A DNA stretch of 64,000 nucleotides, taken from assembly GCA_963842525.1 (NCBI GenBank), contig CAWJGT010000003.1, forward strand, positions 1,248,001 to 1,312,000, written 5' to 3'. This document shows positions 1 to 64,000 of this stretch, piece by piece. The notes below the pieces were generated by a model, which was given only the letters and a program-made list of their open reading frames with translations, was not told where the DNA came from and did not search any database. The translations under genes were made by a program, and so were the position numbers. Position 1 is the stretch's first letter; each line of letters opens with the position of its first letter. Source of the DNA: an uncultured Holophagales bacterium (lineage in GTDB: Bacteria > Acidobacteriota > Thermoanaerobaculia > Multivoradales > UBA5704).

Positions 1-262
1 CGAGGGCGGTCGAGCCGACCAGGTCGCAGAAGAGGACGGTCAGGTGGCGGCGCTCCGCCGTGTCGTCGCCGGACCACGCCGTCCGCGGCGGCGCCGGAGC
101 CGGGCTCGCGTCGCCCAGCGCAGCGCCGCACTGGCCGCAGAAACGGAAACCCGGCGGGCTCTGGGCTCCGCACCGGGGACAGAGGAGCGGCAGCGGTTGG
201 CCGCAGCCGCCGCAAAACCGGTTCTCGTCCGGATTTGTGCAGTTACAAGCAGGACATCGCAT
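1..262 (-). CDS. Double zinc-ribbon plus class III adenylate/guanylate cyclase protein, 5' part (runs off window)
   Basis: My translation from ATG 262: [56 protein letters not shown], i.e. CxxC pairs followed by the cyclase TVLFxDLxGST motif. Confidence 0.85.
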
Positions 263-335
263 CACGAGCTGTGACTCTTCGATGCCCCGATCCTAGCGCA
301 ACGGAGGGCCGGGTGTCACCCCGTCACCGGGCCTT

Positions 336-549
336 GAGGGTGTTTGGAAAACTCTGCTGGGGGCGTCGCGTTGTTCCCTCACCCCCGCCCCTCTCTCATC
401 CGCCCTTCCTTCCCCCGGGAGAGAGGAGAAAAGCATGATCAGGAAGCTCCTGGGAGGGGGCTCCCCTCTCCCGGGCGGGTGTGAGTGCGGCTGGGAGAGG
501 GGCCGGGGGTGAGGGGCCAGGGCTCGCGCAGGAATTTCCAGACACCCTC
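336..549. mobile_element. MITE-like palindromic element with 15-bp terminal inverted repeats
   Basis: GAGGGTGTTTGGAAA (336-350) and TTTCCAGACACCCTC (535-549); internal CCCTCACCCCC..CCTCTC / GAGAGGGG..GGGGGTGAGGG arms; near-identical body at 32179-32483. Confidence 0.7.
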
Positions 550-1410
550 TTAGAACGTGTCGCAGCGTTCGGTGTCGCCCGTCTCGTAGCCGGTGCGGAA
601 CCACTGGGCGCGCTGCTGCGAGGAGCCGTGCGTCCAGGTCTCTTGGTTGGTCGTCCCCGTCGCCTGGCCCTGGATGCGGTCATCGCCCACGGCTGCCGCG
701 GCGTTGAGGCCTTCGTCGATGTCCCCCGGCTCGAGCTCGATGTCGATGCCACCCTGCAGGTTGTTGCCCTGGGTGCGGTTCGCCCAGACCCCGGCGAAGC
801 AGTCGGCCTGGAGCTCGAGCTTCACGGACAGCTCGTTGGCTTGGCCGGGGTCCGCTCCCTGCGCGCGGCGGACCTGGTTGCTGATCCCCAGCAGGTTCTG
901 CACGTGATGGCCGAGCTCGTGGCCGATCACGTAGGCCTGCGCGAAGTCGCCCGATGCGCCAAAGCGGCTTTGGAGCTCGTCGTAGAAGCCGAGGTCGATG
1001 TAGACCTTCTGGTCGGCGGGGCAGTAGAAGGGCCCCATGGCGGCCTGGCCCATGCCGCAGCCGGATGGGGTCGAATCCCGGAAGATAACCAGCTTGGCCG
1101 GCTGGTAGGCCTGCCCCGAGTCGCGGAAGAGCTGGGTCCAGGTGGCCTGGGCGTCGTCGAGGACGTCCGAGACCATTTCGACCTGCTTCTCCTCCGCGGG
1201 GGAGGACTGGACGGGCGCTCCGCTGTCGGACAGGGGAGCCGATCCGCCGCCGCCCAGGAGGGCGAAGAAGTCGGTCTTGAAGACAAAGCTCAGGATGAGC
1301 AGGAGGAGGAAGCCGCCGATCCCCAGCTTGGGGAGCCCGCCCATCCTCCCGGTTCTCATCCCCCGGCGATCCTCGAGATTGCCGCTACGGCCGCCTGGTG
1401 TCCAGCGCAT
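550..1410 (-). CDS. Neutral zinc metallopeptidase (YpfJ-like family)
   Basis: N-terminal NLEDRRG plus TM helix; GPFYCPAD, YVIGHELGHHVQ, ELQADCFAG and THGSS motifs. Confidence 0.9.
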   Translation of the reverse strand: MRWTPGGRSGNLEDRRGMRTGRMGGLPKLGIGGFLLLLILSFVFKTDFFALLGGGGSAPLSDSGAPVQSSPAEEKQVEMVSDVLDDAQATWTQLFRDSGQAYQPAKLVIFRDSTPSGCGMGQAAMGPFYCPADQKVYIDLGFYDELQSRFGASGDFAQAYVIGHELGHHVQNLLGISNQVRRAQGADPGQANELSVKLELQADCFAGVWANRTQGNNLQGGIDIELEPGDIDEGLNAAAAVGDDRIQGQATGTTNQETWTHGSSQQRAQWFRTGYETGDTERCDTF

Positions 1411-1560
1411 GGTTCTGTTCCTCCTCGCGGGCCCGGTCCTCCCAGGCCCGTCATGTTCCCTAGCCTATGCCAGTGTGATGCCAGCAGGGGCCCGCCTGCG
1501 GTAGAGTGGGGCGTCTTTGGACCGCGCAACCCGGATTCTCGGCAGAAAGGAGGTGATCCC

Positions 1561-1614
1561 ATGAAGATCAGAAGCAATCTGAAGGCTGGAAACTTCGTCA
1601 ACCCGAATGTTTGA
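1561..1614 (+). CDS. 17-aa micropeptide MKIRSNLKAGNFVNPNV
   Basis: Strong RBS AAAGGAGGTGA just upstream of ATG 1561; stop TGA 1612-1614. Confidence 0.55.
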   Translation: MKIRSNLKAGNFVNPNV

Positions 1615-1704
1615 GCGTTTCGCAGGTTGGAAGGCAGACCCGCGTTGACCGCGTATGCTTGCTCGTGTCGTCCCGTGCGGCTATGCTGCGTGCGGCGCAG
1701 CAGG

Positions 1705-1808
1705 GCGCCGCCGTGTCCGCGGGAAGGACTGCGTCCCCCTGAGCTGGTTGATTCCATCTCGTCGCTTCGACGAGCTCTTTTCTGCCCGAGCGAGCGGACA
1801 CCGGGCGC
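1705..1808 (+). promoter_or_regulatory. Candidate structured 5' leader RNA of the ankyrin gene
   Basis: Closing stem GTGTCCGC (1713-1720) / GCGGACAC (1794-1801) extended by GCGCC/GGCGC; inner hairpins GGAC-TGC-GTCC and CTCGTCG-CTT-CGACGAG; ends just before RBS GAAAGGAG. Confidence 0.45.
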
Positions 1809-1827
1809 AACGGAAAGGAGCTCCATC

Positions 1828-3345
1828 GTGACCCCCAGAATCCTGCCTACTCGTACGCTCCGCGCACGGCCGGACCTCGATCAGCTCAAGCGGCAGGCGA
1901 AAGAGCTGCTGGCGGCATTCGTCGCCGGCGACGCCGATGCCGCCGCGGAGGTGAGCACACACTACCGCGGCGCGGATGCTGCGACCTTCGCGCTGCACGA
2001 CGCGCAGCTCGTGCTGGCGCGAAGCTACGGCTTCGACAGTTGGCCGAAGCTCAAAGCCTATGTGGACGGCGTGACGGCCGGCCGCCTTTGCGATGCGGTG
2101 GAGCGCGGCGACATCACGGCGGTGCGCGACATGCTGCGGCGGCGGCCGGAGATCGTCAACCTGGAGCGGCCAGGCCATGGCGAGGAGCGGGCGCTGCACC
2201 TGGCGGTGCTGCGCCGCGACGCGGCCATGGTGCGGCTGCTCATGGAGCACGGGGCTGACGCCCGGCTGGGAATCTGGCCCAACCGCGACGCCACCAGTGC
2301 ATTCACGCTGGCCAGCGAACGCGGCGATGACGAGATCGTCGAAATCATCCGTGCAGGGGAGCAGCGCCAGGCGGACCCTGGATCGCAGGCCGCCGTGCAG
2401 GAAGCACCGGACGAGCCGCTCCTGCTTGCGGTGGAGAGCGCCCGCCCGGAGGTTGTGACGCAGCTCCTGGACCGCGGCCTCGACCCGGACGAACCATGGC
2501 GCGTCGAGGGTACGGACGAAGTGGTGATCTCGCGCGGCGGACCGCTCTACCACTGCGCCAGGACCGGCAAGCTCGCGATGGCGGAGCTGCTGCTCCAGCG
2601 TGGAGCCGACCCGAACGCGCAGGTGCATGCATGCGGCTCGCCGACCTATGTCGCCCATCACCGGAACGACCGGGCGATGATCGAGCTGCTCGAACGTCAC
2701 GGCGGCGTGCTGGACGCGGCCTCGGTGGGGTATCTCCGCCAGACGGAGCTGGCGCGAAAGATGCTCGCGGGCGAGGTCGACCCCCAGTTGCAGAGAGGGA
2801 TGTTCTCGGGGGAGACGGTGGCCGAGCAGCTCCTGTGGAGCGGAGCGAGCGGCGGCGATCCCGAGATCGTGCGGATGGCGCTCGAGCGCATCGACTGGCC
2901 GCGCGACGATCGGCGGTGGTTCTGGATGTTGTGGCGGCCGCTGCCCGGACATGCGCCGCGCCCGGAGCCGGACCGCAAGGAGTATCTCGCGTGCTTTCGC
3001 CTGATCCTGGAGAGTTGCGATCCCAACGTCCGCGCCGAGCCGCACGGCCAGACGATGCTGCACGAGGTCGTGGCGCGAGACCACCAGGAGGGCGTGGGGC
3101 TCGCAACGGCGCTCCTCGATGCGGGCGCGAGGGTGGATGTGCGCGACGATCTGCTCAAGAGCACGCCGCTCGGGTGGGCATGCCGGTGGGGCCGCATCGA
3201 GCTGGTGCGCCTGCTGCTGGAGCGGGGCGCCGACCCGGTGGAGGCGGACGCCGAGCCGTGGGCGACACCGCAGGCATGGGCGGAAAAGAAACGGCACGAC
3301 GAGGTGCTCGCGGTGCTGCGCGAGCATGGGAAAATTGTTGGTTGA
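1828..3345 (+). CDS. Ankyrin-repeat protein with N-terminal 'PDLDQLKRQAKEL' domain
   Basis: GTG 1828 after RBS GAAAGGAG; ankyrin motifs ALHLAV..LLMEHGAD, PLYHCA..LLLQRGADPN, TPLGWA..LLLERGADP. Confidence 0.85.
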   Translation: MTPRILPTRTLRARPDLDQLKRQAKELLAAFVAGDADAAAEVSTHYRGADAATFALHDAQLVLARSYGFDSWPKLKAYVDGVTAGRLCDAVERGDITAVRDMLRRRPEIVNLERPGHGEERALHLAVLRRDAAMVRLLMEHGADARLGIWPNRDATSAFTLASERGDDEIVEIIRAGEQRQADPGSQAAVQEAPDEPLLLAVESARPEVVTQLLDRGLDPDEPWRVEGTDEVVISRGGPLYHCARTGKLAMAELLLQRGADPNAQVHACGSPTYVAHHRNDRAMIELLERHGGVLDAASVGYLRQTELARKMLAGEVDPQLQRGMFSGETVAEQLLWSGASGGDPEIVRMALERIDWPRDDRRWFWMLWRPLPGHAPRPEPDRKEYLACFRLILESCDPNVRAEPHGQTMLHEVVARDHQEGVGLATALLDAGARVDVRDDLLKSTPLGWACRWGRIELVRLLLERGADPVEADAEPWATPQAWAEKKRHDEVLAVLREHGKIVG

Positions 3346-3349
3346 TTTT

Positions 3350-3406
3350 TCCCCCTCTCCCGGGGACGGGTGGAAGGGAGATGGGAGAGGGGGTCAGGGG
3401 GTGAGG
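3350..3406. repeat. REP-like palindromic unit (CCCCTCTCCC family) overlapping the pepT 3' end
   Basis: TCCCCCTCTCCCGG..GGGAGAGGGGTCAGGGGGTGAGG, same family as 31344-31557 and 32220-32450. Confidence 0.6.
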
Positions 3407-4644
3407 ACCTTCTCCTCCCAAATCTTGCACAGCTCGACGATCACCTCGACCGCCTTCTCCATGTCCTGCGCCGAGACCCATTCGAGGCGGGAGTGGAAGT
3501 TCTGCTCGCCGGCGAAGACGTTGGGCGTTGGCAGCCCCATGAAGCTGAGCTTCGAGCCGTCGGTGCCGCCGCGGATGGCCTTCGAGATCGGCTCGATGCC
3601 GGCGCGGCGGATCGCCTCACGGGCGTTCTCGATCACGTCGGGATGGTGGTCGAGGATCTCGCGCATGTTGCGGTAGCTCTCTTCGACCTTGACCTCGAAC
3701 GAGGAGCCGGGCCAGTCCGCCACGGTCTCGCGGGCGAGCCGCTCCAGGATGTCCTCTTTCTCCTTGAGGCCCGGCGTGTTGAAGTCGCGGATCAGCAGCT
3801 TGACCGAGGTCTTCTCGACGCTCGCATGGACCACATAGGGATGGACGTACCCTTCGTAGTCGTCTGTCGTCTCCGGCGACAGGCTGTCCTCGGGAAGACG
3901 GGTGATGAAGTCGGCGGCGATCTTGATCGAATTGATCAGCTTTCCCTTGCCGAAGCCCGGGTGAGTGTTGAACCCCTGAAACGTGATCGTCATGGCGTCC
4001 GCCGAGAAGCTCTCGTATTCGATCTCGCCTCGTGCGCCGCCATCCATGGTGTAGGCGTACTTGGCGCCGAACTTCGCCACGTCGAAGTATTTGGTACCGG
4101 CGCCCACCTCCTCGTCGGGAGTGAAGCCGATGCGGATCGTCCCGTGCGGGATCTCGGGATGAGCCATCAGGTATTCGGCGGCAGCCACGATCGACGCCAC
4201 GCCGGACTTGTTATCGGCGCCGAGGAGTGTCGTGCCCGAGGCGGTGATGATGTCATCGCCGATCCGCTCGCCCAGGTAGGGATTATCGGCCGCGCGCAGG
4301 ACCGCCGTGGGGTCGTCCGGCAGCACGAGGTCCTGGCCCTGGTAGTTGCGATGGACGATCGGCTTGACGCCGGTGCCACTCATCTCGGGCGAGGTGTCGA
4401 CGTGGGCGATGAAACCGATGACCGGCACGCCGGCCTTCGTTGTCGTGGCCGGGATGGTCGCCATCACATAGCCGTGCTCGTCGATGTCCGCAGAGAGCCC
4501 GAGGGAGCGCAGCTCGTCGACCAGGTGGCGCAGCAGGTCGAGCTGCTTGGCCGTGCTGGGATAGGTCTGCGATGTCTCGGTCGACTGGGTGTCGAAGGTC
4601 ACATAGCGCAGGAAGCGCTTGACGCAGGAGGCGGGCTCGGTCAT
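3394..4644 (-). CDS. pepT: Peptidase T (M20B tripeptidase)
   Basis: RFLRYVTFDTQS, AHVDTS, LLGADNKSG, FTPDEEVG, IRGGTDG and NFHS motifs. Confidence 0.95.
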   Translation of the reverse strand: MTEPASCVKRFLRYVTFDTQSTETSQTYPSTAKQLDLLRHLVDELRSLGLSADIDEHGYVMATIPATTTKAGVPVIGFIAHVDTSPEMSGTGVKPIVHRNYQGQDLVLPDDPTAVLRAADNPYLGERIGDDIITASGTTLLGADNKSGVASIVAAAEYLMAHPEIPHGTIRIGFTPDEEVGAGTKYFDVAKFGAKYAYTMDGGARGEIEYESFSADAMTITFQGFNTHPGFGKGKLINSIKIAADFITRLPEDSLSPETTDDYEGYVHPYVVHASVEKTSVKLLIRDFNTPGLKEKEDILERLARETVADWPGSSFEVKVEESYRNMREILDHHPDVIENAREAIRRAGIEPISKAIRGGTDGSKLSFMGLPTPNVFAGEQNFHSRLEWVSAQDMEKAVEVIVELCKIWEEKVLTP

Positions 4645-4833
4645 GGCCTCTCCTCACGCGAGAGCCGGGGCACAGACGAAGACGCTGGCAAGCAGTGCCG
4701 GGGAAAGGGGCTGGAGCGGTCGCATCGCGCGGACCTTAACATGCATGGCTCCCGGCTGGAGCCGGCGGGCACCCTTTATTGTGTGAGGACGCTTCATGGT
4801 GAAGTCCTCAACTTCCTGAAGGGAGGAAAACCT

Positions 4834-5172
4834 ATGTCGAAAACGAGAATCGGATTGCTCCTGGCGGTGGCCCTGCTGGCGGCTCTGAGCGCGATGCCGG
4901 CCTCCGCCGAGGACGTGACGGCTCCGCAGGAAACCGTCCCGGCCGTGGCCGCGGCCCTGCCGCCCGCGACGGCGGGATGTGAGCCGAGCCTCGACTTCCT
5001 CGCCGACACTACCCACGGAGAGGTGTGCCCGGCCGCCCCGGCTCCCGCCAACTCGGCTCCGGAGTTTCTGGCCATCCGGCGGACCTGCCGCTGCAGTTGC
5101 GGATTTCCCTGTCAGACCAACGCCGACTGCGGCCCCGGTGGGATCTGCTCTCCCGGCATCACCTGTTGCTGA
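4834..5172 (+). CDS. Secreted Cys-rich precursor peptide (signal, pro-region, 8-Cys core)
   Basis: RBS GGAGG; MSKTRIGLLLAVALLAALSAMPASA signal; C-terminus IRR-TCRCSCGFPCQTNADCGPGGICSPGITCC. Confidence 0.75.
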   Translation: MSKTRIGLLLAVALLAALSAMPASAEDVTAPQETVPAVAAALPPATAGCEPSLDFLADTTHGEVCPAAPAPANSAPEFLAIRRTCRCSCGFPCQTNADCGPGGICSPGITCC

Positions 5173-5205
5173 GGCCCGGACGGGGCCGGCCAATCCCGGC
5201 CCCGC

Positions 5206-6756
5206 TCACTCCGCGCCGATCCCCAGGTAGGTCCGCAGCTTCTCGTCCTCGAACTTGGCCGCGGCCCCCTGCTCCCGGCCGAGCAGCGAGACCACGAAGG
5301 CGACCAGGAACGCGGCGGTCATCGAGACGATCGCCGGGTTCTTGAGCGGGAAGGGCGCCGTCTCGTTGCCCAGCACGTCGACCCACACCGTCGGGCTGAT
5401 CACGATCAGGAAAACCGATAGGAAGGCTCCGGTCAGGATTGACCACACCGCGCCGGCGGTGGTGAAGCGCTTCCAGACGATGGACAGCAGGAGGGCCGGG
5501 AAGTTGGCGCTACAGGCCACGGCGAAGGCGAGGCCCACCATGAACGCTACGTTCTGTCCCCTGAAGAGCATGCCCAGAAGCACGGCCAGGATGCCGAAGG
5601 CCACAGTCGAGGCCCGGGCCACCCGCACCTGCTCCTGCTCGGTCGCCTGCCCGCGCTTGACTACGCTCACATAGATGTCGTGCGACAGCGCCGACGCGCC
5701 GGCCAGGGTGAGCCCGGCGACTACGGCGAGAATAGTGGCGAAGGCCACGGCCGCGATGAAACCCAGGAAGAGAGTACCGCCCAGCGATTCGGCGAGCAGG
5801 GGAGCCGCCATGTTGCCGCCCTTGTCGATGGCGCTGATCAGATCGCGCCCGACGAGCACCGAGGCGCCGAAGCCGACGATGGGGATGATGATGTAGAAGT
5901 AGCCGATGAAACCCGTGGCGTAGAGCACCGACTTGCGCGCCGCCCGGGCGTCCGGCACTGTGTAGAAGCGCATCAGGATGTGCGGCAGCCCGAGCAGACC
6001 GAGCATCAGGGCGAGCCCCAGCGAGATCGCATCGACCGGGTTGGTCACCAGACCGCCGGGCTCCAGCGCCTCCTGCCCGAGCTGGACGGCGACCGCATCG
6101 TAGAGGTTGCCCGGGCTCCAGCCGAACTGTGCAAGCACGATGAGCGTCAGGATCGTGACGCCCACCAGCAACAGGATCGCTTTGATGATCTGTACCCAGG
6201 TCGTCGCGATCATGCCGCCGAAGAGGACATAGGCCAGCATCACCGCGCCGACGAGGATCTCGGCCGCCTCGTAGGGAATGCCGAACATCAGTTTGATCAG
6301 GTTTCCCGCGCCCACCATCTGCGCGATGGTGTACAGGAGGACGGTCAGGATGCCGCCGATCGCCGAGGCGATGCGCACCGGCGTCTGTCTCAGACGGAAG
6401 GCCACGACGTCCGCGAAGGTGTACTTGCCGAGGTTGCGCAGCGGCTCGGCGATCAGGAACATCAGCGCCGGCCAGCCGACGAGCCAGCCCGTGGCATAGA
6501 TCATCCCGTCATAGCCTTTGAGCGCGACGAGGCCGGCGATGCCCAGAAACGAGGCGGCGCTCATGTAATCGCCGGCGAGGGCGAGGCCGTTCTGGAACGC
6601 GCTGACGCTGCGGCCGGCGGCATAGAACTCCCGGGTCGAGCGCGTCTTTTTGGCGGCCCAATACGTGATCGCCAGCGTCATGGCCACGATCAGGAGGAAG
6701 AAGGCGATGGCCGAGGCGGTGGGGGTGCCCAGCGTCGTCTGCGTTGTCTGCATCAT
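5206..6756 (-). CDS. actP: Cation/acetate symporter (SSS family)
   Basis: FYAAGR, QNGLALAGDYMSAASFLG, GGMIATTWVQIIKA, LPHILMRFYTVP; adjacent DUF485 gene. Confidence 0.9.
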   Translation of the reverse strand: MMQTTQTTLGTPTASAIAFFLLIVAMTLAITYWAAKKTRSTREFYAAGRSVSAFQNGLALAGDYMSAASFLGIAGLVALKGYDGMIYATGWLVGWPALMFLIAEPLRNLGKYTFADVVAFRLRQTPVRIASAIGGILTVLLYTIAQMVGAGNLIKLMFGIPYEAAEILVGAVMLAYVLFGGMIATTWVQIIKAILLLVGVTILTLIVLAQFGWSPGNLYDAVAVQLGQEALEPGGLVTNPVDAISLGLALMLGLLGLPHILMRFYTVPDARAARKSVLYATGFIGYFYIIIPIVGFGASVLVGRDLISAIDKGGNMAAPLLAESLGGTLFLGFIAAVAFATILAVVAGLTLAGASALSHDIYVSVVKRGQATEQEQVRVARASTVAFGILAVLLGMLFRGQNVAFMVGLAFAVACSANFPALLLSIVWKRFTTAGAVWSILTGAFLSVFLIVISPTVWVDVLGNETAPFPLKNPAIVSMTAAFLVAFVVSLLGREQGAAAKFEDEKLRTYLGIGAE

Positions 6757-6769
6757 TGGGCGTCCGCCG

Positions 6770-7069
6770 CTATTTCCGGACCTGGTCCTTCAGCTTTTCG
6801 ATCGACGAGTCGTAGGAACGGTTGGCCCACAGCACATAGACCGCGGTCAGCGCCCAGGAGAGGACGATCACCCCGGCGCCGAGAGGGATGCCGAGCGTCG
6901 TGTGCTCGCCGATCTTGCGGGCGAGGAATTCCTTGTCAACCGCGATGAGCAGGATATAGCCGTAGTACAGCGCGAACAGGCAGGCCGTCAGCACCACCGA
7001 GACGATCCACTTCCTGCGGACGAGGCCTCTGAATTCCTTCGACTCCAGCATCTCGCGGACGCTCTGCAT
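6770..7069 (-). CDS. DUF485 (YjcH-like) membrane protein
   Basis: 99 aa with two TM helices, YVLWANRSYD; usual partner upstream of actP. Confidence 0.85.
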   Translation of the reverse strand: MQSVREMLESKEFRGLVRRKWIVSVVLTACLFALYYGYILLIAVDKEFLARKIGEHTTLGIPLGAGVIVLSWALTAVYVLWANRSYDSSIEKLKDQVRK

Positions 7070-7214
7070 CTCTGTCTCCTCATCAAGCTTTGCGCGGCTC
7101 CAGGGGGAACCCCGCGTCCTGCAAAGCCTGCCAGCCGCCGGTCAGCGCAACCGCCCGCGGCCACCCTGACTTCCTGAGCTCGAGCGCAACCCGTGCGCTC
7201 GTCGCCTCTTCCTT

Positions 7215-8675
7215 TCAGGCACAGAAGGCGACCAGCCAGGCCTCCCTGGGGAGCTGGAGCCTCGCCGCCTCCTGGACCGGACGCTCGGGGTCCACGCGGA
7301 CCGCTCCCTGGGCGGTGTGGTTGCTGTCCGCCAACGCGCGTTCGGTCCGCACGTCCAGGATGACGACCGGCTCGCCGGCCTCCTGGAGGCGGAGCATCTC
7401 GGCGACGCCGATCTTTTCCGGGACGTGGTGTTCTCCGGCCGCTCCGGCCGGAGCTGAGGTCGCGGAGGTCGGCTCCACCATGTCCTCTCTCCGGCACTTG
7501 GGGAGGAACATCACCGAGCCCCCGTGCAGCAGCACCGAGAGCAGGACGACCAGGCTGCATACCGCGAACAGCCGCTCGCTGCCCGGCATGCCGGCGAAGA
7601 CCGTCAAGAGCACCAGCAGCAGCGAGCTGAGGCCGCGCGGGCCGAACCAGGAGATGAGCAGCAGGCTGCGCCGGTCCAGGCGCGCCGGCCAGAGCGATAC
7701 CATGAACACGATCGGCCGTACGAGCAGCGCGACGAGTGCGAACAGCAGCTCGGGAACCCCGGCGACCCCGAAGCCTGTCCAGATGAGCGAGCTGCCGAGC
7801 AGCACGAAGGTGAACAGGAGAGTCAGCTCCGCCGTGGTCTCGCCGTATTCCCGGAAGCAATCGCAGAGCTCCATGTCGAGCACCGAGATTGTGAGGCCCG
7901 CGGCGAACGCGGCGAGGAAGCCGCTGCTGTGAAAGGACTCGGCGGCGGCGAAGGCCGCGAAGGCCAGTCCCAGCGAGTAGAGCGATTCGTAGTCGCGGCG
8001 CACCCCGATGCGGCGCCGCACGAGGTCGAGCGTCGCCACCCCCAGGAACCCGATCGCGACTCCGGCCCCAGGCCCGAGCAGGAACAGCTCCAGGCCCATC
8101 TGGGACCAGGCCGCCGGGCCGTCCAGTGGGCGCATCCCCCGGAGCGCCATGGCCACGATCACGATCGGCAGCAGGACCGCGTCGTTGAGGCCGCTCTCCA
8201 ATCGCAGCGCCAGCCGGGCGGGACCCGGCAGGTCGGGCCGGCGCAGCAGGCCGCGCAGCAGCACAGGGTCGGTCGAGGCCAGCGCGGCGCCGAGCACGGC
8301 CGCCTCCGGCCAGGACAGATCGAGAAGCAGGCGCGCCGCTATGGTGACCAGCACCGCCGAGAGCAGAGTTCCCGGCCCCATCACGAGCAGGGTCAGCCGG
8401 AGATGGCGGCGGATCTCGGCCAGGTTGAGCCCGAGCGCGTCGGTGAACAGCACCAGGGTGAGGCTGAGGGTCGACACCGCCCGCAGGACCGGCGAATCCA
8501 ATTGGGGATCGATCAGGCCCAACCCATAGGGCCCGATGACGGCGCCGAGCGCGAGCAGCACCCCTACCTGGGGCACGCCGCTGCGCTCGATCAGACCCGA
8601 GAGCAGGGCGGCGACCGCGATGACGGCCCCTACGAGAGCGAGTGTGGATAGGAAGAGGTCGGCTGTCAGGGGCAT
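7215..8675 (-). CDS. CPA1 cation:proton antiporter with C-terminal rhodanese-like domain
   Basis: LASTDPV, ESGLND, WFGPRGL motifs; C-terminal VVILDVRT..GAVRV..LVAFCA. Confidence 0.85.
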   Translation of the reverse strand: MPLTADLFLSTLALVGAVIAVAALLSGLIERSGVPQVGVLLALGAVIGPYGLGLIDPQLDSPVLRAVSTLSLTLVLFTDALGLNLAEIRRHLRLTLLVMGPGTLLSAVLVTIAARLLLDLSWPEAAVLGAALASTDPVLLRGLLRRPDLPGPARLALRLESGLNDAVLLPIVIVAMALRGMRPLDGPAAWSQMGLELFLLGPGAGVAIGFLGVATLDLVRRRIGVRRDYESLYSLGLAFAAFAAAESFHSSGFLAAFAAGLTISVLDMELCDCFREYGETTAELTLLFTFVLLGSSLIWTGFGVAGVPELLFALVALLVRPIVFMVSLWPARLDRRSLLLISWFGPRGLSSLLLVLLTVFAGMPGSERLFAVCSLVVLLSVLLHGGSVMFLPKCRREDMVEPTSATSAPAGAAGEHHVPEKIGVAEMLRLQEAGEPVVILDVRTERALADSNHTAQGAVRVDPERPVQEAARLQLPREAWLVAFCA

Positions 8676-8835
8676 GTTCGAGCTCGGATCATTCTCTCTC
8701 CACGAAAATCCGCGGGAGGGCCAAGCCTAGCCCGGGAGCGGGAGCCCCGGCAAGCCGGCTTCAGAGCAGCTCACGGATATCAACACGACGTTCTCTGGAT
8801 ATCAACCTGGCCGCATCCATGATATCCTCGACACC

Positions 8836-9051
8836 ATGAGCATTCGGAAGACCAGCGTCGAAATCAATGAGCAGCTCCTGACAGCCGTCCAGCGGATCCT
8901 CTCAACGACGACCATCAAGGACACCATCGAGGAAGCCTTCCGCGAAGTGCTGCGGGCCGAGGCGCGGCGTGAGGAGATCGAGGCTCTGTCTACGATGCGC
9001 GGCATGGACCTGGCTGATCCGGACGTCATGTCCGGCGCGTGGCGCTCGTGA
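8836..9051 (+). CDS. vapB: VapB-type antitoxin
   Basis: RKTSVEINEQLL..TTIKDTIEEAFREV; overlaps the downstream PIN gene. Confidence 0.75.
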   Translation: MSIRKTSVEINEQLLTAVQRILSTTTIKDTIEEAFREVLRAEARREEIEALSTMRGMDLADPDVMSGAWRS

Positions 9052-9347
9052 AGGCGCGCTACCTCATCGACAAGAGCGCTCTGGCGCGGATGCCACTCGA
9101 ACCGGTTCGTAGTCGGCTCGCGCCGATCCTCGAGGAGGGAGGGGCCGCAACTTGCGCCATCATCGACTTGGAGGTGCTGTACAGCGCTCGCAACCGGGAG
9201 GACTACGACCGGATACGCCAGCGCCGGGCTCTCGCATACCACTCCGTCCCGATCACCGAGAAGATCCTTCAGCGGGCCCTCTCCATCCAAGCCGAGCTTG
9301 CCCGAACAGGCCGCCACCGCGTCCCTGCGGCATGGACCAGGAATTGA
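9039..9347 (+). pseudogene. vapC: VapC/PIN toxin, C-terminally truncated
   Basis: YLIDKSALAR, LEVLYSARN; stops after GRHRVP, lacking the usual DLLIAA..DxDF segment. Confidence 0.7.
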
Positions 9348-9556
9348 TCGCTTATTTTGATGAGCGCTTCCGCGAGATGCGCGATGAGACTGCCCGCCAG
9401 TTCGAGCAGATGGGGAGCAGGCTCGACCGGGTCGAGGAAGAAGTCCGCCACACCCAAGTCATGGTCGAAGGGCTGCGGAGCGACAATCGCCAGCTTGCCG
9501 AAGGGATCATCGGCTTCGGGCAGCGTATGGAAGATCTCCGGGGCGAAGAGCAATAA
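9332..9556 (+). CDS. Small coiled-coil hypothetical protein
   Basis: MDQELIAYFDERFREMRDETARQFEQMGSRLDRVEEEV.. heptad pattern; starts inside the truncated vapC. Confidence 0.5.
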   Translation: MDQELIAYFDERFREMRDETARQFEQMGSRLDRVEEEVRHTQVMVEGLRSDNRQLAEGIIGFGQRMEDLRGEEQ

Positions 9557-9626
9557 AGGTTTCTGGTTACAGCCGGCTTCCGGGCCTCTGCAGGCGAGGG
9601 GCGCCTTGGGATAGACTTTTCGGACT

Positions 9627-10694
9627 ATGCCACGCCTCCGTTCCCTTCGCGCCGTCCTGGCTCTCGCGGCAGCGCTGTTCCTGGCGGCCGCCTGCCGCTC
9701 CGGATCTCCGCCCGCTGCGACCTCCAGCACACCGGCGAGCCCGGCCGCCCAGGCCGCCTCATCCCCCTCCGCGCCGGTCGAGATGCCGGCTCAGTACGAC
9801 GAGGACCGATGGTACGTGGCCCCGGTCACGGCCCAGGGCGAGACGCTGCTCTTCTACACCGACTCGGGCGGTGGGATGAACATGCTGCTTGCGCCGGTGG
9901 CGGACCGCCTGGGCCTGCCGCGGGAGACGGTCGAGCCTCGAGGGGCAGAAGGGGGATTTCGTCGCCTGGCCCGAGCTGAGACCGGAGGCCTCGATCCCTC
10001 TGCCTTCGCCCGACGCACCTGCGGGTGGCCGGCTGGTCGTGGTCCCGTACGAGGGGAGCTCCGGCAGATGTTCCAGGCGACCGAATCCGGGCAGCCCCGC
10101 GAAGCCGGGTTCCTGGGCCGCTGGTGGTTCGCGGACCGTGTCTGGACCTTCGACTACCCAGGGCACCGCCTCCTGCTCCGTGCCGCGGGCGACGTGCCGT
10201 CGCAGGCGCCCGAGCACCGTGTCGCGCTCGGCTTCCAGACCGGCCCGGACGGCCGGCGCACCACCCACTTCCCGCGCATCCCGGTCCGCATCGACGGCGA
10301 GACCCTCGACCTCCTCTTCGACACCGGGGCGACCACCATCCTCACCGCGGAGGCCCTCGCGACGATCGGTGACGGCCGTCCGGCTGCCCGCGGAGCGAGC
10401 TTCATCGCCGCCTCCGTCTTCGAGCGTTGGCACCAGCGGCATCCCGACTGGCGGGTGATCGAGAAGGCCGAGCAGGGATCGGGCGAGGCCCTGATCGAGG
10501 TCCCCTCCGTCGAGATCGGCGGCTACACCGTCGGCCCGGTCTGGTTCACCCGCCGGAAGGACTCCAACTTCCACCAGTGGATGTCCCAGTGGATGGACCG
10601 CCGGATCGAAGGTGCCCTGGGAGGCTCGGCGCTCCGCTATCTGCGGGTGACGGTCGACTACCCGAACGCCGTGGCCGTCTTCGAAAAGCCCTGA
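9627..10694 (+). CDS. Lipoprotein with two retropepsin-like aspartic protease motifs
   Basis: Lipobox LAAAC; FYTDSGG and LLFDTGAT; GALG near C-terminus; probable compensating frameshifts around 9940-10060. Confidence 0.7.
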   Translation: MPRLRSLRAVLALAAALFLAAACRSGSPPAATSSTPASPAAQAASSPSAPVEMPAQYDEDRWYVAPVTAQGETLLFYTDSGGGMNMLLAPVADRLGLPRETVEPRGAEGGFRRLARAETGGLDPSAFARRTCGWPAGRGPVRGELRQMFQATESGQPREAGFLGRWWFADRVWTFDYPGHRLLLRAAGDVPSQAPEHRVALGFQTGPDGRRTTHFPRIPVRIDGETLDLLFDTGATTILTAEALATIGDGRPAARGASFIAASVFERWHQRHPDWRVIEKAEQGSGEALIEVPSVEIGGYTVGPVWFTRRKDSNFHQWMSQWMDRRIEGALGGSALRYLRVTVDYPNAVAVFEKP

Positions 10695-10774
10695 GCAGCA
10701 AATCTGTCCGTGCGTCCGTCCAAAAGAGGGAGCCGTCCTCATGGCCGGCCGGAATGTCCCCGAAGGGAATAGAG

Positions 10775-13700
10775 ATGCCGACATTTGCCGATGCGGTGCA
10801 GAAAGCCGACGAGACCGGGGCACCGGCCGTCGAAGGGTTCGCCATTCAGCTCAAGGCCGGCGCGGATGCGGAGGCCTTGACGGCCTGGCTCGAGGCCCGG
10901 CTTCCGGGAACCGGGTGGACGGCCGGGGAGATGCCGGACGGATGGTGGGTGTATCGTGCCGCCGCCGCAGCGCCCCTGCCGCCGCTCGGCGCGGGAGGCC
11001 GTCCGCGAGCTCAAGAAGATCCAGGACGTTCAGAACGCCGAGCCGCTGCTCGTCACCCGCCTGCCGGTGACGAACGGCACCGAGGCTCAGAAGGCCTTCC
11101 AGCTCTGGGGCAGGGTGAACGAAGAGCGCCTGGCCCAGATCAAGGCGGCGAGCAGCGAGCAGCGCCGGCACTGGTCGCTGGAGCAGATGCGCGTCACCGA
11201 CGTGAACGGCGAGGAGGGCGCCTGGACGATTTGGAAGAAGAAGCACGGAAACAAGCCGCCGGGCGAAGGGATCCTGGTAGCCCATCCGGACACCGGGTAC
11301 ACGCGGCATGCGCGCCTCCTCCCGCACCTGCAGCCGCATCCGGACAACCCCGCGCTGTTCGGCAAGAACTTCGTCGAGCGGACGGCGTCCGACGGCTTCG
11401 ATCCCATGCGGGACCGGTCGATCGGCAGCAACCCCGGTCACGGCACGAGCACGGCCAGCGTGATTGCCGCCGATCGCGGACCGGCCGGCCAGCCCTGGGG
11501 AGTGGCGCCCGGCGCGAAGATCCTCCCGCTGCGGGTGTCGTCCTCCGTCATCCACCTGAGCTTCGTGAATGTCGGCGATGCCTTCAACGAGGCGATGCGC
11601 CGTGGCGCGCACGTCCTCTCGATGTCGCTCGGCGGGCCGCTCGGCTCCGAGCTGCTGAGCACCCTGGTCCGCCGCGCGCTCGACCAGGGCATCATCATCG
11701 TCTCCGCGGCGGGCAACAACGCCCCGACGGTGGTTTTCCCGGCCCTCCTCCCCGGTGTTATCGCCTGCGCTGCCAGTAATGCGCTGAGCGCGCCGTGGCG
11801 TTTCTCCGGCCTGGGCGCCGAGGTGGCGATCACCGCGCCGGGCGAGTTGGTCTGGCACGACTGGGCGCGGACCGGCGCAAACGGGCAGCCGGTCGACGAT
11901 CAGGAGAGTGGCAGCGGCACGTCGTACGCGACGGCCAATGTCGCCGGCCTCGCCGCGCTGTGGCTGTCCTATCACGGCCGAAAGAATCTGATCGATAAAC
12001 CTTGCGGCGGCAGGGCAGAGCTGTTGCCGTTCTTGTTCCGCTACTGCCTGCAGAAGTCGGCCGACGGGAAGCCCAAGTTCATCCGCGGCGGCAGCGGTGG
12101 CTTCGGTACAGGGATCGCCCGGGCGGACAAGCTGCTGACGCAGGCTTTCCCCAAAGTCGCGGACCTGGCGAAGATGCGCGAAAAAATTCTCGCTGGTAAG
12201 CCGGACGGCATCGTCAGCTTCCCGGTGAGCTCCTGGTGGATCATCGCGACCCTGCCGACGCTGGCCGCAGGAGAGCCGCGGCTTCCGACGGCCGCCGAGA
12301 ATACGGAGCGCCGAGAAACGCCTCCTGGCGTTCCTGGGCCAGATCGCCGGGCCGGACTGCGACGCCGTGGACCGCGCCGAGATCGGAGCCCTGGCCGCGG
12401 CGGACATGCTCCTCTCCAATGCCTTGTCGAAGGCTGCGCAGGGCGGTCGCGGCACCGTCTCCGCCTCCGCTGTGCGGCGCTATCTCCTGAGCCAGGAAAC
12501 TACCGCTCTCGGACGGCCTGCGTCAGAAGCTGATCGAGGCGCGGAAGGCCGATCAGGAGGAATGGCGGAAGGAACACCCGGAGGTGTACAACGAAAAACC
12601 CTACGATCTGCCCTCCGCGGAGGACGAAGAGAAGAAGGCGGCCTATTCGATCTCCTCGCCGCCGACGCGCCGGCTCCGGGCCTTCGCCTTTGATCCGAGC
12701 CTCGCCACCAGCAGTGCCGCTGCCGCGGTCAACGAGGTCGCCATTCCGGTCGTCTTCGAGCGCAAGCTGGAGCCGGGGCCGGTCGGCGACTACCTCGAGG
12801 TCGTGGACGTGGACCCTGCCTCGGACTGCGCCTACGCCCCGGTGGACCTCAACCATCCGTTCCTGCTGGCTCAGGACGGCCTGCCGCGCTCCGAAGGCAA
12901 CCCCCAGTTCCACCAGCAGATGGTCTACGCCGTTGCGATGAAGACGATCGGCCATTTCGAGGAAGCCCTGGGCCGCCCGATCTTCTGGTCGCCGCTGCGG
13001 CCGTGGGACTGGCGCAGCGGCGACGAGGACCGCGCCGACGAGCTGTTCAAGATGGACGAGAAAACCGGGCAGCCCGTGCCGGACGATTCCGATCAGTTCG
13101 TCCGCCGCCTGCGCCTCTATCCTCATGCCTTGCGGGAACAGAACGCCTATTACTCGCCGCAGAAGCGGGCCATCCTCTTCGGCTATTTCCCGGCGGGCGA
13201 CAGCGATCCTGGCGCGGAGTTTCCCGGCGGCGTGGTCTTCACGTGCCTGGCGCACGACATCATCGCGCACGAGACGACCCATGCCGTCCTCGACGGGATG
13301 CACGCCCACTTCATCGAGTCGACCAATCCGGACGTGTTTGCCTTCCACGAAGCATTCGCCGACATCGTGGCCCTCTTCCAGCGGTTCGCCTATCCCGAGC
13401 TGCTGCGCGATCAGATCGCCCGGGTCCGCGGACGCCTGGACTCCGGGACCCTGATGACGCAGCCTCGCCCTGCAGTTCGGTGGTGCCACCGGGCGGCACC
13501 AGGCGTTGCGCGATGCCCTGGGGCACGTCGTGGACCAGGCCCGCCGGAAAGGTGAGCTGGACTGGCGCGACCGCCGCGAGGAGCACGAGATGGACGGCGG
13601 CGGTGAGCCGCAGGCCACTCTGGCCGACGCCGCGCGCGATCTGAGCGATGAGGAGACGCGCCGTCTGTGGAAACGATACCGCGCCGATCCGTGGCTGCTG

Positions 13701-14888
13701 GCCAAGGTCGAAGAGCCGCACGACCGGGGCTCCATCCTCGTCGCCGCCGTCTTCGACGCCTACCTGAGCATCTATGAGAACCGCGTCATTGACCTGAAGC
13801 GCATCGCCACCGGAGGGACGGGCGTTTTGCCCGACGGCGATCTGCATCCCGATCTCGTCAACCGCATGGCGAACGAGGCGTCCAAGTCGGCCCATCACGT
13901 CCTCCGGATGTGCCTCCGGGCGATGGATTATGTGCCGCCCATGGACATCACCTTCGGCGAGTTCCTCCGCGCGCTGATCACGGCGGATGCCGACCTCGTG
14001 CCGGACGACGACCGCCGCTACCGCGTCGCTTTCATCGAAGCCTTCCGCAAGTGGGGGATCTATCCTCGCGACGTGCGCACCCTTTCGGAAGAGTCCTTGC
14101 GCTGGTCGCCGCCCGACCCGAGGAAAAAGACCTGCCTCCTGCCGGCCGATCTCGCGAAGGTCCCACCAGAGGTTGTGGAGGGCCTCGGCAAGGTGCGCCA
14201 GGCTCTGGCCTCGATGGCAGCCCGGCAAGGCCCGCGAAAAGGTTTTCGCGCAGCTCAAGACGGCCCAGAAGGCGCTCTGGCAATATTTCCGGAGCGATAT
14301 GCTCGATAAGCTCGACCCGGACCTCAAACGGAAGCTTCTCGGCGGGATCGACACGCGGCGAAGCTTCCAACTGACCAACCTGCGTCCGGCCCGCCGGATC
14401 GGCCCCAAGGGGGAATTCCTGACCGAAATGGTCGTCGAGATCCTCCAGAACAAAAACGCGCTACCACTCGACCCGAAAGAAAAAGCCGAGGAGAAGAAGC
14501 GGCGGGAGAAGGAAAGGCTGGCGCGCCGGGAGCGCGGCGAGGCGGAAGAGACCGGACCGTTTCCCCTTCCGCGGCGGCGTCACGCTGATCGTCAGCCTGG
14601 ACGACTACAGCGTGCGCTATGCGATCTACAAGCGGATCGACAGCGTCTCCCGTGAAGACCGGCAGCGCGCGTTCCGCGCCGCGGGAGGGCGGCGGCGAGG
14701 CCGCCGAGTATTCCTCCGACGGCCTGGCCGCCGGCTGGTTCAAACCAGGATGACGCGCAGGACGCCTGGCGCAAAGATCGCACGAGCGACTGCGAGGCCA
14801 TGCGGGCGTCCTCCTGCTTCTGCCGCCGCACAAAGAAGCTCAAGAAGGCGACAAGAAAGAACCCTTCGCCCTGTTGCACCGGAGCTGA
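10775..14888 (+). CDS. Subtilase (S8) fused to a gluzincin (M4/M36-like) metalloprotease; reconstructed across several frameshifts
   Basis: S8 triad HPDTGY / GHGTSTAS / GSGTSYATANVAG; linker continues LPLSDGLRQKL..EVYNEKP into PPTRRLRAFAFDPS; IIAHETTH plus EAFAD; ends EPFALLHRS-TGA at 14886-14888; no signal peptide. Confidence 0.7.
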
Positions 14889-14908
14889 GGCTCGAAAGGA
14901 CGCTCGAT

Positions 14909-16533
14909 ATGGCTGGCACCACGAACGGCAGGCTCCTTCCCCAAGCGAGGGAGAAATCAAGATGCGCCTCTACGGGCAGGGCCTCGGCGACTGCTTCCTG
15001 CTCGCCTTCCCGCGCAAGGGCGATACGAACAACGAAAACCCCTGCTATCTGGTGATCGACTGCGGGGTCGCGATGAGCACGCCCGAGAAGGACGTTCGCA
15101 TCAAGAAGGTCGTCGAGGACATCGACGCCGCCACCGGCGGTCATATCGACGTCCTGGCCATCACCCACCAGCATTTCGATCACATCAGCGGCTTTCAGGA
15201 CGCCTGGCAGGAATGGAAGAAGATCACGGTAGATGCCCTCTATCTGCCCTGGACGGAGAGCACGGCGCCGACGGGAGAGCACAAGACCACCAAATCCTTC
15301 CGCGAGGTCCTCGAAGAGGCATCGCGAAAAAGGCGCTGGAGAAGGCGGCGAAGGAGGACCTCGAGACGCATCCGGGTTTCAAGGCCCAGGCGGACTTCCT
15401 CGGCGTATCCCTCGGCGTCGGCGGGAGCGGCACGGTCAAGCGCCCGCCCAACATGGACGCCACGATGGATTTCATCCGCGACCTCTGCCCTACCGAAAAC
15501 ATCCGCTATTTCGAGCCCGGCGACGTCTTCCACCTGCCCAGGACGGACAGTCACGGCTATGTCCTCGGCCCTCCGCTGCCGAGCCAGACGGATGAGAAAG
15601 GGAAGGAAGTACATCGAGCTCCTGGCGGACGAAAAGGAGATGTATTCCTACGGGCCTCTCGGCCTGAAAGTGGACAAGGGCAAGCCCGGCGGCAACAACT
15701 CCTTCGCCATGAGCGACGACCGCAGCATGCCTGCGCTCGCTTCTGCGCTGCTCGCCGCCGGCACGCTCGACCGCGACGGCGACGAAGGCTTCAGCCCCTT
15801 CGCCCCGGACATCCGCCTCGACTGGGACAGCGCCATGGCGTCCCCCTTCTTCGAGGAGCACTATGGAGAATCCTCGCCGCGAGGCGAAGGCGGCTCCTGG
15901 CGGCGGGTGGACTCCGACTGGCTCGCCGGGCTGGCCAACCTGGCCCTGCGCGCGGGGGACTACACGAACAACGTGAGCCTCGTGCTGGCGTTCAACCTCC
16001 CGGGCTCCGACAAAATGATGCTGTTCCCCGGCGATGCACAGGTGGGCCACTGGCTCTCCTGGCACAAGATCGAAAAGTGGCACTACCGCGATGCCTCCAT
16101 CCCCGCGAAGCCGCCCGAGGCCAACGGCGAGCAGACCCTGATGCAGAACCTGCTGAGCCGGGTCGCCTTCTACAAGGTGGGGCACCACGGCAGCCACAAC
16201 GCCACGGTCTCGGACAAGGGACTGGAGGCGATGAATCACAAGGATCTGGTGGCGTTTGTCCCTGTCAGCGTCCCGGTGGCGCAGGACATGATGGGCTATT
16301 GCCCCATGCCGTTCTACCCGGTCCTCCGCGCCCTCCAGCGGAAAACGAACGGGCGCGTGTTCCTGCCCAACGGCAAGGCCCTCACGCCTCCGCTGCTCGA
16401 CGACCCGCAGCACGCGGCTCTGCTGGCTGCGTCCGGCATCCGCTGCGCCGCCGAAAAGCTGCCCGCCAAGAAGAAAGATGGCAAGGTCGTGGAAGGAGAG
16501 GTCCCTCTGTATCTCGAGGTGACCATCGCGTAG
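14909..16533 (+). CDS. MBL-fold (ComEC/Rec2-like) metallo-hydrolase, frameshifted
   Basis: RBS GAAAGGA, ATG 14909; GQGLGDCFLL, IDCG, THQHFDHISG, NNVSLVL, FPGDAQ, KVGHHGSHNAT. Confidence 0.8.
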
Positions 16534-16560
16534 GCAGGAAGGACATCGGATCGCAGTAGA

Positions 16561-17670
16561 ATGGTTGTCATGATCGACGATCCAGTCAACGTCTTCGATT
16601 TCGAAGCGATCGCCCGTGAGACGCTCTCCCGGGAGGCCTACGACTACTACGCGAGCGGCGCTCAGGACGAGGTCACGCTGCGCGAAAACCGCGCCGCCTA
16701 TGAGCGCCTCTCCCTGGCCTATCGGGTTCTCGTGGATGTCTCCCGCCGCGACCTGACGACGACGATCCTCGGCCAGCCGGTCGCGATGCCTGTCCTGGTC
16801 GCTCCCACGGCGTTCCACCGTCTCGCCACGGATCAAGGTGAGCTCGCCACCGCCCGTGCCGCCGGAGCGGCGGGGACGATCATGATCCTTTCCACCCTCT
16901 CCACAACGGCTGTCGAGGCGGTGGTGTCCGCCGCCTCCGGCCCGGTGTGGTTCCAGCTCTACGTCTACCGCGATCGCGAGGCCACGGAAGGGCTGGTGCG
17001 GCGGGCCGAGGCGGCCGGCTGCCGGGCGCTCGTGCTGACCGTGGACGCTCCTCTCCTCGGGCGACGGGAACGGGACGTCCGCAACCGCTTCCGCCTGCCG
17101 CCGGGCCTCGCGGTGGCCAACCTGCTGCCGGAGGGATACGGCGAGGTGCTGCCGGCCGCCGCTGATTCGGGCCTCGCCGCCTATGTCTCCTCCTTCCTGG
17201 ACCCGGCGCTGACGTGGCGGGACGTGGCATGGCTCCAGTCGATCACCGAGCTGCCGGTCCTGGTCAAAGGGATTGTCCGGCCCGACGACGCCTTGCGCGC
17301 CGCTGAGGCGGGCGCCGCCGGGATCGTGGTGTCGAACCACGGCGGGCGCCAGCTCGACACCGCGCCGGCCACCATCGACGTCCTGCCGGAGATCGCCGAT
17401 GCCCTGGCCGCCCACGGTCACTCGATCGAGGTGCTGGTGGACGGCGGCATACGGCGCGGCACGGATATCGTGAAGGCCCTCGCTCTCGGCGCACGAGCGG
17501 TCCTCGTCGGCCGGCCGGTCCTCTGGGGACTCGCCGCCGATGGAGAGGCCGGCGCGGCGCGAGTGCTGCGGCTCCTGCGCGACGAGCTCGACCTGGCCAT
17601 GGCCCTCGCCGGCACCCCCACGATCGCCGACATCACCCGGGACCTGGTGCGGAGGCCGGCGAGCGGGTGA
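16561..17670 (+). CDS. FMN-dependent alpha-hydroxy-acid oxidase/dehydrogenase
   Basis: WFQLY, LTVDAP, VKGI, VSNHGGRQLD, DGGIRRGTD motifs. Confidence 0.92.
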   Translation: MVVMIDDPVNVFDFEAIARETLSREAYDYYASGAQDEVTLRENRAAYERLSLAYRVLVDVSRRDLTTTILGQPVAMPVLVAPTAFHRLATDQGELATARAAGAAGTIMILSTLSTTAVEAVVSAASGPVWFQLYVYRDREATEGLVRRAEAAGCRALVLTVDAPLLGRRERDVRNRFRLPPGLAVANLLPEGYGEVLPAAADSGLAAYVSSFLDPALTWRDVAWLQSITELPVLVKGIVRPDDALRAAEAGAAGIVVSNHGGRQLDTAPATIDVLPEIADALAAHGHSIEVLVDGGIRRGTDIVKALALGARAVLVGRPVLWGLAADGEAGAARVLRLLRDELDLAMALAGTPTIADITRDLVRRPASG

Positions 17671-17673
17671 AGC

Positions 17674-18513
17674 TCAGGGCGGCGGTGGGGCGGCTACAAA
17701 GCAGTCCTGGAGGCGCCGCAGCAGCTCCAGGTTGTAGGTGAGCCGCTGGCCGTCCTCGTAACCGTTGCGCCCGGTGGAGCTGCGGCCGGAGCCGGAGTCG
17801 GGCTGGAAGGAGTTGTTGACCAGGGTGCCGCAGTCGTTGGGAAAGCTCCGGTTGCGCGCCCGCTCCACACCGGCCGCGAATCCCTGCAGGTAGTCGGCGT
17901 CGGAACGGATCCGGTCGGTGATGCGGGTGGCCTCGTCGATGGCCTGGTCCATACGGGCCTGGACGGCGGCGTTGAGCTGGGTCGCCTTCCAGGACTCATA
18001 GGCGGCGAGGGTCCGTTCGTAGTCTTTGGGGAAAGGCTCCCGTCGCCGCCGGTTCCAGGCCGGCGAGCGCTCGGCGGCGTTCCGGCTCTCGTAAAGCTCC
18101 AAGAGAGAGGCGAGCGTCTGGTCGACCGCCGCTTGCTGCGCACGGTCCGGAATCGGGAATTTGAGCTGGATCTTGCAGGACAGCGGGTCGTAGAGGGTGA
18201 AGGGACCATCGCGGCGCTCGGCGAGCACGTCCTCCGCGAAGTCGAGGAAGACGTCCACGCGGTTGCGCTTGGCGGCGATCCGCTCGACCCGGGCGAGCTC
18301 GCCGTCCGCGAAGCGCCGCCGCGCGGTGCTCTCTACCCGGGTGCCCCGGACCTCGTTGTCGTTGTAGAACTCATCGCAGCTCGAAGAGATGGGCGCGCGG
18401 ACCACCACCCATTCGCCACGCCAGCGGGCATTCAGGGAGTCCTCCAATCCGGCGCCAAAGACCACGGCCGGGAGGACCGTCAGCAGGACGAGGACGAAGC
18501 GGACGGAGCGCAT
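17674..18513 (-). CDS. Secreted hypothetical protein
   Basis: 279-aa ORF with signal peptide MRSVRFVLVLLTVLPAVVFG. Confidence 0.7.
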   Translation of the reverse strand: MRSVRFVLVLLTVLPAVVFGAGLEDSLNARWRGEWVVVRAPISSSCDEFYNDNEVRGTRVESTARRRFADGELARVERIAAKRNRVDVFLDFAEDVLAERRDGPFTLYDPLSCKIQLKFPIPDRAQQAAVDQTLASLLELYESRNAAERSPAWNRRRREPFPKDYERTLAAYESWKATQLNAAVQARMDQAIDEATRITDRIRSDADYLQGFAAGVERARNRSFPNDCGTLVNNSFQPDSGSGRSSTGRNGYEDGQRLTYNLELLRRLQDCFVAAPPPP

Positions 18514-18579
18514 GGGGCGGAGCTTAGCGCAAAGGTCCGGCCCGGTGTGCTATACCGTCCCCCCGGAGGCACGACACGT

Positions 18580-19353
18580 ATGCAGACGGATCTGTTCGAC
18601 CTGTCGAATCGGGTGGCGATCGTCACAGGCTCGGGGCGCGGTCTGGGGCAGAAGCTCGCCGAGGGATTGGCCCAGCACGGCGCGCGCGTGGTGGTCTGCG
18701 ACCTGAACACGGAGAGGGCGAAGGCGACGGCGGACAGCATCTCAGCCGCGGGCGGCGAAGCGGTCTCCACTTACGTGGACGTCGCCGACCGGGAGAGCTG
18801 CGAGGCCCTGGTGCGCTTCGCCGTAGAGAAATACGGTCGCGTGGACGTGCTCGTGAACAATGCCGGTATCGACATCGTCGAGCCGATCGGGGAGATAACG
18901 GCCGAGGCGTGGGCGCGGGTGCTCGGCGTCGACCTGGCCGGCGTGCTCCACGCCTCGCAGAGCGTCGTCCGGCAGATGCTCCACCAGGGAGGCGGCGGCT
19001 CGATCATCAGCATCTCCTCGATCGCGGCCCTGGCCGCCATCCCGGGCCTGGGGGCCTACAGCGCTGCCAAGAGCGGAGTGATCCAGCTCACCCGTGTGAT
19101 GGCTCTGGAGCTCGCGCCCAAGGGCATCCGCGTCAATGCCATCGCGCCCGGCTACCTGGAGAACATCATGGAGGGCATGGGGCCCGAGCACGCCAAGCCC
19201 GAGACCGAGGAGCGGATCAGGACCCGCACCCCCATGGGCCGGCGCGCCAGGCTGTCGGAGCTGGTCGGCCCGGTGGTGTTCCTCGCCTCGGACGCCGCCT
19301 CCTATGTGACGGGCACAGTGCTGTCCGTCGACGGCGGATACACGGCCGCGTAG
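18580..19353 (+). CDS. Classical SDR oxidoreductase
   Basis: TGSGRGLG, NNAG, YSAAK, VNAIAPG, VDGG; RBS GGAGG. Confidence 0.92.
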   Translation: MQTDLFDLSNRVAIVTGSGRGLGQKLAEGLAQHGARVVVCDLNTERAKATADSISAAGGEAVSTYVDVADRESCEALVRFAVEKYGRVDVLVNNAGIDIVEPIGEITAEAWARVLGVDLAGVLHASQSVVRQMLHQGGGGSIISISSIAALAAIPGLGAYSAAKSGVIQLTRVMALELAPKGIRVNAIAPGYLENIMEGMGPEHAKPETEERIRTRTPMGRRARLSELVGPVVFLASDAASYVTGTVLSVDGGYTAA

Positions 19354-19361
19354 TCCTTCGG

Positions 19362-20000
19362 CTACATCCTGCGAAGCAGATGCTCGCGCCAGGACTGTGG
19401 TAGCGCCTCGACCTGCGTGGCACGTTCCAGGAGGTCGCGGCCGATCGAGCCGTCGCGGTCGAGATAGAGGCTGACCACGTCGACCACAGTGACGCGGTGC
19501 GGGTCTTCGGCAATCCGCTCCATGGCATCGCCGGCGGCGACGGCCCCTTCCTGGAGGACGCGAAGGTAGAAGCCTGGACGGCCGCTCTCCAGGAAGCGGG
19601 GGATGACGTCGTCGCGGCCGAAGCGGATCCCCAGCTTGAAGCAGGGCATCCGCGGCTGGGTGACCACCACTTCGGCCGTGCCGATGCGGAATTGGTCGCC
19701 GATGTGGACCTCGTCCTCCCACCATCCCTCGCTGGTGAGGTTCTCGCCGAAGGCTCCCCAGGCGAGCTCGTGGCCGGGCAGCTCGCTGCGCCAGAAAGGG
19801 TAGTGCTCGGACGGGTAGACGTAGATCGCCTTGTCCGGTCCGCCGTGGACCGAGAGGTCGGCCTGGCGGTCTCCGTCCAGGTTGAGGCGCCGCATCTGGA
19901 CGCGTCCGGACACCGGTTCCTTGAAGATCCCGGTCATCACCCGGCGGCCGTTCCATTCCACCGGCCGCGGCTTGCCCACGTTCACGGAGATCACTTGCAC
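19362..20000 (-). CDS. MOSC-domain protein (YiiM-like)
   Basis: TGIFKEPV, GDRQADLSVHGGPDKA, FGENLT, QPRMPCFKL, GFYLRVL. Confidence 0.88.
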   Translation of the reverse strand: MQVISVNVGKPRPVEWNGRRVMTGIFKEPVSGRVQMRRLNLDGDRQADLSVHGGPDKAIYVYPSEHYPFWRSELPGHELAWGAFGENLTSEGWWEDEVHIGDQFRIGTAEVVVTQPRMPCFKLGIRFGRDDVIPRFLESGRPGFYLRVLQEGAVAAGDAMERIAEDPHRVTVVDVVSLYLDRDGSIGRDLLERATQVEALPQSWREHLLRRM

Positions 20001-20043
20001 GATCGTCCCTCCTCGCAGAAAGAGCGTATCAGCCCCAGATCTT

Positions 20044-20112
20044 CCCTCACGACATGAGGGGGCTTTACAGCCGCACTTCTCCCTTGTACTCTTCCCCTCA
20101 CGACGTGAGGGG
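20044..20112. promoter_or_regulatory. Two palindromic operators CCCTCA-N5-TGAGGG, probable PadR sites
   Basis: CCCTCACGACATGAGGG (20044-20060) and CCCCTCACGACGTGAGGGG (20094-20112); the second covers the padR RBS. Confidence 0.7.
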
Positions 20113-20118
20113 ATATCC

Positions 20119-20457
20119 ATGGCGAAGACTTCACTGGAGCTCATGCACGGGACCGTCGCGGTCCTGATCCTCAAGACCCTCTCCTGGGGGCCGATGCACG
20201 GCTACGACATCTCGCGGTCGATCCGCCAACGGAGCGATGGCGCCCTGGGGCTGGAGGACGCCGCTCTCTACCAGGCCCTCCATCGGCTGGAGCGCAAGGG
20301 GTGGATCGCGGCGGAATGGGGCCTGTCGGAGAACAACCGGCGGGCCAAGTTCTACCGGCTGACCGAGGAGGGACGGCGCCAGCTCCAGGCCGAGCTGTCG
20401 AGCTGGCAGGAGTACGTCCAGGCCGTGTCCAAGGTCCTGGACCTGGAGATGGCTTGA
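20119..20457 (+). CDS. PadR-family regulator (acidobacterial type)
   Basis: [37 protein letters not shown]. Confidence 0.92.
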
Positions 20458-23135
20458 ACGTCCCACGCCGCAGACCGGGCCGGCGCCTCTTCCGGTTTCC
20501 CTGGCGAACGGCCGCCCAGGTGGCGGCGGACGTGGACGAGGAGCTGCAGCTCCATCTCGACCTCGTCGCCCAGGAGCTGGTGGAGGAGGGCTGGCTTCCC
20601 GAGGCTGCGCGGGTCGAAGCGCACCGCCGGTTCGGGGATCTCGACGGAACACGGAAGTACTGCTGCGCTCTCGACAGGAGCAAGGAGAGACAGATGAGGT
20701 GGAAGCAGATGCTCGAGGCGTTCGGACAGGATTTCCGGTTCGCCGGCCGGCAGCTCGCCAAGAGCCCCGGCTTTACCCTGATCGTCGTCCTGACGCTCGC
20801 TCTCGCGGTGGGGGCCACGACGTCGATCTTCAGCGTGGTCCATGGGGTGCTGCTCCAGCCGCTCCCCTTCGCGGAGCCTGACCGCCTGGCCCGCGTCTTT
20901 CCGGTCGAGGAAGGGGAGAAAGGCTCGTTTTCCGCGCCGAACTTCCTGGACTGGAGCAAGGCGAGCCGGACGGTTTCGGCAGCCGCGGCATACACCTCCT
21001 CCAGCCTCAATCTTTCCGGCGACAGCGGAGAGCCGGAGCGGCTGGAGGCCATGCAGGTGGGCTCCCGCTTCTTCTCGATCCTCGGAGTCCGCCCGGTCGC
21101 GGGCCGCTGGTTCTCGGCAAATGAGGATCAAGAGGGCGCCGCGAAAGTGGCGGTGATCTCGGAGGAGCTTTGGCGGCGGCGTTTCGGAGGGGACGCCGGG
21201 GTCATCGGAAAGTCCATCAACCTGGACAATGAGCCGTACACGGTGGTGGGCATCGTGGCGCGCGAAGACCAGTACCTCGCCGGTGCGGACGTCTGGATCC
21301 CGCTCGTTTTCCCGGAGTGGGCGCTCTCGAGCCGCGGTGGCGTCTGGCTCTCCGCCATCGCGCGGCTCGCACCGGGAGTGACGCTGGAGCAGGCGCAGTT
21401 GGAGGCGAAGACCATTGCGGCGCGGCTGGAGAAGCAGTACCCCGATTCGAACACGGGCCAGAGCATGAGCTTGTCGCCGCTTCAGGAGCAGATGGTGGGT
21501 GACGTACGCACGCCTCTCCTGGTCCTGATGGGCGCCGTGGCCTCCGTCCTTCTGATCGCCTGCGTCAACGTGGCGAACCTGCTGCTCGTCCGCGCCTCCT
21601 CACGCGAGGGAGAGGTCGCCATCCGCACAGCGCTGGGCGCGGGACGCGGGCGGATCGTCCGCCAGCTTCTGACCGAAAGCCTCGTGCTCGCCTTGGTCGG
21701 CGGCGCGGCCGGTGTAGGGCTGGCCGTCTGGCTGACGCGAGGGCTCGTGTCCCTGGCGCCGCAGGAGACCCCCAGGCTCGAGGAGGTGGGGCTCGACGCT
21801 TCAGTGCTCTTCTTCGCCCTGGGGATCACCCTGGTTACCGGGCTCCTGTTCGGGCTCGCGCCGGCTTTTCAGGCGTCCCGGCCGGACCTGACGGTGGCGC
21901 TCAAGGAAGTGGCGCGCGGCTCGCGCGGCCATGCCGCCACCCGGGCGCGCAACGTGCTGGTCGTCGCGGAGATCGCGCTGGCGGTGGTGCTCCTGGCCGG
22001 CGCGGGGCTCCTCCTGCGCAGCTTCGCCCGATTGCAGGAGGTGGAGCTCGGCTTCCAGCCGGACAAGGTCGTCACCTTCAACCTGTCCCTCCCTTCATCC
22101 CAGTTTGGCGAGGACGACGGCCCGCGGCTGCGTGCCTTCGCCGTCTCCTTGCAAGAGAGGATGCGGCAACTGCCCGGGGTGACCTCGGCGGGAGTCGCTG
22201 CCTACGCCATGCCGCTTGGCGACATGACTTTCAGTCTCTCGTTCGACGTCGAAGGGCGTTCGCCCAAGCCGCCCGGTGAGAAGGATTCCATGCGGATCGG
22301 CTTTGTCGCGCCGGACTTCCTGCGGACCCTGGGAGTTCCGGTCCTCCGCGGACGCGGCCTGACGGAGCACGACCGTGAGGGAGCTCCGCAGGTGGTGCTC
22401 CTCAACGAGACGGCGGCGCGCCGCTTCTTCCCCGGCGAGGATCCGCTGGGGAAGCGGATCCTCCTCGGCTGGAGCGAGGATGGCGTGCCCAAGGGCGGCG
22501 AGGTCGTCGGCATCGTGGGTGATTTCAAGCAGCGCGCGCTGGATCGCGAAGTGGATCCCGAGCTGTTCCTGCCCTTTCTTCAGAACCCCATGGACACCCT
22601 GGCCATCGTGATGCGCACGACCGCCGATCCGGCTGCCGTGGCCGGCGCAGCGCGGGCCGCCGTCCGGCAGATCGACCCCACCCTCCCTCTGTACGATCTC
22701 CAAACCCTTGAGGACGTGGTCGCGGCCTCGGCCTCCCAGCCGAAGTTCTACCTGCTCCTGCTCGGCGGATTCGCGGCCATCGCGTTGGTACTGGCCGCCG
22801 TCGGCATCTACGGTGTCATCGCCTATAGTGTCCGCCAGAGGACGCAGGAGATCGGCATCCGCATGGCTCTCGGCGCCACGCGCCGCCGGGTGTTGCAGAT
22901 GGTGGTCCGGCAGGGCCTGGTCCTGGCGCTCGTCGGCGCCGTAGCGGGCCTCGCAGGAGCCCTCTTCGCCACGCGCGGAATGCGCAGCCTCCTCTACCAG
23001 GTGAGCGCCAGCGATCCGCCGGTCTATGGCGCTGTGGCCGTCGTGCTCGTCCTGGTGGCCGCCCTCGCCTCCTACCTGCCGGCGCGCCGGGCCGCCCGGA
23101 CCGAGCCGCAGCTTGCGTTGCGGGGGGAGGTGTAG
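20454..23135 (+). CDS. ADOP-type duplicated ABC (MacB/FtsX) permease
   Basis: [13 protein letters not shown]-terminus, [36 protein letters not shown]; TTG start overlaps the padR stop. Confidence 0.9.
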
Positions 23136-23197
23136 CCGGCAAGGCCCTGAAACACGAACACCTGTAAAATCGTAGTCTCTCCCGAAAGGAGACTGCG

Positions 23198-23506
23198 ATG
23201 TCCGAGCCGATCTACCCTCAGTTGCCTCCTCCTCTGATGCCGCCGCAGCCGCAGCTCCAGGACGCGAGTGGCAAGAAGATCGCAGCCGGAATCTGTGGCA
23301 TCCTGCTGGGCGGTTTCGGAGTCCACAAGTTCATCCTGGGGATGGCCACGCCGGGCGTCATCATGCTGCTGGTCACGGTCCTCTCCTGCGGCATCGCCTA
23401 TCCGGTGATGCACGTCATTGGCCTCATCGAGGGCATCCTCTACCTGACGAAGAACGACGTGGAGTTCTACCAGGCCTACATCGTCGGTCAGAAGGAGTGG
23501 TTCTGA
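23198..23506 (+). CDS. TM2-domain membrane protein
   Basis: KKIAAGICGILLGGFGVHKFILG..IEGILYL..KEWF. Confidence 0.88.
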   Translation: MSEPIYPQLPPPLMPPQPQLQDASGKKIAAGICGILLGGFGVHKFILGMATPGVIMLLVTVLSCGIAYPVMHVIGLIEGILYLTKNDVEFYQAYIVGQKEWF

Positions 23507-23516
23507 GGAGCGCCGC

Positions 23517-23969
23517 TCAATCCCGTTTCCAGATCTGATTGCGCCGCTCGGGGTTGGAAAGGACTTCGTGGACGAAGAGCCCGAAGTCCCGGTCCTCCTC
23601 GCCGGTGAAGAGGACCACGTCCGACGGGACGTAGGGCGGCAGCTCGCTCTCCGGGTAGGAGATCGCCAGGACGGCCTCGCCGCTGCGCAGGAGCGTCAGC
23701 GTGCGCCGGCCGTCCCGCGCGACGTGGCGCGAGCCGACGTCCTCCGTCACGTCGATCAGGCGGTTTCCGGTGCGCAGGTAGAGGATGCCCTCGCGCCGGA
23801 AGAACAGGACGAGCTCGCCGCCGAGCTCCTCGAACAGGCCCGAGAGCCAGCGAAAGGTCGAGTCGACCGGGTGCTCGGCCCTTGTCGTGCGGACGGGCTC
23901 GGCGTCCTCTGAATCCAGGAGGATCAGCTCGGCGGACTGGGAGTGGTGCTGAAGGATGAGGGGGGACAT
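23517..23969 (-). CDS. Hypothetical protein
   Basis: 150-aa ORF of normal composition filling the gap; no recognised motif. Confidence 0.55.
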   Translation of the reverse strand: MSPLILQHHSQSAELILLDSEDAEPVRTTRAEHPVDSTFRWLSGLFEELGGELVLFFRREGILYLRTGNRLIDVTEDVGSRHVARDGRRTLTLLRSGEAVLAISYPESELPPYVPSDVVLFTGEEDRDFGLFVHEVLSNPERRNQIWKRD

Positions 23970-24009
23970 GGCTCTATTTTATCCGGTCTCCGCGAGCCCC
24001 TCGAGATGT

Positions 24010-24296
24010 CCGCGAATGCGGCCGATTCATGAAGAACGAGGGCCGATTCACGGGAAACGGCTTCGCGGTCACGGCGAATCGGGCCCGTTCACGGCGAATC
24101 GGGCCGAGATCATGACGAACCGCGGCCGGATCACCGCGATGAGGGGCGGTTCACCGTGAATCGGCCCGCGTTCACGGCAAACCAGGGCCAGTTCACCATG
24201 AATCGGCCCGCGTTCACGGCAAACCAGGGCCAGTTCACCATGAATCGCCCCGCGTTCGTGGCAAACCAGAGCCGGTTCACCGTGAATCGGAGCCGG
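24010..24296. repeat. Tandem array of about 14 units of 20-21 bp, with a 42-bp higher-order repeat
   Basis: TTCAC-like core at 24026, 24047, 24068, 24088, 24109, 24130, 24150, 24171, 24192, 24213, 24234, 24255, 24276, 24296. Confidence 0.85.
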
Positions 24297-26021
24297 TCAG
24301 GACCCCGCCTCCGCCGGAGCCTCCTTCTTCTCGGCCCGCACCTGGCCCCGGATGGCGTCGAGGTCGAGGTCGACGATCGGCTCGCCGGCCAGGGCGGCGG
24401 CGAGCTTGGTGTCGTGGCCGTAGACGTCGCGGCGGAGCTGAACGGTGCCGTCCTCGTCCACCCAGGCGGTGAAGTAGAGGATGTGGACCGGCAGCGGCTT
24501 CGGCAGGGTGATGCTCCGGGTCTCCCCGGAGGCGATGGCCTCCTGGATCTTCTCCGGCGTCCAGTCCTTATCCCCCTGCAAGAGATAGCGCGCCAGGTCG
24601 AGCGGCCTCTCCAGGCGGATGCAACCGTGGCTGAAGTCGCGCTCCTCCTGCTTGAAGAGGTGGTCCGCCGGCGTGTCGTGCAGGTAGATGTCGAACTCGT
24701 TGGGGAACATGAACTTCACCTGGCCCAGAGGGTTGTCCGGTCCCGGGCGCTGCCGCAGCCGTGTAGTGCCGTCCGCCTCGACCACCTCCATGTTGTGACG
24801 GGCCAGGTAGCCCGGATCGCTGGCGAGCTTCGGCGTGATCTCCTCGGCTGCGATCCCCGCCGGGATGTTCCAGGCCGGGTTGAGCTCGACGTAAGTCATC
24901 TTGTCGCTGAAGACCGGCGTGCGGCTCTGCTGCGCCTTGCCCACGACCACCCGCATCTCCAGGGCCGTCCGGCCCTGATCCACGACCTGCATCGCGAACT
25001 CGGGGATGTTGACCTGGATATGGCGGTCGCCCAGGGTGGCCGGCATCCAGCGCCTGCGTTCCAGGTTGACCGCGATCTGGCGGATGCGGTGCTCGACCGG
25101 CACGTTGAGCTCGGCCAGGGTGTCGGCCTCCACGCTGCCGGTGGGATCTAGGCCGTGCCGCTTCTGGAAGCGGGCCAGGGCGGCAGCCAGGGCCTGGTCG
25201 AAGACCATCTCCTGGGGTGACTGTCCATTTGCGCCATTGGGGGTCGCCGTGCCTGGCAGGTCGCCCTCGGCCCGCAGCCGGACGCGCAGGACCCGGACCG
25301 CCTCCCCTTTCGAGCCCTTCTTCAGCTTGGCTTCCGGTACGGCCGGCCAGCCGCCTTTCGCGGCGATCTGCCGGTAGCGGTCCAGGGCATCACGCAGCCG
25401 CGCATAGTCCTCCCCTGACGGTACGTAGCTGTGCAGCACCTCGCTGACCGTCCCTTTCTCGGACAGGGCCTTTTCGAGCCGCATGTCGAGGTCGACGCTG
25501 CGCGGCTTGGTGTACCAGTCGATGCGCAGAGTCTCAGGCTGCTGGCGGCCGGTGGCCAGGTGAACGCCCATGGTGAGGAAGGTGTAGGTCAGGCTCATGT
25601 CGGCGTGGGCCAGGTAGCGCTGGGCCGCCGGATCCTCGAAGGAAGGGTTTTCGCCGATCTGGAGCACCATGCCCGCGAGCTTGTCCTTGCGGTAGCGCCG
25701 CGGATCGAGCCCCTCCCGGGCCATCCCGTCGATGGCGGCGAGAAGCTCTTCGGCCTGCGGCTTGGGGCCTTTGGCCGTGAACCAGGCGGGCTGGAACTGC
25801 CGCTTCTGATAGAAGCGGCGCATCTCCTCCCAGGCGCGGACCCGCTCCTTCTGCTCCTTCAGGGAGGCAGGGAGGGTCTTCACCTCCACGGTGGACTGGA
25901 TCATCTGGGCGACTTCCGGGGGGATCTCCCGCTCGCGGCAGCCCGCGGCGAGGAGGAACGCCGCAGCGCAAAGCGCAGGGGCGATATGGATCGACAGGGA
26001 TCGGACGATTCTCGGTCTCAT
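24297..26021 (-). CDS. L,D-transpeptidase (YcbB/LdtD-like) lipoprotein
   Basis: LAAGC lipobox, PG-binding FQKRHGL, VNIPEF, IYLHDTP..FSHGCIRL. Confidence 0.9.
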   Translation of the reverse strand: MRPRIVRSLSIHIAPALCAAAFLLAAGCREREIPPEVAQMIQSTVEVKTLPASLKEQKERVRAWEEMRRFYQKRQFQPAWFTAKGPKPQAEELLAAIDGMAREGLDPRRYRKDKLAGMVLQIGENPSFEDPAAQRYLAHADMSLTYTFLTMGVHLATGRQQPETLRIDWYTKPRSVDLDMRLEKALSEKGTVSEVLHSYVPSGEDYARLRDALDRYRQIAAKGGWPAVPEAKLKKGSKGEAVRVLRVRLRAEGDLPGTATPNGANGQSPQEMVFDQALAAALARFQKRHGLDPTGSVEADTLAELNVPVEHRIRQIAVNLERRRWMPATLGDRHIQVNIPEFAMQVVDQGRTALEMRVVVGKAQQSRTPVFSDKMTYVELNPAWNIPAGIAAEEITPKLASDPGYLARHNMEVVEADGTTRLRQRPGPDNPLGQVKFMFPNEFDIYLHDTPADHLFKQEERDFSHGCIRLERPLDLARYLLQGDKDWTPEKIQEAIASGETRSITLPKPLPVHILYFTAWVDEDGTVQLRRDVYGHDTKLAAALAGEPIVDLDLDAIRGQVRAEKKEAPAEAGS

Positions 26022-26064
26022 GCCGGACGGGTAATGCGAAGGTTGGGCCAGGGTAAGCCCTTAC

Positions 26065-26174
26065 CCAGGGTTCACACCCTGGGCTACCGAATGTCGCCCC
26101 TCCGGGCTCTGGAAAAGCCGAGGATTTGAGAGCCCGGAGGGCGGAACTGGGTAGCCCCGGGTGTCAACCCGGGT
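26065..26174. repeat. REP doublet (CCCAGGGTTCACACCCTGGGCTAC family)
   Basis: Inverted pair of palindromes; same family at 53358-53436. Confidence 0.7.
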
Positions 26175-26191
26175 GAGCGGGGCGGTGAGCG

Positions 26192-28454
26192 CTATTTCAT
26201 CCCCACGGCCTTCTTCATGGCCGCGGTGATGGACTGGCGGACCTGGTAGAACCGCTCCCAGGGGTCGGCGTCCAGGTTTTCCAGGCGCTCGGGGAGATTC
26301 TGGACGGTGTAGGTGTCGGCGCGGACGTCGGTGTCGAGCTCTTCCCAGAAGAGTGGGGTCGAGACCGGAGCGTTGGCGCGGGCGCGGGTGGAGTAGGCGC
26401 AGATCGAGGTGGCGCCGCGGCCGTTGCGCAGGTAGTCGATGTAGATCTTTCCCTTGCGGCTGGCCTTGGGGAGCTTCGCCGTATAGCGCGCCGGGTCCAG
26501 GGTGACCATGGCCTCGGACACCGCCTTGGTGAAGGCTTTGACCTCGTCCCACCCGGCGCGGCGCACGAGCGGCAGGCAGACGTGGAGCCCCTTGCCGCCG
26601 GTGGTCTTGAGGAAGCTCTGCAGCCCCAGCTCTTCGAGGAGCCGGCGCATGAGCTTGGCACCTTCGACGACCCGCTCCCAGGCGAGACCCTCGTCCGGGT
26701 CGAGGTCGAAGACCACGTAGTCGGGCTTTTCGACGTTGTCGCGGCGCGAGCCCCAGATGTGGATCTCGAGCGCGCTGTTCTGCACCAGGGAGAGGAGCCC
26801 CTCGATCGAATTGACCGCGCCGTAGGGGACCGTCTTGTCCTCCTCGTCGACCTGTACCCGCAGGACGGTCTTCGGGAACTGCTCGGTCACGTGCTTTTGA
26901 TAGAAGCACTGCTTCTGCCGGCCCTCGGGGCAGCGGACCAGGGTCAGCGGCCGGTCCTTCACATGCGGGAGCATCCACTCGGCGATGCGCTCGTAGTAGA
27001 TCATCAGGTCGCGCTTGGTGAGGCCCTGCTCCGGGTAGAGGACCCTCTCCGGACTGGTCAGCTTGACCCCCGAGAATTCGGTCGCCTTGGCCGCATCCTT
27101 GGAAACCTTTTTCACGGTCTTTGCCTCGCGTGGGGGTTCCTGGGGCTCCTCGCGGACCACGTCTGCCGCCGGCTTGTCCTCGAATTCCTGCCGCTTCGGG
27201 CATTTGATCTTGAGCCAGTCCTTGTTGCGGCCGGAGTGGTAGGGACGGTCGGACCGCTTCGCGATCACCCCTTCCAGCGCGAGGTTGCAGGCCTGGCGGT
27301 AGAAGCCCTCCCCCTGCCCCTGGACGTGATCGCTGATGCGGACCGCCGCCGAGGAGGAGGCGGCGAGGAGCCGCGACAGAGCCTCCTTGCGGTCGAGGAG
27401 CTGCGCCGGCCGGAGGTCGTATCCGTCGAGGTAGAGGAGGTCGAAGGCGAAGTAGACCAGGTCGCGGTCGCGGTTGACCGTGAGGGCGTTCTGGAGCGCC
27501 TGGAAGCTGGTCCTGCCGTCCGGCTCCAGGACCACGACCTCGCCGTCGAGCAGGGCCTCCTTGACTGGCAGCGCGGCCACGGCTTCGGCGATCGGGGAGA
27601 ACCGGTCGGTCCAGTCCTTGCCGTTGCGGGTCCAGATCTTTGTCTTGCCGTCGCGCACCGCGCAGAGCACGCGATAGCCGTCGAGCTTGAGCTCGTGGAT
27701 CCACTCGTCGCCCTGCGGCGGCTCGTCGACCAGGGTCGCGAGCTGCGGCTCGACGGCACCCGGGAGCTTCGCCTTGCGGGCGCCCGGGATCTCCTTCGGG
27801 TCGACGGCGGAGGCCGTGGTTTTCGCGGCCTTTTTCAGGGGTGGCCCCCTTCTTTTCTTTTCGATCCGACTCCCACACGCGGTCGGGGTCGGCGGCGATC
27901 TCTTCGAGGGTGCGGCCGGTGGCCACGCTCTCGGGGTACTCCTGGACGACGGCGTCGCCGCTGCCGGGGACGGCGGCTTCGTCGTTCTCCTTGATGAGGA
28001 GCCAGTTCTCCTTGTCATCTCCCCCGTTGCGGCCGTGCAGCCGCACCAGGTTCCAGCCGCCGTGGAGCTTGTCGCCTTCGAGATGGAACTTGAGGTGGCC
28101 CTTGCGGTAGCCCGCCTTCGGGTCGCCTTCGGGGGTCCAGGTGCCGCGGTCCCAGAGGAGGACCGTGCCGCCGCCGTACTGCCCCTTGGGGATGATCCCT
28201 TCGAAGTCGCCGTAGTCGAAGGGGTGGTCCTCGACGTGGACCGCCAGCCGCTTCTCGCCGGGGTCGAGGCTGGGCCCCTTGGGGACCGCCCAGCTCAGCA
28301 GCACGCCTTCCAGCTCCAGGCGGAAGTCGTAGTGCAGCCGGGTGGCGGCGTGCTTCTGGATGACGTACGAGCTCCCGCTCCGTTTTTTGACCCTGCCCGC
28401 GGGCTCGGGAGTCTTACGGAAGTCGCGCTTGCGCTTGTATTCCTGGAGGCCCAT
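26192..28454 (-). CDS. ligD: NHEJ DNA ligase D (PE, ligase, polymerase); frameshift near 27860 and ligase OB domain missing
   Basis: QKHAATRLHYDFRLE (PE), ELKLDGYR and EGVIAKR (ligase), FDLDP, KTTGGKGLH, IDYLRN (Pol); KCPKRQEF joins directly to EDKPA. Confidence 0.9.
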
Positions 28455-28463
28455 GGCACCGGA

Positions 28464-29390
28464 TCAGGCGGTCTTCCGTTTGCGCGCGGTGCTCTTCTTG
28501 GCCGCGCTCTTCTTGGCGGCGGTCTTCCGCGTGGCTTGATGCGCCGTCTTCTTGGCCGCCGGCTTTTTGCCGTGCTTCGTCCCCGAGCGGCGTCCGCCGT
28601 CTTCGACGCTCTGCTTGAGGAGCGCCATGAGGTCCACCACGTTGCTGCGGGCGGCCGGCCGCTTCTCCTCTTCGGGCGGCTCGGGCGACTCTTCGAGCTG
28701 GCCGGCCTTGACGCGCTCCTTGATCATGCCCCGGAGGTCTTTGTCGTAGGTGTCCTTGTAGCGCTCGGGGTCCCAGCCGGTGACCATCCCCTCGACGAGC
28801 CGCTCCGCCATCTGGATCTCCCTGTCGCTCACCCCCTGCATGCCCCGGGGGACACTCAGGTCCTTGGCGTCGCGCAGCTCGTGGGGATAGCGCAGGATCT
28901 CCAGCACGATCACGTCGTCCCGGGCCATCACCGCGGCAAGGCGCTCCTTGGTGCGGATCACCACCTTGGCGATCCCCACCTTGCGGGCGCGGCGCAGGGT
29001 CTCCCGCAGCAGAGCATAGCCCTTCTCGCCCCGTTTGTCAGGGGCCAGGTAGTACGGCTTCTCGTAGAAGACGGGGTCGATCTCGTCGAGCTCGACGAAG
29101 TCCTGGATGTCCACGGTCTGGGTCTTCTCGGGGCTGGCGCGCTTCAGGTCTTCGTCGGAGAGGACCACGTACTGGCCCTCCTTGAATTCGTAGCCGCGGA
29201 CGGTGTCGTCCCAGGGGACCTCGCGGTTGGTCTGCTCGTTGACCCGCTTGTAGCGGACGCGGGCCATGTTGCGCTTGTCGAGCAGGTGGAACGAGATCTC
29301 CTCCGTGCTGCCCTTCTCGGCCGCGTAGAGGCCGACCGGGATGTTGACGAGGCCGAATGTGATGCTTCCTTTCCAGATTGCGCGCGCCAT
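28464..29390 (-). CDS. ku: NHEJ Ku protein
   Basis: MARAIWKGSITFGLVNIPV, YYLAPD, VVDLMALLKQS and basic tail. Confidence 0.95.
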   Translation of the reverse strand: MARAIWKGSITFGLVNIPVGLYAAEKGSTEEISFHLLDKRNMARVRYKRVNEQTNREVPWDDTVRGYEFKEGQYVVLSDEDLKRASPEKTQTVDIQDFVELDEIDPVFYEKPYYLAPDKRGEKGYALLRETLRRARKVGIAKVVIRTKERLAAVMARDDVIVLEILRYPHELRDAKDLSVPRGMQGVSDREIQMAERLVEGMVTGWDPERYKDTYDKDLRGMIKERVKAGQLEESPEPPEEEKRPAARSNVVDLMALLKQSVEDGGRRSGTKHGKKPAAKKTAHQATRKTAAKKSAAKKSTARKRKTA

Positions 29391-29468
29391 GAGGGGACTC
29401 CTCCCGTTGCACAGGACGACGGCAACGCAAAATACATGCCTCCTCACCTCCCGATGTAGGATCAGGAC

Positions 29469-30392
29469 ATGCCGATTTCCGCCAAGCCCAGCGCAACCCC
29501 GGCCCGCCTCTGGCGGGTGGAGGGGGAGGGCGTGGAGGAACGGGACGACCAACTCGCCACGGAAGAGCCCCTGGAGATCCGCCTGCGCTGGGGCGACGAG
29601 CGGCAGACCGTGGCGGTCACCATGCGCACCCCGGGAGCGGATTTCGAGCTGGCCGCCGGCTTCCTCTTCACAGAGGGCGTGATCGAGGAGCCGGAGCGCA
29701 TCCGCCGGATCGCCCATGTCTTCGGGCCGGAGGAGCCCTTCACACCGGACGGCTCCAATGTGGTGGAGGTCGAGCTGGAGGACGGCCCCGCGCCGCAGCT
29801 CCAGACGCTCGACCGGCACTTCTTCACCACCAGCGCGTGCGGCGTCTGTGGCAAGGCGGGCCTGGAAGCGCTCCGGATACGGGTCCCGGCGACGGTGCCC
29901 GAGGGTCCGTTCGTGCCTGTGGAGGTGATCCGCGCGCTGCCGGCGCGGCTGGGGGAGGCCCAGGGCCTGTTCGCCACGACCGGCGGGCTCCATGCGGCGG
30001 GGCTGTTCGACCCCACCGGCGCGCTCCTCGCCGTGCGCGAGGACGTCGGGCGCCACAATGCCCTCGACAAGCTGATCGGCTGGGCCCTGCACGCGGGCGA
30101 GCTGCCGCTGCACGACCGCCTGGTCCTGGTCAGCGGCCGGTCGAGCTACGAGATCCTCCAGAAGTGCCTGGTGGCAGGCGTGCCGTTCCTCTGCGCCGTG
30201 TCCGCGCCGAGCAGCCTGGCGGTGGAGCTGGCCGAGCGCTACGGGCTCACCCTGATCGGCTTCCTGAGGCAGAACCGTTTCAACGTCTACAGCGGCCTGG
30301 AGCGCATTGCGGGGGTGGAGAGCCTGGTGGCCGGCGAGGGCCTCCGGCCGCCCCGCCGGCGTGGCGACCGGCTCTTCCCCACGGTCCTGTAA
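29469..30392 (+). CDS. fdhD: Formate dehydrogenase accessory sulfurtransferase
   Basis: EEPLEI, MRTPG, SACGVCG, TGGLHAA, EDVGRHNALDKLIG. Confidence 0.93.
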   Translation: MPISAKPSATPARLWRVEGEGVEERDDQLATEEPLEIRLRWGDERQTVAVTMRTPGADFELAAGFLFTEGVIEEPERIRRIAHVFGPEEPFTPDGSNVVEVELEDGPAPQLQTLDRHFFTTSACGVCGKAGLEALRIRVPATVPEGPFVPVEVIRALPARLGEAQGLFATTGGLHAAGLFDPTGALLAVREDVGRHNALDKLIGWALHAGELPLHDRLVLVSGRSSYEILQKCLVAGVPFLCAVSAPSSLAVELAERYGLTLIGFLRQNRFNVYSGLERIAGVESLVAGEGLRPPRRRGDRLFPTVL

Positions 30393-30446
30393 TCCTTACA
30401 GGCCTCTGCGGGCGCTCTCCCTCGACAAACCCCTTGCCGGCCTGTC

Positions 30447-30462
30447 TGGCACAGAAGCTGCA
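30447..30462 (+). promoter_or_regulatory. Possible sigma54 promoter
   Basis: TGGCAC-AGAAG-CTGCA, one mismatch to TGGCAC-N5-TTGCW. Confidence 0.4.
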
Positions 30463-30804
30463 CAACCTTCTGCCGCGTGCCTGACAAGCCCGCTCCGAGG
30501 CGGCCTCGGGGTCAAGGTGAACCCAGGTTCGACAAGGTGGAAAACAGGCCTTTCGTGGCCCTCCCTGAGGGGGAGGGGATCTGATGCACCGATCCACTTC
30601 CCCGCCTTTTTCTCCAGGTGGAGCCACAGGACGCCGGTGAAGTGAACAGACTCATGTCGGGGGCGGAGGTCACTTCGCCACCTGATCCGCGAGGCCTCGC
30701 AAGGGGCTTTCGCGGCCCCTCCCTGCAGGGAGACGTTCTGGCCGAAAGCTCGGGCGTCTCCCTCTTTTTTCAGAGGGGTCCGCACAACGCGAAGGAGAGA
30801 CGCC

Positions 30805-31344
30805 ATGAAGACGAGAGGATTCCATCTGGTGACGGCCCTGTGGCTGGCCGCCGCAGGGATTGCGCTCGCCGGCTGCCAACGCGACGGACAGCCTGCGGTC
30901 GAGGCCCAGCACGATAACGAAGGCGCCCGGATCGAGGTCCATGGCAAGGAGGTGGAGGAGAACCTCCAGCAGGCCGGTGAGGAGCTGAAAGCGGGAGCGG
31001 AGCAGGTCAGGGAAGGGGCCCAGGAAGTCGGCGCCGCGCTGGAGCGTGGGGCCGAACGGGTCGGAGCCGAGGTCGGGCCCATCGTCCAGGACGTCCTGGA
31101 CGACGCCCAGATCACGGCCCAGATCAAGGCCAAGCTGGTGGCTGATCCCGAGGTCAACGCCTTCCACATCGACGTCGATACGGTCGACGGACAGGTCACG
31201 CTGAACGGCAAGGTGGCCCGGGCGGATCAGAAGGCCGAGGCGGAGAGGCTTGCCCGGCACACCAGCGGAGTCAGGGCGGTCCACAATCTGATCCAGGTTG
31301 CGGGCCAGGCGAACACTCCCGCGCCGCCGCAGCCGGGCACCTGA
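30805..31344 (+). CDS. BON-domain (OsmY-like) lipoprotein
   Basis: LAGC lipobox; DAQITAQIKAKL..IDVDTVDGQVTLNG..GVRAVHNLI. Confidence 0.9.
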   Translation: MKTRGFHLVTALWLAAAGIALAGCQRDGQPAVEAQHDNEGARIEVHGKEVEENLQQAGEELKAGAEQVREGAQEVGAALERGAERVGAEVGPIVQDVLDDAQITAQIKAKLVADPEVNAFHIDVDTVDGQVTLNGKVARADQKAEAERLARHTSGVRAVHNLIQVAGQANTPAPPQPGT

Positions 31345-31557
31345 TACCTCACCCCCTGTCCCCCTCTCCCATCGCCCCCCCTTCCGCCGGGAGAGGGGGG
31401 ACGTGGTTGGTGCTCTGAGGGGATAGATTGCAGTTTCTTTTCAGAGACTCTTTCTCATCAAGAATGCCTTGACCTCGCCTTCCAAGCTCCAGCGGCGTCC
31501 CCCCTCTCCCGGTCGGTGGGGGGGGCGATGGGAGAGGGGGACAGGGGGTGAGGTATC
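31344..31557. repeat. Long inverted REP pair (CCTCACCCCC..CCTCTCCC family)
   Basis: ATACCTCACCCCCTGTCCCCCTCTCCCATCGCCCCCC..GGGGGGCGATGGGAGAGGGGGACAGGGGGTGAGGTAT. Confidence 0.8.
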
Positions 31558-31569
31558 CTTGCCTCCCCC

Positions 31570-32181
31570 ATGGACGCCTACATCGGGAGCTTCCTGCCGC
31601 TCTTCGTTGCCATCAACGTGCCGGGCATCCTGCCCGTCTATCTGGCGGTCACCGAACGGATGACCGCGGGGGAACGCCGGAGGCTGACCCTGCAGGCGTT
31701 GGCCACCGCCTCGCTGCTCTCCGTCCTGATCCTGTTCGCGGGCCAGCTCATCTTCTCCCTGCTCGGCATCACCGTGAACGACCTGCGGGTCGGCGGCGGG
31801 CTCATCCTGCTGGTGCTCAGCATCTCGAACCTGATCTTCGGGGACTTCCGGCGGCGCGACCCGCGACAGGGAGAGGCGGAGGAAGGGGAGGATCCGGCCT
31901 CGGTGGGCGTCGTGCCGCTCGGCATCCCGCTGATCATCGGCCCCGCCGCGATCACGTCGATCCTGGTCTCGCGAGAAGCATTCGGCTACCTGCCGACCCT
32001 CACCTCGCTGGTCGCAAACATGGCGTTGGTGTTCCTGACCCTGGCTTTCGCCCCCTATATCGGCCGCTTCATGGGACCGGCAGTGAGCCGCGCCTTCGGC
32101 AAGGTGGCGAGCCTGTTCCTGGCCGCCATCTCGGTGGCGCTGATCCGCGCCGGCGTGGTGGGGATGATCGCAGCGCTGTAG
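31570..32181 (+). CDS. marC: MarC-family membrane protein
   Basis: LFVAIN, GGLILL, VVPLGIPLIIGPAAIT. Confidence 0.85.
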   Translation: MDAYIGSFLPLFVAINVPGILPVYLAVTERMTAGERRRLTLQALATASLLSVLILFAGQLIFSLLGITVNDLRVGGGLILLVLSISNLIFGDFRRRDPRQGEAEEGEDPASVGVVPLGIPLIIGPAAITSILVSREAFGYLPTLTSLVANMALVFLTLAFAPYIGRFMGPAVSRAFGKVASLFLAAISVALIRAGVVGMIAAL

Positions 32182-32483
32182 CGGTATTCCGAAAGCTCTG
32201 CGGTCGGCGTCGCCTTGGTCCCTCACCCCCGACCCCTCTCCCATCCGCACTCCCTTCCCCCGGGAGAGGGGAGAAAAGCATGATCAGGAAGTAGGGGCGG
32301 CCCTTGTGGCCGCCCTCCGGAAGGGCACCCACAAGGGGCGCCCCTACAGAGGGACGATCCATCTTTTCAGACGTGACAGGGTACTGGGTGGGGGCTCCCC
32401 TCTCCCGGGCGGGTGTGAGTGCGGATGGGAGAGGGGTCGGGGGTGAGGGACCGGGGCTCGCGCAGGAATTTCCAAACACCCTC
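32179..32483. mobile_element. Second copy of the 336-549 element with a nested GTAG REP doublet (32291-32347)
   Basis: Shares GAGAAAAGCATGATCAGGAAG and the right arm ending TTTCCAAACACCCTC; insert GTAGGGGCGGCCCTTGTGGCCGCCC..GGGCACCCACAAGGGGCGCCCCTAC; left terminus diverged. Confidence 0.75.
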
Positions 32484-32540
32484 TTAATTTAAGAGTTTCC
32501 CCCTCTCCCGATTTCGGGAGAGGGGGCAGGGGGAGAGGGC

Positions 32541-34349
32541 CTACGGGGCCGGTTTCGCTTCGCCCTGCATCTGCGGCACGTGCTCCTCGAGCACGGCCTT
32601 GCGCAGCAGGTTGGGCGGCAGGAGCCCTTGGGCGAGGATGAAGTCGTGGTACTTCTGGCGGTCGAACTTCGACCCCAGGATCCGCTCCACCTCGGTGCGC
32701 AGCGACATCAGCCGGGTATAGCCGACGAAATAGGCGGTCGCCTGGCCGGGGCTGCGGAACGTGTAGCGCTGCACCTCCTGGAGGGCCATGCCCTCGGAGA
32801 GCCCCACGTCCTCGCGCAGGACCCGGGTGGCCTCCTCGCGGGTGATCCTGCCGAGCTGCAGCCCGGGATCGAGGAAGGCGCGGGCGGCGCGCATCAGCCG
32901 GCTCTGCAGGCTGGCAAGCTGGGCGTCGAGAGGGAGATACGGCCGGACCTCGGCCTCGGCGTACAGGGCCCAGCCCTCCACGTTCACGCTGTTGAAGGCG
33001 AAGATCGCCCGCGTCTTCGACACACCCTTCTCGACCAGCGCCGCGAACTGCAGCTCGTGGCCGGGCCGCCCCTCGTGGGCGGTCAGCGTCCAGGAGATGG
33101 CGTCGAAGGTGAAGTCGTCGAGCGCGAGCTGCTGGCCCTCCTGCGTGCCGGGGATGCGCAGCGGCAGCACGAACTCGCCCATCTCGCCGGTGTTGCCGAT
33201 CAGCCGCGGTGGGCGCATGTTCGGCGCCGCGACGGCGACGCTCTCGGCCTCGCTCGCCAGCCGCACCCGCATCTCGCGCGCCGGCAGGGTCACGATGCGC
33301 TGCTTGCGGATGATGTCCTCCATGTCGCGTACGCGCTGCTGGTAGAGCGGCAGGATCGCGTCGCCGGTGACCTGCTTCTTCTTGAGCTCGCGCAGCACGC
33401 CGCGATAGTCGGTGACCGACAGCCCATGCTCCTTGGCCACCAGGGGAGCCAGGGCCTGCATCTCGTTCTGGATCTCCCGGAAGGCTACCTCGGCGCGGCT
33501 CACCAGCTCCTCGACCGGCATGTCGACCCCGACCTGCTCGAGGCTGAAGGCGTACATCTCGGGCGGCAGCCGGAAGTCGGTGCGGGCGCGCGGCAGGATC
33601 TCCTTGCGGACGAAGCCGTCGTAGGCCGCGAGCTGCTGCTTGAGCTTGGCGTAGGGCTCTTCATACCCTTTGATCTGGTACTTCTGGAAGAGTTGCTCCA
33701 GGCCGTCGACATAGGTCTTGTTGTTGGCGAGGTCGCGTTCGACCTCGTCCTTGAAGGGGCCGATCAGCTTGGGGTCGGAGAGCTTGGTGCGGACGTAGTC
33801 CTCGGCCAGCTTCGACAGCGGCTGGTATCCCGGCTCGACGCCGGCGTACTTGCGCAGGCGCACCAGGGCCGCCGGCCGCCGCGCCGCGTCGACCTGGTCG
33901 TCGAGCAGTCCGCGGATGCCGCCGAAGACGGCGCCGGTGATGTTGAAGTAGGGCAGGTAGTACTTCTCGCCCAGATCCTGGCCCTTGATGTTGTCCTGGA
34001 CTGTGCCGACCAGGATCTCGAGATCCTGGCGGACCGCCGGGTCCTTTTCGGCCTGCAGGCGCTTTTCGAGCTCGGCGAGCGCGGTCCGCGTGGCGGCCTT
34101 GCCGCGCTCCTGGAAGCCCGGCTTCAGGTCGAAGACCTCCTCGTCCAGGCCGGGGATGCCGAGCTCGCCCGCGCCCTCGGGGCCGAAGCGGGCCATCACC
34201 TCGAGCAAGACCTGGGCGTTCTCGTCGCTGCGCGCCACCCAGGACGGCGGCGTCGCGGCGGAAACAGCGGTGGACCAGGCCAGCGCCAGAAGCGCAGCCA
34301 CGCCTACCGCGCGGCGGAAGGGTACAGGCATCGATCTAGGTGGAGTCAC
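32541..34349 (-). CDS. DUF885 family secreted protein
   Basis: Signal peptide; AHEGRPGHELQ, EGWALYAE, EVQRY..PGQATAYFVG, YHDFIL..G. Confidence 0.9.
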   Translation of the reverse strand: MTPPRSMPVPFRRAVGVAALLALAWSTAVSAATPPSWVARSDENAQVLLEVMARFGPEGAGELGIPGLDEEVFDLKPGFQERGKAATRTALAELEKRLQAEKDPAVRQDLEILVGTVQDNIKGQDLGEKYYLPYFNITGAVFGGIRGLLDDQVDAARRPAALVRLRKYAGVEPGYQPLSKLAEDYVRTKLSDPKLIGPFKDEVERDLANNKTYVDGLEQLFQKYQIKGYEEPYAKLKQQLAAYDGFVRKEILPRARTDFRLPPEMYAFSLEQVGVDMPVEELVSRAEVAFREIQNEMQALAPLVAKEHGLSVTDYRGVLRELKKKQVTGDAILPLYQQRVRDMEDIIRKQRIVTLPAREMRVRLASEAESVAVAAPNMRPPRLIGNTGEMGEFVLPLRIPGTQEGQQLALDDFTFDAISWTLTAHEGRPGHELQFAALVEKGVSKTRAIFAFNSVNVEGWALYAEAEVRPYLPLDAQLASLQSRLMRAARAFLDPGLQLGRITREEATRVLREDVGLSEGMALQEVQRYTFRSPGQATAYFVGYTRLMSLRTEVERILGSKFDRQKYHDFILAQGLLPPNLLRKAVLEEHVPQMQGEAKPAP

Positions 34350-34498
34350 GATGTCTCCTTGAGGAATTCCGGAGGTTGGTGCTCCCTGACGAGAGCGTTC
34401 GTGCTGAGCTTACGCCACGCAGGGCCGAATGTTTCGGTCGGGCAAGCGGGCGGATGCATGCCAGCAGGCCGCCGACAGCCCTCGCAGTGTCTGCAGCC

Positions 34499-34720
34499 TC
34501 AGGGCTCTTTGAGGCGTTTGACCTGGGGTACCACTTCGATCAGAGCCCGCAGCGCTCTGTTGACCGATTCGGGAGTCGTGAAAACCTCGGCGACATCCTC
34601 GTCGAGGATGACGGCGAGCCCTTTGCTTGCGCCCTCACCAGCGAATCGGTTCGGTTTCGCCGTTCGATAGTCGAAACGGCGGTTGGAGCTTGCCTTGTCC
34701 TCATCCCACTCGAACCTCAC
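34499..34720 (-). pseudogene. BrnT toxin N-terminus fused in frame to a BrnA-like antitoxin C-terminus
   Basis: MRFEWDEDKASSNRR (BrnT-like start) joined to FDYRTAKPNRFA..LDEDVAEVF..SVNRALRALI (antitoxin-like). Confidence 0.65.
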
Positions 34721-34870
34721 CGGCCCATTATAGATGCAGGTGGCATGAATGGGCTCTGGTCACCGGTTTCCTGGCTCCGCGACCGTGACCTGGGCCACGA
34801 ACTTTGGCCGCCCCGGGACGTACACTTGCTTACTGCCCGGCTCCGGAGAGCGCGTCGGCGTGGAGAACCT

Positions 34871-35304
34871 ATGACCACCCTCATCCGACACCCTGTGTTA
34901 CCCCTCGCTCTCGTTCTCCTCTGCAGCGGGACGACCGGTGCCATCGCCCAGCAGGCGGCGAGCTCCGAGGCCGCTCCCGCCGGAATGCGGCTCCAGATGC
35001 TGCTGACCACGCCGTTCGTCGACAACAACGACCTTCTGGCCCGCACCGCTCCCACCGTCTACACCACCACGAGGATCGCTCGCGGATCCGGGTCCTCGAT
35101 GTCGTCGCTGGATCGCCGGCGGCGGAGGCCGGGATCAAGATCGGCGACCGCCTCACCACGATGGACGGCCAGCCGCTCGGCGAGCTGCCGCTCGAGCGCG
35201 TGCGGCGCCGCCTGCGGGGACGGGCGGGTGACAAAGTGGAGCTCACCTTCGAGCGCGGAGGCGAGGTGATCCGCCTGGCCCTGCCATTGCGCCGGGTGGT
35301 ATAG
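34871..35304 (+). pseudogene. Remnant of a secreted PDZ-domain protein
   Basis: Signal peptide, short fragment, then a frameshifted PDZ end RVLDVVAGSPAAEAGIKIGDRL..VELTFERGG. Confidence 0.55.
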
Positions 35305-35322
35305 CGGCCCCCGCCCGGCTGA

Positions 35323-35610
35323 TCAGGGCTCAGCGCAGAAGAGCGGGCAGTCCGGGCCGCAGAATTGTGCGCCGATGTTGTAACCGCAGCACTCTGATCC
35401 ATTCCCGCCGCTTGCCCAGGACTGGTGAAAACACTCGATAGCCTGGCAGTAGACTTGGTCGTAACAGCTTTGCGAACAATTCGAGCAGGGATCGACTTGG
35501 AAACCGCTGCAGGATGCAGTGGCCGGCTTGGGTTCGAACGAGAGCACAAAGACGACCATCGCCACAACCAACGAGAGTTTCAAGAGCAATTTGCGGGATC
35601 CAGCAAACAT
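35323..35610 (-). CDS. Secreted Cys-rich peptide (11 Cys in mature part)
   Basis: RBS GAGGAGG; signal ending KPATA; SCSGFQVDPCSNCSQSC..ECC..CGPDCPLFCAEP; lower GC than neighbours. Confidence 0.75.
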   Translation of the reverse strand: MFAGSRKLLLKLSLVVAMVVFVLSFEPKPATASCSGFQVDPCSNCSQSCYDQVYCQAIECFHQSWASGGNGSECCGYNIGAQFCGPDCPLFCAEP

Positions 35611-35873
35611 GTTGACCTCCTCGGCTGAAGCTCGCTGCCAATTCAGCGGCGTCTATAATAGGCCATGGCAAATCGGGTGACAAGCACGGCGCCGAACCGG
35701 CTTGCCGGAGGAAGCGGGGGGCACCTATTCCGGCTGGGAGCCAGACCATCGCTTACAAGATGCTCAGCTATGAGTGAGCGCGGAGCAGTGTTCGCCCTGA
35801 ATGCGCGCCGGATGGCCCTCGCTGCGGCGAAGCGCCGCCGGTCTGCCGCCTCCGCCTAAGTTGCGGTGAAGAA

Positions 35874-36186
35874 TAGGCTTATCCGGAGGTGGGTATCGGG
35901 CCCCGGACCGGATACAGGCCGCCAAGGCGGATCAGCCTCGTCACGGCTGCGGCCCCTTCGGTCTGCGCGGATACGCCGCGACGGGATTCAAACCCGGCCG
36001 TGAGCCCGGCGGACCGAAGCGGCGACCTGGCCGACAAGATCGACGGTGACCTCCTCGGCCTGCGGCGGCCTGCTGAAAGAGGAGCAGGGCAGCCAGCGCT
36101 TGGATGCACCCCGCCGGCCTCGAAGACCGGGAGCATCTCGGCGGCGAGCTGCCGGATCTCGGCCGTATTGCCGCGGCGAGCGTGGC
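35874..36186 (-). repeat. Copy 1 of a duplicated segment: helical/TPR-like protein C-terminus plus conserved downstream spacer
   Basis: Highly similar to 41686-41993; encodes broken IRQLAAEMLPVFEAGGVHP..ALAALLLFQQA..VRRAHGRV. Confidence 0.8.
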
Positions 36187-36269
36187 GGCATCGACCGCGA
36201 TCCCCTCCTGGAGAAGACCTCCTAAGTACTGGCCAACATAAGTGCGAGCACGTATCCGTGGCTGTTCAT

Positions 36270-36476
36270 CCGGCCCAACGGGCCGGCAGAACCCAGCCCA
36301 GGGCAGAGGCCGAAGGCCGATGCCCTGGGTCAACAGGCCCCACAGCCCTGCGGTCTGAAGGACCGCGAGAACCTCGCTGGCAACAGATGCGGAAGCGACT
36401 CTCGCGGCCTGTCAGGCCGCACCGGTTTGTCCTCTCTCTCCCCAGGGCATCGGCTTTCGGCCTCTGCCCTGGGCTT
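36270..36476. repeat. Complex inverted REP-like element
   Basis: AGCCCAGGGCAGAGGCCGAAGGCCGATGCCCTGGG mirrored by CCCAGGGCATCGGCTTTCGGCCTCTGCCCTGGGCT, with inner palindromes. Confidence 0.7.
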
Positions 36477-36559
36477 TGAAACCGGCAGGTCCGTTGTAGA
36501 ATAAAGAAAGGCAGCGCGGTGGAGCCATAGCCATATACGCGAGCAGGAAATCTTGGTTC

Positions 36560-36620
36560 GGCCAACCAAGCGGCTCCAGCGAACGGCTGGCGCCGCGCGC
36601 TTAGGCCCCGAGCGTTGGGC
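36560..36620 (+). other. Degenerate attC-like site
   Basis: R'' GGCCAAC, then CAAGCGGCTCCAGCGAACGG, ending GAGC-GTTGGGC (R'). Confidence 0.45.
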
Positions 36621-36741
36621 CGACTGGCGGTGAGTGTTCCTGACCACCAATTCCCGGCTGCTGTCATGCACACACTGCGCGCATTGTGGAGTTGCCCCGG
36701 TTTCGTGGACACTTTATCCTTTGGGATAATAGGAGTGTCCG

Positions 36742-37062
36742 ATGCCCAGAACCCGTCCCCCGTACAGTCCTGAGTTCCGGCAACAGATGGTGGAGTTGGT
36801 GCGAGCAGGTCGCACCCCGGAGGAGCTGTCGCGAGAGTTTGAGCCATCGGCTCAGGCGATCCGCAACTGGGTCCAGCAGAGCGGCGGGAACGTCGAGAGT
36901 CGTCGCGAGGCCGGCGGCCTGACGAGCGCAGAGAACGAGGAGCTGCGCCGTCTGAGGCGGGAGAACCGTCAACTGCGTGAAGAGCGGGAGATTCTGGCAA
37001 AAGCCGCGGCCTGGTTCGCTCGGGAGACCGGATCGATTCCGTCGAGGTGTTCAGATTCGTGA
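36742..37062 (+). CDS. IS3 transposase OrfA
   Basis: YSPEFRQQMVEL HTH; ELRRLRRENRQLREEREILAKAAAWF. Confidence 0.92.
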   Translation: MPRTRPPYSPEFRQQMVELVRAGRTPEELSREFEPSAQAIRNWVQQSGGNVESRREAGGLTSAENEELRRLRRENRQLREEREILAKAAAWFARETGSIPSRCSDS

Positions 37063-37910
37063 GCGCCAACCAGGCGAAGTACCCGGTGCGCCGGCTGTGC
37101 CGTCTGCTGGGAGTCTCCCCCAGCGGGTACTACGCGTGGTCGCGTCGATCGATCTCGCAGCATGCACGGTCCGACGCGGAGCTTGTGGCGCGGATCAGAG
37201 CCATCCACGAGCGTTCGCGGGGGACGTACGGGTCGCCGCGGATCCACGCAGAGCTGCGCGCTTGCGGTGTGCTGGTGAGCCGCAAGCGGGTGGCTCGGCT
37301 GATGCGCGAGGCGGGGTTGCGGGGAGCCAGTCGTCGTCGCCCGATCACCACGACGGTGCGGGATGCGAAGAGCCGTCCGGCCCCGGACCTGGTGAAGAGG
37401 GACTTCGCGGCCGGCGGTCGCGATCGGCTCTGGGTGGCCGACATCACCTACATTCCGACCGGGTCGGGGTTCCTGTACCTGGCGGTGGTGGTGGATGCCT
37501 GGAGCCGTCGTGTGGTGGGCTGGTCGATGGCCACGCATCTGCGGACAGAACTGGTTTTGGAGGCGCTGAACATGGCCTTGGGGCAACGCCGGCCGCAGGG
37601 AGTGATCCATCACTCCGACCAGGGGAGCCAGTACACCTCCATCGCCTTCGGCCAGCGCTGCCGTGAGGCCGGCGTGCGGCCGTCAATGGGGTCCGTGGGT
37701 GACTGTTTCGACAACGCGCTGTGTGAGAGCTTTTTCGCCACCCTGGAGTGCGAGCTCTTGGAGCGCCGTCGGTTCGGCACGCAGGTGGAGGCCCGCCTGG
37801 CCGTCTTCGAGTTCCTCGAGGGCTGGTACAACCCGCATCGTCGTCATTCGGGCCTGGGCTACCTGAGCCCAGTGGAGTTCGAACGACGCGGCGGAGGCGG
37901 CGTAACGTGA
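37047..37910 (+). CDS. IS3 transposase OrfB (DDE)
   Basis: YGSPRI, WVADITY, HSDQGSQY, DNALCESFF, YNPHRRHS. Confidence 0.93.
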   Translation: MFRFVSANQAKYPVRRLCRLLGVSPSGYYAWSRRSISQHARSDAELVARIRAIHERSRGTYGSPRIHAELRACGVLVSRKRVARLMREAGLRGASRRRPITTTVRDAKSRPAPDLVKRDFAAGGRDRLWVADITYIPTGSGFLYLAVVVDAWSRRVVGWSMATHLRTELVLEALNMALGQRRPQGVIHHSDQGSQYTSIAFGQRCREAGVRPSMGSVGDCFDNALCESFFATLECELLERRRFGTQVEARLAVFEFLEGWYNPHRRHSGLGYLSPVEFERRGGGGVT

Positions 37911-38069
37911 CGCCAAACCGCGGCCCGCTACGCGTTTCCGTAGGACCTTGGTGCTGGGGGGCTCTGCCCCCCAGGCCCCCCGAAGAACGAGTTGAGAACC
38001 CAAGCCCTAAACCGTCCACCAAACCGGGGCAGGTCCATTGAGTACCCACGGTGAGCCCCTAGACTTAGC

Positions 38070-39548
38070 ATGAATGGTCTCATTCTCGTCACTGGCGCTA
38101 CAGGCTACGTTGGAGGCCGACTTTGGCGCCGGCTTGAAGCGGACGGCAGGCGGGTGCGCTGCATGGCCCGGCGGCGGGCGGGGCTCGTGTCGCGGGTCGG
38201 ATCGGCGACCGAGGTGATGGAAGGCGACGTTTTGAAGCCCGAAACGCTTGGGCCGGTGCTCGAGGGGGTAGAGCTGGCCTACTACCTCGTCCACTCGATG
38301 GGCGCGGGCCGCGATTTCGAGTCCCAGGACCGGGAGGCGGCGCGGAGCTTCGGAGAGGCGGCGCAGCGGGCGGGGGTGCGCCGCATCGTCTACTTGGGTG
38401 GCTTGGGGCACGGCGAGGACCTCTCGCCGCACCTGAGGAGCCGGCATGAAGTCGGCGAGCGACTGCGCTTGTCCGGGGTGCCTGTGCTGGAGCTCAGGGC
38501 TTCCATCGTGCTCGGTTCGGGGAGCCTCTCCTTCGAGATGATCCGCGCGCTGGTCGAGCGCCTGCCCATCATGATCACGCCGCGTTGGGTAGAGGTCGAG
38601 GCGCAGCCGATCGCCATCGACGATCTGCTCGGCTATCTGGTCGCCGCGCTGCATGTGCCCTTCGAGGCGAGCCGGGTGTTCGAGATCGGCGGCGCCGACC
38701 GGGTGTCCTACGGGGACCTCATGCGCGAGTACGCCCGACAGCGAGGTCTGCGGCGAGTGATGATCCGCATTCCCTTCCTGACGCCGCGGCTCTCGAGCTT
38801 GTGGCTCGGGCTCGTGACGCCGATCTATGCGCGCGTGGGCCGCAAGCTGATCGAGTCAATCAAGCACCCGACCTTCGTTCGTGACCCCTCGGCGCGCGAG
38901 GTCTTCCCGTTGCAGCCGCGAAGCATGCGGGAGGCGATTGCCGCTGCCATCCGCAACGAGGAGAGCGAGATTGCCGAGAGCCGTTGGTACGATGCCTTCT
39001 CGTCCGGGGGCGAGGGACGCAACTGGGCCGGCGTTCGCTTCGGCAATCGATTCGTCGACTCGCGCACGCGGGAGGTCGATGTCGGGCCGGAAGAGGCCTT
39101 CGCGCCGATCCGCCGCATTGGCGGCGAGACGGGGTGGTACGCCTACGACTGGCTGTGGCGACTGCGCGGCTTCCTCGATCTGCTGGTCGGAGGCGTCGGC
39201 GTGCGACGCGGCCGGCCGTTGCCCGAGGCCCTGCAGGCAGGTGACGCGCTGGACTTCTGGCGTGTCGAGGCTTTCGAGCCCGGCCGGCTGCTGCGGCTTT
39301 CGGCCGAGATGAAGCTGCCGGGCCGCGCCTGGCTCGAGTTCGAGGTCGTACCGCGCGAAGGCGGATCCACAATCCGGCAGACGGCGCTCTTCGACCCGGT
39401 CGGTCTCATTGGCTTGATTTACTGGTACGGCGTGTATCCTCTGCACCGCTTGGTGTTCGCGGGCATGCTCGATGGATTGGCCCGAGCGGCGACCGCCCGA
39501 TCACGCAGGACTGGTGAGGAGCACAGACGAGGGTCGACGCAGCGTTGA
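38070..39548 (+). CDS. NAD(P)-binding SDR-like protein with DUF2867 (YbjT-like)
   Basis: LVTGATGYVG, YYLVHSM, HLRSRHEV, DFWRVE..AEMKLPGRAWLEF. Confidence 0.88.
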   Translation: MNGLILVTGATGYVGGRLWRRLEADGRRVRCMARRRAGLVSRVGSATEVMEGDVLKPETLGPVLEGVELAYYLVHSMGAGRDFESQDREAARSFGEAAQRAGVRRIVYLGGLGHGEDLSPHLRSRHEVGERLRLSGVPVLELRASIVLGSGSLSFEMIRALVERLPIMITPRWVEVEAQPIAIDDLLGYLVAALHVPFEASRVFEIGGADRVSYGDLMREYARQRGLRRVMIRIPFLTPRLSSLWLGLVTPIYARVGRKLIESIKHPTFVRDPSAREVFPLQPRSMREAIAAAIRNEESEIAESRWYDAFSSGGEGRNWAGVRFGNRFVDSRTREVDVGPEEAFAPIRRIGGETGWYAYDWLWRLRGFLDLLVGGVGVRRGRPLPEALQAGDALDFWRVEAFEPGRLLRLSAEMKLPGRAWLEFEVVPREGGSTIRQTALFDPVGLIGLIYWYGVYPLHRLVFAGMLDGLARAATARSRRTGEEHRRGSTQR

Positions 39549-39629
39549 GTGAGCAAGGCACGTGCGAGTTGCGTCGACGACGAAGATGCCTCGAAACGTG
39601 GAAAGGACTCATTGGCTCAGGAGGCGGCG

Positions 39630-39692
39630 GCCCAACAAGACGATGCAGATGACGGCGCTTCACGCCGCAGGTTGATCGCCAATCCGTTAGGC
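39630..39692 (+). other. attC-like integron cassette recombination site
   Basis: GCCCAAC-AAGACGATGCAGATGACGGCG-CTTCA-CGCCGCAGGTTGATCGCCAATCC-GTTAGGC: RYYYAAC and GTTRRRY ends with internal dyad. Confidence 0.75.
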
Positions 39693-39836
39693 GCCGGGGC
39701 GGGAGGTTTAGCATCGAGCCGCCCGGGTGCTCCACTGGCTGTTGCTTGGGAACAGCTCCGCGGAGCTTCCGGTCACCAGCCGGCACGCCGTGTTGCCGGC
39801 GCTCCCGTCGTGTTAGTCTAGGGCCAGGAGGCCGCC

Positions 39837-40100
39837 ATGCAACACCGCTTGACCATCGACTACGGCGACGATGTCCTCTTCAGTAGCGGCCTGACGCGCG
39901 GAGCCTTCGACGAAGAGGCCCGCTTCCTCCTTGCCGCGAAGCTCTACGAAGTAGGCCGGCTGAGCTCGGGCTTCGCCGCAAAGCTCTGCGGGAAGGGCAG
40001 GGTGGACTTTCTCCTCGCCCTCCCGCGAATCGGCGTTGCCATGAGCAACCTCCAGCCCGAGGATCTCGACTCCGAGGTGGAGTTCATGCGGCGTGGCTGA
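39837..40100 (+). CDS. UPF0175-family putative antitoxin
   Basis: LLAAKLYEVGRLSSGFAAKLCGKGRVDFL; overlaps the next gene. Confidence 0.8.
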   Translation: MQHRLTIDYGDDVLFSSGLTRGAFDEEARFLLAAKLYEVGRLSSGFAAKLCGKGRVDFLLALPRIGVAMSNLQPEDLDSEVEFMRRG

Positions 40101-40569
40101 ACCGATCGTCGTAAACACCGGGCCGCTGGTGTCCTTCGCCAGAATCGGCTGCCTGGACTTGATCGGCCGCTTGCCCTACGAGTTTCTTAGCCCAGCGGAA
40201 GTCTGGCAGGAGCTCGACAAAGGGCGCGCCGCAGGCCATCCTTGGGCCGCGCCAGCTTGGCTCAAGAAGAAGCCGCTGGTCAAACCGCCCTCACCCGCCT
40301 TGCTGGCCGGCCTCGACCTGGGAGAAGCCGCGGTCAACCAACTCGCCCTCGACCTTGGCGTCCGCACCGTGGCGATCGACGAATGGAAGGGACGCCGCGG
40401 CGCCCTCGCTTCGGGCCTCAGAGTCACCGGGTCGCTGGGCCTCCTGGGCCGCGCGAAGGCCGAGGGCCTGATCTCGGAGTTGAAGCCTCTCATCGCGAAG
40501 GCGATAGACGCCGGGATCTGGTACAACCGCGAGCTCGTCAGGAGCTTCCTGGAGGCCGCCGGCGAGTGA
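40093..40569 (+). CDS. DUF3368 / PIN-like putative toxin
   Basis: VVNTGPLV, LDLGEAA, IDEWKGRR, VTGSLGLL..AKAEGLI. Confidence 0.8.
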   Translation: MAEPIVVNTGPLVSFARIGCLDLIGRLPYEFLSPAEVWQELDKGRAAGHPWAAPAWLKKKPLVKPPSPALLAGLDLGEAAVNQLALDLGVRTVAIDEWKGRRGALASGLRVTGSLGLLGRAKAEGLISELKPLIAKAIDAGIWYNRELVRSFLEAAGE

Positions 40570-40764
40570 ACAAGAAGGGCTCACCGCCTCGGCCTACGTC
40601 GAAGTAAGGGCGGCGAACCCGGCCGATCGAGCGGACATCTGACGCCGCCAGGCTTTAGTTGCCGGGCTCCAGGGCGGGCTTTGTAAGAGAGTTCCGAGTC
40701 CGAGGGGTTAGGGGAAGCGGTCCTTTTCGAACCGACCTGCACTACAATCGGTGGGAGAGAAACC

Positions 40765-40841
40765 GCCCAACCCGACTGCTTAACCGGACGGTCAACGCAC
40801 TATCGTGCGTCGCCCGCCGGTTAGCAGGAGCAGCGTTGGCG
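40765..40841 (+). other. attC-like site
   Basis: GCCCAAC..CTGCTTAACCGG..ACGCAC-TATC-GTGCGT..CCGGTTAGCAG..GTTGGCG; left L box carries one extra base, as in attC. Confidence 0.7.
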
Positions 40842-40910
40842 GTCAGGGTAGTTGATGTCTTTCTTCGGCAAGGAAGAACCCGAGCAACCCGAGCCAGTCG
40901 AGATGTCCGG

Positions 40911-41345
40911 TCAGCCACAGTAGCCAGAGCAGAACCACGCGGTACCTCCGTCACACCGACAGCAGTCGAAGCACGTGGTGTCGTAATCGACGCAGTTCTG
41001 GCAGAACGAGCAGGACTGGCACCAGTGGGTCACGCCGTCGCACGTCACGTGTCCCTGCTCACCTACCGAACAGTTCCGGTCCACTGCCACGCAGGAGCTA
41101 TTGCCAGTGCAGTACTGGAAATGTCCCCAGGGCGAGCAACTCGCCTGGGCACTGCAACTGGAGAACTCGCCCACACCACCTCCCGCCCCGGAGCGCCCGC
41201 CGCTCTGAGTCGCCGCGGGGCAGACGTTGGCGGTCGAGGCCTGAAGCGAAATCAGCGCCAAGTCGGCGGGGGTCTCGTTCGGCGTGGCGACGCCGGCAGC
41301 CGGGACAAAAGCGACGACACAGGCGGTAACCCATGGAAGCTTCAT
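40911..41345 (-). CDS. Secreted Cys-rich protein (18 Cys, Gly/Ser pro-region)
   Basis: RBS GGGAGGA; MKLPWVTACVVAFVPAAGVA..SCSAQASC..CVAVDRNC..GHVTCDG..CFDCCRCDGG..CSGYCG. Confidence 0.75.
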   Translation of the reverse strand: MKLPWVTACVVAFVPAAGVATPNETPADLALISLQASTANVCPAATQSGGRSGAGGGVGEFSSCSAQASCSPWGHFQYCTGNSSCVAVDRNCSVGEQGHVTCDGVTHWCQSCSFCQNCVDYDTTCFDCCRCDGGTAWFCSGYCG

Positions 41346-41648
41346 ATCGACTTCCTCCCTTGCGCTTAGCTTATAACAGAACGCTGCATAGGCGACAAGG
41401 GCTGCGCCCAAGTAGAGGGCCTCGTGGCTCGCCTTGCCCGCCCGGAGAGGCAATCGTGGTCGAGCAGGCAGCGCGAGGGCAAAGCTCCCGTGGTCAGGCC
41501 CGCGAATTGCTGCGCAACTCGCTACGGTTGCACTTGGATCCAGTCCCAAACGACGCAGCTTGGCCTCCGCTTCGCTGCGGCCAAACTCCCCGGTCTGCTC
41601 ATCTCCGCCGGCGTCGCCGCCGCCGGCACCTGGGGCCTCGGCGAGGCT

Positions 41649-41707
41649 GCTTATGTCGCGGTGGATACGCTTAGACGCCGTGGATAGGCTTATCCAGCGG
41701 TGGATAT
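41649..41707. repeat. Three ~20-bp direct repeats GCTTA-N6/7-GTGGATA
   Basis: GCTTA at 41649, 41669, 41688; GTGGATA at 41661, 41680, 41700. Confidence 0.6.
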
Positions 41708-42003
41708 CGGGCCCCGGACCGGATACGGACCGCCAGGGCAGATCAGCCTCGTCACGGCTGCGGCCCCTTCGGTCTGCGCGCATACGCCGCGACGGGTCAA
41801 ACCCGGCCATGAGCCCGGCGGACCGAAGCGGCGACCTGGCCGACAAGATCGACGGTGACCTCCTCGGCCTCGGCGGCCTGCTGAAAGAGGAGCAGGGCAG
41901 CTAGCGCATCAGGATGCACCCCGCCGGCCTCGAAGATCGGGAGCATCTCGGCGGCGAGCTGCCGGATCCTGGCCGTATCGCCGCGGCGGGCGTGAAGAAC
42001 CAC
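41686..42003 (-). pseudogene. Copy 2: helical/TPR-like protein C-terminal fragment plus conserved spacer
   Basis: VLHARRGDTARIRQLAAEMLPIFEAGGVHPDALAALLLFQQAAEAEEVTVDLVGQVAASVRRAHGRV; no 5' part present. Confidence 0.7.
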
Positions 42004-42028
42004 CAGATCCAGAGAGACCAGGGCGGCA

Positions 42029-42355
42029 TCGAGCTCGGCGAGCGTGGTCCGCGTGGCGGCCCTTGCCGCGCTCCTCGAAGCCCGGCTTCAAGTCGAAAAT
42101 CTCCTCGTCCAGGCCGGGGATGCCGAGCTCGCCCGCGCCCTCGGGACCGAAGCGGGCCATCACCTCGAGCACGACCTGGGCATTCTCGTCGCTGCGCGCC
42201 ACCCAGGACGGCGGCGTCGCGGCGGAAGCAGTGGTGGACCAGGCCAGCGCCAGCAGGGCGGCGGCGCCCAGCGCGCGGCGGAAGGGTACAGGGATCGATC
42301 TATTCGGAAGTCACGATGTCTCCTTCGGAATTGCAGAGGTTAGCGTTCCCGGACT
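42029..42355 (-). pseudogene. Diverged duplicate of the DUF885 5' end
   Basis: Matches about 34066-34390 (WVARSDENAQVxLEVMARFGPEGAGELGIPGLDEE); truncated at TCGAGCTCGGCG. Confidence 0.85.
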
Positions 42356-42684
42356 GAGGTTGGCCATCTAAACAAGTGTCGGCAGCGGTCAATTCATTCC
42401 AGATCCTCCGCGAGCGCCCGGCCGGGCCGGAAGTGCCACCCGGGTGATCGAGAAGAGGACCGAGGTGCCTCTCCAACCTCTTGCCAACTGACGCCATGGC
42501 TTACCGTGTGTGTTCGCGGCAGGGCGCCGGCCCGGGCGCCCCTGCCGCATGTCCTTCGTATCCCGCTTGGCGAGCCCGCGCTTCGGTGGGCTTTGGATGA
42601 GATAGCGAGGCTTCTGACAGCAGTTGTCCGAATAAAGCTGGAGAACATGCCGCTTTCCAGACAACAGAAAAGGAAAAGGACACC

Positions 42685-43164
42685 ATGACAACCCAGACTC
42701 GCAGTCAACTGAGCCGTATCAAACCAAGGATCGTGATCCTCGGTTTCCTTGCCATCGCCCTGACACAGAGGGCTGCCGACGCCGGGCCGCCTCCTAAGGC
42801 GGTGTTCTTCGGCTCGGGGGGTAACCTGGTATCCACTACCTCCCGTTTTCCTGTCTTCGTCGACCTCGTACCGACCCCAGGCCAGGTGATCACCACGACG
42901 GGCCAGTCAACGATCCTCGTCGAGTTCTTCGGTTCCGCCCGCTTGAGCGAACCAGGGGCTTCGATGGACGTCCGCGCGACCATCGACGGCAAGCCGCTGT
43001 TCAGTACCAATGGGCGTACAAGCTCTGGCAGCAGCATCGGCTATTCCGCCTTCGTCACCAACGTCGGGCCCGGACAGCACACTGTCACCATGCAGTGGAA
43101 CGTGACCGGGGGGACCGGTTTCATGTTGGGCCGGACCTTCATCGTCTGGGTCTTCCCGCAATAG
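42685..43164 (+). CDS. Secreted beta-rich hypothetical protein
   Basis: RBS AAGGA; signal-like N-terminus; NVGPGQHTVTMQW. Confidence 0.7.
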   Translation: MTTQTRSQLSRIKPRIVILGFLAIALTQRAADAGPPPKAVFFGSGGNLVSTTSRFPVFVDLVPTPGQVITTTGQSTILVEFFGSARLSEPGASMDVRATIDGKPLFSTNGRTSSGSSIGYSAFVTNVGPGQHTVTMQWNVTGGTGFMLGRTFIVWVFPQ

Positions 43165-43264
43165 GACCGGTGACCAGCCCACACGTTTCGCTCCCCTTCC
43201 CCACCGGTCCCACCACCAAGTGGAAGAGGGGGAATGAGCGGTGAGTCGGCGCGTGCGGTAGTGC

Positions 43265-43292
43265 GTAGGGGCGCAGCATGCTGCGCCCCTAC
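43265..43292. repeat. GTAG-type REP, perfect 28-bp palindrome
   Basis: GTAGGGGCGCAGCATGCTGCGCCCCTAC, close to the RAYT gene. Confidence 0.8.
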
Positions 43293-43402
43293 GCCGCGCA
43301 CAGACGAATGCGGGAGAGGTGGCGCATCCATGTCCTCGTACAAAAGATCTAGCGGACCGGACAGGTGGGTGCCGACAGGTGCCACCCATTAGAAGGCTCT
43401 TG

Positions 43403-43900
43403 TCAACGACCCACACGTCTCCCTCCCGGGAGTGTTCGTTTCAAGAACGGCTCGTTCCGGCAAGATGTGCTCCCTTGTCGGGTTTGCGCGCCCGTGGACA
43501 CCAATCGTTCTTTAACCCCGTGGCTCAAAATGTACGCGAGGCGTTCAGCTTGGGCCTGAGGCTCGTCGCTGATCACGATGGCCTGATACCGCCGGGCCCA
43601 GATGCCGTGCCTCCAGCCGGTCAGCCGCTGGACCTCGAGGGCCAGGCCAGAATTGATATCGCGCATGAAGTCAGCGAGTTGTTTAGCATCGGTGACCCGC
43701 AGCAGCAGGTGATAATGATTTGAAGCAAATACCGCGGCAATGGCGACGCTCTCGTAGATTCGCTGGGCGCGGCCGAGAATGCCGACGATGACGTCGTTGA
43801 GCTCCGGGCTGGGCCGGAGGAGGAAGCGGCGCTGGACAGTGCGGCAGGTGACCTCGACGAGGGCGCCTCCTTCGGGGATGAACCGCAGTCTCCTGGCCAT
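43403..43900 (-). mobile_element. REP-associated / IS200-like HUH tyrosine transposase (RAYT), probably truncated
   Basis: MARRLR..EVTCRT..FLL, SNHYHLLL (HUH), W.RRY, LAYILSHGVK. Confidence 0.75.
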
Positions 43901-44274
43901 GCGGGGGCACGGAGAGGCAAGACGGCTGCCAACTCGGGCCTCCAGGGCAAGTTGTTGATTTCAAGCGACTTGCTGGTAATCGAGCGTGGGGCAGCCTCGC
44001 ACTCGTGTCCAGTTATCTGGCGGGGGTAAGAGCGAAATGGCCTGCAAAGGCCTGTCGCTGTTGGGTTTTGGTCCGTGTCAAGTTATTATGCGGGGGTGCA
44101 GAATCTTTTGCGGGCGACCCAAATCGCGGTGTCTCGGGAGTTGGAGCGGCGGGTCCAGAGCGGGACAGTACTTCGAGGGCGAGGTAATCGCGCCCTTCTT
44201 CCATGAGAAGCACGAGCATCCGCTTCCGCCGAGAATTCTCTGACACCCAGGATCGACCAAAAAGGGAACGAATA

Positions 44275-44784
44275 GTGGGCAAGGACATACGCGCTTTCAT
44301 CGAGTACCGCTCGGCGTCTGATGATATTTGGCGGTCACAGAGTGAGGTATTTTTGGAGCGAGAATATCGTCTTTTTGCCGCAATAACGGGAGTTCATTAC
44401 ACGGAAGACACCACCACTTTGTTCGAACCGCGTGGATTCCCGGCAGACGCCTCTGCATTCGCGCAACGCGCATACTACGCCCACATCGTGCCGGACCAAG
44501 AATTCGTCCATAATGGGTTGACGCGGTTCGTTCGCGCGAGCGATGTCGCCGGCATAATCAACAGTGGCGGACATTACCGACATCAATCGAAGGACATAAT
44601 TTCTCATCCAGATGCGCTATACCCATCATGGCTGAGCATCAGCGAGATTCAGAACGCTCTGCGGGCGATCGGGATCAGAAGCGAAACACTCGGCATTTCC
44701 TGGCAACTCGCCCTCCGCACGATGCAGGCGATCGAGGCCGAGTTCCATGCAGAAGTGCGGCTCGCATTCTGGTTTGAGATCTGA
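44275..44784 (+). CDS. Low-GC hypothetical protein, cassette-like
   Basis: GKDIRAFIEY..REYRLFAAITGV..EPRGFPAD..PSWLS; followed 5 bp later by GCCTAAC (44790-44796). Confidence 0.65.
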   Translation: MGKDIRAFIEYRSASDDIWRSQSEVFLEREYRLFAAITGVHYTEDTTTLFEPRGFPADASAFAQRAYYAHIVPDQEFVHNGLTRFVRASDVAGIINSGGHYRHQSKDIISHPDALYPSWLSISEIQNALRAIGIRSETLGISWQLALRTMQAIEAEFHAEVRLAFWFEI

Positions 44785-45071
44785 GCACCGCCTAACTCGC
44801 GGTAGAAGCCGACCCCCGGCTTCGGTCTGCCCGGAATAGGTGCCTGGGGTTTCTTGGGGCGCCGGCAGGCGCGAAGCGCCTATTTTGGGTCACGAGAGCC
44901 TTCCCTCCACGGTGTCTTTATCGACACCCTCGGTACGGAGAAGCGCCATGGTCCTGAATGCCTTATCCCTTCGCCAACGGCGTTGACGAGGTGTCGAAAG
45001 AGGTGTAAGGTCTTGGAAGCCTCTGAGAACAGGAGAGATCGTGGGCCGCCTCCGGAAGTTCCTGGCAGCAC

Positions 45072-45498
45072 CTACTCGCAATAGGCAGTCCACCCGAGGT
45101 GGTCGAATATTGGGTTGCTGCCGTCCCATCTAGGAAATTCGTGGAACCAGTACGGGACCAACAGCTCTCCGCGCCGCAGGAGCGTCTGAACTGCCGCACG
45201 TGCCACACCGGCCTGCGGCTCACGCGACCGCGTCATCCGGGTGAGCAGGTTTGTGTCGAGCAGGATCATTCGCCTTCCCCGCGCGTATAGACCGCTTCGC
45301 GCGTATCGTCCAGGCCTCAACATCCACCATGTAGGGGCGCATTTCGGCGAAAATGTCCTCGCCGTCCGGCATCCACGCCTCCGCCGGTGCCGGCTCTTCC
45401 ACAAAGACGATGGCCTCGCGTATCTCGCCGGGCATCCGGGCAAGGTTCTCGGCGATTTGCTGCTTCGGCCCTCTGAGCACGTGCGCTTGCATATTCAA
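45072..45498 (-). pseudogene. Degenerate antitoxin plus PIN toxin pair
   Basis: Small upstream ORF from 45498; PIN start MILLDTNLLTR at 45269 breaks off after about 39 aa. Confidence 0.55.
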
Positions 45499-45565
45499 CT
45501 CCGTAGGCCATACCGTTCGATTAGACCCGACTTCCGACGGCTAACCGAACAGCATTTTTGTTTAA

Positions 45566-45801
45566 GAGGGTGTTTGGAAATTGAGCCCCGCAGGGGCGGA
45601 CGGAATTAGCCCGGGCATTCATGCCCGGGAAGGGAAGGCCAAACCCTCCATCCAGCCCCGTCAGGGGCGGCAGGAGGCCCTGCCAGCCGGATTCCTGTCG
45701 TCCCTGGCGGGGCTCCGGGAATTTTGGATGCCTGATTCCCGGGCATGAATGCCCGGGCTAATCCCGGTCGCCCCTACGGGGCTGATTTTCCAGACACCCT
45801 C
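45566..45801. mobile_element. MITE-like element with the same TIRs as 336-549 but different internal REPs
   Basis: GAGGGTGTTTGGAAA..TTTCCAGACACCCTC enclosing TAGCCCGGGCATTCATGCCCGGG / CCCGGGCATGAATGCCCGGGCTA. Confidence 0.75.
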
Positions 45802-46099
45802 TAAGACTTACGGGACACCGTGGGAGCGTAAGAATTTGCTCGCATTGCACAGTCCATAGAGGCCGTGGGGAATTCGCCGGAGCCACGGCGGGAGTTCACC
45901 TTCTGTCGAAAAGGCGCTCCCGCCCGCCGCCCGAGTGGCTCCGGCGGTCCACGGTACTCGGGTGAGCCCGGATCGATCCAGATGACTCTTGATGCGCGCT
46001 CATTCGGCCATCCCGCCGCGGATGGCCCCTGATCCTCGTTCTTTCCGCCTTGTCTCCAGAGGAGCAAAACAGCTCGGCTCGACTCAAGGAGGAAAGAAC

Positions 46100-47897
46100 A
46101 TGAAGAAGTCTCTGAAGGTTCTGGGAGCGGCGGCCCTTGCGGCAGGAATTCTCCTGCTGCCTCTGGAGGGGCGCGCGCAGACGGAGGTGAGGGCCGGTTC
46201 GTCGGAGGTCTCCTGGACACCACCGGTAGAGAGCGAAGGAGCCGTCCTCGTAGTCTCGGGCCCGGAGGGAACCGCCTTCCGCCGCGATTTCAAGGCCGGC
46301 GAGACGCCCACCTTCAGCGTGTTCGACGCCGATGGGAAGCGCCGGACGGACGGCAGCTACACCTGGGAGGTGCGGACGATTCCGGCGTTGAGCGATGAGG
46401 TCCGCAAACAGCTCGCGGCGGCCCGCGCGAGCGGCGACGACGAGGCCATGAATGATCTTCTCGCGGAGCTGCGCCGAACGGGCGCGTTGCCCGCGGAAGA
46501 ATCGTTCGTGCTGACGGGCTCCTTCGTCATGGAAAGCGGCGCCATCCTGGCCGCAGGCCTCGCTGAGCCGGAACGCCGGAAAGGCCCGCGGGGAAAGGCC
46601 TCGAGCAGCGCCAAGCCCATTCCCGTGACGGCCGCGGATCAGGTGACTGCCGATGACCTGATCGTTCAGGGCAGCGCCTGCATTGGCGTGGATTGCGTCA
46701 ATAACGAAAACTTCGGCTTCGACACCGTCCGGCTCAAGGAGAACAACACCCGGCTCAAGTTCGAGGACACCAGCGTCGGGACCTTCCCCACCACCGACTG
46801 GCAGCTCACTGCCAACGACTCCTTCAGCGGCGGCGCCAGCAAGTTCTCTATCGAGGACATCTCAGGCGCGAGAGTGCCGTTTACCATCAGCGGCGGCGCC
46901 GCGACGAATTCGATCTTTGTCGACATTACCGGCCGGGTCGGTTTTCGGACCGCCACGCCGGTGCTCGACCTGCACGTCCATACGTTCGAACACGCCGGCC
47001 CTGCGTCTCGAACAGAACAGCTCCGGCGGCTTTACCGCCCAGACCTGGGACGTGGCCGGCAATGAGGTCGATTTCTTCGTCCGCGACGTCACCGGCGGCT
47101 CGCTCAAGCCTTTCCGCATCCGGCCCGGCGCACCGACCAGCTCGATCGATATCAGCCCCTCGGGCAAGGTCGGTTTCGGTATCGCGAGCCCCGCGGTCAA
47201 GCTCGATGCCCGTGGTGCGACCGCGGCGGACTCGTCGCTGGCGCTCGCCACGGTCAGCGATACGGAGTCGCCGCAGGTCGTGCTCCGGCATGCGCGCGGA
47301 AGCCTGACGACGCCCATGGCGACCCAGCAGGGCGACGTGCTCGGGACTCTCGCCTTCGGCGGCCACTATGGCAGCGGTTTTACGACGTCCGGCGGCGCGA
47401 CGGTGCACGCCTATGCGGAGCAGCCCTGGGGATCGAGCAGCGCCGGCGCCGGCCTCATCCTCTCCACCACGGGTGTCAACAACACCTTCGCCCAGGCCCG
47501 CCTAGCGATCCGGCACCACGGCTACGTCGGCATCGGGACGATCCAGCCCAGGGAGAAGCTCGAGGTCTGGGGCGGCAACATTCTCGTCACCGGCGGCAGC
47601 TACCTCGACGACGGCACGACCTTGAACGTTCCGGACTACGTCTTCGAGCCGGATTATGAATTGATGCCGCTCGCCGAGCTGAAATCGTTCATTGAGCGGG
47701 AGAGGCACCTGCCGAACGTCCCGAACCGCGACGAGGTCAAGGCGAAAGGCCTAAACCTCAGCGACTTTCAGATGCGGCTGCTCGAAAAGGTCGAGGAGCT
47801 GACGCTCTACACGGTGCGGCAGCACGACGAGATCCAGGCGTTGCGGGCCCAACTGGCGGAGGTGGAGAAGGGGCTCCGGGGCGAGAAGCCGCGGTAG
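46100..47897 (+). CDS. Secreted fibre/adhesin-like protein with tail-fibre-chaperone-like coiled-coil C-terminus; frameshift near 46985
   Basis: Signal peptide; DDLIVQGSACIGVDC..DTVRLKENN; VGIGT repeats; PDYVFEPDY..HLPNVP..LLEKVEELTLY. Confidence 0.75.
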
Positions 47898-47909
47898 CCG
47901 GTACGCTTT

Positions 47910-50899
47910 TTACAACAGCTCGCCGGCCAGACGGGCGATCTTCCTGTAGCGCCCCGCTGTAGCATCGCGGCGCAGCTCCTCGGCGAGGGTGCGCACGCGC
48001 TCGGGGTGGTCGCCCCTCGCCAAGGCCAGGCGCGCTTCCAGCAGTCGTGCATCCATCAGCAGGGTGCCGAACGAGAGGCGCCGGCATTCCGCGCCGGCAA
48101 TACCGAGCCATCGTTCCGCTTCTCTCCAGCGGCCGGTGTGCAGTGCGAGGTCGGCTCGCGCCAGCGCGATCTCGATGCGGAGCTTCCGGCTTCTCTGCGG
48201 TCAGCTCGGCGCTCGCGGCCGCATCGATCCATGGCAACGCCCGTTGGGGAGAGCCCGCTTCGCTCCAGCAGCGGGCAGCCCAGACCTGCACCGTCACGGC
48301 CGACTGATCGCCGAGGCCCTGGAGCTTCCCGAGCCTTCGCCTCCAGGCCTCGGCAGACCGTTGCATCACGGGGCTCGGCAAGATAGGTGCGGCCGGCGCG
48401 GACATAGGCGAGGGCATCCTTCTCGCCGGCCTTCTCATGCAGGGCGGCAGCCTCGTCCAGCCAGCGGAGCATCCGCTCGCGGTCGTCTTCGAGAGCAGCG
48501 AGCCTGGCTCGGGCCTGGAGCACAAAGGCGAGATGGCGCGGGACGCCGACGCTACGGCCCACCGTCTCCGCCTCGACCAGGAGCGTTTCAGCTTCCGCCA
48601 GCGAGCCGCGCACGATCAGCGTTGTCGCGAGGGTCTCGAGCGAGAGCACAAGGCCGCGCTGGTCGCTGGTCTCCCGCCGGAGCGCCACCGCCTTGCGGAG
48701 AGTCTCCTCAGCCTGCGGCAGGCGGCCCAGCTCGAGCTCGGCATGCGCCAGGTTATGCAGGAAGCGGCCTTCGTCCAGCCGGTTGTTGGATGCCCTTCCG
48801 GTCAGGAGCGCCGCGGCGAAGGCCTCCCGGGCCTCGAGAAGGCGGCCGCGATGCGTGTGCAGCCCGCCGAGAGCGCTGAGCACCAGAGCGGCTCCGCTAG
48901 GGCTGCCCACGCGCTGGTACAGGCGGAGGCCCTCGGCGCAGTCTCTCTCCGCTTCCTCGTGGCGGGCCTCCTGGACGCTCACGACACACGTAAGCTGCCA
49001 GGTGTTGGCGGCGCCGAGGATCTCTCCCTGGGTGAGAAACATCTGCCGCGCCCGCCCGGCCAAAGCTCGCGCCTGGCCGGTGTTGCCCAGATGATTGTGG
49101 GAGGCCGCCTGAAAGTGGATGATGCGGGCCTCGATCGCAGGGAGGCCGCGCGCCCTGGCCTCTGCGACGACGGCGGGAGCCCGGTCGAGGGCGTCCTGCG
49201 ATCGGCCCATCTGCCCGAGGGCCTCGAGCTCGGCGAGGCCTATCCGCGGATCCGTCCCCGCGGGCGGTGGCAGCGCACGGAGCTTCGCAGCCACGTCGTA
49301 AGACTCCTGAGCGTTGACTCGCACCACGCTCCGTGCGAGCAGCAGACCGATCTCCAGGTTGCCCGGCCGGAGGAGCCACAGCGAACGGTAGACCTTCGCC
49401 GCCTCGGTGTTCTTCCCGGTAGTGCGCAACGCCATGGCTTCGACCAGAAGCCGGCTCTCGCGCGGCAGATCGGTCGCCAGAGCGAGTGCCCGCTGAGCTT
49501 CAGCCCGGGCTTCCAGATCCTGGCCGGCGAGCGTCAGCCCGTGCGCCAGAGCGGCGTGAACAACGGGATGGCGAGGATCGGCGGCGGCGGCCGAACGCAG
49601 GTGTCGGATGGCGGCCGGGCTTTCGCGGCGATCGAGCGCGGCGAGGCCCGCGCGGTAGCTCTCCTCGGCGGCGGAGGAGACCGGCAGGGCCAGCCAGGGT
49701 GACGCGTTCGGCCGATCGTTCCCGCCGCGGTCAGCCTTCCACGGCGCCCACAGCCAGGCTCCGGCCGCCAGGAGCGCGACGAGCGCCAGGTTGAGCAGGA
49801 GCCCGCGCCGGCGGCGCGCCATTTTGCCGGCACGGTAGAGCTGCGAGCCGCGCCGCGCCCGTACGGGCTTGCCTTCGAGGTGGCAACGCAGATCTGCCGC
49901 AAAGTCGGCGGTCGAGGCGTAGCGGGCGCCAGGCTCCTTGCGCAGCGCCTTGAGCAGGATGGCGTCGAGGTCGCCGCGCAGCTCGCGGCGGCGGGCGCTC
50001 GAAGGGAGGTCCGGCTCCTGCTCGCGAATGGCGCGGTCGAGCGTCTCGCGGCTGGTGTCCGAGAGCCGGTACGGCCGCCGGCCGGTGAGAAGCTCGTAGA
50101 GGACGACGCCCAGCGAGTAGATGTCCGAACGAGCATCGACCGCCTCGCCGCGCACCTGCTCCGGGCTGGCGTATGCCGGCGTCATGGCACGATGCAGAGT
50201 GTGCGTCGTCTCCAGGACGCCGTCCTGGTGGAGGCGGGCGATGCCGAAGTCCAGCAGCTTGGGCTCGCCGCGGTCCGAGACCAGGATATTGCCGGGCTTG
50301 AGGTCGCGGTGGACCACCTTGGCGGCGTGCGCGTACCCGACCGCTTCGAGCACGGCGAGGAAAAGCTCGAGCCGGGTGCGCAGCGAAGCCTGCACCTTCT
50401 GGCAATAGACCAGGAGGTTTTCGCCCTCGACGAGCTCCATAGCCAGGTAGGAGCGGTCCGAAGGCGCGATGCCGGCGTCGTAGAGCCGCGCGATCCCCGG
50501 GTGCTCCAGGGCGGCAAGGATGCGCTGCTCGGCGCGAAAGCGGCGGGCGAGCGCAGGGTCCGGCCCCCAATCCACGATCTTGAGCGCGACCCGCCGGCTG
50601 AAGCCCTCTCCCTGCTGCTCGGCCAGGTAGACGACGGAGCTGCCGCCGCGTCCGATCTGCCGCAGGAGACGATAGCCGGGCACCTCCTCGCGCGCCGCCG
50701 CCTCGCCGAAGAAGGCGCCGGCAGGACGATCGAGAGCCGGCACCTCGCGTGCCGCGGCAGCGAGGAGCTCTTCGATCTCCCGCCGCAATTCGCCGTCGTC
50801 TCCGCAGACTTCGGCCAGCGTCCGTTCCCGCGCCTCAGCCGAGACCTGGCTCGCGCGGTGAAAGGCCGACTCGACGAGAGCGAAACGCGCGGCGTCCAT
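47910..50899 (-). CDS. Membrane Ser/Thr kinase with C-terminal TPRs; 3' frameshifts
   Basis: IGRGGSS, VALK, HRDLKPGN, DFG, TPAYASPEQ, TM helix, TPRs; reconstructed end IARLAGELL-TAA at 47910. Confidence 0.85.
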
Positions 50900-50914
50900 T
50901 TCGATCAGGTTCGA

Positions 50915-51499
50915 TCAGGCACCCAGCTCGCGAACGAGCCACGCCCGCGCCAGCGCCCAGTCGCGCTTCACGGTGCGTGGCGAGCAACCGAGCAGCTCGG
51001 CGGTCTCTTCCACCTCCAGGCCGCCGAAGAAGCGCAGCTCGACGACCTTGGCCAGCCGCGGTTGGAGCGCCGCCAGCCGGGTCAGGGCATCGTCGAGGGC
51101 CAGCAGATCGAAGACCTCCGGCGGCGCGGGCAGCGCGTCGAGGGAGGTCACCTCGATGTGCGTCGCGTCCCCGCCCCGCTTCGAGGCGCGCCGGGCGCGG
51201 GCGTGGTCCACGAGCACCTGGCGCATCAGGCTCGAGGCCACTGCGAAGAACTGCCGGCGCTCCTTCCACTGCCGCCGCCGCTGCTCGGAGAGCCGCAGGA
51301 AAGCCTCGTGGACAAGGGCCGTGGGCTGCAGCGTGTGGTCGTGCCGTTCGCCCCGCATCTGCGCCGCCGCAATGGCCCGCAGATCGTCATACACAAGATG
51401 GCCGAGACGCCGGAACGCCTCGTGGTCACCCTGTTCCCAGGCCACCAGCAGCTCGGTGACCTCCGCGCCGCCCGCCGCGAGATCCTCAGCAGAGCTCAT
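50915..51499 (-). CDS. Kinase-associated ECF sigma factor (ECF43-like)
   Basis: VTELL..HTLQPTALVHEAFLRL..ARARRASKRGG..VELRFFGGL..TVKRDW. Confidence 0.92.
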   Translation of the reverse strand: MSSAEDLAAGGAEVTELLVAWEQGDHEAFRRLGHLVYDDLRAIAAAQMRGERHDHTLQPTALVHEAFLRLSEQRRRQWKERRQFFAVASSLMRQVLVDHARARRASKRGGDATHIEVTSLDALPAPPEVFDLLALDDALTRLAALQPRLAKVVELRFFGGLEVEETAELLGCSPRTVKRDWALARAWLVRELGA

Positions 51500-51544
51500 C
51501 TGAGGCCAGTCTGCCCGAAAGCAGGCGGACGGGCAAGGCGTTTT

Positions 51545-52379
51545 TCAGGCGTCCAGGTCCGTCATCGCCGCCCGCGCCAGCTCCCGCCAGCGCTTGCCGG
51601 TGATGGGAAAGTCCCAGCGCTCGTATTGTAGGGGTCCTTCGTGCGGCGGCTTGGTGAAGTCGCAGGCCGGGGCCTCACGGAAGGTCTCGTGGACGGCGGG
51701 GAGGAACAGCCGCAGGATACTGAGCTGGGTGGCGAAGCAGTCGGCCATCCTCGTCTTCAGCTCCTGCTCGGCCGGCGTGAGGTCGACTCTACGCGTCTCG
51801 ACCTTCTCCGGGACGGGCAGCAGCTCCTGGATCACCATGTCGTCCTTGCCGATGGCTCCCGGGCGGGCGTGGTAGAGCGGCATCTCCACCAGGTCCGGAG
51901 GCTCGACCCCTTCGCGGCGCAGCAGCTCCACCGCGGCGCGACAGGCGAAGGCGGCTGCGTCATGGTCGGGGTGTCCTCCTTCATAGGCGTGGGTGAGGAC
52001 GATCTCCGGCCGCAGCTCGCGACAGAGGGCGGCGATCTCGCGGGCGAGCCGGGGCAGGTCCAGGACTGCCTCCTGGTCGGCGATGCCTCCGAGCATCAGC
52101 AGCCGTTCCGGGCCGATCCCGACCAGTGCCATGGCCGCCGCGAGCTCGCGGCGCCTTGCCTGCGTCGTACTCCTCGCGGGAGCCGGTGAACCCCTGCGCG
52201 AAGAATTGCGGATCGCGCGGCGCTCCGTCCGTCACATGGACCACCCGGACATCCCGCAGCCGGGCCAGCAGGGCGCCGGCGCCGATCGTCTCGTCGTCCG
52301 GATGGGCCACCACCACGAGGACGCGCGATCCGCCGCTCAGGAATCGATCAAGGGTCTCCCGGGGGCGGACCAGATTCAT
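51545..52379 (-). CDS. PIG-L family deacetylase; frameshift near 52160
   Basis: VVAHPDDETIG, VTDGAP, THAYEGGHPDHD. Confidence 0.85.
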
Positions 52380-53231
52380 GCGTAAAGGTCGAAGCGCCGT
52401 CCGGCTCCGGTGGAGAGGGTGTTGCGCTCCGCGGAAGATGTCCGGGGCCAGGGGCGCGGCGAGTTGCCGCACCTCGGGGCGCAGGCGGACCCAGCGCAGC
52501 CTCCGTTTCGCCTCCGGACGGAGCCGGGCCAGGGTGAATGCCACCTTGCGGCGGGTCGCCTCCGGCCCGAAGGAGTCCCAGTACCCCGGGCTGTTGAGCG
52601 AGAAGAACGACAGCGCGTCCGCATCGTTGAGCAGGGCCAGGTCCGCTGCGTCAGGATCGCCGGGGGCCGGCATCCGCTCGTGGGCCGCGATCAGGCGTTC
52701 GACCCGCCGACGCGCCTCCGGCTCCAGCCCGGCCTCGGCGAGCAGCTCCTCGGCCATCCGCGCCCCGGCCTCGATATCGTGGAACAGACCGGCGATCTGG
52801 ACCTCCAGGCCCGCATCGGGCTGCAGCCGGAGCATCCACTGCCAGACGTCCAGGGCGTGCGCGTAGCCGGCGCGGACGAGCGGTCTGCTCAGGTCGTGCA
52901 GGGCCCGGTGGCGCGCGAGCACGGCGTCGATCTCCGGGAAGCCCGAGGCCGCGTTCCGCCGCCCGGCGAGGCGCTGGCAGCGGGTCACGACCTCGAGGGC
53001 CATCCGCGGCAGCTCCTCGGGGTCCGCGCCCAGCCAGAGGAGGAACGGGCCGCCCGCCGCCTGCTCGGCGAGAGTATCCATCCGGGCATCGAAGGCGTAG
53101 AAGTCGAACCGCGGTTGTTCCCATTCCGCCTGCCAGAGCACAGCCCGCGGCGAGCCATTGCCGGTGCCCTCCGCTCCCAACACGACCGTGGGGAACTCCG
53201 CGGCGACTGGCTCCAACCCGCGGAACGGCAT
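52376..53231 (-). CDS. HD-like (DUF4202-type) protein
   Basis: HALDVWQW..LFHDIE..LNDADALSFF; 3' end uncertain. Confidence 0.6.
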
Positions 53232-53357
53232 CGCCGGGAGCACTCCCGGCACTTCACTCCGAAAGATGACCTCTAGATGAGAAATTGTAGACCTCCCCTG
53301 GCAAAGACCTGCTCTTGAGTTGCTGAAGTGCAAGCCGCGGGCCACCTCAGGTCCTCG

Positions 53358-53436
53358 CCCAGGGTTCACACCCTGGGCTACCCAGTTCCGCCCTCCGGGC
53401 TCTCGAAGATTCGGAGCCCAGGGTGTGAACCCTGGG
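53358..53436. repeat. REP doublet
   Basis: CCCAGGGTTCACACCCTGGGCTAC..AGCCCAGGGTGTGAACCCTGGG. Confidence 0.7.
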
Positions 53437-53477
53437 CGAGAGGCTGCCCTTTTTTACAGAGATATAATTCTGCGCCA

Positions 53478-54113
53478 ATGCCCTCCGTCCCTTCGAGTCC
53501 TCTTCGGGCACACACCCCCGGCGTCCTGCTGTTCCTGTTCATCCCGTTGGTGCTCTTCCTGTTCGTCCGCCACCCCGAGCCGGTGGGGCTCAGCCTGGCG
53601 GCCGGCGTCGTCCTGATCATCGGCCACCGGCGGCTGGCGCGGCCGTACATGCGGCGGGTGCTTCCGTGGAAGTGCGTCTGGTGCAACCGGATATTGCCTT
53701 CGGAGACGGGCGGGACGATCGATCTGCGGGCGGGCTCCGAGACGCTGACGGCGCGCTGCTGCTCCGGCCATTGCGAGCCCGCGGCCCGGTTCTTCACCTT
53801 CCTTCAGGCCTGGCGCTGGCCGCTGCGTCTCGGGATCTTCGTACCGCTCCTGCTGCTGCTCGCCGCGCTGGCGGCGACCGCCTTCGGCCTTCAGGTCCCG
53901 CTGGCGGATGCCACGGCGCTTTTCAAGGTGGTCGTCGGGATCACCGTGAACATGGCCGCGCTGGGCTACCTCTTCATGGCACCGGCCTCCACCCTGGCCG
54001 TCCCCTTCCCGGTCCACAACTTCTTCCTGCTCGGCGTGCGGAATCTCCTGTGGATCTTCCGCCTGGTGGGGATCTGGTGGATCTGGCAGGGGCTCTCCTG
54101 GCTCCTGCGGTAG
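53478..54113 (+). CDS. Membrane protein with CxxC..CCxxHC cluster
   Basis: Multiple TM segments; WKCVWCNR and RCCSGHC. Confidence 0.65.
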   Translation: MPSVPSSPLRAHTPGVLLFLFIPLVLFLFVRHPEPVGLSLAAGVVLIIGHRRLARPYMRRVLPWKCVWCNRILPSETGGTIDLRAGSETLTARCCSGHCEPAARFFTFLQAWRWPLRLGIFVPLLLLLAALAATAFGLQVPLADATALFKVVVGITVNMAALGYLFMAPASTLAVPFPVHNFFLLGVRNLLWIFRLVGIWWIWQGLSWLLR

Positions 54114-54117
54114 GGCA

Positions 54118-55473
54118 TCACCGCGCCGGCGTCGCCCAGGGGAGGTGGCCGTTCCGGTACTCCAGGAGGAACTGGGCGTTCCGGGGGTACCAGGGGCTCA
54201 CGAAGTCCCGCGTCAGGACCAGGTCGCTCTGTCCGGTGGGGTAGTAGAAGGCGCCGATCGCCTGGATCCCCATGGCGACGACCAGGCCGGCCACGAACAC
54301 GAGCCGCAACAACAGACCCATCCGCGCCAGGACCGGGACCAGCATCCAGACGAAGACCGGCAGCAGGTCGATCAGGAAGCGGGGGCCATAGCCGTAGCCG
54401 CCCCGCCAGTCCGTCTTGCCGTAGAGGAACAGATGGCCGACCACGCCCAGGGTGAGGCAGAGCGTCAGCAGCCGGTCCCGCGGCAGGCCGGCGACGAAGG
54501 GGCGCGCCACCAGGAAGAGGAGGAAGGGGGAAAAGATCAGCAACCCCTTGCCGGGGCTCAACAGGAGCCCCAGGGCGCCCCAGAGCGGCGAATAGGAGAA
54601 GAACTGCCCCATGGGCGCCGTGAGGGGATAGTTCCCCAACGGGTGCGCCAGGTAGTGGAGGTTGTAGGCGAAGGCCAGGACGCCGATCACGGCGATGGGC
54701 GCCGCGAACCAGGCCAGGAGCCGTTTCTCGGGGACGGCCGCCGCCAGGTAGAGCGCAACGCAGGCCGCCAGCACCACGTCGGGAGGGCGGTTGGCGATGA
54801 ACAGCCCGCAGAGCACGCCTGCCACGGCCAGCCGCCGCGGCGTCCACGATCCTATTGATCCGGAGGGGCCTGTGACCGCCAGCAGGATCCCCACGAGCAG
54901 GAGTTGGGCCGGTCCGTGCTGCCAGAGCGCTTGGCTGCTGGTGGCCCACGTGTTGGTCCCGAAGGCATAGGCCAGCGTGAGGAGGGCCGCGTCGCGGGGT
55001 GGAGCGCGGCGGCGCAGGAGCAGATAGAAGAACGCCACCGAGAGGGCCGCCACCGTGGAGGCCGCGAGCTTCTCCATCAGGGCCGCGGTATAGATGAGCA
55101 ACCGCCTGTCCCAGCCGCTCCGCTCCATATAGATCACCGCAGGCGGGTAGAGAGGTGTCACCAGCAGCGGCGTGACAATGGGATAGCGCGACACGAGATG
55201 GCCGCCGATCTCCTCGGCCCAGTAGGGGTTCTTGAAGATCCAGATGACGTGCCACCGGAAGTCGTCCAGGGTCAGGCTGCCGGAATGCAGGAGGGCGAAC
55301 GGCAGGAAGCGGCTCGGGCGGGTGTCCCCCGTGGCAATGACCCGCAGGTTCGCGTTGTAGACGGCGAGCGCGAGCACGAAGAAGAGCGCGGCCTTCCTGC
55401 GGTCCGAACGAGGCGAGACCTCGGCAGGCCCGCCGGCGGAAGGCGGAGCAGCAGTCTCCGACATGGGCGGCAT
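54118..55473 (-). CDS. Polytopic membrane glycosyltransferase-like protein (GT-C)
   Basis: GDTRP, SQALWQHG, SPGKGLLIFSP, W.GG..YGPRFL. Confidence 0.65.
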   Translation of the reverse strand: MPPMSETAAPPSAGGPAEVSPRSDRRKAALFFVLALAVYNANLRVIATGDTRPSRFLPFALLHSGSLTLDDFRWHVIWIFKNPYWAEEIGGHLVSRYPIVTPLLVTPLYPPAVIYMERSGWDRRLLIYTAALMEKLAASTVAALSVAFFYLLLRRRAPPRDAALLTLAYAFGTNTWATSSQALWQHGPAQLLLVGILLAVTGPSGSIGSWTPRRLAVAGVLCGLFIANRPPDVVLAACVALYLAAAVPEKRLLAWFAAPIAVIGVLAFAYNLHYLAHPLGNYPLTAPMGQFFSYSPLWGALGLLLSPGKGLLIFSPFLLFLVARPFVAGLPRDRLLTLCLTLGVVGHLFLYGKTDWRGGYGYGPRFLIDLLPVFVWMLVPVLARMGLLLRLVFVAGLVVAMGIQAIGAFYYPTGQSDLVLTRDFVSPWYPRNAQFLLEYRNGHLPWATPAR

Positions 55474-55567
55474 GGGAAGCGAAGGCTATCACTCCGGAGC
55501 TTCCCGGATACGGCTCGATTCTTGCACATAGTGAAACATGGATTTTCGCTCGAAAGGAGGCTTCGAC

Positions 55568-56125
55568 ATGCATCAAAGAATCGAGTTGAACATCGTGCTC
55601 GGCCTCGTGCTCGTGGCCGTGCTGGGGATGGCGCAGCCCGCGCTGGCCCAGATCGGAGAGACGTGCGGTGGCATCGGTGGGCTCCGGTGTGCGGCGGGCC
55701 AGGCCTGCCAGTATCCGGAGAACCAGTGCAACACCGCTGACCTTGCCGGTGTCTGCGTGGCCGTGCCGGCGGATTGCCCGCGGCAGGGGCCGCCGGTCTG
55801 CGGCTGCGACGGCAAGACCTATGCGAACGAGTGCGAGCTGCTGAAGGCCGGCGTCCGGCCGCTGCGCAAGGGCGCTTGTGGCATGGAAGGGAAGGCCTGC
55901 AAGGCCGATACGGACTGCGAGGGTGCCAACGAATTCTGCGAATTCAAGGCCGGCACTTGCGGCGACCGGGGCGCCGGCAAGTGCACGGTCAAGCCGGAAA
56001 TCTGTACCCAGATCTTCCAGCCCGTGTGCGGTTGTGACAATCGCACCTACGGCAACGACTGCCAGCGGCAGGCGGCCGGCGTCTCGCTCAAGTCCGAGGG
56101 CGAGTGCCCTGGCGCGAAGAAGTAG
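55568..56125 (+). CDS. Secreted Kazal-domain protein
   Basis: Signal peptide; two PVCGCDxxTYxNxC motifs; CGGIGGLRC. Confidence 0.88.
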   Translation: MHQRIELNIVLGLVLVAVLGMAQPALAQIGETCGGIGGLRCAAGQACQYPENQCNTADLAGVCVAVPADCPRQGPPVCGCDGKTYANECELLKAGVRPLRKGACGMEGKACKADTDCEGANEFCEFKAGTCGDRGAGKCTVKPEICTQIFQPVCGCDNRTYGNDCQRQAAGVSLKSEGECPGAKK

Positions 56126-56966
56126 AAGCGGCCGGCTCCGCGAGGTCGCGCAGCAGCGATTCGTACTGGTCCAGCACACGGTCGATGTGGGTGAGCTCGC
56201 GGACCGCGCGCAGGCGTTCGAGCGCCGTGTGCCATTCGGGAGAGCCGAAGGAATCCCGCGCCCGTTCGATCGTGGCCTGGACCGACGCCGGCTCCGGCTC
56301 GCAGTAGTATGGATAGTCGGCACCCAGGAGCTCGACCGCTGTCTCGTCGCGGGTCGTGATCAGGGTCGCGTCGCACGCCGCGGCCGTCGAGACCTTGCAG
56401 TTGGGCTTGTAGAGGATCTCCCGGCCGGGGCGCCGGATCGAGAGATGGCAGTTGAAGCGGGATGCCGCGTCGAAGTATCCGTCCTCGACACACTCCACGC
56501 CATCGAGCCGGCCCCACAGATCGAACGACCGCTGCAGGCCGAGGTATCCGAGGGCCATCCGGTCGGCGGGAGCCTGGTTCGGAGCGTACCGCGGGTCCCA
56601 CTGGTGGTAGATCACCCGGTCCGGCCGGTTCCGCCGGCCGAAGTCGGCGAGCTGGCGCCTGTTCTTGAGGATCAGCGCGTCGAACAGCCAACAGTTCTTG
56701 ATCCGGCGTTTGAAGACGACGGTGTCCTGCACGTCGAGGACGAGCCGGTTGCCGCGCGCGCGGGCGAGCAGCAGGTGGTCGAGGCGGGAGGTCTTGATGA
56801 AGACCAGGATGCTGCGCTTCAGGGCGGGCAGCTCGCGGGCGCCGACTCCGCGGGCGTTCCAGCCACGGGCCGCGAGACCGCTGGCGATCTGGTCGGCCCC
56901 CATCACGGTCGACCCCTTCTCGTAATACTTGACGAAGGCGATCTGGACAGGCGGCGCCGGGCTCAT
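56088..56966 (-). CDS. Glycosyltransferase-like protein
   Basis: VLDVQD, LGYLG, YKPNCKVSTAAAC; translationally coupled to the GT14 gene. Confidence 0.55.
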   Translation of the reverse strand: MSPAPPVQIAFVKYYEKGSTVMGADQIASGLAARGWNARGVGARELPALKRSILVFIKTSRLDHLLLARARGNRLVLDVQDTVVFKRRIKNCWLFDALILKNRRQLADFGRRNRPDRVIYHQWDPRYAPNQAPADRMALGYLGLQRSFDLWGRLDGVECVEDGYFDAASRFNCHLSIRRPGREILYKPNCKVSTAAACDATLITTRDETAVELLGADYPYYCEPEPASVQATIERARDSFGSPEWHTALERLRAVRELTHIDRVLDQYESLLRDLAEPAASTSSRQGTRPRT

Positions 56967-57907
56967 GGCATCTCCTGCGGCTCGATGCCGAGCAGCTCGC
57001 GGTCGATGCGGTCGAGCACCTCGCGGTCGACTCCGAGGTCGATCTTGCGCGCGAAGTGATAGCGGCCGCTCGCCAGCAGAGGCAGGTCGGCCACGGTGAG
57101 GACGCGGGGCGAGCCGCGATGGGCCCGCGAGTAGTCGATGTAGCGAAAGTCGTCGTCGACCAGCTCGAACCGGCCGCTGTTGACGAGCACTGTCTGGACG
57201 AGCGACTCCTCGGGGGCGATCGTGCCGCGGTAGTGCTCCTCGACCTCAGGGTGCTCCGCCAGGAAGTCGCGCAGATAGAGGACGGCCCGGCGCCGCAGCG
57301 AAAAAAAGGCCCAGCCGCCGTAGCAGCGGAAGCCGTCGCCGAAAGGCACCCGAAGCCGGCGGACCCCGACGTAGGGGCCATAGTCGAGATAGAAGTGGAG
57401 CGGCGCGAGGCGGGTGACGAAGCGGACCGCGCGGAGCGCGCCCTCGGCCCCATCGCGGAGGCGCCGGTAGCGGTACCAGTAGCGGGCCTGCGCCTTGCGC
57501 CGCGGCCAAGGGCTCTCCGGCGACAGCACGTCCCAGTAGCGCAGGAATCCGTCGCACTGGGCGGCGTCGAGGAAGGCTTCGATCCGCGGGACCGGCGTCA
57601 CCGGATAGTCCTGGGCGGTGAGGTTGACGAGCCAGTCATAAGCGATGCCCTGGCGCTCCAGCCAGTCGATGGCATGGAGGTATGGTTGGACCTGGCAACA
57701 GAAGTGCGCGCGGATGCGCGGCCCCGAATCGGGCAGCAGGTAGGTGTCCGGCAGCCCGGCGAGCGGCGCCCAGTCGAGGGGGCAGCGGGCGGAGTCGTGC
57801 TGAACCACCACGATAGCGCGTGGGCTCCCGCGCCGCAGGGTCCGGACCAGCCGGTAGACCTGCTCCGGGTCGCGGTGGCTCTGGATGAAGTAGCAGACCG
57901 TGGTCAT
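56963..57907 (-). CDS. Core-2/I-branching beta-1,6-GlcNAc transferase family (GT14)
   Basis: YFIQSH, NLTAQDYP, PEES..QT, RYIDY, FARKID. Confidence 0.82.
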   Translation of the reverse strand: MTTVCYFIQSHRDPEQVYRLVRTLRRGSPRAIVVVQHDSARCPLDWAPLAGLPDTYLLPDSGPRIRAHFCCQVQPYLHAIDWLERQGIAYDWLVNLTAQDYPVTPVPRIEAFLDAAQCDGFLRYWDVLSPESPWPRRKAQARYWYRYRRLRDGAEGALRAVRFVTRLAPLHFYLDYGPYVGVRRLRVPFGDGFRCYGGWAFFSLRRRAVLYLRDFLAEHPEVEEHYRGTIAPEESLVQTVLVNSGRFELVDDDFRYIDYSRAHRGSPRVLTVADLPLLASGRYHFARKIDLGVDREVLDRIDRELLGIEPQEMP

Positions 57908-58007
57908 CGGCGCACACCGCGACCGCAGGCACGACCTCGCTGCCGCATCTCGGAACCCTCGTCGCCGTTCATCCGCCAAGATTCTATGCGATCACGAGAG
58001 CCCTACA

Positions 58008-59585
58008 TCACTTCATCCCAAGCTCGCGCATGCGACGGCGCAGCGCGCTGGCCGAAACTTCGAGCGCCGCCGCCATCGTCTCGATGTGACCGCCGTGCTC
58101 GGCAGCGGCGGCGGCGATCTCTTCGCGCCCCAGACCGGCGGCGGTGCGCAGATGGCGGCTCCTGGCGATCAGGTCGTAGATCGACGACCGCGGAATTCCC
58201 AGGCGCCGCGCCGCGGCCTGCGGGCGGAAACGCGCGGCGCGCATCGCCGCCACGAGCTCGACTTCGCTGATGTCGGCGGGTTTGCGTTCGCCCGCGGCCG
58301 GCTGCTGCAGCATATCGACAGCCGCCGCTGCGACCACCCGCGCGGGCGGCAATAACGCTTCGAGTCTCGGGTCGAGCATCGCGCGGTTTTCGCCCCGGTT
58401 GACGATCACCAACTGGCGCACCGCGCTGCGCAGCTCGCGGATGTTGCCCGGCCACGGCGCGAGGGCGAACCGCGCGACGATGGAGGCCGGCAGCCACTCC
58501 GTCCCGGCAGCGAGCCGGTGCGGCTCGCCGATGCGCTCCAGCTCCTCGCGCAGGAAGAGGACGAAGAGCCGTCCGACATCGTCACGGCGCGCGGCGAGCG
58601 GTGGCACGACGATCTCGAAGCCGCGCAGGCGGTGGAACAGGGGCGCGCGGAAACGGTGGTCGGCGACCGCGGCCTCGAGGTCGGCGTCGGTGGCGGCGAC
58701 GAGCCGCACGTCGACCCGCCGCGCCGCGCCCGTCCCGACCGGCTGGATCTCGCCGCTCTCCAGCGCGCGCAGGAGCAGCGGCTGGACGGCGTCGGGCGTC
58801 TCGCCGATCTCGTCGAGGAAGAGGGTGCCGCCGTGGGCCTCGGTGAACCATCCCGGCCGGCGACGGTCGGCCCCGGTGAAGGCGCCGCGCTCGGCGCCGA
58901 AGAGCTCGGCGGCGGCCAGCTCCGCGGGCACCGCCGCCATGTTCACCGCGACGAACGGACCGCCGCGGCGCGGGCTCGCCGCGTGCAGCGCCCGCGCCAC
59001 CAGCTCCTTGCCAGTGCCGGTCGCGCCGCGCACCAGGACTGCCACGTCGAGGTCGGCGGCGCGGGCCACGGCGCGGCGCACCGCCACCATGCCGGTGCTG
59101 TCGCCGATCATCCCCCAGCGGGGCAACCCAGGGTCGAGCTGCGGGTCGAGCCGGTGGAGCAGCAGGACGACGATGCCGCCGAACAGGAGGACGGCGCCGC
59201 CGGCGAGCCGCTCGGGCGGCACGACGCACCCGCCGCCGACCGGCTCGCCATCGATCGCGAGCGCCGTCGGGCTGTCACCGCGTGTGATCGCGATCCCGTC
59301 CGCCGCCATGCGGAGATGGATCGGCCGCCGGCTGAGCCGGGCGTCGTCGAGCGGCCGTGCCGTGCCGCCGGGCGCGGCGAACCGTGGCTCGAGCCGCGAG
59401 AGCGCTGCGTCTCGCCCCGCGTCGAGAGCGGCCAGCACGGCGCGCTCTCCGACCCGGTCAGTGTCCGGGTGCCAGAGCACGGTGAGCCCCCAGACGAAGA
59501 ACGCGGCACCCGAGCGGTCTCCGGCCTCCTCCGTGGTCGAATCGGCCTCGATAGTCGTCGCCTGTGCGGCCGGACGTGGGTCCAT
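58008..59585 (-). CDS. Sigma54 enhancer-binding protein with degenerate FHA-like N-terminus
   Basis: GATGTGKE, ELFG..GAFTGA, LFLDEIG, WPGNIREL, C-terminal HTH; N-terminal LSR..LDDARLSR and Thr-rich tail. Confidence 0.9.
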   Translation of the reverse strand: MDPRPAAQATTIEADSTTEEAGDRSGAAFFVWGLTVLWHPDTDRVGERAVLAALDAGRDAALSRLEPRFAAPGGTARPLDDARLSRRPIHLRMAADGIAITRGDSPTALAIDGEPVGGGCVVPPERLAGGAVLLFGGIVVLLLHRLDPQLDPGLPRWGMIGDSTGMVAVRRAVARAADLDVAVLVRGATGTGKELVARALHAASPRRGGPFVAVNMAAVPAELAAAELFGAERGAFTGADRRRPGWFTEAHGGTLFLDEIGETPDAVQPLLLRALESGEIQPVGTGAARRVDVRLVAATDADLEAAVADHRFRAPLFHRLRGFEIVVPPLAARRDDVGRLFVLFLREELERIGEPHRLAAGTEWLPASIVARFALAPWPGNIRELRSAVRQLVIVNRGENRAMLDPRLEALLPPARVVAAAAVDMLQQPAAGERKPADISEVELVAAMRAARFRPQAAARRLGIPRSSIYDLIARSRHLRTAAGLGREEIAAAAAEHGGHIETMAAALEVSASALRRRMRELGMK

Positions 59586-59619
59586 GGGGGAATCACTCTA
59601 CAAGCCTCTCATGGCGCTG

Positions 59620-59655
59620 TCGACATCCTTCGACGAGGCTCGACATCATTCGACG
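59620..59655. promoter_or_regulatory. Phased enhancer (UAS) candidate: four TCGAC boxes at 10-bp spacing
   Basis: TCGAC at 59620, 59630, 59640, 59650 (TCGACATCCTTCGACG and TCGACATCATTCGACG). Confidence 0.65.
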
Positions 59656-59720
59656 CCGCTTGATGCCGAACGGTCCTGTGTGCCCGGTGCCGGAGCTGGT
59701 GATCCGGAGGGTTCGGCGGA

Positions 59721-59736
59721 TGGCACGTCCGTTGCT
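59721..59736 (+). promoter_or_regulatory. Sigma54 -24/-12 promoter
   Basis: TGGCAC-GTCCG-TTGCT, exact consensus match, divergent from the enhancer-binding protein gene. Confidence 0.85.
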
Positions 59737-59813
59737 CCCTGGCTCTCCTATCTCAACTCGATTCCTCGCTGCCGGGATGAGCCCGCAACGTGACTTCAAA
59801 CAAGGAGAAGCCT

Positions 59814-60386
59814 ATGGCCACCTATTCGATCGACCTCGGCTTGGATGCGGATGCGCCGGGACAAAACAACGTCTTCCCATTGCAGATTGAGTTGTGCAGC
59901 GGAGAGCTGACACACAGCGGCAGTGGTCTCATCAATGGCTTTACACCGACAGCACTCGCATCGTTTGATGAGATCCTGTCTGGCGACACCATTGTTTTCC
60001 GTGTCTTCAACATCACGGGGATTGGTGGCAGCAGCATCAACAGCTTTACTGGGAATCCGGGAAGCATCACATTTTCTTTCACTGTGAACCCCAATTCGGT
60101 TGGCCAGCCATCGGTCCCGTTTTCGCAGATACCTGGCAATATCTCCAGTGCAGGCCCTCAGCCGTGCCTGAGCTTCGCCTCCGGGCCTAATACCTCCTGG
60201 CCCTGTTTTTACAAGCTGGAGAGCGGCAATAATCAGCTCATAACCCATCTGGTTAACCCGGTAACTTCGCCTACGTCATATCAGATGTCGCTCAGCCTAC
60301 AGATCGGGAGGAGTGACAGCATGACCCCTGTCACCTACTCCGTCGACCCGGAAATGGTGGTCGGCCCGGATCCCTCCGGCATGTGA
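59814..60386 (+). CDS. Low-GC beta-rich orphan protein ending YSVDPEMVVGPDPSGM
   Basis: RBS AAGGAGA; 190 aa; no signal peptide; downstream of the sigma54 promoter. Confidence 0.8.
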   Translation: MATYSIDLGLDADAPGQNNVFPLQIELCSGELTHSGSGLINGFTPTALASFDEILSGDTIVFRVFNITGIGGSSINSFTGNPGSITFSFTVNPNSVGQPSVPFSQIPGNISSAGPQPCLSFASGPNTSWPCFYKLESGNNQLITHLVNPVTSPTSYQMSLSLQIGRSDSMTPVTYSVDPEMVVGPDPSGM

Positions 60387-60397
60387 CGATCCCGCTC

Positions 60398-62698
60398 TCA
60401 GCGCGGGGTGGTGAGCGCCGCGAGCCGGTGGTAGGCCGGATCCGCTCGCAGCGACGCGAGCTCCGGCTCGCGTTCGACCTCGGTGATCGGCAGCCCGGCA
60501 CGGATCGCGTCCGCCAGCGCGGTCAGAGCCTCCTGCCGGTCGCCGAGGGCCTCGTGGGCAAGGATCAATCGATAGCGGCTCGCAAGGTCGATCGCGTTGG
60601 CGCTCATCCGCGCGATCTCCTTGCGCGCCGCTTCGCCGTCTCCGGCCTTTGCAAGGTAGAGTGCGAGCCGGCTGCGTTCGGTCTCATCGCTCGCGCTGCC
60701 GGCGAGCCTCTTCTGCACGAGCAGGGCGGCGCGGCGGAAGGCGAGCCGCGCATCGTCCTCATGGCCGGGGAGGAAACGGTAGCTGTCGCCGAGGTTGGCC
60801 CACAGGAGCGGGTTGTTGGTCGCCGTGCCCCCCTTTTCTCCTGCCACGGCAACGGCCCGTTCGTACGCGGCGTTCGCCTCGGCATAGCGTCCCTGGTAGA
60901 AGAGGATCGTGCCGAGGTTGGTGTAAAGAGTGGAATCCGGGTTGATTTCGATCGCGCGTTGGAGCTCGGCCGCGGCACCGGCATCGTCTCCGCGTGCCTG
61001 AAGGACCCCGGCAAGGTTGCGGTGGCCTGAGACGCCGTCCGGCTCCAGGGCGATGGCGCGGCGGAATTCCCTCTCCGCCTCGGGGTAGGATTTCTGTTTG
61101 AACAGCACGCTGCCGAGCGCGTTGTGGAGCTCGGCGTCGCTTTCGCGCCGGCGGACTGCCTCACGGAACGCGGCCACGGCTGCTGCGGTGTCGCCGCGGG
61201 CAAGGGCCACGGCGCCACGCCCGCGTGCGGCGTCGGCGTTCGCCGGATCAAGCACCTCGGCGCGCGCGAAGGCGGCGGTGGCGACGTCGAGGTCCCCCTG
61301 GTCGACGGCCGCCCATCCGAGGCTGACGTGAGCCGCCGCCAGGTAGTTGTCGACGGCGACCGCCTGCTGGGCCACGGCCCGTGCCTGGCGGAGAAGCTGC
61401 TCGTCCCTCCCGGTGTTCCGGCTCTGGCGCCAGTACGCACGGGACAGGCCGGCGAGCGCTGGCGCCGACCGCGGCTCGACCCGGAGAGCCCGCTGGAAGA
61501 GCCCGATGGCGGTGTCGATGTGGCCCGGCTTGTCCCAGCGGGCGAGCCGCGCCATGCCGGCCTGGTAGAGGGCGTAGGGATCGTCGTCCGCCGCCTCCAC
61601 CGAGAGCGGCGGCGTGGTGTCGCGGCCTCCCAGGACCCTGGTCTGCGTCACGATCACCGCCCCCATCCCGAGGATGGCGACCAGCGCCAGAGGTCCGATC
61701 CACCAGCGCCCGCGGCGGGCCGCCGCGACAGGCCCGGGCTCCCCGCCCAAGACCGCCGCCCACGACGGTGCCGGAGACCCGGCTCCATCCGGCGTTACGG
61801 GCAGCGAGACGATCGTCGGTACGTCCCGCGCTGCCGCTACGGCGCGGTGCTCCTCCGAGCCCAGATCGAAGGAGATCCCGCGCAACTGTTCGGCCACAGC
61901 GGCGGCGCTCTCCGGCCGCGCCTCCGGAAACTTGGCGAGCAGGGCGTCCACCAGAGCCGCAAGCTGCGGGGGAATGGCCCGATCGTGCGCCGTCACCGGG
62001 TCGTGCGGCCGGATCGCCAGCTTCGCGAGAGTATCGAGAGGGGTGTCGGCTGCGAAAGGCGATACGCCGGTGAGCAGCTCGTAGAGCAGCACGCCGAACG
62101 AGAAGAGATCGGCGCGGGGATCGAGATAATGGCCGCGCGCCTGCTCCGGCGCCATCGAACGCGGAGTGCCGAGGACGGCGCCGGTCGCCGAGACGGCGAA
62201 TTTTGGATCGTCCGCGGACATCGGCTTGGCAAGCCCGAAATCGGCGATTTTCAGGTGGCCCGACGCCGAGATCAGCACGTTCTCGGTCTTGAAGTCGCGG
62301 TGGATGATGCCCTTGCCGTGCGCCGCGGCAAGCCCCTCGGCGAGCTGCGCCGCCCACGCCACCGTGGTGGCAAGCGGCGGCCGGCCGTTCGCCTCCAAGT
62401 GCTCGCGCAGCGACGGGCCATCGACGAATTCCATGACGATCCAATCACCGTCCTCATCGCTGAGGATGTCGAAGACCGGGACGATCGCCGGGTGGGAGAG
62501 GCGCGCCGCGGCCCACGCTTCGCGGCGGAAGCGCGCGCGCTGCTCGGGGCTGGAGCGCTCCGGATGGGCGTGCTTGATCGCGACCAGCCGATCGAGGCGG
62601 CTGTCGTGGGCGAGGAACACCTCCCCCATGCCGCCCGCACCAAGCCGGCGGACGAGGCGGTATGGACCGATGACACGATCCGCTGCAGGGCTCGACAC
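60398..62698 (-). CDS. Membrane Ser/Thr kinase with C-terminal TPRs
   Basis: GTG after GGGAGG; LGAGGMGEV, HRDFKTEN, DFG, GTPRSMAPEQ, TM WWIGPLALVAILGMGAVIV, TPRs. Confidence 0.9.
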   Translation of the reverse strand: MSSPAADRVIGPYRLVRRLGAGGMGEVFLAHDSRLDRLVAIKHAHPERSSPEQRARFRREAWAAARLSHPAIVPVFDILSDEDGDWIVMEFVDGPSLREHLEANGRPPLATTVAWAAQLAEGLAAAHGKGIIHRDFKTENVLISASGHLKIADFGLAKPMSADDPKFAVSATGAVLGTPRSMAPEQARGHYLDPRADLFSFGVLLYELLTGVSPFAADTPLDTLAKLAIRPHDPVTAHDRAIPPQLAALVDALLAKFPEARPESAAAVAEQLRGISFDLGSEEHRAVAAARDVPTIVSLPVTPDGAGSPAPSWAAVLGGEPGPVAAARRGRWWIGPLALVAILGMGAVIVTQTRVLGGRDTTPPLSVEAADDDPYALYQAGMARLARWDKPGHIDTAIGLFQRALRVEPRSAPALAGLSRAYWRQSRNTGRDEQLLRQARAVAQQAVAVDNYLAAAHVSLGWAAVDQGDLDVATAAFARAEVLDPANADAARGRGAVALARGDTAAAVAAFREAVRRRESDAELHNALGSVLFKQKSYPEAEREFRRAIALEPDGVSGHRNLAGVLQARGDDAGAAAELQRAIEINPDSTLYTNLGTILFYQGRYAEANAAYERAVAVAGEKGGTATNNPLLWANLGDSYRFLPGHEDDARLAFRRAALLVQKRLAGSASDETERSRLALYLAKAGDGEAARKEIARMSANAIDLASRYRLILAHEALGDRQEALTALADAIRAGLPITEVEREPELASLRADPAYHRLAALTTPR

Positions 62699-62786
62699 CT
62701 TGCCTCCCGGGTAGGTGCCCGATATTACCCTATTCCAGCAGAGTCTGGGGGAATCTACGCGAAGCCTGCCGTGAGTTCCTGGCGGG

Positions 62787-63173
62787 TCATGAATTTCGTT
62801 CGTAGCCTCCGGCAAAGGCGGCGATCTGCGCGTGCAACCGCTTGGGGGCAACCACCCGGTACGCCTCGACCACCAGATCGGCGATCTCGTCCCAGTCAAC
62901 GGGCACGTCCAGATACACGCCGAGCCAGCCGCGGTGCCCCACGTAGGGCGGGACGAAAAAGCGTTCGGGATCTGTCCCGACAAGGGTCTCCTGCGCGCCG
63001 TCCGGCGCGGCGCATACGAAGGCCAGGCGGTCGTTGTGGTGATGGTCGGAGTACATGACGAACGTCTTCTTGCCGCGGATGAACCAGGTCGGCTCGCCGT
63101 GGCTGATCCGTTCGGTCGTCTCCGGCAAGGCAAGACAGAGCTTCCGTAGTCTCTCCAGCGGGTCCTGGGCCAT
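62787..63173 (-). CDS. MmcQ/YjbR family protein
   Basis: LCLALPETTE..SHGEP, FFVPPYVGHRGWLG, EAYRVVAPKRL. Confidence 0.88.
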   Translation of the reverse strand: MAQDPLERLRKLCLALPETTERISHGEPTWFIRGKKTFVMYSDHHHNDRLAFVCAAPDGAQETLVGTDPERFFVPPYVGHRGWLGVYLDVPVDWDEIADLVVEAYRVVAPKRLHAQIAAFAGGYERNS

Positions 63174-63308
63174 GCCGCGATTCTGTCATGGCGGGGTCTC
63201 GTGCAGGAAGGCCGGCAGGAGTAAGATAAGGACGCTCAGTACGCGGTTCGATCTTCTCTCTGCTGGATGTCGAGGACGAAGGGGGGCTGAAAGGACACGG
63301 GGCAAGCC

Positions 63309-64000
63309 ATGAAACGGCTCAGGCTGGTCTACGTTCTCTTCCTGGCGCTCTGTCTGTTCGGGAGCCCTCCTGCCACGATGCGATCTGTGGCGGAGGAGCG
63401 GCCAGGTGTCTTTGCGATTGTCAATGCGCGGATCTTCGACGGGGTCCGGCTGGTGCCCCGGGGGACAGTGGTGGTCGACGGCGGCCGGATCGTCGCTTCC
63501 GGGCCGAAGGTCAAGCCGCCTCGGGGAGCCGAGGTGATCGACGGCTCCGGGGCTACGCTCCTGCCAGGTTTCATCGACGCGCACACCCACGTCTTCACTT
63601 CCTCCCTGGAGCGGTCCCTCGTCTTCGGCGTCACGACCGAGCTCGACATGTTCACCTCCCCGCAGCTCGCACAGGCCCTGCGGGACGAGCAGGCCGAGAC
63701 CGGGGCTCCAGGCCGGGCCGACCTGCGGAGCGCCGGATTCCTCGCGACCGCGCCCGGCGGGCACGGCACGCAGTTCGGCGTTCCGGTCCCGACGCTGACC
63801 GGGCCTGAGGAGGCGCAGGATTGGGTCGACGCCCGGATCGACGAGGGCTCGGACTACATCAAGATCATCTCCGAGGACGGCTCGGCCTACGGCGGGCAGC
63901 GCGCGGCGCTCGACCAGGAGACCATCGCGGCGCTGATCGAGGCCGCCCACCAACGGCGCAAGCGCGCCGTCGTCCACGTGAGCACACAGGAGCGCGCCAG
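63309..64000 (+). CDS. Secreted amidohydrolase-family protein (runs off window)
   Basis: My translation: signal peptide, NARIFDG, IDGSGATLLPGFIDAHTH, GVTTELDMF, GSDYIK. Confidence 0.85.
   Translation, partial: MKRLRLVYVLFLALCLFGSPPATMRSVAEERPGVFAIVNARIFDGVRLVPRGTVVVDGGRIVASGPKVKPPRGAEVIDGSGATLLPGFIDAHTHVFTSSLERSLVFGVTTELDMFTSPQLAQALRDEQAETGAPGRADLRSAGFLATAPGGHGTQFGVPVPTLTGPEEAQDWVDARIDEGSDYIKIISEDGSAYGGQRAALDQETIAALIEAAHQRRKRAVVHVSTQERA

Follow-up and report, generated by a model that had tools for sequence, protein, structure and literature searches.

What does a bacterium do with two proteases fused in one protein and encoded directly ahead of an MBL hydrolase? This arrangement lies in a window of 64,000 nucleotides from an uncultured Holophagales bacterium (assembly GCA_963842525.1, contig CAWJGT010000003.1). 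Here, we propose that the locus is fairly probably a protease-gated pro-nuclease conflict system (anti-phage or abortive-infection), composed of a thermolysin-like protease and a ComEC-like MBL. From the observed domain identities, catalytic residues, conservation of the gene pair in both directions, genomic context and fold matches, we infer an MBL that would be latent, activated by cleavage, a DNase, and employed in defence.

Both genes are broken by frameshifts. A frameshift-aware alignment of positions 10700-14950 to an intact homolog (P0001, 1365 aa) spans 10775 to 14885 and matches 1352 codons, 1076 of them identical, along a path without in-frame stops, with the stop codon at 14886-14888. 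This path takes eight +1 shifts (at about 10991, 12312, 12496, 13463, 14214, 14557, 14684 and 14751) and one +2 shift (at about 14843), frame changes also seen in a GC3 frame plot and by tblastn. The MBL starts with an ATG at 14909, leaving a gap of 20 bases, and needs three shifts (at about 14950, 15323 and 15606) to match its orthologs, and against the L001 MBL 536 codons are matched, 396 of them identically. The initial annotation had read a fusion of about 1370 aa with a full S8 triad and a HETTH..EAFAD zinc protease, followed 20 bp later by an MBL with HxHxDH, GDAQ and HHGS motifs, and each of these elements was found in its place (Table 1).

Table 1. Features of the fusion and MBL genes, in window coordinates.
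Feature	Position	Strand	Basis
S8 subtilase + M4/M36-like zinc metalloprotease fusion gene, ~1370 codons, 9 frameshifts	10775..14888	+	P0001 alignment
N-terminal region, ~160 residues before subtilase domain	10775..11261	+	Conserved in 22/22 A1 sequences
Stretch with all 12 frameshifts	10991..15606	+	Alignments of fusion and MBL
Peptidase S8 catalytic domain	11262..11975	+	Pfam PF00082, E 1.2e-29, residues 103-340 of ORF 10956-12533
S8 Asp in HPDTGY	11283-11300	+	
S8 His in GHGTST	11436-11453	+	
S8 Asn (oxyanion) in AAGNNAP	11706-11726	+	
S8 Ser in GSGTSYA	11910-11930	+	
Thermolysin/fungalysin-like (M4/M36 fold) metalloprotease domain, approximate limits	12650..13980	+	AF2 model and PDB matches
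PQFHQQM motif of metalloprotease domain	12902-12922	+	
NAYYSPQK motif of metalloprotease domain	13142-13165	+	
Zinc-site AHETTHA (HETTH)	13265-13285	+	
Zinc-site FHEAFAD (HEAFAD)	13343-13363	+	
C-terminal helical and beta-sheet region of module	13981..14888	+	Coordinates from motif positions
Conserved tail MRASSCFCRR	14800-14829	+	
Conserved tail EPFALLHRS	14859-14885	+	
MBL-fold ComEC-like predicted nuclease gene, ~540 codons, 3 frameshifts	14909..16533	+	Alignment to L001 and L004 MBLs
THQHFDH (HxHxDH) of MBL	15163-15183	+	
ADF-LG motif, MBL insertion 1	15390..15410	+	F164 (L002 numbering) nearly invariant in 45 MBLs
SPFAPD (Pro-Phe) motif, MBL insertion 2	15793..15810	+	P299, F300 invariant in 45/45 A3 sequences
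FPGDAQ of MBL	16024-16041	+	
VGHHGSHNAT of MBL	16177-16206	+	

Might these be genuine pseudogenes, a decaying and non-functional copy? All 12 frameshifts fall within 4.6 kb while the neighbouring genes are intact (full-length, single-stretch Pfam matches), and the broken ORF at 12584-13555 recurs unchanged among public protein sequences (P0121, 100% identical), both of which fit decay. Against this, the read-through retains 439 of 442 family-invariant residues, with one of the three misses falling at a break, whereas intact members miss 0-21 invariant columns in a leave-one-out count. Neither path contains in-frame stops or large deletions, and 12 neutral indels would, at an assumed indel-to-substitution ratio of about 1:10, bring many substitutions at invariant sites. 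We therefore consider true pseudogenes distinctly improbable; given the invariant residues kept and the intact flanking genes, the frameshifts most likely reflect sequence error. As both genes are broken in the window, we make no statement on their function in this organism.

The subtilase half of the fusion is readily recognised. Its catalytic residues (D166, H215, N307 and S376) are invariant in 22 fusion sequences (alignment A1), PADLOC assigns a generic “subtilase” model (E 2.3e-12), and NCBIfam returns weak matches to the PatA/PatG cyanobactin protease and mycosin. Intact relatives of 1365-1390 aa with PF00082 make up 33 of the best 120 relatives listed. The N-terminal region preceding this domain has no match in Pfam, NCBIfam or PADLOC and is possibly a prodomain. 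Shorter S8 fusions lack it, their alignment to the query beginning at residue ~160. As the initial annotation had it, the fusion carries no signal peptide: a crude Kyte-Doolittle scan of intact relatives found neither a membrane-helix-like stretch nor a hydrophobic N-terminus.

The second protease is recognised through its structure, having no above-threshold Pfam match in the window piece and no match among PADLOC models. For a single-module relative (L028), the AF2 model (pLDDT 84, pTM 0.89) finds M4/M36 proteases as its best PDB matches (6yze, 4k90, 3nqx and thermolysin; probability 1.00, TMt 0.5-0.58), and the zinc-site H, E, H and E are invariant in alignments A1, A2 and A4, single-module forms included. 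The module, of ~650 aa, thus shares with thermolysin (M4) and fungalysin (M36) the fold, the HExxH + E zinc site and the NAxY...G.F strand motif, but differs from them in being cytoplasmic (by the crude scan), in its pairing with an MBL gene, and in an extra C-terminal domain of ~200 aa with a conserved EPFAxLH tail that is (nearly) invariant in A1, A2 and A4. In the PDB search with the L028 model, this C-terminal region (residues ~470-647) was left without a match.

The description of the MBL as ComEC-like was upheld. Pfam Lactamase_B matches it just above threshold (23.4 bits, cut-off 22.7), and the AF2 model of an ortholog (L002) has the ComEC MBL domain 9ic4 as its best PDB match (E 1e-7, TMt 0.70); RNase J and CPSF73 come next. 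Its profile matches are to MBLs of the defence systems Lamassu, DRT and Avs1: PADLOC LmuA (E 8.5e-21 over residues 13-394 of the L021 MBL), RTasMBL (DRT-associated) and Avs1a, and NCBIfam Avs1a and 6A-MBL. Unlike ComEC, the family MBL is free-standing, has 460-550 aa, lacks the membrane channel domain and exceeds the ComEC domain (266 aa) by insertions totalling ~220-280 residues. Its catalytic residues are invariant in the family alignments. The L002 model shows two insertions of low confidence, placed between the HxHxDH and GDA motifs and each holding a conserved motif: ADF-LG in insertion 1 (residues ~125-180), a candidate recognition or cut site, and SPFAPD in insertion 2, where the P299/F300 segment has a pLDDT below 50, a candidate docking or cut site.

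Do the two genes belong together? When 80 loci were collected by the protease motifs, 74 of them had an MBL directly downstream on the same strand: the pair does recur elsewhere. In five of the six exceptions the contig stops no more than about 260 bases from the module; in the remaining one (L036), the MBL is replaced by a patatin-domain protein of 1044 aa. Conversely, in all 10 plasmid loci fetched from 26 plasmid MBL matches, the module is directly upstream. Fusions intact in 33 of the best 120 listed relatives and the pair at 74 of 80 loci place the arrangement far beyond chance. The initial annotation had proposed that two proteases process or unlock the MBL; the thermolysin-like module is indeed its invariable partner, but S8 is an optional third part (18/80 module-seeded and 1/10 plasmid loci), as is patatin (23/80 module-seeded loci). 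A patatin phospholipase, PLD-like protein or SMC-like ATPase takes the place of S8 in other lineages. The conserved unit is therefore the M4/M36-like module plus MBL; no sensor domain (NTPase or nucleic-acid binder) is recognisable in the system.

Species-representative genomes hold at least 522 relatives and, among 1.84 billion representatives, the family counts 2558 clusters at E<=1e-3 or 637 at E<=1e-30; the pair is spread patchily over many bacterial phyla. A defence-like context is seen on plasmids, where annotated defence or mobile genes surround 9 of 10 loci (CBASS cyclase, DUF1837 with DEAD helicase, SIR2, SAVED, DUF4238 and recombinases); on chromosomes, the two nearest neighbours per side are mostly housekeeping genes and only 9 of 39 sampled loci had a defence- or mobile-type Pfam match (121 of 240 selected neighbours scanned).

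A direct contact between the partners is also predicted. The module (residues 18-520) modelled with the MBL scored 0.75, as against 0.00 for the best of three controls; of 157 solved complexes, 116 reach this mark, and of 215 mismatched pairs, 2 do. The runs share at least 84% of their 126-135 contacts, with partner pLDDT of at least 81. The predicted interface is MBL insertion 2, with P292/F293 of the L028 MBL (equivalent to P299/F300) touching the M4 module; zinc ligands are absent from the confident contacts, and the model offers no substrate pose.

How does this family relate to known systems? The accessible text of two recent papers describes protease-gated MBL pro-nucleases in Avs1a/VcMBL-Avs2 and AtMBL-Avs4 (Evans et al. 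2025, PMC12642450) and in HamM-HamAB, EpiAvs1a and CanABC (Tuck et al. 2025, PMC12799240). Experiments showed that these MBLs, linked to trypsin- or caspase-type proteases, are zymogens that turn into dsDNases once two insertions have been cleaved. As described there, they have in common with our family a free-standing ComEC-like MBL encoded beside a protease, two poorly ordered insertions between metal-binding motifs, modular accessory parts and a defence-like context; the motif order is also common (HxHxDH / NN.S / GDA / HHGS here, H.D.DH / NGSS / GDA / SHHGS in Evans clade 1), and their models are the best profile matches of the family MBL. In the same descriptions, however, the protease is of trypsin or caspase type rather than a zinc metalloprotease of the thermolysin kind (alone or with S8), a STAND, Hachiman, Lamassu or DRT sensor takes part that is not fused here, the MBL has 340-390 rather than 460-550 aa and is “typically upstream” rather than downstream of the protease, and the conserved insertion residues are Ile or Gly rather than F and P-F. 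Family MBLs also score far below the curated cut-offs (17-34 bits against 420 for Avs1a, 20-35 against 220 for 6A-MBL), and the PADLOC Avs1a match at the window locus is weak (E 0.0048). The Avs1 and IetAS parallels drawn by the initial annotation hold as analogies, with protease plus MBL in AVAST type 1 and the subtilase IetS in Gao_Iet; membership in either was rejected, with the STAND and IetA-type ATPases absent from the locus. Its idea of a protease-gated MBL has an experimental precedent in these relatives. We found no description in the literature of a metalloprotease partner for such an MBL. The terms metalloprotease, zinc, thermolysin and patatin do not occur in the main text of Evans et al. 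(PMC12642450), and six plasmid MBL accessions of our family are absent from its accessible supplementary lists, which cover clade 1 only. It is the metalloprotease partner that sets the family apart from these published systems, as far as their accessible text goes.

In the mechanism that we favour, the nuclease would be held latent, bound through insertion 2 to the protease module, until on some trigger the protease cuts the MBL insertions, with the insertion-1 F and the insertion-2 P-F as candidate sites; cleavage would then release a Zn-dependent DNase. The fused S8 of the window lineage and the patatin, PLD-like or SMC-like parts may be accessory effectors or upstream activators. Could the subtilase instead be the activating protease, with the thermolysin-like module as sensor or scaffold? 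Evans et al. name, in their Fig. 1B, an MBL “Clade 3” encoded next to subtilisin-like (S8) proteases (PMC12642450), to which the window locus is comparable in that its fusion would be annotated as an S8 peptidase; the S8-M4 fusion of plasmid pCMU01 bears just the label “S8 family serine peptidase”, and an S8-linked class would therefore take in loci of this type. The invariant S8 triad of the 22 fusions fits this reading. We nevertheless consider it unlikely, since the MBL is kept without S8 in 62 of 80 module-seeded and 9 of 10 plasmid loci, the zinc site is invariant in single-module forms, and the predicted MBL contact lies on the M4 domain (in a pair modelled without S8).

Module and MBL might also stay stably bound and function with no cleavage step, as an inhibitor/antitoxin-toxin pair or in joint action on a foreign substrate, a reading that suits the large and reproducible predicted interface, the zinc ligands lying outside its confident part, and the carriage of the pair by conjugative plasmids, which account for 13 of the 26 plasmid records. 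The full, invariant catalytic set of the protease argues rather for enzymatic action, and the homologous MBL families studied so far are, in the text available, activated by insertion cleavage (PMC12642450, PMC12799240), which makes this reading a long shot compared with gating by the metalloprotease. A role outside conflict, in nutrition, peptide natural-product maturation or ComEC-type DNA uptake, is very improbable. The S8 and M4 families do consist mostly of secreted degradative enzymes, and the weak PatA/PatG and mycosin matches and the housekeeping chromosomal neighbours could be read in this way. Secreted nutritional enzymes, a possibility already entertained by the initial annotation, are countered by the absence of signal peptides and membrane segments (crude scan), natural-product maturation by neighbours without recurring precursor peptide or biosynthetic genes, and DNA uptake by a free-standing MBL without ComEC membrane domains. 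The patchy distribution across unrelated contexts likewise argues against any such role, as does plasmid L088, on which the module sits within a defence island.

The two studied genes of the window belong to a common, phylum-spanning family whose fixed core is a thermolysin-like zinc metalloprotease module followed by a ComEC-like MBL protein. A protease-gated nuclease conflict system, put forward in the initial annotation, is the best-supported reading of homology and context, with three corrections: the constant partner of the MBL is the thermolysin-like module, the subtilase is one of several optional additions, and the systems Avs1 and IetAS are analogies. Among the 80 loci seeded on module motifs alone, 74 carry an MBL homolog immediately 3' on the same strand, and five of the remaining six end within ~260 bases of the module. 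From the other side, tblastn with one family MBL returned 26 plasmid records, and the module lies directly 5' of the MBL in all ten of the plasmid loci fetched from these, so the gene pair is conserved whichever gene serves as the seed. What accompanies this core differs between loci: S8 is fused to the module in 18 of the 80, a patatin gene lies nearby in 23 of the 80, and the plasmids supply a patatin, a PLD-like protein or an SMC-like AAA ATPase; no other recurring neighbour was found among the module-seeded loci. The sole untruncated locus without an MBL (L036) has a 1044-aa patatin-domain protein (11057-14191) after its S8-module fusion, which suggests an exchange of effectors.

One-genome-per-species contigs yielded at least 522 confirmed relatives, and a search of 1.84 billion representatives gave 2558 clusters (at 50% identity) at E<=1e-3 and 637 at E<=1e-30. 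The family reaches at least ten phyla (Acidobacteriota, Bacteroidota, Pseudomonadota, Planctomycetota, Chloroflexota, Armatimonadota, Verrucomicrobiota, Gemmatimonadota, Actinomycetota and Deinococcota); among the matches listed, the nearest relatives of the studied genes come from Thermoanaerobaculia and other Acidobacteriota. Genomes most often carry the family as one module of 650-790 aa, and S8 is absent from many other relatives. Searching with the metalloprotease piece found intact 1365-1390-aa proteins with PF00082 in 33 of the 120 matches listed, the best match having 85% identity over that piece. Relatives of ~1200 aa were considered as protease-MBL fusions and ruled out when BLAST found no MBL region in them; three of these (P0026, P0034 and P0071) instead carry a ~600-aa module twice in tandem. 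Apparent module-MBL fusion ORFs in three loci (L009, L069 and L078) are likewise ORF-calling artefacts of high-GC DNA, the motifs not lying in one frame.

In the window itself, no one ORF spans 10775-16533 (+): the coding frame steps through all three frames in the GC3 plot of this region, and its three-frame translation has protein-like sequence hopping between frames. Frameshift-aware alignment to an intact 1365-aa fusion homolog (P0001) recovers one path with eight +1 shifts and one +2, in which 1352 codons are matched, 1076 of them identical, with no in-frame stop. This confirms the ~1370-aa fusion claimed in the initial annotation, as does the MBL start codon 20 bases past the fusion stop for the gene order. 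The MBL gene requires three further shifts, with 396 of 536 matched codons identical to the MBL of a homologous locus (L001). Overall, nine of the 12 shifts are +1 and three are +2/-1, and neither a common motif nor a long homopolymer was seen at the 12 sites. All fall within 4.6 kb, with more than 25 kb of flanking genes intact, and the clustering resembles a local patch of poor consensus.

Are these breaks genuine decay or an error of the assembly? The broken ORF within the fusion is 100% identical to a public predicted protein (P0121), and therefore the breaks are present in the deposited sequence. Drift long enough to accumulate 12 indels should, at an assumed indel-to-substitution ratio, also cost conserved residues and add stops. 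When the window fusion is translated across the breaks (with X at each), it matches 439 of the 442 columns invariant among 22 intact fusions, and one of its three misses coincides with a break; in a leave-one-out count, the intact fusions themselves miss 0 to 21 each. Because conserved residues are kept and stops are lacking despite 12 indels, the sequence favours a local consensus error (such as a patch from error-prone or strain-mixed reads) over decay. The window copy of the pair is unreadable unless the 12 frameshifts are corrected. The genes on either side (among them Zn_peptidase, SSF, FMN_dh, DUF885, FdhD, MarC, LigD and Ku) give full-length, single-stretch Pfam matches.

The subtilase part belongs to Peptidase S8, with a PF00082 score of 104 bits against a cut-off of 21.8 and with D166, H215 and S376 invariant. 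The alignment of 22 intact fusions has an invariant S8 triad, oxyanion Asn, HExxH...E zinc site and C-terminal tail MRASSCxCRR...EPFALLH, and the motifs first noticed in the window (S8 triad, HETTH...HEAFAD, HxHxDH, GDAQ and HHGS) were all found there again. The module has an M4/M36 fold and zinc site: an AF2 model of the single module of L028 (pLDDT 84, pTM 0.89) matches ProA, vibriolysin, thermolysin and fungalysins over ~430 columns (Foldseek, probability 1.00), and the zinc-site H, E, H and E are invariant in the module alignments. Sequence profiles do not place it in either family (PF01447 / PF02128): the window piece has no Pfam match, its relatives reach E 2.5e-6 to 3.4e-3 against the M4/M36 profiles with no stretch passing by itself, and a PDB sequence-profile search with the module was marginal (E 0.13-0.49). 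The metalloprotease pieces also drew nothing from NCBIfam or PADLOC, and the ESM Atlas returned 'hypothetical protein' clusters, with M4/M36 labels in the minority. The last ~180 residues of the L028 module (helices and a four-strand sheet) had no structural match. Beyond this, the module C-terminus ends in a nearly invariant EPFAxLH tail in all three sets of module alignments, modelled at pLDDT <50, and in the S8 fusions a conserved Cys motif, MRASSCxCRR, directly precedes it. Our guess is that the tail is a pseudo-substrate or docking peptide.

The MBL resembles the nuclease domain of ComEC. An AF2 model of the MBL of L002 (pLDDT 81.5) has as its best structural match 9ic4, the ComEC nuclease domain (Foldseek, E 1e-7, TMt 0.70), followed by RNase J and CPSF73, and HxHxDH, GDA and HHGS are conserved across 45 MBLs and present in that of the window. 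Between the HxHxDH and GDA motifs (motifs 2 and 4) lie two low-confidence insertions, at residues ~125-180 and ~250-355 of the L002 protein, the former with a nearly invariant Phe and the latter with an invariant Pro-Phe (SPFAPD in the window). That Pro-Phe also occurs in the module's EPFAxLH tail, a likeness in sequence that is suggestive only. The best profile matches are to defence-system MBLs (in PADLOC, LmuA, at E 8.5e-21 over residues 13-394 of the L021 MBL, RTasMBL, Avs1a and PDC-M48B; in NCBIfam, Avs1a and 6A-MBL), all of them far under the curated cut-offs. For the S8 part, PADLOC gave just a generic subtilase model.

Does the module contact the MBL? In a prediction with residues 18-520 of the L028 module and the L028 MBL (paired-order alignments of 31 rows), the complex scored 0.75 against 0.00 for the best of three controls, a mark attained by 116 of 157 solved complexes and 2 of 215 mismatched pairs, counts that are only rough when one's own alignments are used. 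At least 84% of contacts agree between runs, and partner pLDDT is at least 81. On the MBL side, the predicted interface comprises residues 263-334, that is insertion 2, including P292/F293 and W321/R322; on the module side, it comprises residues 58-83, 100-102 and 151-184, including a conserved NAYYSPQK strand. The zinc ligands are absent from the list of confident contacts, and therefore the model supports binding, not a cutting pose, so that what it argues for is module-MBL contact only.

How does this family compare with known systems? According to the main text of Evans et al. (November 2025, PMC12642450), VcMBL and AtMBL are zymogens that are cut at two linkers by the trypsin-like domains of Avs2/Avs4 and, once cut, are Zn-dependent dsDNases; the same behaviour is described in the main text of Tuck et al. 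(November 2025, PMC12799240) for HamM, Avs1a and the caspase-linked CanABC. The family MBL shares with such protease-gated pro-nucleases (Avs1a / HamM / CanC type) a ComEC-related fold with intact metal-binding motifs and a co-inherited adjoining protease gene. It differs in its partner, a predicted metalloprotease, where the known ones are trypsin- or caspase-linked. Evans et al. further distinguish in their main text three clades of MBL, one each for trypsin-like, caspase-like and S8 subtilisin-like proteases, and leave the S8-linked one uncharacterised; this last clade may be in part the module and MBL family, because S8-module fusions are annotated as S8 peptidases. Six plasmid MBL accessions of the family were not found in the clade 1 supplementary data of that paper. 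The words metalloprotease, metallopeptidase, zinc, thermolysin (as applicable) and patatin are absent from the main texts of both papers, and we found no description in the literature of a thermolysin-like protease and MBL system, which may stand unnamed in figures or a supplementary PDF.

Other systems are more distant, and the early comparison with Avs1 and IetAS holds as analogy but not as membership. For AVAST type 1 (NF041809), family MBLs score 17-34 bits against a cut-off of 420, and Pfam scans of fusion and module found no NTPase domain, where the AVAST partner is a STAND NTPase-protease. For IetAS, the window locus has no ATPase gene (IetA). In ComEC the MBL is joined to a membrane channel, whereas the family MBL is free-standing and soluble, with solely Lactamase_B matches and no hydrophobic segment. 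6A-MBL is a jumbo-phage defence system named merely in a list by a 2025 preprint.

The surroundings differ between chromosomes and plasmids. On chromosomes, the two genes closest to the pair on either side mostly have housekeeping roles. A scan of 121 of 240 selected neighbours from 39 loci gave a defence- or mobile-type match in 9 of these loci (E2-ThiF-JAB proteins, a type IIG restriction-modification enzyme, an integrase, transposases and WYL). Of the ten plasmid loci, nine have annotated defence or mobile genes around them. In the clearest case, pRle248a of R. leguminosarum (L088), the patatin-module-MBL trio is flanked by a CBASS cyclase gene on one side and by a DUF1837 and DEAD/DEAH helicase pair on the other, and pCMU01 of M. 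extorquens (L085) carries an S8-module fusion with its MBL; neighbours on other plasmids include SAVED, ImmA/IrrE, AAA with HNH, SIR2, DUF4238, ThiF, Mov34/MPN and recombinases. A ubiquitin-like conjugation set, either a triple-domain protein (E2-ThiF-JAB) accompanied by a ~380-aa partner or genes annotated as ThiF or Mov34-MPN, recurs beside the pair in distant phyla (L023, L026 and L028; plasmid loci L083, L084, L086 and L090), which could reflect either functional coupling or mere co-location in islands.

In light of this, what might the pair do? Conflict systems typically show the pattern seen here: an invariable core combined with exchangeable enzymatic parts, a patchy distribution across phyla, and flanks that are unrelated between loci. 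By homology and context, the nuclease would be latent until cleavage at its insertions released a DNase, which would act in defence. A fuller scheme is tentative and, in our estimation, less likely than not to be right. Here, the cytoplasmic thermolysin-like metalloprotease would be a fourth protease class, forming an obligate, self-contained pair with a gated ComEC-like pro-nuclease and no NTPase sensor; the C-terminal domain and EPFAxLH tail would serve as trigger sensor and pseudo-substrate lock, the fused subtilase of the window lineage would set up a proteolytic cascade of two tiers, an initiator and an executioner, that acts before the nuclease, and patatin, PLD-like and SMC-like parts would be swapped in elsewhere. 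It was not until late 2025 that MBL nucleases were shown to be licensed by proteolysis, in trypsin- and caspase-linked systems alone, and the family would extend this logic to a metalloprotease. It occurs on conjugative plasmids of rhizobia. Being common and phylum-spanning, with interchangeable third parts (subtilase, patatin, PLD-like) and no recognisable sensor in module-MBL systems, it provides a small model, of two or three genes, in which to study infection sensing by a protease that works without an NTPase. In current annotation pipelines its parts go by the names 'hypothetical protein', 'S8 family serine peptidase' or 'MBL fold metallo-hydrolase'; on the ten plasmids, one module appears as 'peptidase M4', another as 'S8 family serine peptidase' and the others as 'hypothetical protein'.

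Features of the window, with positions and strands where available
Feature	Position	Strand	Detail
VapB-antitoxin-like ORF	8836-9048		Pfam 23.4 bits; overlapping ORFs follow to 9556
Retropepsin-like aspartyl protease	9627-10694		lipoprotein-type N-terminus
S8-module fusion, aligned path	10775-14885	+	stop 14886-14888
Span of all 12 frameshifts	10991-15606		
Broken ORF identical to P0121	12584-13555	+	
Cys motif and tail	14800-14885	+	MRASSCxCRR, then EPFAxLH
MBL gene	14909-16533	+	ATG at 14909
SPFAPD	15793-15810	+	MBL insertion 2
Acido-Lenti-1 RNA motif	26064-26108	+	RF01687
LigD and Ku pair	26195-30395		ligase and primase-polymerase; Ku
FdhD	29460-30389	+	
Mobile-element-rich stretch	36733-47900		GC dips to 0.60
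IS3-type transposase	36733-37910		HTH_Tnp_1 and rve
DUF3368 protein	40045-40566		
IS200-like remnant	43406-43960		
Acido-Lenti-1 RNA motif	45584-45629	-	RF01687
Acido-Lenti-1 RNA motif	45738-45783	+	RF01687
Overlapping ORFs	45986-47062, 46662-47894		different frames
Zn_peptidase			profile 1-290/290
SSF			profile 1-406/406
FMN_dh			profile 1-349/350
DUF885			profile 1-532/532
MarC			

The retropepsin-like gene lies directly 5' of the fusion as a third protease gene in a row, and the VapB-like ORF lies ~1.7 kb 5' of the fusion. Neither is conserved beside the pair elsewhere, and the window flanks have no synteny with loci L001-L004, except for a small VapB-like ORF pair 5' of the fusion in L004. 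G+C is ~68% across the window, in which no tRNA genes were found. The Acido-Lenti-1 motif (Rfam) scores above the gathering threshold in all three copies, two of which form a divergent pair with 109 bases between them in a low-GC stretch. For the overlapping ORFs at the end of the mobile-element-rich stretch Pfam gave no match, and they may represent one more broken gene. The LigD and Ku genes form a non-homologous end joining pair, and the FdhD gene overlaps the long ORF in the Ku frame.

Follow-up and report, generated by a model that had tools for sequence, protein, structure and literature searches.

A kinase, an FHA-like sigma-54 activator and an Asp-Pro-tailed cargo recur as a cassette in one order of Acidobacteriota: a possible peptide-signalling loop

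Near the end of the window, the 64-kb stretch of DNA analysed here, a small gene of deviating composition lies between a sigma-54 activator gene and a membrane kinase gene. Do the three belong to one system, and what does the small protein, hereafter the cargo, do in it? We found that all three belong to a cassette that recurs within one order of Acidobacteriota, of which the window carries one copy. Its genes are the following.

58008 to 59585, minus strand: sigma-54 enhancer-binding protein (EBP), 525 aa, with a Thr-containing N-tail, an FHA-like domain, an AAA+ domain and two HTH motifs
59814 to 60386, plus strand: variable cargo P0001, 190 aa, without signal peptide, with a PixA/MakCD/DP-EP-type beta-sandwich
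60398 to 62698, minus strand: membrane-bound, Hanks-type Ser/Thr kinase of about 766 aa from a presumed GTG start at 62698, tail-to-tail with the cargo

The activator subfamily is present in 74 of the 201 genomes of the order, with up to 20 copies per genome. A kinase was found at 58 of 80 foreign EBP loci (47 genomes); the other 22 have none within the examined stretch. At 46 of the 56 loci that show the 3' end of the kinase, a convergent gene has an Asp-Pro-hydrophobic ending, compared to 30 of 932 in the background, a count obtained with a search pattern devised when the tails were already known and in genomes that are kin. Both the conservation of the triad and the presence of DP-tailed genes at EBP-kinase loci, on which a first-pass annotation of this DNA made its reading depend, were borne out by these counts, whereas its description of the target as an orphan was not. 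Depending on the locus, the EBP gene is divergent or lies upstream of either the cargo or the kinase, and the tail-to-tail arrangement of cargo and kinase is kept despite these moves. Their stop codons are 11 bp apart in the window and overlap at many other loci. In multi-gene operons, it is nearly always the DP gene that adjoins the kinase 3' end, and in the window's own genome a DP partner adjoins only one of 56 kinases, the one with the best score. Locus L120 is a lead towards kinase and DP-tail pairs beyond the order. Each of the parts is already known by itself; no description of the cassette was found in listings of the literature outside subscription journals, and it may represent an undescribed peptide-signalling loop.

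The activator has the domains of a sigma-54 EBP, as first annotated: it matches PF00158 at residues 159-325 (E 1e-58, 198 bits; cut-off 20.2), retains an intact GAFTGA loop and carries two C-terminal HTH stretches, with an HTH_8 match of 43 bits.

58869 to 58886, minus strand: intact GAFTGA sigma-54 contact loop
59151 to 59495, minus strand: FHA-like domain, residues 31-145, with invariant R64, S85 and R86 and a profile match to 3gqs
59499 to 59585, minus strand: N-terminal tail, residues 1-29, with the acidic-Thr motif DSTT, a candidate phospho-acceptor

The phosphothreonine pocket of FHA domains has a conserved Arg and Ser, and the EBP has both, with R64, S85 and R86 invariant in all 86 EBPs. 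A profile of 62 EBP sequences had a single PDB match, 3gqs (E 0.0017), which we take to be an FHA domain; S85-R86 align with its SISRQH segment, and the FHA His and Asn are lost in this alignment. The Pfam FHA cut-off was not reached by the window EBP (no match), by any of 6 members or by any of 62 homologues, one of which gave E 0.038. The degenerate FHA domain first suspected here is a weak but supported call: the pocket residues and the PDB profile match speak for it, and it falls short of Pfam family membership. In the tail preceding it, [DES]T or [DE]xT occurs in 56 of 86 EBP homologues; only 19 of the 86 have it in the linker between AAA+ domain and HTH.

The intergenic region contains three elements preceding the cargo gene.

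59620 to 59659, plus strand: candidate enhancer (UAS), four TCGAC units with an exact period of 10 bp, situated 62-101 bp ahead of the -24 element
59721 to 59736, plus strand: sigma-54 -24/-12 promoter, exact consensus TGGCACG-N4-TTGCT
59802 to 59807, plus strand: ribosome-binding site AAGGAG

The divergent exact sigma-54 promoter reported earlier is the sole exact consensus in the window (0.01 expected) and one of four in the 9.95-Mb genome. Allowing at most two mismatches, a site precedes 45 of 51 cargos, compared to 28 of 300 random windows; one locus (L119) has the layout of the window yet no match to the pattern. Phased GAC pairs lie upstream in 35 of 45 cassette promoters (shuffles: mean 5.9, maximum 13), making the 10-bp-period repeat a candidate for a new, enhancer-like element. 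With a -24/-12 element and repeated upstream sites, the region resembles an EBP-type promoter, and the EBP very probably binds the phased GAC repeats through its two HTH motifs and activates transcription from it.

The kinase matches PF00069 (Pkinase; E 4.7e-50, 171 bits) and has all of the catalytic motifs VAIK, HRDFKTEN and DFG. A single hydrophobic segment separates the kinase domain from the TPR repeats, which agrees with the initial description of a convergent membrane kinase with TPRs and, given the predicted topology, with a receptor-type Hanks kinase that has an extracytoplasmic sensor.

60401 to 61594, minus strand: TPR solenoid, predicted to be extracytoplasmic, a candidate tail receptor
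61646 to 61702, minus strand: predicted single transmembrane helix (Kyte-Doolittle mean 2.13 over 19 residues)

The low-GC 190-aa target of the first-pass annotation was recovered as described, with a GC content of 0.55 (EBP, 0.75; kinase, 0.71), a GC3 of 0.67 (0.91 and 0.85) and the C-terminus VDPEMVVGPDPSGM. That the target is exchangeable, as the annotation suggested from this contrast, is supported; cargo bodies are hypervariable and range from 73 to 348 aa. Four cargos (L004, L039, L040 and L044) are peptides of 73-97 aa, with a hydrophobic leader and the motif but no room for the fold. A signal peptide is absent from P0001 and from every cargo except these four, which alone have the export leader of peptide quorum-sensing cassettes; N-terminal hydrophobicity is 0.93 in P0001 and 2.6-3.0 in the peptide cargos where measured.

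60339 to 60383, plus strand: conserved tail S176-V-D178-P179-E-M-V-V-G-P-D-P-S-G-M, with residues 180-184 forming the last strand of the model

The DP of this tail, whose conservation the first-pass annotation required, is invariant in 48 of 48 aligned cargos and in the 24 retrieved of 36 further matches; in two cargos, Glu replaces the Asp. The tail peptides of interest as candidate ligands are PEMVVGPDPSGM and DPEMVVGPDPSGM.

The P0001 model is confident (pLDDT 90.6), and in the fold comparison the PixA/MakCD/DP-EP beta-sandwiches rank above unrelated sandwiches, so that the proposed comparison with DP-EP and AidA/PixA did yield a shared fold. The model builds the tail into the sandwich as one of its strands, so that folding may be what conserves it. 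The suggested DP-EP relation stood for the fold, including an Asp-Pro before the last strand, and not for the family: P0001 has no match to Pfam DP-EP (PF08985) at E up to 1 (cut-off 25 bits). Matches below the cut-off were obtained for 8 of 46 foreign cargos and one cargo of the window's own genome, all of the DPT class, whose profile has SO1698 as its best PDB match (E 0.0019). The chain of wild-type SO1698 (3n55) stops at residue 116, where the model has come to residue 180, placing the Asp-Pro in register; S176, D178 and P179 correspond to S114, D116 and P117, mutants of which are uncut chains in the PDB. P0001 thus has equivalents of the S/D/P members of the catalytic set D37/S114/D116/P117, and residue-level alignments end short of D37. 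Neither P0001 nor any of the 46 foreign cargos matches PF12306 (PixA). A true PixA adjoining locus L046 does (130.6 bits), and it also ends in a DP motif.

Three tail classes pair with three kinase classes: kinases of about 750 aa with DPEM, those of mostly 840-910 aa with DPT and those of about 1085 aa with the secreted peptides. In a tree built from the extracytoplasmic part (51 rows), tail class needs 2 changes, the fewest possible, against 17 in shuffles. This co-variation can be plain co-inheritance: on the catalytic-domain tree a DPEM clade is not rejected (AU p 0.54), and pairwise tail identity tracks the extracytoplasmic part about as well as the catalytic one (0.27 vs 0.22 for DPT; 0.34 vs 0.40 for DPEM). 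Where tandem cargos lie beside one kinase (7 pairs, 5 loci), their bodies are 19-39% identical and their tails share 8-12 of 12 residues, including those beyond the last strand; between loci, mean tail identity is 0.43 and 25 of 408 pairs reach 0.67. Gene conversion could account for the tandem identity.

The reading that we prefer, at a probability of roughly 0.45, is a feedback loop of receptor kinase, FHA-like activator and tail ligand. A kinase that binds the Asp-Pro tail of the cargo through its predicted periplasmic TPR domain would phosphorylate the activator, which in turn likely drives the cargo gene from the sigma-54 promoter. Gene linkage and residue conservation point to the phosphorylation step, in which the kinase probably modifies a Thr of the N-tail, which would then dock on the FHA-like domain of the EBP itself, by analogy with DgcB. 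Tail-kinase co-variation and the secreted peptide-only cargos indirectly support feedback on the kinase, and the tail may be the TPR ligand and the specificity determinant of each cassette. Most cargos, including P0001, lack a signal peptide, and the sensor TPR lies beyond the predicted transmembrane helix. It is doubtful, though conceivable, that the tail of such cargos meets the sensor once cells lyse or by an unconventional route of export, possibly after a cut at the Asp-Pro bond, in which case it would be a positive-feedback alarm for damage to kin or for density.

The strongest alternative, a tenable but less probable one, is that the cargo is output only. The kinase would respond to some other cue, from the envelope or from outside, and would use the EBP to induce a cytoplasmic PixA/MakCD-like protein (an oligomer, inclusions, a stress or defence effector), with the DP strand structural and the tail classes inherited with the kinase. 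This leaves unexplained the secreted cargos that have the motif without the fold, the near-identity of tandem tails on divergent bodies, post-strand residues included, and the nearly constant place of the DP gene next to the 3' end of the kinase where an operon has several genes. The same tail-kinase co-variation would also suit a cargo that inhibits or modulates the kinase, a tail-bound negative feedback like that of an anti-receptor or immunity protein that turns the loop off, and the adjacent or overlapping stops would allow antisense interference from tail-to-tail transcription to add to it; this is improbable, as it shares the topology problem of the ligand model and the secreted versions look like signals rather than cytoplasmic inhibitors. 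The sign of the cargo's effect on the kinase is not readable from sequence. That the cargo is a true DP-EP-type autoprotease, with self-cleavage and self-assembly as its end function and the kinase unaffected, is very unlikely despite the register with 3n55, the three matching residues and the SO1698 profile match. Self-cleavage, put forward as a possibility in the first-pass annotation, gains no support: PixA and MakD have this fold in chains that continue through the last strand, and two cargos carry Glu at the position of the Asp.

The cassette offers a role for the PixA/MakCD/DP-EP fold that can be tested. Its copies amount to dozens of naturally matched sets, each with a receptor, a candidate ligand, an activator, an enhancer and a promoter, and are compact enough, at 4.7 kb, for reconstruction in E. 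coli. To our knowledge, very few of the receptor Ser/Thr kinases of bacteria have a known ligand, and there is little direct proof of kinase control of sigma-54 activators via FHA domains. Taken to its full extent, which we consider somewhat unlikely, the loop would be a new bacterial class of peptide signalling: a eukaryote-like receptor kinase would read an Asp-Pro-tail peptide via periplasmic TPRs and fire sigma-54 by way of an FHA activator that docks on itself. A cytoplasmic pro-protein of the PixA/DP-EP fold would keep the ligand as its last strand until Asp-Pro cleavage freed it on lysis, or, in one branch, the ligand would be a bare secreted peptide; the whole would be a kin-specific damage alarm, and the PixA/DP-EP fold would then function as a signal carrier.

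Each part has known counterparts. P0001 differs from PixA/AidA (PF12306; 4lzk, 4pib, 4q52) and Vibrio MakC/MakD (8rqy, 6tct) in its lack of a Pfam PixA match, 8-15% identity and long insertions (TM-scores 0.3-0.47, Z under 8), and the available portions of the published accounts link neither to a kinase or sigma-54. It resembles the DP-EP/DUF1888 protein SO1698 of Shewanella (PF08985; 3n55 and mutants) in fold, in the Asp-Pro before the last strand and in the Ser two residues before the Asp, and differs by falling below family thresholds; the enzymology of SO1698 is reportedly the subject of a 2012 paper by Osipiuk. In the accessible parts of the sources, members of this fold are described as poorly understood (PMC9060813, PMC11484084), and MakC and MakD as not secreted (PMC11484084). 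In Bdellovibrio DgcB, according to the text available, the N-terminal tail is the phospho-ligand of its own FHA domain and turns the attached enzyme on (PMC6733907). GarA/OdhI appear to work likewise; the output of these proteins is a GGDEF enzyme or a metabolic inhibitor, whereas that of the cassette would be a sigma-54 AAA+ activator. Myxococcus xanthus FHA-domain EBPs, said to have been described by Jelsbak in 2005 as encoded beside Ser/Thr kinases, share with the cassette an FHA-type domain on a sigma-54 activator adjoining a Hanks kinase; the cassette differs in that its FHA domain is divergent (His and Asn lost), its EBP has two HTH motifs, its kinase carries TPRs as well as a transmembrane helix, and its DP-tailed cargo keeps a fixed tail-to-tail position. 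Peptide quorum sensing in Bacillota (Agr/ComCDE, RRNPP) unites a variable peptide, its cognate receptor and a regulator in one cassette, and TPRs bind peptide. The likeness is in logic only, with no parts in common: the cassette has a Hanks kinase in place of a histidine kinase, a sigma-54 EBP in place of a response regulator, a diderm host and a candidate ligand that in most cases forms part of a folded protein of the cytoplasm.

The cassette is a real, conserved, multi-copy three-gene regulatory unit, apparently undescribed, as judged from literature-search results alone. All the features named in the first-pass annotation were found in the window sequence; a phased repeat at the same locus had been overlooked. 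The locus reads as follows:

58008-59585, minus strand, sigma-54 enhancer-binding protein (EBP), PF00158 at residues 159-325
59620-59659, four TCGAC units with an exact 10-bp period (the overlooked repeat)
59721-59736, exact sigma-54 -24/-12 consensus, directed at the P0001 ORF
59814-60386, P0001 ORF (the 190-aa cargo), downstream of the sigma-54 consensus

The EBP has an intact GAFTGA motif and two HTH stretches. No other exact match to the sigma-54 consensus occurs in the window, where 0.01 would be expected, and the whole 9.95-Mb genome has four. The P0001 gene has a GC content of 0.55, against 0.75 and 0.71 in the flanking genes, and its stop lies 11 bp from that of a Hanks kinase on the opposite strand, which carries TPR repeats and a single hydrophobic segment. 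The named homologues are members of Acidobacteriota. Two P0001 cysteines, C118 and C131 (window 60165-60206), are retained in the closest subfamily (C131 in 5/5); a disulfide between them is possible and would be odd in a cytoplasmic protein. The P0001 profile, at its residues 125-164, matches eight stretches of P0059 (926 aa; E 9e-10); the similarity may be compositional in origin.

The kinase gene is directly preceded by a same-strand YjbR/MmcQ-family gene (62787-63173, minus strand), not observed as a conserved cassette member. The minus strand at 54118-57979 carries glycosyltransferase-like genes, with a Core-2/I-branching match below the EBP; a 451-aa membrane protein encoded there has no Pfam match. 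A plus-strand gene (55538-56125) encodes a Cys-rich, probably secreted protein in which two Kazal-type domains are recognised (PF00050, E 1e-14), and a sigma-54-like site with two mismatches lies ahead of it, near 55511.

The source genome has six full-length EBP paralogues. Five, listed here by contig, have a kinase and a tail-to-tail gene ending in an Asp-Pro (DP) motif, and the sixth is without a kinase:

Window cassette, one of the five
C3:1907146, tail DPEMII
C25:461313, tail DPTIIY
C9:350962, tail DPTIVE
C21 (locus L004), 83-aa partner with a hydrophobic leader and DPPEIL, kinase frameshifted

The kinase of this last, peptide-type cassette is broken by frameshifts in this assembly (L004 2997-6298); its relatives at L039, L040 and L044 have intact kinases. 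Among the 56 kinases of the genome, a DP partner is confined to the best-scoring relatives, and an additional DP-pattern match on C13 looks like chance. Two further convergent kinase and DP-gene pairs adjoin other EBP types, one of GAF-domain type on C34 (L006 4059-8624) and another on C30 (51990-57200); thus, the kinase-cargo pair can recruit other activators. On C3 (1922172-1925325), a kinase is convergent with a 147-aa gene ending in DPRMNGG, with no EBP seen nearby within the stretch examined. On C11 (L007 8348-9981), a small leader-bearing peptide with DHHG/DPHG repeats at its end adjoins a larger regulator-like gene.

Of 201 genomes of the order, 74 gave matches to an EBP N-domain profile, with up to 20 matches per genome. 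In a phylum sample, under shallow scoring, 3 genomes of 301 matched, and all three belong to the order. We analysed 80 foreign loci from 47 genomes, chosen among 144 matches listed (154 more lay beyond), with long contigs preferred. The triad proposed earlier is conserved: a kinase is present in the stretch at 58 of these 80 EBP loci, and a convergent gene with the DP pattern, scored within the last 50 residues, at 46 of 56 kinase loci (two more run off the stretch edge), against a background of 30/932 ordinary ORFs, for a pattern drawn up after the tails were seen and among genomes that are kin. The ten loci not scored as carrying such a gene include three near-misses (L087, DPEMEV; L094, DPRMYV; L115, excluded by the distance filter); at the kinase end of the other seven there is none. 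The position of the EBP gene varies, and cargo and kinase are constantly tail-to-tail. Cargo operons of several genes, in which unrelated, unannotated genes precede the DP gene, occur at L005 (3382-4902), L087, L104, L108 and L082; the DP gene is kinase-adjacent every time.

The metagenome locus of a P0001 homologue (L119, 34%) has the layout of the window, despite which the promoter pattern found no match there. At L119 3400-3540, the N-terminal part of the kinase is replaced by another, opposite-strand reading, presumably amino-acid acetyltransferase-like; this is probably the end of a chimeric contig. In a Terriglobales MAG (L120 3370-6484), the gene after the closest named TPR kinase lies on the same strand, is unannotated and ends in DPTVKV with an acidic tail behind it; within 4.5 kb, EBPs of the cassette subfamily are absent.

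Upstream of 45 of 51 cargo units, with those of the source genome counted, lies a sigma-54 site carrying two mismatches or fewer; random windows gave such a site in 28 of 300 cases. Within the -125 to -35 region, 35 of the 45 sigma-54 cargo promoters have GAC pairs spaced by 10-12 bp, against 5.9 in shuffles. The EBP very likely regulates the cargo via sigma-54, and would act at this promoter to bring about cargo expression. At L046 (10579-11272, plus strand), a true PixA gene (130.6 bits) with its own sigma-54 site is divergent from the DPEM cargo of a cassette; the corresponding position at L045 and L048 is taken by other genes, likewise with a sigma-54 site. In a kinase-less branch of the EBP subfamily (L002, G000:C3:1724000-1737000; L058; L066; L067; L079), the gene beside the EBP encodes a large surface protein with DUF7507/DUF11 repeats and is accompanied by sigma-54-like sites.

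The FHA-like domain of the EBPs lacks the customary His and Asn, and a Pfam FHA search of 62 EBPs gave a match in one. Its only PDB match is 3gqs (E 0.0017), which we take to be an FHA domain; S85-R86 align with the SISRQH segment of that structure, and R64, S85 and R86 are identical in 86/86 EBP N-domains. N-tails with an acidic or Ser residue adjoining Thr number 56 of 86, against 19 in a control linker. In Bdellovibrio DgcB, the phosphorylated N-terminal region is reported to bind the protein's own FHA domain, leading to activation (PMC6733907). By analogy, a phosphorylated N-tail of the cassette EBP may dock on its own FHA-like domain. Control of the EBP by the kinase seems probable; 22 of 80 EBP loci have no kinase in the stretch, so for some EBPs the kinase may be encoded at another place, or the mechanism may differ.

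Cargos range from 73 to 348 aa, and their three tail classes pair with three kinase classes. Tail class requires two changes on the extracytoplasmic-part tree and four on each of the catalytic-part and EBP trees, against 17 in shuffles. The catalytic-part data are compatible with the same tail-class grouping (p 0.54) and the pairwise correlations give the sensor part no advantage; co-evolution and co-inheritance are, therefore, not separated. Tandem cargos at one kinase have a body identity of 19-39% and tails alike at 8-12/12 positions (7 pairs, 5 loci), compared with a mean tail sharing of 0.43 for similarly diverged cargos at different loci, where 25 of 408 pairs reach 0.67. Four cargos consist of a hydrophobic leader, a DP motif and a proline run, and nothing else.

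The best single mechanism, with a probability of about 0.45, is that the tail is a ligand of the kinase. Its main rival, an output-only cassette whose DP strand is structural, is a less favoured though serious contender. The tandem-tail identity and peptide-only cargos are harder to account for by folding alone. Several observations count against a ligand. P0001 and all cargos except the four peptides lack a leader, although predictions place the TPR domain beyond the inner membrane, PixA likewise carries a terminal DP, and Asp is replaced by Glu in two cargos. MakC and MakD are also reported to remain inside the cell (PMC11484084). The weakest step of the ligand mechanism is tail release through Asp-Pro cleavage, which we consider unlikely.

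Compared with known arrangements of a kinase and an FHA-type EBP, and with known peptide-receptor cassettes, the cassette falls among them as a variant; it would be categorically new if the ligand model were demonstrated.
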